A stretch of 42,465 nt of DNA, taken from positions 1-42,465 of IMG/VR virus record IMGVR_UViG_3300019765_000007, one strand, 5' to 3'. Positions within the stretch are counted from its first letter, which is position 1. Each line of letters opens with the position of its first letter. The position numbers were made by a program, and so were the translations under genes. This document shows, in pieces, positions 1 to 42,465 of the stretch. The notes under the pieces are model-generated. The model worked only from the letters and a program-made list of their open reading frames with translations, was not told the DNA's origin and searched no databases. This DNA comes from a virus (taxonomy: Duplodnaviria; Caudoviricetes).

Positions 1-123
1 TAACAAAACCAGGCTGATTTTCTATTTCTCCTTGAGAGTAAAGAATAACAGCTTCTCTAATTGATTGCTCTGGATCATCAGTGCCAGCACTGACCCTAGC
101 AGTAACACGTATTAACATGTTAA
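1..123. repeat. Terminal direct repeat (circular assembly overlap), copy 1
   Basis: Identical to 42343-42465; the baseplate J-like ORF reads in frame across the join. Confidence 0.97.
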
Positions 124-1018
124 CATCTATTGGTCTTTCATAGTTAACAACTGTTGTCTGTCTGCTTTCTGGATCTAGATAGATTTCATCTTCCGAGCCA
201 TTATATCCTGCCCCACCTGTTTTTGCTGTTGATAAGGCTGCTACAATATCAACAGGATCACCACCATCTACATTAACCCAAATACTATTGGCTTTCAGTG
301 TGACTCCGTCAATAATTTGAGTTGAGTTTGTAAAATTTTCCCTAAATACTGCGCTTAACACGCCTTCAACATTACTTACATTGCCTAAGACAGCCGCCGC
401 CAATGATCTCCCTTGCAAACCAAGCTTGTCACGCCTTCTATTTTTGGCGTTTGCTGAGCTTTGGACTAAACGACCCACAACACCAGCGGTAGGATTATTA
501 ACCGTTTCCCAACCCAAAACAGCCGTGACAATCGTGGTAAGCGTGTTTGCGCCAGCTTCAATAGGGCCATTCTCGACACTTTGAAAGTTACCTGTACCGT
601 TGCCGCCAGCATCTAATATGACAGTATTTAACAAGAAAAAATTATCGCCTGCCGTTGTTTGGGCTACGTTGCTTAATCCGCCATTAATAATTGTTCCAGG
701 CACCCCATTTAGGGTCACACCTTTGATTATTGTGGGTTGCGCCGATGTTCTACTATCGCCAGTAAGCGCTAAGATAGCATCCAAAAAAATGCCATCTGAT
801 AAATTAGGGTTTATTTGATTAGCAACTGCTGCATTATTTCTAGCAACACTTTGACGCGAAGTGACTTCAGCATTGATTATAGCGCCTTCCGGCGTTTCAT
901 CATCTGTAACAAAATCATCACCAAAAATTTCCCTGTACTCTTCTCTGGTATCTTCTTGTATCTCAGCAGTGTCAGGTATAATGGTTCCAGTTGATGACAC
1001 ATAGTTATAAGTTGCCAT
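1..1018 (-). CDS. Baseplate J-like wedge protein, 5' part (full gene 1018->1 joined to 42342->42155, 401 aa)
   Basis: Missed by the ORF track. ATG at 1018 gives MATYNYVSSTGTIIPDTAEIQEDTREEYREIFGDDF...NQINPNLSDGIFLDAI; same frame as ORF 42155..42460 after circularisation. Confidence 0.9.
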   Translation of the reverse strand, partial: MATYNYVSSTGTIIPDTAEIQEDTREEYREIFGDDFVTDDETPEGAIINAEVTSRQSVARNNAAVANQINPNLSDGIFLDAILALTGDSRTSAQPTIIKGVTLNGVPGTIINGGLSNVAQTTAGDNFFLLNTVILDAGGNGTGNFQSVENGPIEAGANTLTTIVTAVLGWETVNNPTAGVVGRLVQSSANAKNRRRDKLGLQGRSLAAAVLGNVSNVEGVLSAVFRENFTNSTQIIDGVTLKANSIWVNVDGGDPVDIVAALSTAKTGGAGYNGSEDEIYLDPESRQTTVVNYERPIDVNMLIRVTARVSAGTDDPEQSIREAVILYSQGEIENQPGFV

Positions 1019-1355
1019 TGACCACCCCATTTCCGAATGTTGTTCGTATCACGATATTATAATTTGCTTCATTGTTTGCAATGGTAATATCAAAACTTTC
1101 TATAGCGATAACTTCAGGAATACGCCTAATTTGATTTCGCACTGAATTTTCAAATGATAGCACATTAGGGGAGCCAGAAAATAATGATTGCAGCGTGTTA
1201 ACTCCCCTGTTTTGAGCGTAAATCATTTCTCCCAATTGAGCACGAACAACATGACCTGCATATTGCACAATTGCGTCAAGACCTGTTACCAGAGCAAGCC
1301 TGCCACCTTCTGTAGCAAAAATATCTCTATTTTCATTAACAGCAAATAAAATCAT
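1005..1355 (-). CDS. Baseplate wedge / sheath initiator (gp25-like)
   Basis: 116 aa between spike and J-like gene; GEMIY..RG and IRRIPEVIAIESF pattern. Confidence 0.75.
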   Translation of the reverse strand: MILFAVNENRDIFATEGGRLALVTGLDAIVQYAGHVVRAQLGEMIYAQNRGVNTLQSLFSGSPNVLSFENSVRNQIRRIPEVIAIESFDITIANNEANYNIVIRTTFGNGVVNGNL

Positions 1356-2068
1356 TGTGGTCCGCCTGTATCTAACTGCGTGTCTCCACGGCTATCTACA
1401 CCTTGTGGGTGTGAATGTGTATCACCGACATTTGTTCCATTATGTGTTAATGATGATCCATTGATGCCTGTATTTCCATTTATTGTTGTTGTTGTGCTAT
1501 TTACCGTAAAATTGGGAGCGTTAATATTCACCGCATTTTGACCATTTATATTAATCGTTGGTGCATTCATGTTGATTCTATTGTTGTCTAAAGACAATTT
1601 AACGCTACCATCTCGGTTTTGTATGACCATAGCTTCACTGTCTTCTTCGGCGATAGTGTAGTTTGTCATGACATCAGGAATAAATAAACCTGATGAAAAA
1701 TCATGGACACGCTTGTCATTTGGCGGTTGTACTGAATAGCTCTGTAAAAAAAGGCTTATATCTCTGTCGCTTGCCTTTATCCATCCAAAATCATTAGGCT
1801 GTATGTTGAAGTTAACAAAAAAATCACCAGCACCAAGCACTAAAGCTGGGATGGATGCAACATTTGATCTAGGTACCGTCTCGCCACCTGTCGCTATCAT
1901 CGTTATAAAATGTCGAATCATGACCCTATTAGTATTACGATCATAACTAATAACGTGGCAAGGAAGCATGTCATCAGTACGCATAGCGTGCTTTCTAAGC
2001 GCTATTCTAAGCAATCCTTGCAGGCTATCGTCATCTGATGGGTTGCGGCTTGGAATGTTATTTGTCAT
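1352..2068 (-). CDS. Baseplate central spike (Gp138-like)
   Basis: OB-like N-terminus, R.HDFSSG.FIP motif, beta-helix-like Asn/Ile repeats, C-terminal THSH metal-binding tip. Confidence 0.88.
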   Translation of the reverse strand: MTNNIPSRNPSDDDSLQGLLRIALRKHAMRTDDMLPCHVISYDRNTNRVMIRHFITMIATGGETVPRSNVASIPALVLGAGDFFVNFNIQPNDFGWIKASDRDISLFLQSYSVQPPNDKRVHDFSSGLFIPDVMTNYTIAEEDSEAMVIQNRDGSVKLSLDNNRINMNAPTININGQNAVNINAPNFTVNSTTTTINGNTGINGSSLTHNGTNVGDTHSHPQGVDSRGDTQLDTGGPQ

Positions 2069-2883
2069 AACATGGGTACCGCCTCAGCCGTGTAATAAAA
2101 TGGGGTTTCTCGATTAGCCAAATCATAACTTAATTTGTAAATAATGTAACGACCTGATACCGTTGGGTATTGATTGCTAGTTACATCAAGCATGCCACCT
2201 ACCACAGTTTGAGAATCATAAAAAAATGATATCTTTAAACCTCTATCCGATAATTCAGGCTTTCCAATAATTTCATTTGGCGTTATAACTCTTAACCTGC
2301 CATTTAGCGGTCTATCGCACTGCTTGACAAATAATGTATTGTTATCAATAAAAACATCTATATTACTAAGTAACTCTAATTTTTCTATTTGTCTTTCTGC
2401 ACTACCGTTGTAATTGTAGTTTGCTATATTTTTATCTTCAGCTTCAAACACTAAATCAATACCAAGACTATTAGCAACAGTGCTAGCAATTGTTGATAAC
2501 CTTGTCATGCCAGGCAATGAATTAGCAATAATATTTCCTTTCTGAAATTGTTGCGTTAACGTTTTTATCGTTAAAATCTGGTCAGGTGGTTGTGTTTGCG
2601 ATGATCTAAATACATTGCCAATATAAACAATGCTTGACCCCGTCGACACCCTACCTGCTTCAACAATAATGGTTTTAGGGTTTGGATTGTTATTAAATGG
2701 TCTTGTCTCTGTTAAAATCGATGTTGCCACATCTTCGCTTAAATTAGCGATTTGAACCTCACACGTCCCTTGATTTGGGCCTGCAAACTTTTCTCCTGAC
2801 GCTCTAATAAAGAGATTTTGATAGCTTCTTATAAAGCCATTAACCTCAATGCTGACCCTTAATATTCTATCATCAAGCGGCAT
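2065..2883 (-). CDS. Baseplate hub protein
   Basis: 272 aa; I.NLS and EAG..STG..IVY.G patterns; position before spike. Confidence 0.8.
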   Translation of the reverse strand: MPLDDRILRVSIEVNGFIRSYQNLFIRASGEKFAGPNQGTCEVQIANLSEDVATSILTETRPFNNNPNPKTIIVEAGRVSTGSSIVYIGNVFRSSQTQPPDQILTIKTLTQQFQKGNIIANSLPGMTRLSTIASTVANSLGIDLVFEAEDKNIANYNYNGSAERQIEKLELLSNIDVFIDNNTLFVKQCDRPLNGRLRVITPNEIIGKPELSDRGLKISFFYDSQTVVGGMLDVTSNQYPTVSGRYIIYKLSYDLANRETPFYYTAEAVPML

Positions 2884-3187
2884 TACGTATAGCTTCCAAT
2901 TCTTCTTGCGTCGCGTATATTAAACGCTGGTTAATGCCAAATTGTGTATAATACGGTATTTCATCGTTGTTAGTAATAAAAATAAAATTACCACTTTCTA
3001 AATATCGATAAGGTATTAAGGGGACGCCAGCTAAAACTCGCTGCCCTAATAAAATATTTTCCTCATTGATATCAATTGACACAGCCATGACACCATTGGA
3101 TTCTTTTATTTCAATATCAAATCGATTACCATCAAGCGGTATGTTAAATTCTTGATTTGGCGATGACTGCAAAGGAACTCTAATCAT
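2873..3187 (-). CDS. Small baseplate (plug-like) protein
   Basis: PLQSSPNQEF...PLIPYRYL..GNF...FG.NQ.L.Y pattern; synteny. Confidence 0.75.
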   Translation of the reverse strand: MIRVPLQSSPNQEFNIPLDGNRFDIEIKESNGVMAVSIDINEENILLGQRVLAGVPLIPYRYLESGNFIFITNNDEIPYYTQFGINQRLIYATQEELEAIRNAA

Positions 3188-3735
3188 TAGTTAAAAATCC
3201 CAAATAATATTGAAGATTGATTGGATTGATCTTCTGTTGCCTCAACTCCCGCTTGCTGTCCCCTGTTAACTGTTGATGAATCGTTAGGAAATGCTACGTT
3301 AGCAGTATCTAATCCAGTGACAACGGGGTTAAATATTAGCGCCTGAGTTATCCTGATAATCATTGTTATAGTGTTAAAATATGCTGGATCTTCTTCGCGT
3401 GGAATTGATTCTATATACATATTTTCATGAGTTGCTGTTTTCGTTTGAACTATTAATTGTGTTGCGTCGGTTTTTGCTCTATCAAGCTCAGTGTACAAAT
3501 TTCTATAATTTGCTGATTCGGCAATAATAGCAACTTGCATATTAATGGGTAGATCAATTTTATGATCAATTTGGCTTGCGCCACTTTCTCGCGGGTGAAC
3601 CATAAATTTACTATCATTATTAATAGTTGCTTTTATTGTTCTCGCTGATTGAAATAATTGCAAAGACGTTTCAGCGTCAAATATAGCAAACAAATCACTT
3701 GATGCTGACGGTATCAGCGGATCAGTAATAGCCAT
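3187..3735 (-). CDS. Dit-like baseplate/tube initiator protein
   Basis: HPRESG..QIDH.I..P motif; follows tape measure gene. Confidence 0.75.
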   Translation of the reverse strand: MAITDPLIPSASSDLFAIFDAETSLQLFQSARTIKATINNDSKFMVHPRESGASQIDHKIDLPINMQVAIIAESANYRNLYTELDRAKTDATQLIVQTKTATHENMYIESIPREEDPAYFNTITMIIRITQALIFNPVVTGLDTANVAFPNDSSTVNRGQQAGVEATEDQSNQSSILFGIFN

Positions 3736-5324
3736 TAAGTATCAACTCCATCATCAAATTGACTAGCCGCCTGCTGAATTTGTTCTCTTAATCTGCTACC
3801 AACGTTATTGGATATCTCAGCAGAATCACCTCCGCTTGCATCAACGTTAATGTCACCAAATGACACCGAGCTTGATCTAGTGTTAGTGTTTTGCGTTAAT
3901 ATTGAATTACTTGTTTGGTTGTTTGCTGGATTACTATTAGCGCTAGATAGTTTTGCATTGCTAACATCCAACAGTCGATTAACGTTTATATTTCTTTCTG
4001 TTATGTCATCACCGTCAGCTATTTCCTTTAGCGCCTCTTGGCTTTCATCGCTATTATTTCCGCCGAAAATAAATTCACCAATTTGTCTGGCACCTTTAAA
4101 TAAGGTGCCTATAATTGGTATATTATTTTCAATAAAATTAAATATTTCTTCTACTAATCCATATAACTCTTTTACTGCTGTTTCTGGATCAGAAAATATT
4201 TTTACTAGTGCAGATCCTAATCTAGATGCAAAATCTATTAATGATCTTATATCATCAACAAAACCTTTTACTAATTCACCCACTATAGGATATTTTTCGC
4301 TTATTTGTCCTATTAACGAATCATTACCGTTAATGAAATTATTAATATCATCGTATAATAAAGCAAATGCTGCTGATATTGCCGTAACGATACCTATAAA
4401 TAAAAGATAAGGGGACAATGCTGCATACGTTGCTTTACCTGCTGCCAAAATAGCCGGTAAATAATAAGTCGTTATTGATCCTGCAAGCGTAACGAAAAAT
4501 GCTTTCACAAAGTCTTCATTTTCATCAAGAAACATAATAAAAGAACTGACACCTTTTAAAATGTTATTTAATGATGGAATTAATGAAACCAAAGCCTCTA
4601 CACTGATTGATCTAAATAATTGTTTGGCATTAGCCCATTGATCATTAAATGATGCTACAGCTTTAGATTGTTCTTCTGTTAAAACACCTAACCCTCTCAT
4701 TTCTGAGACTAGGCTTTCAACGCCAACTTTACCTTGCTGTAATAGCAAGATAGTCCCTTGATTTAATCCCAATTGTTGACCAAACGCGAAAGATTGCTCT
4801 GGCGATAATCTTTCAAATGATTCTGCTAAATCTGGTAATATATCAAAAGCAGATTTTATTTTACCGCTAGCATCAAAGGCTGATATGCCTAACCTTGAAA
4901 ATATTTCAATAGCTGGACCGCTACCATTTAATTGAAAATCAGTTAGACCTTGTGTTAATGATTCAACAGATGATTTAAAACTATCCATTGATCCGCCACT
5001 TCTTATAACAGCTTCACCCCATGCATTAACATCTTCAACATTTACGCCTAAAGCCTGACTAAACTTTCCCAGTTGATCTATATTTTCTGCTTGACTTAAA
5101 AGACCATAAGCTAATCCAGCTAAAGATAATAAACCTATAATTTTTGCAGATGAATCATTAACAAAACCTAAAAATGTTTTACCTAATTCATCAGAAGCTT
5201 TTTCTAAATCAAGAAGGCTTTTTTCTGTTTCCTTTGCCTTTTTATCTGTTTTATCCAATCCTCTTTCAAGTTCTTGGCCTTCGGATTCATAGACTATTGA
5301 AAAAGCTTCTAAAATACTAGACAT
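3735..5324 (-). CDS. Tail tape measure protein
   Basis: 529 aa helical protein with a central hydrophobic segment, located after the chaperones. Confidence 0.88.
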   Translation of the reverse strand: MSSILEAFSIVYESEGQELERGLDKTDKKAKETEKSLLDLEKASDELGKTFLGFVNDSSAKIIGLLSLAGLAYGLLSQAENIDQLGKFSQALGVNVEDVNAWGEAVIRSGGSMDSFKSSVESLTQGLTDFQLNGSGPAIEIFSRLGISAFDASGKIKSAFDILPDLAESFERLSPEQSFAFGQQLGLNQGTILLLQQGKVGVESLVSEMRGLGVLTEEQSKAVASFNDQWANAKQLFRSISVEALVSLIPSLNNILKGVSSFIMFLDENEDFVKAFFVTLAGSITTYYLPAILAAGKATYAALSPYLLFIGIVTAISAAFALLYDDINNFINGNDSLIGQISEKYPIVGELVKGFVDDIRSLIDFASRLGSALVKIFSDPETAVKELYGLVEEIFNFIENNIPIIGTLFKGARQIGEFIFGGNNSDESQEALKEIADGDDITERNINVNRLLDVSNAKLSSANSNPANNQTSNSILTQNTNTRSSSVSFGDINVDASGGDSAEISNNVGSRLREQIQQAASQFDDGVDT

Positions 5325-5568
5325 TATTATTCATCTTCTTTTTTGCTGATTTAACAGCATAAAATTCATTGACTCTTTTGACTATAATCGTTTCCCACAT
5401 GTACATTACATCTTCAAAAGAATAAACTGTTTTTAATTCGTGTCTTGTGCAGAGTCCTTCTGTTGTAATGACTGCGCTAATTGGGTCAACGTTTTTGTAA
5501 TTAATGCCGGTAAATCCTTCATCCATTCCTGCTGGAATTCTTGGACTTTCCCAGCTATGGAAAAACCC
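5317..5568 (-). CDS. Tail assembly chaperone, -1 frameshift extension (gpT-like)
   Basis: -1 frame open from slippery G GGT TTT (5568-5562) to stop at 5317; NVD..SAVITTEGL.T.HELKTVYS.ED...WE motif. Confidence 0.7.
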   Translation of the reverse strand, partial: GFFHSWESPRIPAGMDEGFTGINYKNVDPISAVITTEGLCTRHELKTVYSFEDVMYMWETIIVKRVNEFYAVKSAKKKMNNNV

Positions 5569-5876
5569 ATATTGTATTCCAGACTTGCCGCCTCCAATTT
5601 AACGGGCGTAAAAAAATCATTAGGCACATGATTATTTATTAATGCATCAGTTTCTAATGTTTGGAAATTATCACCAATTTTAACGGCAACGTATTTAAAA
5701 ATCTTTCTCGATAAAGCTTCATTCGCTTTATAATCACCGATTTTAGGCGCTGCTGTAGAAATAAATTGCGTGCATATTTCTCTGCCATCTGGCATATACG
5801 GATACTTACCAAGATAGTAAGTTCTTTCGATGCCATCTTTACCAGTTATTTTTACCTCTTTTTTCTCAATCAGCAT
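5433..5876 (-). CDS. Tail assembly chaperone (gpG-like)
   Basis: Between tube and tape measure genes; overlapped by a second frame. Confidence 0.8.
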   Translation of the reverse strand: MLIEKKEVKITGKDGIERTYYLGKYPYMPDGREICTQFISTAAPKIGDYKANEALSRKIFKYVAVKIGDNFQTLETDALINNHVPNDFFTPVKLEAASLEYNMGFSIAGKVQEFQQEWMKDLPALITKTLTQLAQSLQQKDSAQDTN

Positions 5877-6322
5877 CAGCTATCACCTTTATTTTCAAAA
5901 GCAAAAGTATATGTTTTTGACTTTTTACGCTTGCTACTGGCAATAGATGAAAATGGAATACCGTTAGTGATATTACCATTAATCAAGCGTGTCACCGTAC
6001 CATCTGGATAGACAACAGTGGCGTTAATAATATCAGCGGTGACAACTTTTCCGCGTCCAGGTCTATTATTTTCAAATAAAATGGCAAGGTTTCTATCATC
6101 ATCAGAATCTGGAATTAATGATAGCGTCATTGGTATTTTATTGGCAACAGACCAAACAATATGGTCACCATTTAAACCCATGGACCCATCGGCTATTTGC
6201 AAATCTGGGCCATCAAGTGGATCTGCATCATCAGCAAATTGTGTGAGTGTTATGCCAGCCGGAAAAGTATCGCTTGCTGTTAGCACGACTCGTAATCCAA
6301 AACCAGAAATTCCTACAGTCAT
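5876..6322 (-). CDS. Tail tube protein
   Basis: ISGFG...[16 protein letters not shown] motif; follows sheath gene. Confidence 0.85.
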
Positions 6323-6335
6323 TTTTTTAAACCTC

Positions 6336-7832
6336 TTAGATTAGAATCTGTGAACCAACAACGCGGCGTATGACATCATCTTTGCTATAAATTAATGTAT
6401 AGCGAGCAAAAAATTCTGTTACACCATTATTCACTTCACTTTCAACAAATGCATTTAACCAAAAACCTGCATTCCGTACCTGCTGGAATGCTAACGGATC
6501 ACCTGTTATCTGTGATATAAATGCAATTTGTGTTGAGTTTAATGGTTTATTTGTTGTAATTGTCCCATTAATTAATGCTTGATCTGTTACCGGCGTTATA
6601 GCTGATAAAATTTGCGCTCTGCCTGCTTCGTTGGCAGAAACTTCAGGAAGTGCAAGCAGTAAATTACCCAAGCTTGACCCTATTGCATCTTTTAACCATT
6701 GCTCATTAGCATAAACATTCATATTAACTGGGTCAGTGGATATCCCCTGTAAAAATCCACGCTGATAAAATGAAATATTTTGTCCTGCTGTTTGAGTGAC
6801 ACCATAATAATTAATTTGTAATGCATCAAGCATGTTAGCAACTTCCGATGTTGACACTTTTGGGGTCAAGTTAAACATATTGAACATATAATTCTGACTG
6901 CTTGCGCGTCTATCATAATCAGTTGCGGCAAGGATTGAAGCCGGTGACTGCTCGTCGTATTCATTGGGGAAATTTGTTAAATCAACTAACGTTAATCCGA
7001 CACCTCTAATATTTTGTAGAGGGTCTTGTGTTGTTGCTGCATCAGCTAATTCGACGGGTACATGATATTGAAATTGCACATTTCTTGTTGCATTCCAAGT
7101 AGCTGCTTCAACAATTTCATCAAGCGTTAATGCGCTCGCTGTGGTGAAAACAAATGATCCAAAATTATTAGACATTTCAGCGCTATCACTCAGCACATCA
7201 GTGACTGATTGCATGGTAATACCATTGCTAAATATAGCATTGACACCCCAACCAATACTGTTAACAATATCACCGCCGATAATTGAAACGGTATTATTAC
7301 CTGTCTCACCTCCTGTTAACTCAAATCTAGCATCAACAGCGTTATAATTCACAACAGCCATAGTAAATATATTGCCAAGACCTGTTCTAATCGCTGTTTG
7401 CAATATACTGGCAACATCGGCAAGACTTATCGCGGTAGAAAAATCGATATTTGCTAAGTTTAAAATGGCGCCACCCATTTCAATATCTAAAGTGCCATTT
7501 GTGATGGCCTGCAATGTTGCCAATGGTGCCGGCGTGTTACCAAATATTTGTGGAGCCGTATCAACATCAGCCCAACGTGAAAAAGAAATTCGTTGAGGTG
7601 ATGTCGCTAGCTTACTGACAAATCCAAAATAAAAAGATGACCTCATAAATTCTTCGGAAGAAGAACCAAAATAATCACTGACATCATCTGCTGATGTAAA
7701 TTCAATAATTGAATTAGTTGGTATGAGTTCATTTGTTGTAAAAATGCGCAGCAAAAATTCTCGTCGCGGTACTGCTTGACCACCGCCAACCGCTGAGGTA
7801 ATTAAAATATATCTATCAAATGGTATAGCCAT
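6336..7832 (-). CDS. Tail sheath protein (DUF3383-like)
   Basis: 498 aa; F.SADDV..YFG..SEE, NYYG.TQ.AG....FYQRG and Y.NEQWLKD motifs. Confidence 0.92.
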
Positions 7833-7834
7833 GA

Positions 7835-9655
7835 TTAAACCCTTTCAATTTGATGGTCAATACGTTGCACTTTTGGCTGTGTTGTTAATTTTTCTACTTT
7901 ATAAATAAAGGTTAGATCAAAAGATGATTCTTGCTCATTTCTTTCTCTTTCATCAATAAAATAACCATCTCTAACCGTGGTAATCTTTTCTATTCCTACA
8001 TTATTATTACACAATTCTCTTACTGTGCTTTGTAATGTAAAAATATCTGCCGCTGCTTGTGCCAAGTCTGATGCTGTTAATTGTTCAATATTGGCAGGAT
8101 TTCTAATACTCAAAGCCGTGAACTGATATTGAGACAATCTATAATTGATATTTCTTACGTCAAAATTATCATTGTTAGCATTATAAATTTGTTTTTCTCC
8201 TGTATATCCATATCGATGTGTGTTTAATTTATGGATATAAATGGCAGGCCCGCTAACAATGCCGGATTGCCTTGGCTGATAACTTTGCTTTACTGTAACG
8301 CCTTCGATATTACAATCAATCAACCCTTGCTTTAAAATAGCTATAATAACGCGTATTAGTGAATTATCATCTTTTACGATCGGGAAAATACTACCAATCG
8401 TTATTGATGATGCGAAGCCAACATCATCAAGATTCAAGTTTAATCCGACAACCAATTCATTATCGAAATTTACTTGTGATTGAAATCCAACATCATCTAA
8501 TTGTAGATTTAAACCAATAGTTACAGCATTTAAAAAATTAATTTCCGACTGAAAACCAACATCATCAAGATTTAAATTTAAATCGACTGTTAAAGGATCT
8601 AAAAAATTAATCTCAGATTGAAAACCAATGTCATCAGCAGCAAATTGTAAATCAACAGTCAATCCAACATCTTCACCGGCCTGAGCTATATAAAATGCGC
8701 CTGGGTCGTTTTGGTTATTAAATTCTGTTTCAATTAAATCACTATCAATAATCCCTGATCTTGCTTGCACTAATCCTACGTCTTCATTAGTAGCAAATCC
8801 AACAGTAGTTAATCCACCTGCGCCGCGATATCCAATTCTAAATGGCACGCCTGGCGCATCATCAAATAAAGCGCCAATGGCTGTTAATTCTAATTGGCCG
8901 TTGACATAAATATTCAGATCAGCATTAAATAAACAATCGATTCTGATCCATCCAGATGATTGAGTGTTGGGTATAGTTCTTGTTGTTGTATCTGATCCAA
9001 CAATTTGAAGGTCTAACCCTATTCCTGTATTTCTAAAAACTTGATAACTAATATCATTGTTATCACGTATGCCAAACAAAGTACCGTTTGCAGTAGTTTG
9101 AGACCAGCACGTGATTGAAATGCCTGTCCCTTTTCTTAGCGCGGTAACGTCTTGTAATCGATATCTTGGAGACCTTGTGGCAGGCCCGCCCCATGAATTT
9201 ATTACTTGCGTTCCTGCGCCTTCAGTATCTAATACAACAAGGTTGCCGCTTGAATCAAGCGGTCCATAGGTGTTTTGCACAAATCCACTACCGGCCCAAG
9301 TGTCATTGCGGCCAAATGGGTCTGCTGGTGCGGGCTGCACTTCGCCTGGATTCCCGCACCATATATAAATTGGTGGGGTGCCAAGGTTGTCAACATCATG
9401 TAAAACAAATATTTGGCCTGTTTCGGCGACTGTATCCCATGATGTGACTTGTATGGGTATTTGATTAGCGCCATTAATATCAGTGCTGGCGCGCAGATCA
9501 CCTCCGCCATTATCAGAATTGGAAAAAATATCACTGGCATTAACAGAAAATGATTGCTCTGTTAACAATCCAACATAGCCGATATGACTACCAACGATTA
9601 ACCCTTGCGTAGGGTCAACCCTGTAACGTCTTGACCAGCCGTCAGGGAACGCCAT
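7835..9655 (-). CDS. Tail terminator fused behind DUF2341-like and LamG-like domains and 4x23-aa repeats
   Basis: C-terminal ~180 aa (DNSLIRVII..LKQG...V.QSYQP.Q.G...F.DE.ER.EQ..SFD) in terminator position before the sheath gene; N-terminal GGDLR..D..G.NQIP and IYIW.GNP; YVNGQL LamG-like motif. Confidence 0.75.
   Translation of the reverse strand: MAFPDGWSRRYRVDPTQGLIVGSHIGYVGLLTEQSFSVNASDIFSNSDNGGGDLRASTDINGANQIPIQVTSWDTVAETGQIFVLHDVDNLGTPPIYIWCGNPGEVQPAPADPFGRNDTWAGSGFVQNTYGPLDSSGNLVVLDTEGAGTQVINSWGGPATRSPRYRLQDVTALRKGTGISITCWSQTTANGTLFGIRDNNDISYQVFRNTGIGLDLQIVGSDTTTRTIPNTQSSGWIRIDCLFNADLNIYVNGQLELTAIGALFDDAPGVPFRIGYRGAGGLTTVGFATNEDVGLVQARSGIIDSDLIETEFNNQNDPGAFYIAQAGEDVGLTVDLQFAADDIGFQSEINFLDPLTVDLNLNLDDVGFQSEINFLNAVTIGLNLQLDDVGFQSQVNFDNELVVGLNLNLDDVGFASSITIGSIFPIVKDDNSLIRVIIAILKQGLIDCNIEGVTVKQSYQPRQSGIVSGPAIYIHKLNTHRYGYTGEKQIYNANNDNFDVRNINYRLSQYQFTALSIRNPANIEQLTASDLAQAAADIFTLQSTVRELCNNNVGIEKITTVRDGYFIDERERNEQESSFDLTFIYKVEKLTTQPKVQRIDHQIERV
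8387..8662 (-). repeat. Four imperfect 69-bp (23-aa) coding repeats
   Basis: LTVDLQFAADDIGFQSEINFLDP / LTVDLNLNLDDVGFQSEINFLNA / VTIGLNLQLDDVGFQSQVNFDNE / LVVGLNLNLDDVGFASSITIGSI. Confidence 0.9.
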
Positions 9656-10039
9656 TTATAAATTACCGCCGGTAATCACTATGTTATTAAATACAGATGA
9701 TTGTCCAGCCGTGACGTTTGTTGAGCTTAATATCAGCTCAGATGCCAAACCATCAGCAACAAAATTGTCATCACCGTCTACCAATCGATACCAGGTAATA
9801 GTGCCTGTCATGGCAACGTTAGCGCCTGTAATTGCATTTGATATCATCATTTCGCTTGCTGGTGTTTGAAATGATGGATCAGAAAAGGTTCCTGTTACCA
9901 AAATGTTGGTAAGCGCGCCCCCCTTTGGCGGAGGCGTGCCATCAAGCAAATAAAATCTTCCAGGTGTCGCGGCTGCATCAACACTGTCAGCAATTTGCTG
10001 TAATCGTTGATGAATAAGGTTTGTATTAAAACTTGGCAT
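9656..10039 (-). CDS. Small beta-rich virion fibre/collar-associated protein
   Basis: G....L.G.PP..GGA.T..L, TGT.TWYR.VDG....V.DG and L.LSST.V.AGQ pattern of a widespread ~125-aa phage structural family. Confidence 0.65.
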   Translation of the reverse strand: MPSFNTNLIHQRLQQIADSVDAAATPGRFYLLDGTPPPKGGALTNILVTGTFSDPSFQTPASEMMISNAITGANVAMTGTITWYRLVDGDDNFVADGLASELILSSTNVTAGQSSVFNNIVITGGNL

Positions 10040-10041
10040 TG

Positions 10042-10410
10042 TTAATTCTCCACGACTTCAACCGCTAAAATTTGGTCCCATTTATCAAGCTCGAACCATT
10101 CATCTTCGCCGATAACTTGCCAAATTCTATTGTTGTATAAAATTCTGTCCCCTGCTGAATTTCTAGCAACGTCTTTTAAGTTTTCCTCTACCCAAATTTC
10201 GATAACTCGCTTATTAAAGTCAAGACCAAGCTCTTTTACTTGGGAGCGCTCGACGGGCTGGATGCTTCCTGATAATGGAATTGGACTAGAAAAATTTTGT
10301 ATATCTAATCCAAGCTCATTCGTTGTTATTGATAGCAACTGTTGATATTGAAAGGCTTGTCTATTGATAACAGTTAACGCTAAATTTAATAGATTGCCAC
10401 CGGGAAACAT
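10042..10410 (-). CDS. Head closure / neck protein
   Basis: PG.NLL..AL..I, GSIQPV.....LGLD and R..AGDR motifs; synteny. Confidence 0.75.
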   Translation of the reverse strand: MFPGGNLLNLALTVINRQAFQYQQLLSITTNELGLDIQNFSSPIPLSGSIQPVERSQVKELGLDFNKRVIEIWVEENLKDVARNSAGDRILYNNRIWQVIGEDEWFELDKWDQILAVEVVEN

Positions 10411-10979
10411 TACTCACCTTTTCCAACTTTATACGTCAAACTTGCGATAGCATAGCCTGAATCATCCAAAGGATTTTTATTCCCAAAACTTTGGTCACCA
10501 AGTTCCCCCCTTCCTGTTTTTCCCTCAGCAACCGCTTGCCTCACAGTGTTGACAAATCCTTTCCCTATTTTTGCCTGCGGGTTGTCGCGCCTGTATTTTC
10601 TTAATGCAATCGTTACAGGACTTAATGGTGGTGCCTTTAAATTAGCTATCGATTTTCTTAACTGCCCTGATATACGTAAACCCATTTTTTCCATGGCGGT
10701 TTCCGCTGTATCAGCGCCGTTTAGAATCGATTTTGACAACTGTTTTATTAGTGTTTTCCACTCGCTAATGTTATCTGTAATACCATTTCTTAACGCTGGC
10801 CTTGGCGGTATGCCAAGCTTAGTCGATCCAAATTCTTGTACAGCCATGACCCCAGCAACAGGTGTATTGTCATCGTATCGCGCAGACTCAAACCAACCAA
10901 CGGCTAAATAGAGCTTATTAAGCTCTTCCATCCGTTTTTTAATTTCTTGTCTGTTTGATACCTTCTTGACAATTTTTAT
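10410..10979 (-). CDS. Neck/tail completion protein (first ATG at 10931; frame open to ATA at 10979)
   Basis: VGWFESARYDD.TPVA.V..VQEFG....IPPRP and NPL.DSG motifs; start uncertain. Confidence 0.75.
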   Translation of the reverse strand: MKIVKKVSNRQEIKKRMEELNKLYLAVGWFESARYDDNTPVAGVMAVQEFGSTKLGIPPRPALRNGITDNISEWKTLIKQLSKSILNGADTAETAMEKMGLRISGQLRKSIANLKAPPLSPVTIALRKYRRDNPQAKIGKGFVNTVRQAVAEGKTGRGELGDQSFGNKNPLDDSGYAIASLTYKVGKGE

Positions 10980-11425
10980 ACGTTACCACCTGGGCCAAAT
11001 ACGCCAAATGCTTTTCTAAATCCTGATCTTTCAGGGCTTCCGCCAACATAAAGACCACCGGCAACACTAGCAGACAAAAGCGCCTGAAGCTGCAAACCAT
11101 ATGGGGTCAGGCTTAACCAATATGACCACTGGCTTGATCCGAAAGGTGGCGGCGTTAGGCTTACACTAACATTTTTTATCGATGCGCCAGTTACCAAGCC
11201 AACAGTATTACCGCTGGCGGCATTCTGACTAATAAAACACAAATGAGCTGTCATTAGATTTAATCCATATAATAGACAGTCATTTGACAAGCATGGATTA
11301 TCTTCATTAGCGATAAAACACGTTGCCGTGTCGAAATACGCTTGCAATGTCGCATCAGGGAACAATGTTTCATCGGCAAACGCCGGGAACGTTTGTCTAA
11401 ATAATGCAACATCAAAAATAACCAT
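10976..11425 (-). CDS. Head-tail adaptor (DUF4054-like)
   Basis: FD...FR..FPAF, L.LMTAHL and W...TPYG.Q motifs. Confidence 0.88.
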   Translation of the reverse strand: MVIFDVALFRQTFPAFADETLFPDATLQAYFDTATCFIANEDNPCLSNDCLLYGLNLMTAHLCFISQNAASGNTVGLVTGASIKNVSVSLTPPPFGSSQWSYWLSLTPYGLQLQALLSASVAGGLYVGGSPERSGFRKAFGVFGPGGNV

Positions 11426-11796
11426 TACGCTACTTTCTCCTTGGCAGGCATGGCTCCTTCAGTTAATGGGGCGCTTTTGTCTTTTTCCGTCATATCCTTT
11501 GCCACTTTTTCAACTTCGTGGCGCGGGTCTTTGTCCAAAACAGTGATAAAGCCACGATCCTTGTGCTTTTGAAAACTGGTGCAAGCTTCGAGCGTTTTTA
11601 ACTGATCGGCTGTTACTTCAGTTACCACACCTTTTGGGGTCACCAGTGCTTTATTAGCAATATTGGCGCCGCCATTAATTTTAACTTGGCCAACAACCAC
11701 ACGCGGGCCTTGATCGCGAACGCCTGGCTTGTTTTGAGTTTTGCGGTAAATCGTATAATTCTGTGCGTTTGATAATGTGCTAAGTACAAATGGCAT
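11425..11796 (-). CDS. Conserved head-region protein following the capsid gene
   Basis: I.GGANIA....TP.GVVT.V and F..H..RGFI; synteny. Confidence 0.65.
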   Translation of the reverse strand: MPFVLSTLSNAQNYTIYRKTQNKPGVRDQGPRVVVGQVKINGGANIANKALVTPKGVVTEVTADQLKTLEACTSFQKHKDRGFITVLDKDPRHEVEKVAKDMTEKDKSAPLTEGAMPAKEKVA

Positions 11797-11805
11797 GATT
11801 GACCC

Positions 11806-12960
11806 CTAGATACCAGTGAAACGAACAACAGCATAAGGACGTTTTAAGAATGCTCCGGCAGTAGCATTACTGTGTGCTTCTTCGTAGCTCTTAGTTTTCT
11901 GATCAACGCCTAATACTGTGAATTTAGTTGGCACTGCTTGAACCCAAGTACGCTGATCATCAGATCCAGATTCCTCGACGCTTTCAGCATACAGGTAAAA
12001 GACGTTTTCACCGCCATTTGCTCCATCAAGCTCTGGCGCGCTAATAACCGTCCAATTCGGATAATTTTTTTTCAGCCACTCATAAACTGAAACGCCAAAA
12101 TCTGTTGTTTGCTGAAGAAAATCAATAGCCGCTGTTGGAAGACCCAAAATGATTGGTGCTCGCTGAGAATCAACAATTTCTCGCGTGCTCGTGCGCAATA
12201 GACTGGCGGCTGTAAGCAAATCATTAACGATTTCTAAAAATGTTTTGCTTGACCATTCTGTACCGCCACCGCCACCCGTCGCTACGGTAACATAGCCGGA
12301 TAATGCAGGCTCGTTTAGAAATCCATAGGTACGATTTAAGCCGTTGTTGTAACCAAAAAATCCAACGGAATTACGCTGAATTTCTAACTCACGGGAAGAT
12401 GAAGAACGTTTTGCATCAGCCGTATTAACGCGTATGCGTGCCGCTCTTGCCTCTTCTAATTTACCAACACTTAAGCCGCTCTCAAAGCGAACAATTGTTC
12501 TACGCTCAAAATTCACATTATAAGCGGATTGCTGAGTGTTGCCGTAATCAGTGTAAGTCGAAACTTCGCCTGTTCGTTCTAAGATAGGCTGCACCACTTC
12601 TTCATCAGCCCAATCGCCTTGGGTGACAATACCTAAAAATTCGTCAATGCGACGAACAGCGGTAACGTCTTCGACAAACCCAGTTAGCCATGATTGCAAA
12701 TACTGTACGGGTGTCGTACTAGAAGGCGTGGTGATGGTTGGCGTTAGTGCCGCGTCTTGACCAATTTGCTCAGCAAGATAATTGCGGAAAGCCATCATTT
12801 TATTAATTGATTGGCCATCTAAGGCAATACCATATTTCCCCAAAAGATTGGGATTTTTGCTAACAGCATCGAGCGCGTTTTGTGCAAGCCGCACTTTACG
12901 CACCTGAGAGGGCAAAATACTTGATTTTTCTAAATGCGTCATTGGTAAGCTAAAAGACAT
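11806..12960 (-). CDS. Major capsid protein (DUF2184-like)
   Basis: 384 aa; PVQ.LQ.W, G.W.DE, N.VGF.G, YGFLN.P and GA.LKRP.AV.R..GI motifs. Confidence 0.93.
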   Translation of the reverse strand: MSFSLPMTHLEKSSILPSQVRKVRLAQNALDAVSKNPNLLGKYGIALDGQSINKMMAFRNYLAEQIGQDAALTPTITTPSSTTPVQYLQSWLTGFVEDVTAVRRIDEFLGIVTQGDWADEEVVQPILERTGEVSTYTDYGNTQQSAYNVNFERRTIVRFESGLSVGKLEEARAARIRVNTADAKRSSSSRELEIQRNSVGFFGYNNGLNRTYGFLNEPALSGYVTVATGGGGGTEWSSKTFLEIVNDLLTAASLLRTSTREIVDSQRAPIILGLPTAAIDFLQQTTDFGVSVYEWLKKNYPNWTVISAPELDGANGGENVFYLYAESVEESGSDDQRTWVQAVPTKFTVLGVDQKTKSYEEAHSNATAGAFLKRPYAVVRFTGI

Positions 12961-12970
12961 GTTTGACCCC

Positions 12971-13465
12971 TTATGTTAGCTCAACGATTGCCAAACCTGG
13001 CGCTGGAATATTTCGGCGTACAATTTTAGCATTAGGGATTAATGTATGCCCTGCTAATGTAGTTGATGGATCTGCGGCGATACTGCCATCAGTATCACTA
13101 TAAAAAACATTTTCACCAATGGCCGCGTCAGTTGTTAGCAAAACAATAATTCCTGATGTCAGCGTTACCAGCTCTACGTTGGTTTCATTGGGTAACACGA
13201 TTGTAGGTGCAAGCGTGCCACCTGCTGCCGTACCTTGTAACGCGTAGGTGCGGGAATTTGCGAGAATACCGGCAAACGCCCCTGGCGTGTCTGCTGTTAC
13301 GGCTAGATCATCACCGGCAACGTGACTAAAAGCACGACCAATGACATTATTGGCAGGGTCAGAGCTGCGCAAAATGCCAGGCTGACCCCGGCGAGGGCCA
13401 TCAATAAAAATGTCACCAATGACACCCGTGGCACTAGTGAACTCTACAGTTGATTGAAATGGCAT
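12971..13465 (-). CDS. Capsid cement/decoration protein
   Basis: MPFQSTV...G..GD...DGP.R and FAGIL.N motifs; between scaffold and capsid genes. Confidence 0.8.
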   Translation of the reverse strand: MPFQSTVEFTSATGVIGDIFIDGPRRGQPGILRSSDPANNVIGRAFSHVAGDDLAVTADTPGAFAGILANSRTYALQGTAAGGTLAPTIVLPNETNVELVTLTSGIIVLLTTDAAIGENVFYSDTDGSIAADPSTTLAGHTLIPNAKIVRRNIPAPGLAIVELT

Positions 13466-13470
13466 AGTTT

Positions 13471-14682
13471 TTACTCCTGTCCGGTGAATGCTTTATCTAA
13501 TTCGTCAACACCTGACTGATGATCAAGACCTTGACTTTGGCTGTATGATACTGGCCGCGATGTTGGCATGACATGCAGAGCCGCTTTTATCGCCGATAAC
13601 TCAGAACCCGCATCACATGGGATTTCTAGCTTGTCGGTGCCATACTTGGCAACCTCGGCTAGGGTCATGCTTGAATGATCGAAAGTACCCACGTGTTGAC
13701 TAATTTTATTTGCTAAGCTGTCACGCTGGCTAATTTCATTCATCACGCTTTTAGCGTCCATTCCCGCTTTTAGCTTTGTGATTTCGTCTTCTAAGCTTTT
13801 GATTTTTTGGGTCATTTTAGCGTCCATGGCTTTTTCTTCTGGTTCTTTATCCATAGAATATTCGTCCATGTTTTCTTCAGATTCGCTATTGCCGGCACCC
13901 ATATTTGATACCATTTCCATCATTTTCTGCATCATAGGAACAACTTGCTCCATAACTTTCATCATTTCTGCCATGGTCATGCTTTCCATATCCATGGACT
14001 TTTCTTCCATGTCTTGACCTTTTTCCATGTCTTGACCTTTTTCCATGTCCTTTGAATCTTCTTCTTTCATCTCCATGTCTTGACCTTTTGACTGAACAGC
14101 TTTATCTTTAACAGCCATTACCACACCCTCTTTATTGATCTTTATAGTTAATGCATCCATAGCAATAGCGTTATCGCCTACTGTTATTTCCATACGACTT
14201 TCAGGCACGCTTGCAAGATGATTACCACGTAAACGCCTTTGCACCACATTATAACGCTGTCCGTTAAAAGTTCCAGTCTCAAATTCATACACGCACGCAT
14301 AACCTAGCGACAATTCATCAATGTCAGAATAATCTATGGCATTACCTAAAGAATCTGAAAATATTTTGATGTTGCCTTTTAGTTGGTCGGTATCCGCATC
14401 ATAATAAAATTGCTCTCCAGTGGTGCCATGGATGCCTTTTTGCTCTGGCGCAACACCATGCTTTTTACCAATCATCGTATGCTCGATAACCCATGGCTTG
14501 AGCTTAAATGACTCAATCGTTTCTGGATCGCTTAATTCGCTTGGCGGCCTTAAAACATAATAGACTTCATCAGGGTTAGGCGCCCCTATCTCTGAGCCTA
14601 AATATTCATAAACACCGGCCTTGCTTAACACTTGGTCCCTGAATTCAACGAAACCATCATTATCAACATAGGGGACAGCCAT
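13471..14682 (-). CDS. Prohead protease/scaffold (DUF2213-like)
   Basis: SK.GVY.Y.G.EI, LRP..EL, ELS.GY.C and NHLA.V motifs; acidic Met-rich scaffold tail. Confidence 0.9.
   Translation of the reverse strand: MAVPYVDNDGFVEFRDQVLSKAGVYEYLGSEIGAPNPDEVYYVLRPPSELSDPETIESFKLKPWVIEHTMIGKKHGVAPEQKGIHGTTGEQFYYDADTDQLKGNIKIFSDSLGNAIDYSDIDELSLGYACVYEFETGTFNGQRYNVVQRRLRGNHLASVPESRMEITVGDNAIAMDALTIKINKEGVVMAVKDKAVQSKGQDMEMKEEDSKDMEKGQDMEKGQDMEEKSMDMESMTMAEMMKVMEQVVPMMQKMMEMVSNMGAGNSESEENMDEYSMDKEPEEKAMDAKMTQKIKSLEDEITKLKAGMDAKSVMNEISQRDSLANKISQHVGTFDHSSMTLAEVAKYGTDKLEIPCDAGSELSAIKAALHVMPTSRPVSYSQSQGLDHQSGVDELDKAFTGQE
14005..14049. repeat. 18-bp tandem repeat x2.5 (KGQDME)
   Basis: TTCCATGTCTTGACCTTT at 14005 and 14023, partial at 14041; related copy near 14072. 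Confidence 0.9.
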
Positions 14683-15552
14683 TTAATTTTCTCCAAATTC
14701 CAAAACAGGTAACATAGTGCAACGGCAATTTATAGCATCACCAGGCAAGCCGCGCTCGCCGGTATTTTTATCAATAATTGGCGGATCATCTAGGCTAAAA
14801 ATCTTACCGTTTAGCTCATCCCTGTGATATTTTCTTGGAGTTTGACCGCCACCAGTATGTACCCATTCAAAACGCTTTACACCAGCCTTTTCCATCCGTG
14901 CCGCGTTGAAATGATTGTATGCCTTTCTTGTTTGATCAAGTGCCAAGTTTTTGGCCTTGTTTAATATCTGCTTATTCCTTTTATCCAAATTATTATCGAG
15001 CTTTTTAATAATTCCAGATAATCCACCCTCATCCCTGCTTGTAATTGATCGGTATACCATGCCTTTGACTTGATTAAAATATTGGCTTGGTATGCTTTTT
15101 ATCAACTCTACATTTTCAGAGACAATGGCTTTTAATTCTTCTTCTAAATCACCTGTTATAAAATCAGTCTTAATGCTTAGTCCGCCTGATAACTTTTCTA
15201 AACTGCTGTGTAATGATGACTTACTGTCTTTATCGACTTGATTTACCATTTGATTGGCAAATGGCTTACTTATTTGTGAAAATAATGAATCATATTTTTC
15301 TTCAAGTTGATTCATCAATATTCTAGATTGGCTTGATATACTCGCATCTTGTGCAAAGTATTTTCGAGCATCATCACTGACAAATAATTTTTTTACCTGA
15401 CGATTAACATCATCAACCATCATCCTTGTTATTCTATCCAGTTTTTTAGCGTAACGGTTTTGTATAGATACACCTATTTTTAGCGCGCTACCTTTGAATT
15501 TTCCTTTTCTGTTTTTTGCCCATTGTTGACGTTTGTTAGTTAACAATCTCAT
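14683..15552 (-). CDS. Minor head protein (Mu gpF / SPP1 gp7-like)
   Basis: ENV.LIKSIP, A.DQT.K, W.H.GG...PR..H and PG..INCRC motifs; start moved to MRLLTNK. Confidence 0.9.
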   Translation of the reverse strand: MRLLTNKRQQWAKNRKGKFKGSALKIGVSIQNRYAKKLDRITRMMVDDVNRQVKKLFVSDDARKYFAQDASISSQSRILMNQLEEKYDSLFSQISKPFANQMVNQVDKDSKSSLHSSLEKLSGGLSIKTDFITGDLEEELKAIVSENVELIKSIPSQYFNQVKGMVYRSITSRDEGGLSGIIKKLDNNLDKRNKQILNKAKNLALDQTRKAYNHFNAARMEKAGVKRFEWVHTGGGQTPRKYHRDELNGKIFSLDDPPIIDKNTGERGLPGDAINCRCTMLPVLEFGEN

Positions 15553-17071
15553 TCTTAACTTCTTCCACATCGACATTTAAAGGGTCAAGGTCTGGCTCTA
15601 TGCCTTCTGGCCTTTCGACTTCTTCTATATGACTATAACCAGACCCTTGGTCATTCCTTAATTTTGATCGAACGTCATAGGCGTCAACCGCTCCAAGATT
15701 GCCATAATTAACAGCCGTGGCACTTTCTTTTTGATTGATGTCTGCCTGCTCAGATGGCGATAATTCATAAAGCGGGCACCACTCATGATAAATTTCTATA
15801 TTTCCTATAGCTGTCTTAATGAATGATCTTTCTACGCACAAATGATGCCTATCAAGCACTGATGATAATTCATTTCCTCTAATTGAGCTTAATTTTTGAT
15901 TGTATGTTTTTATTTCGTGCTCGCCGGTTGATTGAAAACCTTTTGGGCTTGTTTGTATTAGCCTTGTCGCTGGCATTTCTGCTATCGCTGCAACTAGCTG
16001 GTATTGCGTCATAATTACGCTATCAAGGTCAGTTAGGTTAGTATCCAATTGTGTTAAATTTTCTTCTTTTCCTATCGCGTAAATACCATAATTATTTCTG
16101 AAGTTAATGATCTGTTTTAAGTTCTTCATAAATTGGCTAGGATTTGTCACTGCTTTTTCTAAATCCATTTGCAACGCATTTAAGCGCTTTGTCATTGTCA
16201 GCTCTGGTCCTTCGTTTGCCGTTCTTTCGGCGGAATAAACACGTTCATAAATTCGCTGTGTCAGTGGCACGCCTGCGTATTGATAGGCCGGTTTTAATAT
16301 GTCGGGTAATTCGGGGCCACGTAATATAACAAAATGGCTTTTATGTATTCGCTTTCCGCTAACTATCCAAAATTCTGGATCATAAAAATTTTTACTTTCT
16401 GGACGCTCTACTGTGTCCCCTGTTAATTCAGGCACTACCCAATAGGGGTCAATCTGTGACATTCCCTTGTAACTACCTGGCGTTATGCCGTCAGGATTAA
16501 ACGGTTTTTCATAATATTCAGGATCGCTAGAATCGACTAAGAATAATATGTGCCTAATGCCGAAAATATTCTTCATGGCATCAGCTTCAATCAGATTTTT
16601 TTTGACGTGATATCGTCTATCAATCCTTTCTATTTTTTTAATCAGACTTGGTTTAACTTCATCATCTGAATCAATGATAATGTCATAACCTGTTCTAACC
16701 GCGTCCTCACCTTTTGTATAACACGCTTTTAAAACAAGCCAATGCTGAGATATTAACGCGCACGCTTGAAAACCGATGAATGTTTGGCTGATGTACCAAG
16801 ACAATAAATTATCATTGATTCGAGTATCGCCGAGTGTAAAAGCCTGCTTTGTTGAATCTATTGATACAGAGTCCATTGCAGAGTTGACAAACTTTTTTGG
16901 CTGATCGGCTAACCAACTATTAGCAATTTGCAGAATATTTTCTGAAAAAGAATTATCATCTTTATCTCTGTTTTTATAAAACTCTAAAATTTTAGATAGA
17001 TTATCTTTTTCTTTTTTATCTTCTATTTTTTCCTTTTTTTTAGGAAAGAATTTTTTGATAAAATTAAGCAT
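15536..17071 (-). CDS. Portal protein (DUF1073-like)
   Basis: FIG.QACA..SQHWL, FNPDGI..GSYKG..QIDPYW and T.L....PKGF.STGE motifs. Confidence 0.92.
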   Translation of the reverse strand: MLNFIKKFFPKKKEKIEDKKEKDNLSKILEFYKNRDKDDNSFSENILQIANSWLADQPKKFVNSAMDSVSIDSTKQAFTLGDTRINDNLLSWYISQTFIGFQACALISQHWLVLKACYTKGEDAVRTGYDIIIDSDDEVKPSLIKKIERIDRRYHVKKNLIEADAMKNIFGIRHILFLVDSSDPEYYEKPFNPDGITPGSYKGMSQIDPYWVVPELTGDTVERPESKNFYDPEFWIVSGKRIHKSHFVILRGPELPDILKPAYQYAGVPLTQRIYERVYSAERTANEGPELTMTKRLNALQMDLEKAVTNPSQFMKNLKQIINFRNNYGIYAIGKEENLTQLDTNLTDLDSVIMTQYQLVAAIAEMPATRLIQTSPKGFQSTGEHEIKTYNQKLSSIRGNELSSVLDRHHLCVERSFIKTAIGNIEIYHEWCPLYELSPSEQADINQKESATAVNYGNLGAVDAYDVRSKLRNDQGSGYSHIEEVERPEGIEPDLDPLNVDVEEVKNEIVN

Positions 17072-18452
17072 CCCAATCAACATCGAAAAAGCCTACATTG
17101 TTCTCATGCGGTGAATTAGCCATGATATAAGCATCAGCATAGTTTGTTGATTCTATATCGCGCTTCTTTAAATCTTTTTTTGATTCTACTTTCATTTTGC
17201 CATTGTTGTCTGTGTCCTTTTTGACAATAGTTAGCTCATAGATTAATTGTTGCAAATCATCTAAATCAGAGCTTATAGAAAATATTTCATCTTCTTCAAA
17301 CTTTTCATTCTTTGTTACAGCGTTATAAGTGTTTCTAAATCTATCCGCTGCCAATGTCCATGATTGGTCTTTCAAGCTATGGAAAAAGTCCTTGTTTTTT
17401 ATCTTTACGTCTTCAGTATCAATATAGTATTTATCTGGATTTGCTACACCAGCGTTAGCAATAAATTTGCTATAAGATACTTTTCCAGGTTCACCTTTTG
17501 ATCTACGCTCTTCGTTCATCTCATTGAATTTAGAGCCACATAGGGCGCCAACGCCTATTGAATCATAATCTACTTCTGCGCCGAGTGCCAATGCTTTACT
17601 ATAAACGCGCTTACAAGACTTCATTAATTCATCTTCTTTGGCTTTCCACTGATTACCGCTAACAGCATGAAAACCGTGAACGTATATTTCAGCGCACTTA
17701 TCCTTGCCACTATCAGCAACGTCAAATCCTATTCGCTTCTTGCCGCTTGGCTCTATACCTAGCTTTATGTTCGCATCAATGGCAGCCATGACCCAAGATC
17801 GTTTAATGATAACGTTATCATCGTCAAGACGTGGCACACCAAGATAGATATGCTCGTATTCTTCATAATCTGCTTCTTTTAACCTGTTGATTGTCCTCAG
17901 CATTTTATCGCTGATGAATGGATTCTCATCATAGTTAATATGTCGAACAATGACCCCATTTTCAGGGTCATGCTTGAAATTTGTTTCAACGAAATCAGTT
18001 ACTAGGTTTGGATTGTAAAGCAGCCAAATTTCTGATCCTTCTTTTCTGATCGTCGGCTCGATGACTTTCCACTGCTCCTTAGTTAGCCCGTCCCCCTCTT
18101 CAATCCATGCAATGTCGCAGCCTTCAAACCCTTTAATCTCATCAATATTCCTTTGGATTCCATAAAAGTAAAACTCTGACCCCGTCCTCTTATGCCGCAA
18201 CACGTTATTTAAAATCGTGTATTCATTTTCGCACTTGTTGCGCCTGATTGTATCAACGAGAACGGTATAGACTGATTGTGATATTTTGTTTTGGAATTGG
18301 CGCATGCACAGGAACTTTACTTTATAGTGTCGCGATAAATGTATCGCTATTCCTCCTGCATCCCATGTTTTAGAAGATGATCGACCGCCTTTTAAAACTT
18401 TGACATCGGCTTTTGTTTTCCAGAATGTTTTTAAATTAGGGTTTAACTTCAA
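17064..18452 (-). CDS. terL: Terminase large subunit (PBSX-like)
   Basis: GGRSSSKT Walker A, WIEE Walker B, PTIRK.GSEIW, G.DVAD.G.D nuclease and S.N.ADA motifs. Confidence 0.96.
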   Translation of the reverse strand: MKLNPNLKTFWKTKADVKVLKGGRSSSKTWDAGGIAIHLSRHYKVKFLCMRQFQNKISQSVYTVLVDTIRRNKCENEYTILNNVLRHKRTGSEFYFYGIQRNIDEIKGFEGCDIAWIEEGDGLTKEQWKVIEPTIRKEGSEIWLLYNPNLVTDFVETNFKHDPENGVIVRHINYDENPFISDKMLRTINRLKEADYEEYEHIYLGVPRLDDDNVIIKRSWVMAAIDANIKLGIEPSGKKRIGFDVADSGKDKCAEIYVHGFHAVSGNQWKAKEDELMKSCKRVYSKALALGAEVDYDSIGVGALCGSKFNEMNEERRSKGEPGKVSYSKFIANAGVANPDKYYIDTEDVKIKNKDFFHSLKDQSWTLAADRFRNTYNAVTKNEKFEEDEIFSISSDLDDLQQLIYELTIVKKDTDNNGKMKVESKKDLKKRDIESTNYADAYIMANSPHENNVGFFDVDWDA

Positions 18453-18455
18453 TCG

Positions 18456-18977
18456 TCACCCTTCATCATAAAAATCATTAAAGTCTGGAGCTTCAGTAAA
18501 ATCGACGGTAGACTCTGTTTTTTCAGCTAATCCTAGATCTCTTGATATCATCGTCTTATCAAGCAGCCCTACAGCCGCCGCGGTAAACTTTTGTTCATAG
18601 ATTACTAACTCTATCCATTCTACCACCCTGACGTAATCCGCGTTTTCTGGGCTTTCGTCGGGGTCAAGCTTCTTGTATTTTGAAAAGGTCTTTTCACACA
18701 TCCCAGCAAACACATAAAAACCGGCTTTTGTGAATGCCCTTGTTTTATTCGTTAACACTCTTTCCAATTTATGGTTTACGGTTTTGACTAATTCTTCTTG
18801 AAGTGGGTTGTCTTCGCAGTATTGGAAATACTCTTGAGCCTTTCTAAAAAGATCATCAGGCGTGAGCTTTTTTTTTCTGCCATTGGTTTTTCTTAATCGC
18901 CAAAGCGTATTGTTAGGTGCGAATAGACCATTTTCATCACGTTCATCTCTTACTTCATCGTCTTTTGTATCGGTCAC
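18456..18977 (-). CDS. terS: Terminase small subunit (P22 gp3-like)
   Basis: AP.N..W..R...GR, EYF..CE.NPL and IY.QKF..AA.GLL....I.RDLGL motifs. Confidence 0.9.
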   Translation of the reverse strand: MTDTKDDEVRDERDENGLFAPNNTLWRLRKTNGRKKKLTPDDLFRKAQEYFQYCEDNPLQEELVKTVNHKLERVLTNKTRAFTKAGFYVFAGMCEKTFSKYKKLDPDESPENADYVRVVEWIELVIYEQKFTAAAVGLLDKTMISRDLGLAEKTESTVDFTEAPDFNDFYDEG

Positions 18978-18989
18978 TGTTTACCATCC

Positions 18990-19017
18990 AAAAAAAAGCC
19001 GGATGGCAGTCCGGCTT
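18990..19017 (-). terminator. Intrinsic terminator immediately upstream of terS
   Basis: Minus strand AAGCCGGA-CTGCCA-TCCGGC followed by T8. Confidence 0.85.
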
Positions 19018-19084
19018 GGCGCAATTAATTATCGAAGAATATCAAAGGAAACAAAAATGAACATAGAACAGCTATTAACAATAT
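18990..19084 (-). ncRNA. Candidate ~95-nt late-leader small RNA with an anti-SD/anti-AUG segment
   Basis: Bounded by a near-consensus promoter and an intrinsic terminator; contains AUGUUCAUUUUUGUUUCCUUU; start site inferred. Confidence 0.55.
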
Positions 19085-19090
19085 GTCTTG

Positions 19091-19119
19091 AATATAACGC
19101 CAGGTTTTTAAATTGTCAA
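19091..19119 (-). promoter_or_regulatory. Sigma70-type promoter (late, pR'-like)
   Basis: TTGACA (19119-19114), 17 bp spacer, TATATT (19096-19091). Confidence 0.85.
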
Positions 19120-19274
19120 GGAATGACAACAACTAGGCCGTAGCCTGTTCCGTCTGAATTTGATGGCTGCCAGCTTGTTCCGGCTAACGTTAGTTGTGCC
19201 ACGGCTGTGGTTTTGTCTAGTGCTTCAATAGTGCCAATGCTGTTATTTGAGGTATCGAGAAATTTAAAAATCAT
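19116..19274 (-). CDS. Hypothetical protein, 52 aa (MIFKFLDT...)
   Basis: ATGA overlap with upstream stop; the longer ORF-track start overlaps the upstream gene. Confidence 0.6.
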   Translation of the reverse strand: MIFKFLDTSNNSIGTIEALDKTTAVAQLTLAGTSWQPSNSDGTGYGLVVVIP

Positions 19275-19708
19275 GACTGATAAATCCATGTTGTGTTGTG
19301 GATGATGATTTGCGGTACCAGACCAGCGGTTTTTCTCATCTGAATTTCGATAGTGACATCTGTGAGATTTGGCAGTGGTGTTAGTGTTCTTTGCCACTCG
19401 ATACCGTAAATTCCGTTTACTGTTTGCGAATCTTCGCTGATAAAATAAATCTCGCCCACATGAGAGGGGTCAGGCCCAGCATAAACACCTCTAACTTGAA
19501 CCGTGGTCAAGCCTGCTAATCCTGATTTCGTATAACAAGTTTTTACAAAGTTAAACGAATTTTTGACGCCATCGTGGCTAAACACTCCAAGCTCAAGCCA
19601 ATCATTACCAATTACTTCTTTTGAGCGAACGCTTGTATGGTCTGTGTTGGGTGGCTGATAGCCATATCCCATGCATGGCACGCCCATATTAAATACCCCA
19701 CTTGTCAA
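19271..19708 (-). CDS. Hypothetical beta-rich protein
   Basis: Tightly packed in operon. Confidence 0.65.
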   Translation of the reverse strand: MTSGVFNMGVPCMGYGYQPPNTDHTSVRSKEVIGNDWLELGVFSHDGVKNSFNFVKTCYTKSGLAGLTTVQVRGVYAGPDPSHVGEIYFISEDSQTVNGIYGIEWQRTLTPLPNLTDVTIEIQMRKTAGLVPQIIIHNTTWIYQS

Positions 19709-20027
19709 AACGTAGCTTGTACTTGTAACCAGGGTTTAGGCCAGTGACAGCGATTTTAAAATCAATGACTATGCCAAGCTCGGGTTTCCACGATCTATCC
19801 CCGGCAGCAAGGTCTAGCGTGTCAGCAAAGGGAATGTATTTATCGGCATCACCAACGCGTGCTTCTCCGCTCATAACGCCGGTAACGTCAGTTACTGGGA
19901 CTTCGTTTTCATCGTAGAAATTAACGCTAATGTGGGTCCAGGGCTGCGTTGTAGCGTTACCCATTAATACTGGCGTGTTGTTGTCTGCCTCGGTTCTAAA
20001 ACCTACTGTTCGTATGACTGTTGACAT
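19689..20027 (-). CDS. Hypothetical beta-rich protein (possible virion accessory)
   Basis: GAGG SD upstream; 112 aa. Confidence 0.65.
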   Translation of the reverse strand: MSTVIRTVGFRTEADNNTPVLMGNATTQPWTHISVNFYDENEVPVTDVTGVMSGEARVGDADKYIPFADTLDLAAGDRSWKPELGIVIDFKIAVTGLNPGYKYKLRFDKWGI

Positions 20028-20054
20028 GATAAAAACCTCAAGTGAGAGATTTAA

Positions 20055-20402
20055 TTATACCATGTTTTGACTATTTTTTACCTTTGATTCCATTTCTTTT
20101 TTGTCGCGCTCTTGCTTTAGTATTTCTATTTCTATGTTAAGTTTTTCTTCTGTTAATTTTAGATTACGTTTTTCAATAATGTGACGGCGCCACTGCATAA
20201 AAGAGAGTGCCAGAGCTGTGATAATACCTACCAGGCTTGCTATTGTGCCAATGTTCTCAGCGATAAAATCTTGCATTGTTGCAACCCCTATAATAGCAAC
20301 CCCTGTACTCACTACCTGAGACGATCTAGGGTCATTTACTACGGCTGTTACAATGTCCTTTACCGTGCTTAATGCAATCTCTTTTGCGGCGTAAGCGCTC
20401 AT
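20055..20402 (-). CDS. Holin-like membrane protein
   Basis: One to two hydrophobic segments, then WRR and a highly charged coiled-coil-like tail. Confidence 0.55.
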   Translation of the reverse strand: MSAYAAKEIALSTVKDIVTAVVNDPRSSQVVSTGVAIIGVATMQDFIAENIGTIASLVGIITALALSFMQWRRHIIEKRNLKLTEEKLNIEIEILKQERDKKEMESKVKNSQNMV

Positions 20403-20944
20403 TTTTGTGTCTCAAATAGGTTTCTAATGTGGTGGAAGTAGCTTTCAAAAAAATTAATACGAAAAACAAAATAGCTATCACTCTGTGGTCTGTTAAGGTT
20501 TCCACGCCTGGCCCTATCCCCTGTTAAATTGGGGCGCGATATGATTGCAATGATGATAGCTATCAAAACGTGGTAGGCATTATAAAAAGTCAAGCTTTGA
20601 TAACTGATCCACATATGATAGCCGAACGCATGAGAGAAACAACTAGTTAACGTCAAAACCTGTATGATTACTTGTTTTTTTGATACTGGCCTTATTGCAG
20701 ATATGAGAATGATAATTAGTAAATCGAATAATGCTGAAGACAGGTAATATAATGCTTGGCGGTCGAATATCACAAATGTGATTAATATGTGATGAAGTAT
20801 TGAAAGGTAAGCGTAAACGGCTGATGCTCTAATGTAAGACGTTTTAGACTGCGCTGCAACGAACAGCGCAATCATAAACCAAAAATAAACTACCACAGTT
20901 ATTGGGGAGGCTTTATTGGGGAGGCTTGGGGCGCTTCTTGCCAT
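20399..20944 (-). CDS. Multi-pass (about 5 TM) membrane protein; true start probably ~50-70 nt downstream
   Basis: Five hydrophobic stretches; ATGA overlap with the holin-like gene. Confidence 0.7.
   Translation of the reverse strand: MARSAPSLPNKASPITVVVYFWFMIALFVAAQSKTSYIRASAVYAYLSILHHILITFVIFDRQALYYLSSALFDLLIIILISAIRPVSKKQVIIQVLTLTSCFSHAFGYHMWISYQSLTFYNAYHVLIAIIIAIISRPNLTGDRARRGNLNRPQSDSYFVFRINFFESYFHHIRNLFETQK
20900..20927. repeat. 14-bp tandem duplication
   Basis: TATTGGGGAGGCTT x2. Confidence 0.9.
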
Positions 20945-21092
20945 CGCCGCCTGCTTCTTGTTGGTCGTCTACTGGAACAGGCACTGGGTCTGCTGTTTCT
21001 TCAAGCGTTGATGGTCCTGAAGGCTCAGACGCTGAATTAAATTGAGGAGGATCAATCGGTTCGCTAATTGGGTTAATTTTTAGTGTTGGCAT
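20913..21092 (-). CDS. 59-aa Pro/acidic peptide ending GGDGKKRPKPPQ
   Basis: Not in the ORF track; AGAGGA SD; fills the gap between 20944 and 21126. Confidence 0.7.
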   Translation of the reverse strand: MPTLKINPISEPIDPPQFNSASEPSGPSTLEETADPVPVPVDDQQEAGGDGKKRPKPPQ

Positions 21093-21125
21093 TTCATTTC
21101 CTCTTTTGTAAAAAAAGTAAAAATG

Positions 21126-21371
21126 TTATTTTAATACATAATGCTGATACATTAAATCAATTTTATTAAATGATTCATTAAGAAAACTGATCAACAACTC
21201 TTCCATAATGACAGGCTTGTCTCTTGGGTGAAGCGTTGTGAGATAAACACCCGTGTTATTGCATTGAATCGTTATCTGATAAAATTCATCATCTTCAGCG
21301 TATGATTCAATAGTAACAGAAAAATCATGCTTAGAAAAATATTCACTTAACTGATCAAATAATTCTTTCAT
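21126..21371 (-). CDS. Hypothetical protein
   Basis: TAATG coupling to the M23 gene. Confidence 0.65.
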   Translation of the reverse strand: MKELFDQLSEYFSKHDFSVTIESYAEDDEFYQITIQCNNTGVYLTTLHPRDKPVIMEELLISFLNESFNKIDLMYQHYVLK

Positions 21372-21835
21372 TACTTATTCCATTTTAAATAATTTTCTCT
21401 GCCGAGATGATAGAATGGAGTAGGATCAATGTAATCCTTGATTCTTTCTTTACTGTACATTTCTAAATGTATGTGATTTTGCATTGGCTTGCTGTCGTCA
21501 GGATAACGCGATGAAATATCTTGAACTATTGCAAATAATTCGCCCTCTTTTACAAAATAACCTAATTCAACATTAGGTATATTTTCAACGTAAAAAAAAC
21601 GAAAAACATAGGAATGGTTATCTTCTATTTCAACATAACGGTAATGAGTATCACCAAAATAAGGATATCCAATTTTAGTTATCTTGCCCGAAATAGGAGA
21701 CTCTATCATGGTTCCAGGATTACATTTTAGATCTATTCCTTTGTGATATCTAGTGCCACGCCTGGCCATAAAATGCCCGTCACCAGCCTTGTCCGATCTA
21801 ATCGGCATTGAAAATATGCTAGTCATCGATGTCAC
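21371..21835 (-). CDS. M23-family zinc peptidase-like protein, candidate endolysin
   Basis: HKGID (HxxxD), HIH (HxH) and C-terminal IDP. Confidence 0.85.
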   Translation of the reverse strand: MTSMTSIFSMPIRSDKAGDGHFMARRGTRYHKGIDLKCNPGTMIESPISGKITKIGYPYFGDTHYRYVEIEDNHSYVFRFFYVENIPNVELGYFVKEGELFAIVQDISSRYPDDSKPMQNHIHLEMYSKERIKDYIDPTPFYHLGRENYLKWNK

Positions 21836-22019
21836 CTTGATTGCTTGTTATTAATAATAACAATGTTTTTGCTAATAATTTAGCATCAACTATTGATTCA
21901 ATAATAATAGTGTCGGATTCTTGATTTATATAAACTTCCCCTTCCTTTCCCACTTTTATTTCCACTGCCATGCTTGGACGGCCAGGGTCAAAATTTAATT
22001 TCATGATTGGATTATTCAT
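21819..22019 (-). CDS. Hypothetical protein, 66 aa (MNNPIMK...)
   Basis: AGGGG SD; resembles upstream neighbour. Confidence 0.65.
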   Translation of the reverse strand: MNNPIMKLNFDPGRPSMAVEIKVGKEGEVYINQESDTIIIESIVDAKLLAKTLLLLITSNQGDIDD

Positions 22020-22200
22020 TGCTAGACCCCTTGATATTTTCTGCAATTGATAAAAGCTCTTCAACAAAAACATCTATATCTATTATATCAGACATATAAA
22101 TTGAATTGCTTGCTTGCTTTATTTCTATATATCCATTGTTTGATTTTATTTCTATTTCTCCATCATTACTATTTGATAGTGTAACGCCTATTCTATGCAT
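22012..22200 (-). CDS. Hypothetical protein, 62 aa (MHRIGV...)
   Basis: Strong GAGGAGG SD; start corrected so it does not overlap the tRNA. Confidence 0.7.
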   Translation of the reverse strand: MHRIGVTLSNSNDGEIEIKSNNGYIEIKQASNSIYMSDIIDIDVFVEELLSIAENIKGSSNE

Positions 22201-22218
22201 CTTTCCTCCTCTTTTGAT

Positions 22219-22293
22219 TGGTGCGCGTGAAAGGAATCGAACCTGAATCATCTCGATTATGAGTCGAGCGCTTTACCTTTAAGCTACACGCGC
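22219..22293 (-). tRNA. tRNA with CAU anticodon (probably Ile2, alternatively elongator Met)
   Basis: GCGCGTG/CACGCGC acceptor stem, GCTT/AAGC D stem, CTCGA-CTCATAA-TCGAG anticodon arm, TTCGATT T loop, encoded ACCA. Confidence 0.9.
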
Positions 22294-22298
22294 ATTTT

Positions 22299-22862
22299 TT
22301 AAGCTTTTTTACCGTGTTTTTTTGCCCTGTTTTCTCTTTTGTGGTCTTCCCTTGTTTTGTTGTATTCTATTTTTTCTTTCATTGCTGACATAATGTCATA
22401 GCCTAGTTTTATCGATAAAACGATTATTTCGCTTATTAGCGCGCTATAATAAATGGTTCTTGTAACTCTATCACTTGGATAGAGATTAAACATAACAACA
22501 AATTGTACTAAGTAAAAATGCTCACCAATAACGCCATTAACGTCTATATCTTCTTTCGTGACATCATTAGGATTATCCAATAAATGACCAACAGAATAAT
22601 TTAGACATTCTTTACCGCCATAATCTAAAACTCTTATAAGCGCATCAGCAAGTTCAACCTCCCCCATTTTTCTATACGGCAAATGGTTATCCATTAAATC
22701 TTTTCTTTCTCCTTCTGTTGCTTCTGCTATTTCGGTTACAACCAACATCAAGACCGATTCTTCTGATCTTGCGTTATCCCACCAGCCAATCTCCTTATTT
22801 TGTTTATATATTTCTCTTGATAGCTTATTTATTTCTATTTCTAACTCTTCACCGTAAATCAT
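22299..22862 (-). CDS. MazG-like nucleotide pyrophosphohydrolase
   Basis: EIAEATEG.RK, EVELAD..IR and EK..YN..R motifs. Confidence 0.8.
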   Translation of the reverse strand: MIYGEELEIEINKLSREIYKQNKEIGWWDNARSEESVLMLVVTEIAEATEGERKDLMDNHLPYRKMGEVELADALIRVLDYGGKECLNYSVGHLLDNPNDVTKEDIDVNGVIGEHFYLVQFVVMFNLYPSDRVTRTIYYSALISEIIVLSIKLGYDIMSAMKEKIEYNKTREDHKRENRAKKHGKKA

Positions 22863-23082
22863 TAATCACCTTTTTTAATAAATTTTTAACGCTATCGGAA
22901 GTAGCAATGGTTTTTGATGTAACCCTATCATAGCAAATCCATCGCTGATTACTCACCATGCCTTTCATTTTTGTTATTGCCATTTTTTCTGGCAAACTAT
23001 TCATTAAATCTTCCAGTGTATCACCAGTGCTAGATACATTTACTTTATTTTCTTTTTTATTTTGAGATTCAAAAAAATTCAT
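22849..23082 (-). CDS. Hypothetical protein
   Basis: AGGAGG SD; overlaps both neighbours. Confidence 0.65.
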   Translation of the reverse strand: MNFFESQNKKENKVNVSSTGDTLEDLMNSLPEKMAITKMKGMVSNQRWICYDRVTSKTIATSDSVKNLLKKVINDLR

Positions 23083-24932
23083 TTTGGTATAATCCTCCTT
23101 AGCGTTGATGTATAAGAAGTGTCAATTGGATGGCAAAATAAATCTTTACCCTTTACATACATGTTCCTTGATTCTAGTTCTTTTTTTGTTGGGATCTCTG
23201 GCGGCTCAGCATAAACCATTACTTGGTCATTCCATTTTTTAAATGCATATTTTGCCTTTGAATCAATGATATAATACTCACCAAACAAACACGCTAACAC
23301 ATACGACTGACTATCAATATATGTCGATATGTATGTGTTTTTTGTTCCATTTCTTATTTCTGCAATTTTGTTTCCGTCTTTTTCACTTACTTCATGAAAT
23401 AATTTAGGATATCTTGTATTAAGATTTTCAATAATATCATTAGTTAAACTATAGAATTTAAATTCAACCATTTTAACACCATCAATGACTTCTTTTATTT
23501 CTGCTTTTACAGCGTTTTCAGTGATTTCTTCTAATTCGTCAACTAAGATATCTGGATCATCATTGATATCTGCCTCACATTCTTCCTTTTCTTTGGCTTC
23601 ACGCTCAATGCGATGTAGCTCAGCATTAAGTCTATCATCTTCGTACTTCTTGTGATCGGAAATGCGTGACTTAACGATTGCCTGGAATGGATCAGATTCT
23701 TGGTTAACTAACTGCTGAGCATCATTGAATAGGAATTTGTATTCTTCAGCGTTATCTCGAAGATATTTGAGGTTATGAACAGCACGATCAATCACTTGAT
23801 TGATTTCAATCTTCCATTTAGCGAGTTCTTCGCTTACCGCATTGGCCAGGCTTTCAATAGTGCGCTTGTTCTTCATTGCGCCAGTCCAATCAGGCTTAAC
23901 ATTGATAATGCTTTGCACATACATCGGCGCAATCTTGGCATTGCACTCAACAAGGTGAATCTCTAAATCTCTTGCGGCATCTTCAATAATTGCCTGCTTT
24001 TTATCTTCTTTAGCCTTCTTCACCTGCTTCTCACCATGGCTTTGCATCTTCTGAAGTACGCCATCCATTTCCTGAGCAACTTCTTCAAACTGAGAGTAAC
24101 TAACGAACTCTCCGCGAACCTTGGCAATCATATCCTTCAGGCTGGCGCGAGCTTTTTTAACATCCTTGTTTAGCTTGTCTTTATCTGCAAAATCTTGGTC
24201 TGTTTCAAGCTTCTTATTCATTTCAGTTTCAGCAAGTTCTTTGACCACCTGAAGACAACTTAAGATATTGGTGATGATCTCAGTACCAATTACCTTGTAA
24301 GTTATTACAGGGAATGAGCATTGACCAGCAGTAACTTCTTGCTGCTTTTCTTCTGGCTTGTAATTTTTCATATCAGCTTCAAAAACCTCCCAGCCATCAA
24401 TAACTTTTTTCATTCGCTCAGGAACAGAAACATACTCAAAGTCATAGCTGTTCTCTTCTGTTCCGTCTGAAACACGGAAGTGACAGACTGAAGCGCCAGA
24501 TACGAAAAGCTGGTGCTCAACTTGAGGCCAATGCGTATCAGGAAGATCAGAGTTTGTTTCGATGTACTCAATCAACGATTGATTGAAAAGCTTGTGCTCA
24601 AATATCGCATCTTCAAGCATGGTCACGCCATCAAATGAAGCGGCAATAAGTTCCCAATCTTCACTGACAGCCGTTGCCGGGTAAAGCTCATCACCAATCA
24701 TTTCTTCAACCAGTGGGCGAGCAGCAGCTTCAGCAGCATGGCCCTTATCAAAAAGCGCCTGCTTGTGAGGGGTTATTTCTTCAAATACGCCTTCACATTT
24801 TTCAACAAGAAGCTGAGTACGACTTTTGTACTTTGAAAGCCCCATCATTGCAGAAGCATCAGAAGCGGTAAATTTTTCAGCTCGGAACTCATGCCATTCT
24901 TTACTACCTTGAACAAGTTTTACTATTTTCAT
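23079..24932 (-). CDS. YqaJ/lambda-exonuclease family protein with long helical extension
   Basis: QGS.EW...R...TAS, G...E, ASFDG, EHK and Q...QL.VSG motifs. Confidence 0.92.
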   Translation of the reverse strand: MKIVKLVQGSKEWHEFRAEKFTASDASAMMGLSKYKSRTQLLVEKCEGVFEEITPHKQALFDKGHAAEAAARPLVEEMIGDELYPATAVSEDWELIAASFDGVTMLEDAIFEHKLFNQSLIEYIETNSDLPDTHWPQVEHQLFVSGASVCHFRVSDGTEENSYDFEYVSVPERMKKVIDGWEVFEADMKNYKPEEKQQEVTAGQCSFPVITYKVIGTEIITNILSCLQVVKELAETEMNKKLETDQDFADKDKLNKDVKKARASLKDMIAKVRGEFVSYSQFEEVAQEMDGVLQKMQSHGEKQVKKAKEDKKQAIIEDAARDLEIHLVECNAKIAPMYVQSIINVKPDWTGAMKNKRTIESLANAVSEELAKWKIEINQVIDRAVHNLKYLRDNAEEYKFLFNDAQQLVNQESDPFQAIVKSRISDHKKYEDDRLNAELHRIEREAKEKEECEADINDDPDILVDELEEITENAVKAEIKEVIDGVKMVEFKFYSLTNDIIENLNTRYPKLFHEVSEKDGNKIAEIRNGTKNTYISTYIDSQSYVLACLFGEYYIIDSKAKYAFKKWNDQVMVYAEPPEIPTKKELESRNMYVKGKDLFCHPIDTSYTSTLRRIIPK

Positions 24933-25756
24933 TATTTTATACCTTCGATTTGGTTACGCTGATCATCAGTTAAAGTATGCCCTTTGCTTTCTAATTTATT
25001 GATCAGGTTTTCCTTTGTTATTTTCCCTGATTCAACACCTTTAAGCCACTTAGTCCAATTTTTAACAAAAGCACTATCTGGATAAAACTTAAAATCATGA
25101 AGCTGCTTGTTTTGTTCCTCTTGCTGCTTACTTTCCATATATGAAGGAATTCGACCATCAATATCTTCATCAGCAGTTGCAATGCCAAGCGCACCGGTAA
25201 TTGTGTAGCGTCGGAGATATGTGACTGTTGATGCAGTTGCTTGAATGTTGTTTTTATTTCCTGTTTGGTCGGCCACGGCAGAAAGCCGAACCCGCTCACT
25301 ATGCCCATTAACATGAGTGACAATACAAGTCACGCAGATTGAATGATCATCTTGCGATTGCTCCCACCGGACAGACAAACCATTTTTTTCCAAGAACGGT
25401 CGAATCTGAATCATAATGTCATCAAGTGGAGCGTACTTGTAAGCCGTAGGAGATACGCCGGGCTTTTTACTCTCGTAGTAAACTTTTTTCTTTTTCTCAA
25501 TAACTGGTATTTCAGACTGAAATGAAGCAAGAGCAATAAAGTAAGACTCTTTAGCCTGCTTAGCTTCCCATCGTTCTTGCAGTTCCATGAGCTTTTCAAG
25601 CTGCTCTACAGCTCCATTATTCTCAATAGCAATCTGCATTAGTTGCATTGGAATAATTGATTCTTGATTTTTTTGTACTTGCTGAGTACTTTTAATAATA
25701 TCTTTTTTATCTTTAATAATTATTTCCATATTATTTTCTTCAGTCATTTCTTGCAC
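24932..25756 (-). CDS. erf: ERF family ssDNA-annealing protein
   Basis: Y.YA.LDDI and Q...S..TY.RRY.....GI...EDIDG motifs; start may be 25747. Confidence 0.93.
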   Translation of the reverse strand: MQEMTEENNMEIIIKDKKDIIKSTQQVQKNQESIIPMQLMQIAIENNGAVEQLEKLMELQERWEAKQAKESYFIALASFQSEIPVIEKKKKVYYESKKPGVSPTAYKYAPLDDIMIQIRPFLEKNGLSVRWEQSQDDHSICVTCIVTHVNGHSERVRLSAVADQTGNKNNIQATASTVTYLRRYTITGALGIATADEDIDGRIPSYMESKQQEEQNKQLHDFKFYPDSAFVKNWTKWLKGVESGKITKENLINKLESKGHTLTDDQRNQIEGIK

Positions 25757-25886
25757 CTTTAGCTTTCATATAGTTTTTAAATATTCTTTGGCTCTCTATT
25801 TCTCTTTTTTTCTTCTTGTATGCCAAATAGCGTTTTTTATTGTCTTCTGACAGTGATTCAAAACAAAAACAATTAAACACGATCAT
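25740..25886 (-). CDS. Small basic hypothetical protein, 48 aa
   Basis: MIVFNCFCFESL...KGARND fills the gap and overlaps both neighbours. Confidence 0.5.
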   Translation of the reverse strand: MIVFNCFCFESLSEDNKKRYLAYKKKKREIESQRIFKNYMKAKGARND

Positions 25887-26208
25887 TGGGCCAAACCCCT
25901 GTTACTTCCTTGTGTGCTAAATCTCTCGCGCCATTTGTTAAAAGATCTTGCAGGCACATGAACGCTTCTATCATTTTATTGTTTTTTGTAGCCTTTGATA
26001 TTTTTATCAATGCTTTTTCTAAATCGTTAGGTGAATCACTTTTGTGCTGTAGATATTCTATAATATCCATCATGCCGGATTCTGTATCAAGCAACATGTC
26101 TTGATAATCTAAAATTTTAGATTGTTCTTCTTGTAGTGATCCTTCACTAAATAATTTGTTTTGTTTTTTTTCATAATCGCGCAATGCAATAACGTTAGAA
26201 TCACTCAT
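25873..26208 (-). CDS. Hypothetical helical protein
   Basis: 111-aa ORF in operon orientation. Confidence 0.65.
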   Translation of the reverse strand: MSDSNVIALRDYEKKQNKLFSEGSLQEEQSKILDYQDMLLDTESGMMDIIEYLQHKSDSPNDLEKALIKISKATKNNKMIEAFMCLQDLLTNGARDLAHKEVTGVWPNDRV

Positions 26209-26223
26209 TATTATCTATTCCAT

Positions 26224-26367
26224 CTATTTAGAATTAATCACACAAGAAACAACACCTTTAATTATACCACTTGGTGACTTTATTTTTACAAATGCACCAG
26301 GTAATACTTTTTTATAACGGCAATAGCCAATCTCTCCGCTAATTAAAATAACTAGATAATTTTCCAT
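26224..26367 (-). CDS. Small hypothetical protein, 47 aa
   Basis: MENYLVILISGEIGYCRYKK... fills the intergenic gap. Confidence 0.45.
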   Translation of the reverse strand: MENYLVILISGEIGYCRYKKVLPGAFVKIKSPSGIIKGVVSCVINSK

Positions 26368-26411
26368 TTTGGATAATCTCAATATTGAATTTCAGCTGCA
26401 TATATCTTAAA

Positions 26412-26427
26412 GGCCTCTTGGGAGGCC
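26412..26427 (-). terminator. GC hairpin after the Gly-repeat gene (weak terminator or stabiliser)
   Basis: GGCCTC-CCAA-GAGGCC followed by only TTT. Confidence 0.4.
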
Positions 26428-26440
26428 CTGATCTTCTATG

Positions 26441-26674
26441 CTAGCCGTAGCCGTAGCCGTTGCCGTTGCCGGTGCCGTTGCCGTCGCCGGTGCCGTTGCC
26501 GGTGCCGTTGCCGTAGCCGTTGCCGTTGCCGTTGCCGTTGCCGTCGCCGGTGCCGTTGCCGTTGCCGGTGCCGTTGCCGGTGCCGTTGCCGTAGCCGGTG
26601 CCGTTGCCGTAGCCGTAGCCGTAGCCGTTGCCGTAGCCGTCGCCGTATCTTAATTGTTTATTCAGCTTCGACAT
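26441..26674 (-). CDS. Gly-X dipeptide repeat protein (X = N/T/Y/D), 77 aa
   Basis: GAGGGG SD; all Gly codons are GGC, forming a 6-bp-period array. Confidence 0.7.
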   Translation of the reverse strand: MSKLNKQLRYGDGYGNGYGYGYGNGTGYGNGTGNGTGNGNGTGDGNGNGNGNGYGNGTGNGTGDGNGTGNGNGYGYG

Positions 26675-27014
26675 CGGGAGCCCCCTCTAAATCATTAATA
26701 CATTTTTTTGAAAGCTCTAATATTTCTATAGCTTCGAGCCAAATAGATTCTATTCTAGGGCATATTTTCGAAGTTCCTTTTATACCGTATTTCGCTACAC
26801 CACTTAGACTTATAGATTTGGCCGCCGACCAAAAATACATCCTCCTGGCATTTATCAAAATTACTTCTCTCCCTGATTTTTTTTTAAGCTCTCCATACCA
26901 CACTCCAGCGCTATAGGTTCTTATAATCACTTTCTTCCCAATAAATCCGCCAAAATTATCGTTTTGGTTTTCTAAAGTTTTTAAAAAATTTTCAATTTCG
27001 GAAATATTCATCAT
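26658..27014 (-). CDS. DUF6948-like protein with an Sm/LSm-like pattern
   Basis: IGKKVIIRTYSAGVWYGEL....EVIL.NARR..W...SLS.VA..G; AGGAG SD. Confidence 0.7.
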   Translation of the reverse strand: MMNISEIENFLKTLENQNDNFGGFIGKKVIIRTYSAGVWYGELKKKSGREVILINARRMYFWSAAKSISLSGVAKYGIKGTSKICPRIESIWLEAIEILELSKKCINDLEGAPDVEAE

Positions 27015-27096
27015 TTCTCCTAGATTAGTTTTTCACACATGATTTCTGCCATTTTTAGCGCTAGCTGTTTTCATTTGTCATCAATCGATGTAACAA

Positions 27097-27130
27097 ATTA
27101 TTTGACATTATTGCGTCATTGTCAAATACT
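27097..27130. promoter_or_regulatory. Overlapping divergent sigma70 promoters built on an inverted repeat
   Basis: + strand TTGACA-17-AATACT; - strand TTGACA-17-AATAAT; TATTTGACA-N12-TGTCAAATA. Confidence 0.8.
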
Positions 27131-27166
27131 TTTAGCTATGAGGTTTACATAGAGAATAACTAACAC

Positions 27167-27373
27167 ATGAAAAGTAAATTTGCAGTTGCCATCGAAATGG
27201 CATTGATTCGACACCAAAAAAAGAAGATCTGGCTTGCTCAAGAATTAGGCATCTCTAGACAAATGGTTAGCAGAATGTTGAACGGCAAAACAGAAATAAC
27301 AACAACACGATTAGATGAAATCGCGCAAATACTAGAGATAAAAACATCAGAATTGATAGCGATGGCTGAATGA
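27167..27373 (+). CDS. Cro/XRE-like HTH regulator
   Basis: LAQELGISRQMVSRMLNGK...L.EIA.IL.I..SEL. Confidence 0.92.
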   Translation: MKSKFAVAIEMALIRHQKKKIWLAQELGISRQMVSRMLNGKTEITTTRLDEIAQILEIKTSELIAMAE

Positions 27374-28125
27374 TGAATTTTATTAGCGTAAAAAATTGGT
27401 CAGAATTACAGCACTACAAAGACCGATCACCCCCATGGATTAAATTGCATAATGCGCTACTCGATGACTATGCATTTTGTAATTTAACGGACGCCAGCAA
27501 GGCTCATTTGCTTGCTATCATGATGCTAGCAAGTCGCACCAACAACAAAATCCCCGCCGATCCTGACTGGATTTCTCGCAAAATTGGGGCAACTGACAAA
27601 ATAGATTTAAAAATCCTGATAGATAGCGGTTTTTTACAATCAGATCAATCACTTACACAATGCGAGCATGATGCTAGCATGATGCTACAGACAGCGGAGC
27701 AAAACGCTATAGAGAGGAGAGGAGAGGAGAGCAGAGCAGAGCAGAGCAGAGCAGAGGATATCGACAAGAAAAAAACGAGAAAACCGGAATCATTCAAACG
27801 ATTCTTTGAGTTATACCCGGACAATAAAAAGGGGGGGACAGACTCAACAGCGTGGAAAAAAGCAAAATCGCTTAAACTCAGTGAACACGATTTTGAATCA
27901 ATGATAATCGATATCGAAAAACGTAAATCACTATGTCCATCATGGTATGAGAAATATGCGCTTGGCATAACTCGCTACATGCAAGAAAAATTTTGGTTAA
28001 CACCAATCAATCCAGACAATATTATTTTAGAAAATGATAATTCCGCTGATCACAAACAACATGACAAAACCAGAAAAGAAGAAATAAGCCAGGCATTATC
28101 AGATATTCGTGATTTAGATTGGTAA
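27370..28125 (+). CDS. Phage replication initiator protein
   Basis: N-terminal QHYKDR.PPWIKLH winged-helix-like region, low-complexity repeat linker, F..F...YP..K C-domain; follows cro. Confidence 0.8.
   Translation: MMNFISVKNWSELQHYKDRSPPWIKLHNALLDDYAFCNLTDASKAHLLAIMMLASRTNNKIPADPDWISRKIGATDKIDLKILIDSGFLQSDQSLTQCEHDASMMLQTAEQNAIERRGEESRAEQSRAEDIDKKKTRKPESFKRFFELYPDNKKGGTDSTAWKKAKSLKLSEHDFESMIIDIEKRKSLCPSWYEKYALGITRYMQEKFWLTPINPDNIILENDNSADHKQHDKTRKEEISQALSDIRDLDW
27665..27755. repeat. Candidate replication origin repeats
   Basis: AGCATGATGCT x2 (27665-27686) and nine nnAGA pentamers (27711-27755). Confidence 0.6.
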
Positions 28126-28149
28126 TAATAAAAAATTGGAGAAACAAAA

Positions 28150-28743
28150 ATGCAATGCACTAAAGAGCAATTTTTAAAAGATGTTGAAAACCATTCAATG
28201 GAAATATTAAAAGACGATGGACTTTATCGGCATTTAAAATTCACGAATGGCGGTTCTCAAGTTTACAGATTTGATTTAATTACATGGCCTGGGCACTTAT
28301 GTATTTGCCAAGACATGGGCACTTATGTTTTTTCTAAACAGCCAGATATGTTTGATTTTTTCTATGATGGCGAAATTGCCATCAAACCGTCTTATTGGTC
28401 TGAGAAAGTGCAATCTCAGTGCAAGCAATCTCATATAGAACAATATAGCAAAGAGCAATTAATCGAAAACGTTTGGTATTGGTTTGAGAATTATTTTCAA
28501 TTTAAAGACGATGAAGAGAAGGCGGCAGTCAAAGAAGAAATCAACAAAGAAGTAATAAAATCTTTATCCGGATGTGAAATCCGAGATTATGACGTGGTTG
28601 TTGGCTACGAAAGCAGCTTTGGACATGAGTTTTTAGATTTTTTTGAAACTAGCAATCAAGAATACTCGTACCACTATTTGTGGTGCTGCTGGGCTATTGT
28701 TTGGGGTATAGGTCAATACAATAAATCAAAAGCCAACAACTAG
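28150..28743 (+). CDS. Conserved phage hypothetical protein
   Basis: DDGLYRHL.F...Y.FDL.TWPG.L...DMG.YVF and Y..HYLWCC.AI.WGI..Y. Confidence 0.75.
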   Translation: MQCTKEQFLKDVENHSMEILKDDGLYRHLKFTNGGSQVYRFDLITWPGHLCICQDMGTYVFSKQPDMFDFFYDGEIAIKPSYWSEKVQSQCKQSHIEQYSKEQLIENVWYWFENYFQFKDDEEKAAVKEEINKEVIKSLSGCEIRDYDVVVGYESSFGHEFLDFFETSNQEYSYHYLWCCWAIVWGIGQYNKSKANN

Positions 28744-28753
28744 GAATATTATT

Positions 28754-28996
28754 ATGACAGTTTTAAAAATTAGCAAAAAATTGTTATGTCCTTACTGCAA
28801 TGCAGCCTTTGGACGAAATTTTGAAATAGATTCTCTTTACTACAATCCTCCTGAAATTGCTACCTGCTGTGTAGAGGAAGGAGGGTGCGGTAAATACTTT
28901 GTTGTTTATTTTGATGTTACAGTAAACATAAACACCTCAAAGATTGAATTATTCGTGGAGAAACAAATCCATGATTCATGGATTATAAAAATCTAG
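28754..28996 (+). CDS. Zinc-ribbon protein
   Basis: CPYC ... CC....GCGKYF. Confidence 0.7.
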   Translation: MTVLKISKKLLCPYCNAAFGRNFEIDSLYYNPPEIATCCVEEGGCGKYFVVYFDVTVNINTSKIELFVEKQIHDSWIIKI

Positions 28997-29046
28997 ATCT
29001 GCTTTATATTGACAAATTAGATATATAATAAAAAGGAACACAAAAA

Positions 29047-29490
29047 ATGAATATCGACAACCTTAAATTATTGAAGCAAGGGCTTGAAGATAATTTCAAT
29101 AGATTTGAAAAACATTTCACAATGGATTTTCATAGAAGCAAAGAATCTGAGAATGGTTATGGCTTGGATGCAGTCGAATTTAAAAGCAAGACCGACAGTG
29201 GTTCTCACGGTTGTTTGCTTGGCTTGGCCCCGCTGCTTGACATTAAAGAGCTTGAGCCGGTAGAGAGCGATTATGGATACGAGAGTTTAGATTTTAATTC
29301 GTATTGCGGTAGGGTTTTTGGTATTGAGATAATATCGGACCCTATTTGGGATTATTTATTTGGTGGGTATTGGGTGGATTACGACAACACGCTGCAAGGC
29401 GCAATCAATCGACTAGAAAAAGTGATTTCCGGAGAAGTCGCAGAAGGAGATGCAAAAACTCTTTTGCCTTGGATTGATCGCGAACGATGA
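29047..29490 (+). CDS. Hypothetical protein, paralogue A
   Basis: Aligns end to end with 30535..30963. Confidence 0.8.
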   Translation: MNIDNLKLLKQGLEDNFNRFEKHFTMDFHRSKESENGYGLDAVEFKSKTDSGSHGCLLGLAPLLDIKELEPVESDYGYESLDFNSYCGRVFGIEIISDPIWDYLFGGYWVDYDNTLQGAINRLEKVISGEVAEGDAKTLLPWIDRER

Positions 29491-30095
29491 ATAAAATTCT
29501 GTTAAAAATAAAACAAAATGGCGAATTAGTGCCCGCTGATGAATTAAGTAATGAGCTTGTCAAAAAGTACAAGCCTGGAACTATTGTCAGTGTTAAGGTC
29601 ACTTCGGGGAGCGCTCGCAGTGTCGAGCATCACCGCAAATTTTTTGCACTGCTCTCAGTCACTATGGAACACTGGAATCCTGGGGACCGGATGGTGTCTA
29701 CGGCTGAGCAAAACGTTCTTAGATCGTTCTGTCAGTGGATTCATAGCCAGGCAGGGACGACACAAGAGCAGAATGCAGCCATTCTCCAAGCGTGTGCGAC
29801 GTTTTTAGAAGAAATTAATACCAAACGTAAGGGGGGAGGGATTGGTGAACCTGAGGCGTCTATAGAGTCGTTATTGGAATGGGTCAAAATGGGTGTCAAT
29901 CATGCCAAGTTGATACGATGCCCGGACGGAATAAGGAAGATTCCCAGATCGATTTCATTCTCAAAAATGTCTCAGGAGGATTTCGACGAGTTTTACAAAT
30001 CCGCTGTTAATTTATGCTGGCGCTATGTTCTTTCTAGCGTTATGCATGATCAGCGCGAGCTAGATGACGCGGTTAATAAGCTACTTAATTTTTAA
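29487..30095 (+). CDS. DUF1367-like nin-region protein
   Basis: R...HHRKFFALL and PRSISF.KM.Q..F.EFYK......W motifs. Confidence 0.8.
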   Translation: MNKILLKIKQNGELVPADELSNELVKKYKPGTIVSVKVTSGSARSVEHHRKFFALLSVTMEHWNPGDRMVSTAEQNVLRSFCQWIHSQAGTTQEQNAAILQACATFLEEINTKRKGGGIGEPEASIESLLEWVKMGVNHAKLIRCPDGIRKIPRSISFSKMSQEDFDEFYKSAVNLCWRYVLSSVMHDQRELDDAVNKLLNF

Positions 30096-30107
30096 TTGGT
30101 GTAAATT

Positions 30108-30518
30108 ATGGATGAAGTTATTTATTACTCTCACGTTGAAGACGATTTTTCAAACTCTAGTGAAGACATAGAAGAAGCGGCTTTGAATGCACTTGAATAT
30201 TATCTTGAATATTATGGAGAAGAGGAAAGAGAAACTGTTGAGGTTTTAACATTATTCAAAGGATTGTCTGTTAGGCAAACTTTTGATAAATATCTATCTG
30301 TTAATTCGATTATTGATGAAATGCAAAATTTAGCGTTTGAATATTGCGGTGAGTATGCAGAAAAATATCTTGATGATGTTTCTGAAGAGCAGAAAAAGGA
30401 ATTAGAAAATTTAATTATATCGTGGGCAGAAAGGCATGGAATAGAACCAGACTGGTGCATGGTCGAAAATATCGAAGAGATAAAGTATAAAATCCCTGAC
30501 GACTTTGATAGAAACTAA
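30108..30518 (+). CDS. Acidic hypothetical protein
   Basis: GEYAE.YL..V..EQ..ELE.LI..W......P. Confidence 0.7.
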   Translation: MDEVIYYSHVEDDFSNSSEDIEEAALNALEYYLEYYGEEERETVEVLTLFKGLSVRQTFDKYLSVNSIIDEMQNLAFEYCGEYAEKYLDDVSEEQKKELENLIISWAERHGIEPDWCMVENIEEIKYKIPDDFDRN

Positions 30519-30534
30519 AAAAGGAAAGTAAAAA

Positions 30535-30963
30535 ATGAACATTAAAAACCTAGAGATACTTAAGCAAGGGCTTGAAGATAATTTTGATAGAATTCAGTAT
30601 CGTTTTAATATGGAGCAATATAGATCTGTTCATACTGTTTCAGTCTTTTTTCCTAAAAGTTTCAAAAGCAAAACAGACTGTGGTTCTCACGGCTGTTTGC
30701 TTGGCCATGCTCCATTACTTGGCATCGAAGAGCTTGAGGCTTTAGCGGGTGATTTTTTACATGGTTCTCTAGATTTCCAAATATATTGCGAAAGGGTGTT
30801 TGGTATTTATGATCATAATTTTATTTGGAAATATTTATTTGCGTCTGAGTGGGCTGGATACGATAACACCCTACAGGGATCGATCAATCGCCTAGATAAA
30901 GTAATTTCCGGAAAAGTGACAGAAGAAAACGCGGAAGAGTTTTTGCCTTGGCGTAGAGGGTAA
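30535..30963 (+). CDS. Hypothetical protein, paralogue B (CGSHGCLLGH motif)
   Basis: Aligns end to end with 29047..29490. Confidence 0.8.
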   Translation: MNIKNLEILKQGLEDNFDRIQYRFNMEQYRSVHTVSVFFPKSFKSKTDCGSHGCLLGHAPLLGIEELEALAGDFLHGSLDFQIYCERVFGIYDHNFIWKYLFASEWAGYDNTLQGSINRLDKVISGKVTEENAEEFLPWRRG

Positions 30964-30967
30964 TAAA

Positions 30968-31111
30968 ATGGTTGCGTTTGTCACATGTAGTATTATTGTT
31001 AGTTGTTTTTTGATTTTTTTAAGAACAAATGATGGTTTTATCATTATGCTTTGCGAGTATATTATTTTAATAGTAATTTTTTCCTTAGTAACAGGGTTAA
31101 TTAAATTATGA
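30968..31111 (+). CDS. 47-aa two-TM membrane peptide
   Basis: MVAFVTCSIIVSCFLIFLRTNDGFIIMLCEYIILIVIFSLVTGLIKL; GAGGG SD; ATGA overlap with next gene. Confidence 0.55.
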   Translation: MVAFVTCSIIVSCFLIFLRTNDGFIIMLCEYIILIVIFSLVTGLIKL

Positions 31112-31674
31112 AGCTTTTGAAAATTCTATCAAAGATCGGCAAAGGCATTGTTAAAGAAGTACTGCCAGGCTCTAACATTATAGAAGCTGTTAGCAGTGTA
31201 CTTTCTACGCCTATTGATGACAAATCAACAGGCCATGACATTTTAGAAAAAATAGGCGAATTACCGGAAAGCGAGCAATCGAAACTTCTAGCGTTAGAAT
31301 TCGACATAGAGCTAGAGCAATTAAAACAAGAGCATGAGACGGTTAGGGCAATGTTCCACGCTGATACCGTGCAAAAGCACACCACAAGACCAAAAGTTAT
31401 TTTATTTTCTTTTTATATTTTTGCAGCTTGTACTATTGCTATAGTGGCAGGCTGGCTATTTGCGGTATTAACAGGTAATAGCGAGATGGTAAAATCTATT
31501 CAAGAAGGTTCACTATGGGTCGCAGCGATGCTGTCTCCTGTTGTTATATGGGTGAACCGATATTTTGGAATACTTAGAGATGAAGAAAGGACGCGACTTG
31601 AAGCTCACCAAAATGCATTGCAGCCAAAAAATACAGCATTGCATACAATCGCAAAGAGAATAATAGGGGGTTAA
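31108..31674 (+). CDS. Holin-like protein (GTA 3TM-holin-like)
   Basis: Amphipathic N-terminus, coiled coil, RP motif before two TMs, YFG..R. Confidence 0.55.
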   Translation: MKLLKILSKIGKGIVKEVLPGSNIIEAVSSVLSTPIDDKSTGHDILEKIGELPESEQSKLLALEFDIELEQLKQEHETVRAMFHADTVQKHTTRPKVILFSFYIFAACTIAIVAGWLFAVLTGNSEMVKSIQEGSLWVAAMLSPVVIWVNRYFGILRDEERTRLEAHQNALQPKNTALHTIAKRIIGG

Positions 31675-32022
31675 ATGGCTATAAAGGTTAAGAATTTAAA
31701 GTTTAAGCCAGTAGATACACCGCCTTGGTTAATGCCTCTGGAAAAGTGTAAATGTGGTTATGGCGAAGGATTTTATTGTAGAGGTTATAAAGACAGCAGA
31801 CATGAATACAATCCACATATTTGTGAGGAGAAAGCCACCGCTTTAAAAGGATCAGATAGAGCGCCAGTAGCGGTTATTTTTAGTCATATCGATGGTCGAA
31901 GGGTTGTTGTTAGAACCGGCGGAAAAGAGCATAGCTTCACGTACAAGAAATACGGTGATAGTTCTAATGCATTTAATGCTGCGATTCAATCTTGTAAGCC
32001 AGAATCAGACTTATTTAGTTAG
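31675..32022 (+). CDS. Hypothetical protein with CxCG N-terminus and AP2-like C-terminus
   Basis: CKCG.G and K..SF...KYG....AF.AAI pattern. Confidence 0.5.
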   Translation: MAIKVKNLKFKPVDTPPWLMPLEKCKCGYGEGFYCRGYKDSRHEYNPHICEEKATALKGSDRAPVAVIFSHIDGRRVVVRTGGKEHSFTYKKYGDSSNAFNAAIQSCKPESDLFS

Positions 32023-32030
32023 AGGATTCA

Positions 32031-32636
32031 ATGTCAAACAGCAAAAAAAAGTGCAGAAGCTGCAATAAATATTTTTTAGCATCAAGCGGTATACTCGCGC
32101 CGCTTGGTTTTTTTCATTCCGACGAATGCCGCTATAACTATTTCATCAAAAACCAACAAAAAGTTATAGAGCAATCAAATAAACTAGAAGATAAAAGAAT
32201 AAAAGCCTGGCAAAAAGAAAAGCGAAAAGAAATTAGAACAAGGAGTGATTGGTATGAAATACTCCAAAAACTAGTTAACCAATGGGTTGTGCACGTAAGA
32301 GATAAGGGAAAGCCGTGTTGCACGTGTGGCACAACAAAACCAAATATACAATATGATGCCGGACATTTTTTCACGAGAGCGGCAAGGCCGGATATAAGAT
32401 TCGAGCTAACAAATATACATAAGCAATGCTCTGTAAGATGCAACCAACACGGGTCAGGCATGCGGAAGGAGTACACAGAGTTTATTAAACAAAAATATGG
32501 TGAAGCCCATTTGAAATGGCTTGAAGAGCGTAAGCCTTTACTTAAAGACCAGTTTAAAGAAATTGCCGATATAGAAAGGGAGTGTCAAAGATACCGGCAA
32601 TTATTGAAAAAGGCAGGGATTAGGTATAGGGTTTAA
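32031..32636 (+). CDS. ninG: NinG/Rap-like recombination endonuclease
   Basis: KKCRSC, RD.G.PC.TCG, DAGH, RF...NIH.QC...CN.H.SG and G...L.WLE motifs. Confidence 0.92.
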   Translation: MSNSKKKCRSCNKYFLASSGILAPLGFFHSDECRYNYFIKNQQKVIEQSNKLEDKRIKAWQKEKRKEIRTRSDWYEILQKLVNQWVVHVRDKGKPCCTCGTTKPNIQYDAGHFFTRAARPDIRFELTNIHKQCSVRCNQHGSGMRKEYTEFIKQKYGEAHLKWLEERKPLLKDQFKEIADIERECQRYRQLLKKAGIRYRV

Positions 32637-32721
32637 TTATTTTCTCTATCACCATTTTAAGCATGGAAATTAAATATTGCGCATTTTCATATTCAATGTC
32701 TTGAAATGTTCGCTAATTTGT

Positions 32722-33174
32722 TTAAGATCCATTTCTCATACCTTCGGCGTAGCAATACGCCTCATAGTAGGTTTTGAATTTATAATCATTGGATACCAAT
32801 GATCTTGCATTTTTTATTTCTATATCTTCTATTTTCTTTTCTGCTTTAATCTTGTTTTTATTTCTTGCGCTGGGATTTTCAACAATTCTAGTATTTATTA
32901 TTGTGTTTGGCCCCTTTTCATCTATCAAACGAATTTGTTTTTTTTCTTTTATCGCGTCATAATTAAACAGCATTTTGTATATAACATGCAATGTTCTATA
33001 GCGAACACCGTTTAACTGAAGCTCTTTGTTATTTATTTTTTTATTATTAAGCTTGTTGGTTTTTTTTATTTTTGAATTAACAAAATGGTGTTGTGGCCTT
33101 TTCTTCCAAAATAAATCGCCGCTTTCACTGTCATAGCGAAAGCATTCGTTTAGATATTCTTGTTCAGGTAACAT
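32722..33174 (-). CDS. Degenerate HNH-endonuclease-like protein
   Basis: L.ECF.YD.ESG.LFWK.RP N-terminus, but no intact DH..G...DN...NL motif. Confidence 0.55.
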   Translation of the reverse strand: MLPEQEYLNECFRYDSESGDLFWKKRPQHHFVNSKIKKTNKLNNKKINNKELQLNGVRYRTLHVIYKMLFNYDAIKEKKQIRLIDEKGPNTIINTRIVENPSARNKNKIKAEKKIEDIEIKNARSLVSNDYKFKTYYEAYCYAEGMRNGS

Positions 33175-33584
33175 TAAAATGTGACTCCTATTGTTGCCAC
33201 TATAGCGTTACCAAAAAGCAACAACCTGGCGTTTACTCTTTGGTACGCTACTTTAGCGTAAGGTGCAAGCAATGGCAAAACGCGCTTTGTGCAATCTTCA
33301 GGGTCAGGCTGAAGTATGTTTTCATAGCAATATCCGTATGACGCGCCATACAGCACGCCAAAATATTTATTATATTGCCAATCTTTCCCTATAGCCGCTG
33401 TTTCTCGGCTAAAAGAATTGTCAAAATATGCAGCAAAATAGTTATTGTATCGTATTGCTACTAACTTGTTTTGTTCATTTTCATATCTGTAATTGATATG
33501 ATAGGTTTTGACACCCGCTATCACTTCAACATCTGCGATAGTGTTAAATGACAATAGAATCAATAATAAAGTTAAAAGTTTCAT
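33174..33584 (-). CDS. Secreted small beta-barrel outer-membrane protein, PagP-like
   Basis: Signal peptide, T.H, NE.N, YF.NS, G...GY, alternating beta strands, C-terminal Phe. Confidence 0.65.
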   Translation of the reverse strand: MKLLTLLLILLSFNTIADVEVIAGVKTYHINYRYENEQNKLVAIRYNNYFAAYFDNSFSRETAAIGKDWQYNKYFGVLYGASYGYCYENILQPDPEDCTKRVLPLLAPYAKVAYQRVNARLLLFGNAIVATIGVTF

Positions 33585-33949
33585 AATTCATTCTCATTTA
33601 ACAGTTTGTTTATTTGTATCTGTGTATTAAAAAATTCAATTCTATCTTTGTATTTTTTATATATAGAATTACCATATTTTGTTGCTTTCACATCTACGCA
33701 TCGACGGTTATCTATGTTTTTGGTTTTTGTTATCAGTTGTTTTTTTTGCATTCTGCTAGTTATGTTTGTAATCTCAGGCGGAGAACATAACAAACTATCA
33801 CATAATTGAGTCAAGTTAACTGTTTTATTAGATGATAATTCATGTAAAATCAAAAATTGCATGATGGTGATATCATCTTCATATAGAATATGATTTAAAT
33901 GCGATTTCAATTTATTGGTGCTGTTGAAGATATTTAAAATAATTTTCAT
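33581..33949 (-). CDS. MarR-family transcriptional regulator
   Basis: IT..QF.IL..L and IT....RM..K.LI.K.....D.R.V.V..T..G motifs. Confidence 0.9.
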   Translation of the reverse strand: MKIILNIFNSTNKLKSHLNHILYEDDITIMQFLILHELSSNKTVNLTQLCDSLLCSPPEITNITSRMQKKQLITKTKNIDNRRCVDVKATKYGNSIYKKYKDRIEFFNTQIQINKLLNENEL

Positions 33950-34025
33950 TTTTTTATCCTTTTTATAAAGTAAAGTCCGCTAATTACAGCGGCATAATTT
34001 TTTAGTGTATTTCTAGCAGTATCGA

Positions 34026-34916
34026 TTAGCCCTCCTTTTCAACAAATTCAATAAATGTCATTTCGACCTGATCCCTATAACCACGGCGGGACCAGTGGTC
34101 ATTTACGGTATCAAGCGCATGCTGCTCTGTGATGCTGTCGTACAGAGCTGCCATGACACGAGGGAGGACGTCGTCTTCTGTAAACTCTTTCGCATCCCTT
34201 TCGAGCTGTAAAGCGTAGCTGCCGGGGCAGCCGAAAAGCGCTAGGGGACAACGTTTTTCTTTTTCGATTGATTTGCAATACTGCTGTACTTTTTCAGCAT
34301 TTTTTTCGATTGAGCCTGGCGCAGTGAGCAAAGGGACGCTTTCTGCGTCGCTATCAATAAAAAACGCGAAACCATTACAGGCGTTTATATTGCGCTTCTC
34401 ATCTAACGATGAGACTAGGTATTTAAACATATCATTAGGATAAACGTTTGTTATTAAAACGTTTTTTGGATCGAGATTAAAAATTGTAGGGTTATCACGT
34501 GGTGTAAGAAAATCCCAAGTTTTAAACGGGAGGGATTTTTCTATGTGCTTTCGTAAACGTTGCGCGAATTGAGTATCTATACGTTTTTTTATAAAGCTTG
34601 TTTCTTTTGACGATAAAACATAGCTTAATCTATCCATTTTTATGTCAGCATGCGCGGTTGCGCATTTAACATTGTTGTCAGTTGGCTTGCTAAGCACGTC
34701 TTTAAAAAGTGACAAAAAATTCTCAAAAGCATTGCTTTCTTCAAAATTTATTTTCAAAGACTCAATAATTAAAGACCTGACACCTTCTGATAGCGCGTAG
34801 TCGTGCAACGCGCTAAAAACGTCTTTTATGTCAGTGCGATTTCTGATTGCAAAATGAAGGTTTTTTATTACATCAGTTTTAGTAAAAATATTGTGAACTG
34901 TCATGTTAAAGTACAT
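34026..34916 (-). CDS. Hypothetical protein, 296 aa
   Basis: Long ORF with AAGGA SD. Confidence 0.75.
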   Translation of the reverse strand: MYFNMTVHNIFTKTDVIKNLHFAIRNRTDIKDVFSALHDYALSEGVRSLIIESLKINFEESNAFENFLSLFKDVLSKPTDNNVKCATAHADIKMDRLSYVLSSKETSFIKKRIDTQFAQRLRKHIEKSLPFKTWDFLTPRDNPTIFNLDPKNVLITNVYPNDMFKYLVSSLDEKRNINACNGFAFFIDSDAESVPLLTAPGSIEKNAEKVQQYCKSIEKEKRCPLALFGCPGSYALQLERDAKEFTEDDVLPRVMAALYDSITEQHALDTVNDHWSRRGYRDQVEMTFIEFVEKEG

Positions 34917-34941
34917 GTTATTAATTCCTTTTATTAATTAA

Positions 34942-35676
34942 TTAATGAGAATGGTATTTTTCAATTGAATCAAAAGAGCACTCAATCCACGCGGTTGACG
35001 CGTTACACACGTCTCCACGGCTCTGAAACCATATAGCGCGGTTGGCTGGCGCTCCTTTATAAGCCTCTTTTAAAAAAGTGGGCTCTTTTCTGTTTAAATC
35101 GGTGAGGTGGCTGCCGTCTAGGCCCACCCAGTGACGGGCGTTAGGCCCGCATTCGTCTACAATCTCAGAGGGGACATAGCTGACAAAATCCTCGTGAGTG
35201 GCAAAGCATATAGCGTCGCCACTAATTTTTTTTATCTTATTTTCAAAAATTAAAAACACGTCGCCATTTTCATCCATCCCTGTCCCCCTAAGGGATTTAG
35301 GGTTTACGATATGAAACTTGTCGCTTGGCAGGTTCTTATAACGATAATACGGGGTTTCTACTAGCTTCAATCGCTTGCCAAAAAATTCACAAGTAACGTC
35401 TCTTGGCGGATGCTGTATTGGGCCGTAGCCCAAATAAAAATAATCCCCTTCCTCGCTCTTGAGGACAGGGTGTCCAGCGGACATGCCTTGGCGCGTGTGG
35501 ACTCGAACCACTTGCGGCTCAAGACCGCGAAAAATGGTTGGCCCGTGAGCTTTTTCTAAGATCTTTTTTATTGGCGTTTTGATGAACTCAGCAAGTGTCA
35601 GATCAGTGTATTTTTGTTGAGAGCCACTTTTCGATTCGATGTAAATCTTTTGGGTGTCTTTAAGAAAATGTAACAT
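34942..35676 (-). CDS. Hypothetical protein, 244 aa
   Basis: Long ORF with AAGGA SD. Confidence 0.75.
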   Translation of the reverse strand: MLHFLKDTQKIYIESKSGSQQKYTDLTLAEFIKTPIKKILEKAHGPTIFRGLEPQVVRVHTRQGMSAGHPVLKSEEGDYFYLGYGPIQHPPRDVTCEFFGKRLKLVETPYYRYKNLPSDKFHIVNPKSLRGTGMDENGDVFLIFENKIKKISGDAICFATHEDFVSYVPSEIVDECGPNARHWVGLDGSHLTDLNRKEPTFLKEAYKGAPANRAIWFQSRGDVCNASTAWIECSFDSIEKYHSH

Positions 35677-35679
35677 TTT

Positions 35680-36555
35680 TTAATTCCTTTTTGCTTTTCT
35701 TGGGCGTTTGAAAAAGCCGAAACTTTCATCTTTTTCTGACTTTTCCACGTTTGCCGTGAATGAAATTTTATCGCCTGGTTGAAGGTCTTCTACTATTAGT
35801 GATTTAGGGACAGTACCATAGATCCTAAACCCTTTTACGCTTTCTACTAACATCATCATGATTCTTGAGTTGAAAGCGAACCCTTCCTTCCATTTTATAG
35901 AAATTACGCTTCCTGTAATTTCTACCCCCTTGCCTTCCTCTACTGCTATTTTGCGTGGAGCTGGCAGCTTTTCTTGGACTGCGCGGCTTTCTTCCAGCAA
36001 CTTAATTAACAATGTTTTCTGGCGATCAGTAATATCACCAGTATTTAGATAATACTGTTTTATTGATTTACAAACATAATTATCTAAAAGTATCGCGGCT
36101 TTTAAATCTGCATCAAAAGTTTCTATTTTTAATAACCGTTGCTCTCGTGCGATTTTGTTTTCATGCCGCGTTTTAGCCGACTTTATTTTTTTACGTAATA
36201 GTTTATCTGCGCGCCCGTCAATCGTTAGATTTAAAACCGTGCTCGCGCATATGTTGCCTACGATAGCTATTTGACCTGTTTCCAGGTTTTTAAACGCACC
36301 GCCGTAGCAGAAATGCGCTCCGCAATGGTCGCAGGTGCCTTTTTTGTAATTGCGGGTGTTTTTTGTTTGGTTTTCTTTTATCTGCTTGCCGTGCCAGATC
36401 GGCAGCATAGATTTTACATCGTGGGCGCTTTGCATCTCATCTATCGCCCATGAGCCATATTCTTCCCACCAACTCTCGCTGCTTTCATATTGCAGCACGT
36501 TGGCGATTAATTGCCATTTTTTAGGATCTGTAAAATCTAGCTTCAAGAAATCCAT
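35680..36555 (-). CDS. Zn-finger plus C-terminal OB-fold-like protein
   Basis: CDHCG...VGNIC; ITG.V...K.....G.RIYGT.P......GD.I.FTA.V......FGFFKRP; start at MDFLK with GAGGT SD. Confidence 0.7.
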   Translation of the reverse strand: MDFLKLDFTDPKKWQLIANVLQYESSESWWEEYGSWAIDEMQSAHDVKSMLPIWHGKQIKENQTKNTRNYKKGTCDHCGAHFCYGGAFKNLETGQIAIVGNICASTVLNLTIDGRADKLLRKKIKSAKTRHENKIAREQRLLKIETFDADLKAAILLDNYVCKSIKQYYLNTGDITDRQKTLLIKLLEESRAVQEKLPAPRKIAVEEGKGVEITGSVISIKWKEGFAFNSRIMMMLVESVKGFRIYGTVPKSLIVEDLQPGDKISFTANVEKSEKDESFGFFKRPRKAKRN

Positions 36556-36600
36556 TTTCCCTACCTCGGCAGCCCGCCGCAATGGCGAGCTTTGGTTGGT

Positions 36601-36867
36601 TTACTGCTCATTGAAAATTGTTTGAACGTTGAGCAAGTCAAAAGCATAGGCGGCTTCATCTGAGCCTTGCAGCGTGAAAAGCTTTTCACGCTGGGCATCT
36701 GTTAATAAAAGATCAGGGAAGCGGTATCTCACACCCTCTAGTCTGAGATACCGCCGATCGCCATCGGCGTAAACAGCGGCACTAACTTTGCTGCCTAGGC
36801 GCTTTCCGCTTTCAGGGTTGACAGCTGTAGTTGATAGGTTGCCACAAGTTCTGATAAAAGTTTTCAT
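36601..36867 (-). CDS. Hypothetical protein
   Basis: AAGGA SD; first gene after predicted promoter. Confidence 0.7.
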   Translation of the reverse strand: MKTFIRTCGNLSTTAVNPESGKRLGSKVSAAVYADGDRRYLRLEGVRYRFPDLLLTDAQREKLFTLQGSDEAAYAFDLLNVQTIFNEQ

Positions 36868-36913
36868 CTGTTAATTCCTTTTTTAGTTGCTGCTTTTCTT
36901 AAGCAGTGACTAT

Positions 36914-36942
36914 ATATTATCGCGTTAATTGTTAATTTGGAA
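36914..36942 (-). promoter_or_regulatory. Predicted early promoter, copy 1
   Basis: TTCCAA-ATTAAC-N11-TAATAT with upstream A-tract. Confidence 0.5.
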
Positions 36943-36984
36943 ATATTTATTTTTAATCAAGTTCTTAGTTGTTATTGATATTTT

Positions 36985-37212
36985 TTATTGGTTGGCTGAA
37001 TAAACGAATAGCTCTGCTGTTGAATAGACAATGATTAAAATGCTTTTATCAGAAAACTTATACATTTTTGTAGCTTGATCATCATCTAAATTACTAGAGA
37101 TGGCTTTTCTTGTGCATTCGGCTTCTAGATCGTTGATGTTTTTAATTTTTAACGAGAGGTCGTTTTTATTAAGCTCAGTGTGAAAAAATTTTATCTGTTC
37201 TGCAATTGTCAT
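36985..37212 (-). CDS. Hypothetical protein (MTIAEQ...)
   Basis: AAGGA SD before internal ATG. Confidence 0.65.
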   Translation of the reverse strand: MTIAEQIKFFHTELNKNDLSLKIKNINDLEAECTRKAISSNLDDDQATKMYKFSDKSILIIVYSTAELFVYSANQ

Positions 37213-37263
37213 TTTATATCCTTTATTTCTTAGCAATTTCGGCTGCGTGCGCAGCTTATGAAT

Positions 37264-37449
37264 TTATTTGATATCGCAGAAGCCCTTTATATCATCAAAG
37301 TCAGAAGGCATCCTGCGCCATTGTGCCTGGTTGGGGGTCAAGACCTCTTCTTTTTCTAAAGAGTTGATCATTTCTCGCCAATTGCGCCTAGTTCTGGCAC
37401 TCGGCTCGAATAATTTTTGGAATAGTTTAATAGTTTGTCGCTTAGTCAC
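37264..37449 (-). CDS. Hypothetical protein, 61 aa
   Basis: AAGGAGA SD, GTG start. Confidence 0.65.
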   Translation of the reverse strand: MTKRQTIKLFQKLFEPSARTRRNWREMINSLEKEEVLTPNQAQWRRMPSDFDDIKGFCDIK

Positions 37450-37468
37450 TGTCTATCTCCTTCATTTG

Positions 37469-37503
37469 TTTCCATATTAACCAAACAACAGTTAATATGG
37501 AAA
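37469..37503. promoter_or_regulatory. 13-bp perfect inverted repeat overlapping predicted early promoter copy 2
   Basis: TTTCCATATTAAC-N9-GTTAATATGGAAA; minus strand TTCCAT-17-TAATAT. Confidence 0.65.
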
Positions 37504-37531
37504 TTGTTTTTTTAAATTAAAGAGGGAAATG

Positions 37532-37747
37532 TTATAGGCAATAACTAAAATTGAAATGGATATTGTATTTAAAAATTAGCAATAGATTGATCGCGGTAAC
37601 GATCAAGCATAAAATTGTATATTTATGCTCCTTGTTAAAAAGAGAACGCATTAGCAATGCGATTAAAACAGTTGCAATTAAAATCAATGACAGCATTTTT
37701 GTGAAAACTAGCACATAGATGATAATTTCGTTCATTGTCAATTCCAT
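37532..37747 (-). CDS. Small two-TM membrane protein
   Basis: Two hydrophobic stretches; weak SD. Confidence 0.5.
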   Translation of the reverse strand: MELTMNEIIIYVLVFTKMLSLILIATVLIALLMRSLFNKEHKYTILCLIVTAINLLLIFKYNIHFNFSYCL

Positions 37748-37776
37748 TTAAATCCGGGCATTAAGCCCGGGGTTGG

Positions 37777-38010
37777 TTATTTTTTAGCTTTTAGCTCGGC
37801 GTGAGCTGCAAACATTAACGAGTATGTAGCGTGCATCTGTTGTGCTATCAGCTCTCGTTCTTGCGGATTTGCTTGAGCTGCATAGTCTTTGATGGCTTTG
37901 ACGCTATGCGTTATGCTGATAAGCGCATTAAGCGCTTCATTGATGTTATTCAATTTCATTCCCCTTTTCTTTTTGAATCCGCTCATAGATTTCTTCGCGA
38001 TGTACTCCAA
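37777..38010 (-). CDS. Hypothetical protein (likely start MKLNN at 37959)
   Basis: AGGGG SD inside the csrA 3' end. Confidence 0.55.
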
Positions 38011-38128
38011 TTTCCTTTGGAGCGTTTACGCCAATACGGACTTGATTTCCCTTTACCCCTAATACGGTTACGGTCACCTCGTCCCCAATCATTAATGTTT
38101 CGCCAACTCGGCGAGTCAAAATCAACAT
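37946..38128 (-). CDS. csrA: Carbon storage regulator CsrA/RsmA
   Basis: [49 protein letters not shown]. Confidence 0.98.
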
Positions 38129-38293
38129 CTTCCATCTCCTTGTTTGTTTGTGTAGTGCTATTACACTATATTTTTATTACCGCGTGAAATAACATTTTCC
38201 TATTAAAAGCCAGGTTTGATTAGATAGTTTCAATTAGCTTTGAAAATCTCGCGACATTATTATTTGCTCATCAACTAACAGCGAGGACGGAAA

Positions 38294-38479
38294 ATGTTGA
38301 TAAATGAATTGAGCGGAAATACAAGAGCATTTGCAGTTGCATGTTTTGATACTAACTCTCTCAAAGAGCTACAAGACGTCTGTTTAGATGAAACAGACTT
38401 AAAAATTTGGCAGATAACAGAACAACAACATGAAGCTGCTACACGAGCAGCGTTAGAGGAAAAACTATCATGTTTATAG
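38294..38479 (+). CDS. Small acidic hypothetical protein
   Basis: GAGGA SD. Confidence 0.65.
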   Translation: MLINELSGNTRAFAVACFDTNSLKELQDVCLDETDLKIWQITEQQHEAATRAALEEKLSCL

Positions 38480-38829
38480 ATGAAAAATTAAAACATAAAT
38501 TAACTAAAGAGCAAATTGATTTGCTCTTAGAAAACGGGGGGAATCGGTGGAGAACAGATAAACACGACAGAATTTATTTTAACAATATATATGAGTTGTG
38601 TGGTCTGAAATACCACACGTATAAAACCGGCAACGTACAGTCAGCATGGTTTGAACATGCTGACGGGACTATTACAAAAATTTCCAATAATAAATTTAAA
38701 AAAATCGCACCGACACAATCAAGTAAATTTTATGTTGATGTAATGAAAAATCAGTTTTCATCATATTATCTTAATGAAGATATTTTTAATTTATGCGTAT
38801 CTAAAATAGAGAAAATATTAAATGATTGA
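38470..38829 (+). CDS. Conserved hypothetical protein
   Basis: G.RW.....RIYFN, GL....YKTGN..SA and ISN......K.Y.D pattern. Confidence 0.7.
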   Translation: MFIDEKLKHKLTKEQIDLLLENGGNRWRTDKHDRIYFNNIYELCGLKYHTYKTGNVQSAWFEHADGTITKISNNKFKKIAPTQSSKFYVDVMKNQFSSYYLNEDIFNLCVSKIEKILND

Positions 38830-39070
38830 ATGTTACACGAAGCGCGCTAAAGAATCTAATATCAAAAAATCACAATTTGATTCTTTTGATGTCATCGTTC
38901 AATATGATTTTGAACAACAATGCTTGACAGCAACATTGTTGCTGTCTTGGGCGTTAAAATGGTTTTTTTCTGCTAACGTGCGAGTCTATGATATAAAAGA
39001 CGATCTATTGAACGATAGATTACATCAAATAAAATTAACAGCTATCGAATGCTATAAAAAATCCCAGTGA
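38822..39070 (+). CDS. Hypothetical protein
   Basis: Coupled to upstream gene. Confidence 0.55.
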   Translation: MIECYTKRAKESNIKKSQFDSFDVIVQYDFEQQCLTATLLLSWALKWFFSANVRVYDIKDDLLNDRLHQIKLTAIECYKKSQ

Positions 39071-39083
39071 GTAATCACTGGGA
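39056..39083 (-). terminator. Intrinsic terminator ending the late operon
   Basis: TCCCAGTGA-TTAC-TCACTGGGA-TTTTTT at the convergence of two operons. Confidence 0.85.
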
Positions 39084-39125
39084 AAAATAAAACTAATAAT
39101 AAGACCATCTCAATATAACAAATTG

Positions 39126-39515
39126 CTATAAACTTTCCAACTTTAATTTCAAATCGCTGACTTGTCGTTCCATGCTTTCCTTTTCTCCTTTATCCATAAT
39201 CGAATTATCTATAATTTCGGACAATTGTTTTATGGATTTTTCTGTTTTTTGTTTTTCCATTTTTTTAAAGTCAAAACCTGGAATTTTTTCTTTCATTGGA
39301 TAAATGCCATTTTTGCAAACCCATCTATAGCCAGGTTCATGGTTGCTAGTAAACCATTTTTTAGCATCGCCAGGCATGTCATTAATGTGCGTGCAACCTT
39401 CAACATCACAACAAATTTTCCCATTCATAATAACAATTTTAGGAAAATTTTTAGTTTTAGGATTGTAATATTTTTTGCCTTCTTTTAAATCAACATGTTT
39501 TGACATTTTAGTCAC
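39126..39515 (-). CDS. Hypothetical protein after the tail fibre gene (possible fibre chaperone)
   Basis: Position only. Confidence 0.55.
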   Translation of the reverse strand: MTKMSKHVDLKEGKKYYNPKTKNFPKIVIMNGKICCDVEGCTHINDMPGDAKKWFTSNHEPGYRWVCKNGIYPMKEKIPGFDFKKMEKQKTEKSIKQLSEIIDNSIMDKGEKESMERQVSDLKLKLESL

Positions 39516-39516
39516 C

Positions 39517-40335
39517 TTAAGCTACTTGCGTTGTGTCAACATGCCAAAACACATCAACAAAAAATCCAGTAGGACCATAAACAAAAACTTGGAAATCATT
39601 TTGCGTTCTTGAAAGTGTCGGGCATTCTATATGGAATGATCCACCGGCTGTTGTAAATGATGGCGCGCTTTCAAATGATGTTTGTATATCGTAATCAGAA
39701 GGAACAAGATAACTAGCAGGTAGTGTCACAGTCCCTAAAAATCCATCATTACAAAATCCTGAAATTCTGCCAAATTGTGTTCTACGATTACTAGACCACA
39801 ATAAAAAATAACCATTAGCGTTCTGCGTAGAAAGGATAACTTGATCAGTTGCAAGTGGGTTAGAGTTTGGGTTGCCAACTACTGCAAGTTCATTGAAACC
39901 AATTCCTACATCAAATTGAGATGCTGTCCCTACGTTACCCGCGTCTATAATACGCCAATTTGCGGCATTGGTTGGCAATGTCGTATTGTTGTTAATCAAA
40001 GACTCATAAAGTCTAAACCCGCCACCTGGGTCATACCTTACTCTTGCGTATTGCGAATAAGGAAAAGGATTACCTTGGTTTTGTGACGATTCGATAAAAT
40101 CAGGGACACCCCTTTCTTGATATTCTTTTAATGATACCGTTGCGTTATAAAAGTTTTCGTTAAATTGTCGACGCTCAACTCGTCTTGCTGTTGCCTGTGT
40201 GTCAGGGTCTAATTCGTATGTTGTGCCATAGCCATCTGTGTAATTAACGATTCCAGATGGTTGGCTATCTTCCTCAATTGGCGTTCTATCGCCAGCAGCG
40301 CCAAATGGCGTTCTAAAATAATAAGTTAATGCCAT
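39517..40335 (-). CDS. Short tail fibre protein
   Basis: F..PF...GD...I.......G.V.Y..GY...YE baseplate-attachment N-terminus; NGY......QFG C-terminal domain. Confidence 0.8.
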   Translation of the reverse strand: MALTYYFRTPFGAAGDRTPIEEDSQPSGIVNYTDGYGTTYELDPDTQATARRVERRQFNENFYNATVSLKEYQERGVPDFIESSQNQGNPFPYSQYARVRYDPGGGFRLYESLINNNTTLPTNAANWRIIDAGNVGTASQFDVGIGFNELAVVGNPNSNPLATDQVILSTQNANGYFLLWSSNRRTQFGRISGFCNDGFLGTVTLPASYLVPSDYDIQTSFESAPSFTTAGGSFHIECPTLSRTQNDFQVFVYGPTGFFVDVFWHVDTTQVA

Positions 40336-42158
40336 TATAAAACTCCAGAAAAGAAATTACCGTTTTCAAAATTTAATCCATCAGGATCAAAACCAAAAGA
40401 GTCAATACCTGATACCATTATTTCTATGCTGACACCTGATGGCCTTGGCAGTAAATCAAATTCTTGTAAAATAAATAGTATTTGGGCATCTGGTTGCTGA
40501 GTAAAAACATAAGTCATTGTCATGTCTAGGTTGTCAATCGCATACAAAACACCAGGACCAAACAAAAATGCAAGAAATTCATTAATTTCAGGCACGGCAC
40601 CACTACTAACTAATTGATAATAACGTAATCGTAATAGTAATCGCCTTTGCTCTAACGTTAGACCAACAATGCCAAAGGCATCAGTAGCAAAATTACCGTT
40701 GTTAAAATTTTGCGTTATTGTACTTCCTAGCGGGTCTTGACCATTTGCGATATCAGAAACTTGAGCGCTATTTAAACCAGTTTCCCATACTCTAAAATTA
40801 TTCAGATGGCCATAAAGGTTCCCGCCAAGTGACAAGAATGGCGCCCCACTAATGCCGCTTGCCACTTGATCTAAGAGCGATCCATTAACATATAAATTAG
40901 CATTGCTGCCATCAAACACACAAGCAACTTGGCTTATTACCTGGATATCTATAAAAGCCCCTGTTGCCGTTGATACTCCATCAGCAGTAAAATTAATCGT
41001 TCCATTATTTAAAAAACAACTAATAGACCCTAAAGAAAAAATTTCTTGATTAGAACCAGTGAATCCTAAAATGTCAAAATCAACAACAAAACTTACAGGG
41101 CCAGACGTGTCAATACTTGGAGACGCTACAACCAAGCTTTCAAATTCTCTAGAACCTGGCGCTATATCTGACTCTATGTAGCTACTAGCAAATGATGTTA
41201 ATTCAACCTGTGGCTGCCCGTACCAAAATGATACAGGTGCTGCAATTGCATCAATTACAACTTGATGTTGTATCTCAACATCTGTTCGATTAATGTCGTT
41301 AGTAAATACACCTTCAATTCTAAGCCAATTACCTGTTGTTTGAATAACTCTAATACTTAATCTTGGGTCTGGAAATGCGATAGATAGATCATCAATATTT
41401 ATTCTTGGACCAGTGATGAAACCGCCACTATCCTGCACGCGAATACGTAACCTTATCGTTGTATTTGCTGGATTGGGCAGAACCCATGCTGATATATTTA
41501 CCGTTTCACCCGCGTTTAACGTCGGTATATTTTCAGATCTATTTACAGTGTAAAACTGTGTTGCTGGATCAGCCGGAAATTCTATTCTAACAGATGGCGT
41601 ATTTCTTACTGACAATACACCTGGGTCTGAAGTCAAAGTAAGTGATGCTGATGTATCCCACTGTGTAAAATCTTCAGAGTTTAAAAATTCATTATCACCC
41701 TGACCTTCAAGTAATATCCCTTCATTTTCTGGCCTAAACTGATCATTGAAAGAAGTCAACACTATGCCATTTGTGGCTAAGTATGTTGCCTCACTAAAAC
41801 GGTTAAATATTGGCGTGCCTGACCCTATGTCAATGTTGATATCATTTTCTAAATCCATTTGAAAATTAATATTTAAAGGACTACCAAAACCAAATGCCGG
41901 GTAATCTGTTGGTGATACATCAGAATCACCAAATAACGGAAGATCTAATATAATAGACCAAATAGATAATCCAAAATCATTTGCTGTTCTTAAATCAAAA
42001 ACATCTCTTACCCAATTGTCCCAAAACTCTTGCTGGTTTTCTTGATACCAATCTTGTTTTTTTTGTAAAAGATTTTGTAAATTTTCTGCTTGATTAAAAT
42101 TCCAAAGAATATGCTGTAGAAGATCAACAGAAAAATCAAATTCTTGTATGCGGCTCAT
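40335..42158 (-). CDS. Baseplate wedge protein (DUF2612-like) with ~390-aa internal lectin-like insertion
   Basis: W..DVFDL.TANDFGL.IW..IL in the N-half; LT.EQ.R..LRLRY, D..DMTM.Y and LPRP.GV in the C-half. Confidence 0.85.
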   Translation of the reverse strand: MSRIQEFDFSVDLLQHILWNFNQAENLQNLLQKKQDWYQENQQEFWDNWVRDVFDLRTANDFGLSIWSIILDLPLFGDSDVSPTDYPAFGFGSPLNINFQMDLENDINIDIGSGTPIFNRFSEATYLATNGIVLTSFNDQFRPENEGILLEGQGDNEFLNSEDFTQWDTSASLTLTSDPGVLSVRNTPSVRIEFPADPATQFYTVNRSENIPTLNAGETVNISAWVLPNPANTTIRLRIRVQDSGGFITGPRINIDDLSIAFPDPRLSIRVIQTTGNWLRIEGVFTNDINRTDVEIQHQVVIDAIAAPVSFWYGQPQVELTSFASSYIESDIAPGSREFESLVVASPSIDTSGPVSFVVDFDILGFTGSNQEIFSLGSISCFLNNGTINFTADGVSTATGAFIDIQVISQVACVFDGSNANLYVNGSLLDQVASGISGAPFLSLGGNLYGHLNNFRVWETGLNSAQVSDIANGQDPLGSTITQNFNNGNFATDAFGIVGLTLEQRRLLLRLRYYQLVSSGAVPEINEFLAFLFGPGVLYAIDNLDMTMTYVFTQQPDAQILFILQEFDLLPRPSGVSIEIMVSGIDSFGFDPDGLNFENGNFFSGVL

Positions 42159-42465
42159 TGCAAAATTACCTGGATGTTATTTTCGGTTATTCTTGCAACT
42201 TGCTCTATTGATATTGGAAAAGTTGTTGTTTGATAAATTGGCGACACGATATCTTCTGATACTTCAACAGTAACAATAAAAATATTAGATAATGAAAAAT
42301 TAATAGCGGATCCAATTTCAAACGGTGACACGTCTTGACCAATAACAAAACCAGGCTGATTTTCTATTTCTCCTTGAGAGTAAAGAATAACAGCTTCTCT
42401 AATTGATTGCTCTGGATCATCAGTGCCAGCACTGACCCTAGCAGTAACACGTATTAACATGTTAA
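42155..42465 (-). CDS. Baseplate J-like protein, 3' part (continues from 1..1018)
   Basis: In frame across the circular join; GF.IG.DVSPFEI motif. Confidence 0.9.
   Translation of the reverse strand, partial: NMLIRVTARVSAGTDDPEQSIREAVILYSQGEIENQPGFVIGQDVSPFEIGSAINFSLSNIFIVTVEVSEDIVSPIYQTTTFPISIEQVARITENNIQVILQ
42343..42465. repeat. Terminal direct repeat, copy 2
   Basis: Identical to 1-123. Confidence 0.97.

Follow-up and report, generated by a model that had tools for sequence, protein, structure and literature searches.

A predicted phage small RNA ahead of the terminase small-subunit gene carries a reverse copy of a start repeat shared by early genes

A short transcription unit located directly upstream of the terminase small-subunit gene (terS) in a phage genome contains a reverse copy of the region from the Shine-Dalgarno (SD) sequence to the AUG that is shared by several early genes. 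The promoter, the terminator, the look-alike early starts and the reverse copy are all present in the sequence. We place the probability a little above even that the unit encodes a trans-acting antisense small RNA (sRNA) against this start repeat and doubles as the late leader, and such an RNA would likely turn down the early genes that share the mirrored ribosome-landing sequence. The feature is real, it would be a variation on known phage antisense RNAs, and it seems to belong to a recurrent class for which we found no description. Early-gene shut-off is poorly known in phages that use the host polymerase without Q-type or repressor switches, and the phage sRNAs covered by the available text of a review mostly act on one phage operon or on host genes (PMC12197685).

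A promoter-terminator unit directly upstream of terS

The window, that is, the whole stretch of DNA analysed here, is the entire IMG/VR record IMGVR_UViG_3300019765_000007, which is 42,465 nt long with direct terminal repeats and a G+C content of 38%. Its sequence is present in freshwater and sediment metagenomes, one of which (X1) may be its source, and a contig from a second study (X2) is identical to the window across positions 18609-19280. The phage is of the myovirus type, with structural genes that run leftward from terS (18977), and profile searches identified further genes for Erf/RecE, NinB/NinG, a Cro-like helix-turn-helix (HTH) protein, a MarR protein and CsrA. No integrase and no repressor of CI length was found among the 57 proteins scanned. 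The features of the unit, together with csrA, are as follows.

19091-19119, minus strand: sigma70-type promoter, -35 TTGACA (19119-19114), 17-nt spacer, -10 TATATT (19096-19091), 11/12 matches
18990-19084, minus strand: predicted RNA of ~95 nt, its start placed by the spacing from the -10
19044-19064, minus strand: anti-(SD-spacer-AUG) tract, unpaired with a mean probability of 0.69
18990-19017, minus strand: intrinsic terminator, 8-bp stem (19017-18996), 6-nt loop, U8
18456-18977, minus strand: terS, the first late gene (phrog_606, PF16677), with a GTG start 12 nt past the U tract
19057-19143, plus strand: 28-codon open reading frame (ORF) that the mirrored start opens, unlikely to be a gene
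37946-38128, minus strand: near-canonical CsrA of the phage, whose gene heads the leftward early operon (NF002469, E=1e-33; PF02599)

The original prediction had described a minus-strand TTGACA-17-TATATT promoter and a T8 terminator about 95 nt downstream of it, and both are found at these places, the promoter with 11/12 matches and the terminator 12 nt ahead of the GTG of terS. The stop codon of the gene upstream (19116-19289) shares bases with the -35. Two sites with 11/12 matches occur in the scanned stretch from 17500 to 41000 (1-17500 and 41000-42465 lie outside the scan), and this promoter is one of them. The body of the predicted RNA is rich in U (34 of 67 nt) and is weakly folded apart from the terminator (z -0.67). 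Since the U tract and terS are 12 nt apart, which leaves no room for a promoter, the late genes would need read-through of the terminator, so that the unit would double as a late leader. The terminator loop and 3' arm are also complementary to the SD and start of terS (18974-19010, minus strand), and the alternative hairpin, at -12.3 kcal/mol, forms only when the 5' arm of the terminator is blocked and otherwise has a probability of 0.004; this pairing is a possible extra brake on terS.

Several other elements of the genome deserve mention. A 12-nt word in the promoter spacer (19096-19107, minus strand) is found again ahead of csrA, in the intergenic region (38206-38217, minus strand), with four matches at one mismatch or fewer against 0.48 expected, for a pattern derived from those two sites themselves; it is possibly a regulator site. 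An inverted repeat over the -35 is perfect, yet a search allowing two mismatches gave 3 matches against 3.0 expected, and this candidate was rejected. Divergent promoters with 11/12 and 10/12 matches overlap fully at 27097-27130 and form a palindrome, which is adjoined by the Cro-like HTH gene alone, no CI or integrase having been found. The minus strand also contains a 77-aa ORF of Gly/Asn/Tyr/Thr repeats at 26441-26674, whose repeat matches many contigs in other runs, a gene for a PagP-like outer-membrane protein at 33174-33584, a MarR-family regulator at 33581-33949 and a tRNA-Met(CAT) at 22219-22293. Rfam covariance models run on the window matched only tRNA, with no match to c4 or another RNA family.

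Searches for close relatives returned only distant phages for terS (31-42%), setting aside the contig of the window itself and a short fragment, for the major capsid protein (45-53%), besides one short fragment, and for the gene upstream of the promoter; the relatives of terL reached at most 62%. No diverged relative able to show co-variation between the tract and its targets came out of the terS, capsid and upstream-gene searches, and three capsid relatives that were scanned contain no such promoter-terminator unit before the terminase. A relative contig (X7) spans 18882-19070 with seven differences from the window.

The mirrored start and its predicted targets

The start repeat consists of AAAGGA, an A-rich spacer and ATG, and it is present at 7 of the 44 non-late and at none of the 26 late genes (p=0.03). 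Of the nine occurrences of AAAGGA-N5-10-ATG in the genome, seven mark gene starts, and the leader, read in reverse, accounts for one of the remaining two. The seven starts align with each other at scores of 14-18, and five of them sit in the leftward early operon headed by csrA. When scored with a start matrix from all 70 starts, the opposite strand of the tract ranks second of ~84,900 non-start positions. It is still second with a matrix from 41 non-late starts that leaves out the three targets named in the original prediction, and it is first with a matrix from the 44 non-late starts and 51st with one from the late starts. Its score is reached by 7 of 2000 dinucleotide shuffles. By these measures, the tract resembles a start more closely than chance would allow; as the starts of one genome resemble each other, a functionless duplicated start would also be favoured. 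In other IMG/VR records, exact matches to the 21-mer are followed by an ORF that runs from its ATG in 9/9 cases, and the 21-mer is therefore a generic start-region word.

The predicted targets of the RNA, with net pairing energies corrected for accessibility, are listed below.

30520-30542, plus strand: start region of the gene 30535-30963 for an uncharacterised 142-aa phage protein, top predicted target, net -15.1 kcal/mol
29032-29053, plus strand: start region of the paralogue gene 29047-29490, predicted target, net -12.6
37947-37966, minus strand: start region of 37777-37953, the gene that follows csrA, predicted target that is absent from the original prediction, net -12.4
22200: predicted site at this start, net -11.9
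28141-28152, plus strand: start of 28150-28743, weaker predicted target, net -10.2
33947-33964, minus strand: start of the MarR-family gene 33581-33949, one of the AAAGGA starts, with an alignment score of 15 and a net energy of only about -7

The original prediction had rested on the matches of the tract (19064-19044) to 30520-30542, 28141-28152 and 29032-29053, and all three are located as it described. As evidence, however, they are weaker than they look. The products of 29047 and 30535 are 57% identical, and being paralogues they are not independent targets; the start of 28150 ranks 13th of 70 by raw energy, and fifth with accessibility; and matches of 12 nt are common, as 322 of the 620 68-nt windows have an exact 12-mer that is also found at another place and 133 have two or more. 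The two paralogues belong to an unnamed, uncharacterised phage protein family with 259 relatives and a conserved DCG-x-x-GC motif; its Atlas clusters are mostly viral, and it has no Pfam match.

The expectation that the pairing would be stronger than in shuffled controls was not borne out for raw duplex energies against the 70 starts, where 92 of 196 shuffles were as good for the best target, 40 for the top three and 27 for the top five; for the mean over the 70 starts, only 2 of 196 were as good. With the opening energies of both RNAs taken into account, the shuffles that did as well were 10 of 216 for the best target, 4 each for the top three and the top five, 3 for the top ten and 7 for the mean, and none of the 216 matched the bias towards non-late over late starts. 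Under unconstrained folding, 30535 ranked 8th and 29047 11th. An alignment score of at least 15 is reached by 3 of 62 own starts and by none of 648 GC-matched foreign starts (Fisher 6e-4), for which 80 csrA-bearing loci served solely as the pool, whereas an energy-based comparison of own and foreign starts for this phage was not significant (p 0.13 and 0.26). In a search across the mRNAs, start windows represent 70 of 1972 windows yet 12 of the best 50 sites, and two sites in coding regions pair at least as well as the best start (-20.3 and -20.1 versus -19.7). These tests were run one after another, the positive ones after the negative raw-energy test, and the p-values should be read accordingly. 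A repressor of several non-late phage mRNAs, as originally proposed, is thus the best-supported reading with respect to the start matrix, accessibility, alignment and recurrence, while the raw energies speak against it.

Recurrence of the unit and alternative readings

Because no close relatives were found, we scanned IMG/VR for the pattern of promoter, CAT-N7-TCCT and T6. The scan gave 110 loci, 93 of them distinct, and 31 of these contain a true hairpin terminator, compared with 78 loci, 50 distinct, and 6 with a hairpin, three of which are near-identical, in a scan with a scrambled pattern (31/93 versus 6/50; p=0.004 before dereplication). The 31 hairpin units represent 21 families beyond this phage. 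An opposite-strand ORF of 1-55 codons is present in 29 of the 31, and two are true cis cases, located over an integrase and a transposition protein. Within families, antisense ORFs of different lengths (5-30 aa; 4-16 aa) accompany a tract that is kept. In a scan without the CAT requirement, of which 120 of the ~930 loci in 100 families were considered, CAT was found 5-10 nt ahead of TCCT in 9/25 hairpin families versus 7/75 families without a hairpin (p=0.004); the overlapping word TCA was raised too (7/25 hairpin families).

Many of the recurrent units adjoin the end of a gene on the same strand. Genes that follow such a unit include terS in G031 and those for a head protease in G008, a holin in G021 and a primase-helicase in the G002 family. 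In G031, the unit is placed 50 nt ahead of terS, and a second promoter-like site, identified by eye, follows the terminator, suggesting that the RNA gene stands alone there; this unit matches the starts of the phage's own exonuclease and ATPase genes. An energy test covered all 31 contigs; in the alignment test, on 19 of these contigs from 16 families, own-genome matches are strong in 3 of the 16 families (G003/G018, in two of three members, G015 and G031) and borderline in G024, with modest count tests for G015 (p 0.08) and G031 (p 0.03). Twelve of the 16 families show no own-genome advantage, several of these being fragments of 10-25% completeness. Among bacterial genomes, a stricter pattern gave 16 hairpin units in 119 distinct matches (120 of ~170 loci), and the design is thus not confined to phages. 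A comparison of 40 look-alike loci with Rfam returned two tRNAs and no other family. A candidate sRNA with promoter, anti-SD tract and terminator is conserved in marine gammaproteobacterial metagenome-assembled genomes (MAGs; L528, L530, L538, L557, L564, L586, L617) from Arenicellales, Acidiferrobacteraceae and others, and several of these adjoin a FabD-like gene, as judged by eye. AT-rich T7-like podoviruses (L157, L171, L180, L195, L238, L255) contain the unit between the genes for the ssDNA-binding protein and the primase-helicase, and no own-genome target was found in these fragments.

We consider it possible, with a probability clearly below even, that the unit in this phage belongs to a widespread and undescribed class of "anti-start" phage sRNA genes, each with a strong sigma70 promoter, an exposed anti-SD-AUG tract and a terminator, that are located at module boundaries, often before packaging, head or lysis genes, and that would shut off a set of early genes via a shared start repeat. 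If true, this would represent an RNA-based early-to-late switch in phages without Q or a repressor, and a testable answer to the role of start-associated repeats. No description of a promoter/anti-SD-AUG/terminator class was found in the titles or abstract openings of the papers listed by the literature searches; the 38 phage sRNAs without function in Table S1 of PMC12197685 could include members. The class is easily found by pattern, with 21 further families in a single strict scan.

The location directly ahead of terS, with no space for another promoter, could also mean that the unit is solely an attenuator of the late genes, with a promoter, a pause and a terminator that would be passed by leakage or with the help of an antiterminator. 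The short RNA would then be incidental, and the mirrored start would be left over, without effect, from an old inverted duplication or would have arisen by chance in U-rich sequence. A -10-like hexamer (TAnnnT-type) that we noted by eye at about +2 to +7, which is common in AT-rich DNA, agrees with this explanation, as do the raw energies, which are no better than those of shuffles, and three distant loci (L005, L010, L012) in which a promoter-like site followed by a terminator-like hairpin is seen by eye upstream of terS-bearing regions. It is nevertheless rather unlikely, since no Q protein of three families scores above the cut-off, the start mimicry exceeds chance (matrix rank 2; 7/2000 shuffles), and the unit recurs with CAT enrichment and in some cases with a separate downstream promoter. 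Alternatively, the 28-codon plus-strand ORF may be a real or recently dead small gene and the RNA its cis-antisense, as in P22 Sar and type I antitoxins. The geometry is suitable, with the antisense promoter inside the ORF and an RNA that spans both SD and AUG, the mirrored start ranks with the best of this genome, and 2 of the 31 look-alike units are truly cis. However, the ORF has no PHROG or Pfam family, and no plus-strand promoter above 8/12 is found within 600 nt of its start. A relative contig over 19002-19227 (depth 2.8, which may reflect error) has three differences, two of which are listed: a missense change and a stop loss in the ORF, the latter silent in the overlapping minus-strand gene. 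None of the listed differences falls inside the predicted RNA, and the changes point weakly away from a protein-coding ORF. That the ORF is a pseudogene of the 29047/30535 family, as a likeness of the N-termini by eye had suggested, was rejected, because its peptide is absent among the 30 HMM matches listed and ranks 19 of 1582 ATG peptides. We therefore regard a cis-antisense role as improbable.

The fact that the mean pairing over the 70 starts beats shuffles (2/196), that own-genome targets are absent in 12 of the 16 other families, and that StxS and PreS act on host targets in the available accounts would suit a broad anti-SD decoy directed mainly against host mRNAs, for host shut-off or the silencing of defence, with the fit to phage starts as a secondary effect. 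We give this explanation little credence, as the fit is better to the phage's own starts than to 648 starts from foreign phages and the bias towards non-late starts is strong. The phage CsrA offers yet another explanation, in which the AAAGGA repeat is a binding signature for this protein, the RNA competes with or assists it, and CsrA might gate late expression by acting at the SD of terS and at the GGA of the terminator arm. CsrA binds A(N)GGA sites, which AAAGGA fits, the near-canonical gene shares its operon with five of the seven AAAGGA starts, and the SD of terS has its complement in the loop and arm of the terminator. But the only GGA of the RNA is buried in the stem and GGA belongs to any SD, and we consider this explanation very improbable. 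A sponge of the CsrB/RsmZ type was likewise rejected, since such RNAs carry many GGA motifs in loops and this one has a single GGA, located in the terminator stem. Relatives of the phage CsrA are encoded on 336 viral-contig stretches, and the protein aligns almost over its full length with the PDB chains 1y00 and 1vpz, which we take to be gammaproteobacterial; the host group is likely gammaproteobacterial as well.

Proposed mechanism and comparison with known systems

If the unit encodes a trans-acting sRNA, the strong promoter and the terminator before terS would lead to the production and accumulation of the predicted ~95-nt RNA. A U tail is a handle for Hfq, and the U8 tail may contribute to the stability of the RNA in this manner. 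The unpaired U/C-rich middle would likely pair in trans over the SD-to-AUG region that a number of early and middle genes share and prevent it from being translated, with repression of 30535, 29047 and the gene after csrA and weaker effects on the other AAAGGA genes. This would damp early functions during infection, while a fraction of the transcripts would read through the terminator into the late operon. Expression of the RNA, pairing in vivo, timing and read-through are what we infer here. An RNA of this size that recognises a start sequence common to several genes would provide a compact off-switch for the group.

The original prediction had drawn an analogy to the lambdoid pR'-tR' leader, which loses force as no Q gene was found. 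The Q families PF06530 and PF03589 had no matches, and PF06323 gave 14.1 bits, below the cut-off of 25, for a protein encoded 17 kb away, for which a single-sequence AlphaFold model has a pLDDT of 33; searches via Pfam, NCBIfam, whole-genome profiles and the Atlas returned nothing usable. As in the Q-dependent late cassette, in the available text on it (10.1101/651190), a promoter, a short transcribed stretch and a terminator are located directly before the late genes. However, this phage has no Q gene adjacent to the unit or elsewhere above the cut-off, so the unit is not part of the Q cassette family as defined there. It may work like a Q cassette with another factor, and its pause element is suggestive only.

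The start-associated sequences (SAS) of the cluster K mycobacteriophages are, in the available text, repeats located where non-structural genes begin, and a single copy lies in reverse orientation (PMC3203893). The phage studied here similarly has a start repeat that is restricted to non-late genes and one reverse copy, although its repeat is looser and A-rich. In the right arm of Adephagia, we identified 16 forward and one reverse SAS. The reverse copy is placed in a hairpin loop (z -5.2) within a non-coding gap that is matched in 182 phage records and lies near the right end, where late expression begins according to the text available (PMC11373665). The gap contains a conserved two-hairpin non-coding element (JF704105, ~58600-58740; L630:30600-30740), with the reverse SAS in the second loop in Adephagia, Validus and LilPharaoh, an altered form in DarthP, Phrank and Shandong1, and none in Marshawn. 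A parallel in co-variation was rejected, as DarthP, Phrank and Marshawn have a diverged loop or none at all although their SAS is unchanged, which counts against required pairing in cluster K and leaves the parallel unproven. The unit suggests an angle on the long-open role of the SAS repeats, though the co-variation check there was negative.

The phage antisense RNAs provide further comparisons, as far as the available texts describe them. P22 Sar and other cis-antisense RNAs also have their own promoter and terminator and are the exact reverse of an SD-AUG region (PMC12197685), and the difference is that the opposite-strand ORF does not look gene-like here. The c4 antisense RNA of P1 and P7 is likewise phage-encoded, trans-acting and short (~77 nt), and it pairs around the ribosome-binding site (PMC12197685), but it acts on a single operon (ant) via the loops of a folded RNA, whereas the tract described here lacks structure and is the mirror image of a repeat found at many starts. 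The Stx-phage RNA StxS, which stems from the pR'-tR' leader, is a 74-nt RNase E product that is bound by Hfq, controlled by Q and made in lysogens, and its targets are one phage mRNA in the late operon and host rpoS (PMC7547250). Shared with StxS are a short RNA from a late promoter, an intrinsic terminator and pairing, here predicted, at the ribosome-binding site of a phage mRNA (PMC7547250); the unit differs in that no Q or integrase is detectable and in its several predicted early targets with one start repeat. On the basis of these descriptions, StxS is the nearest known kin by origin, and c4 the nearest by action.
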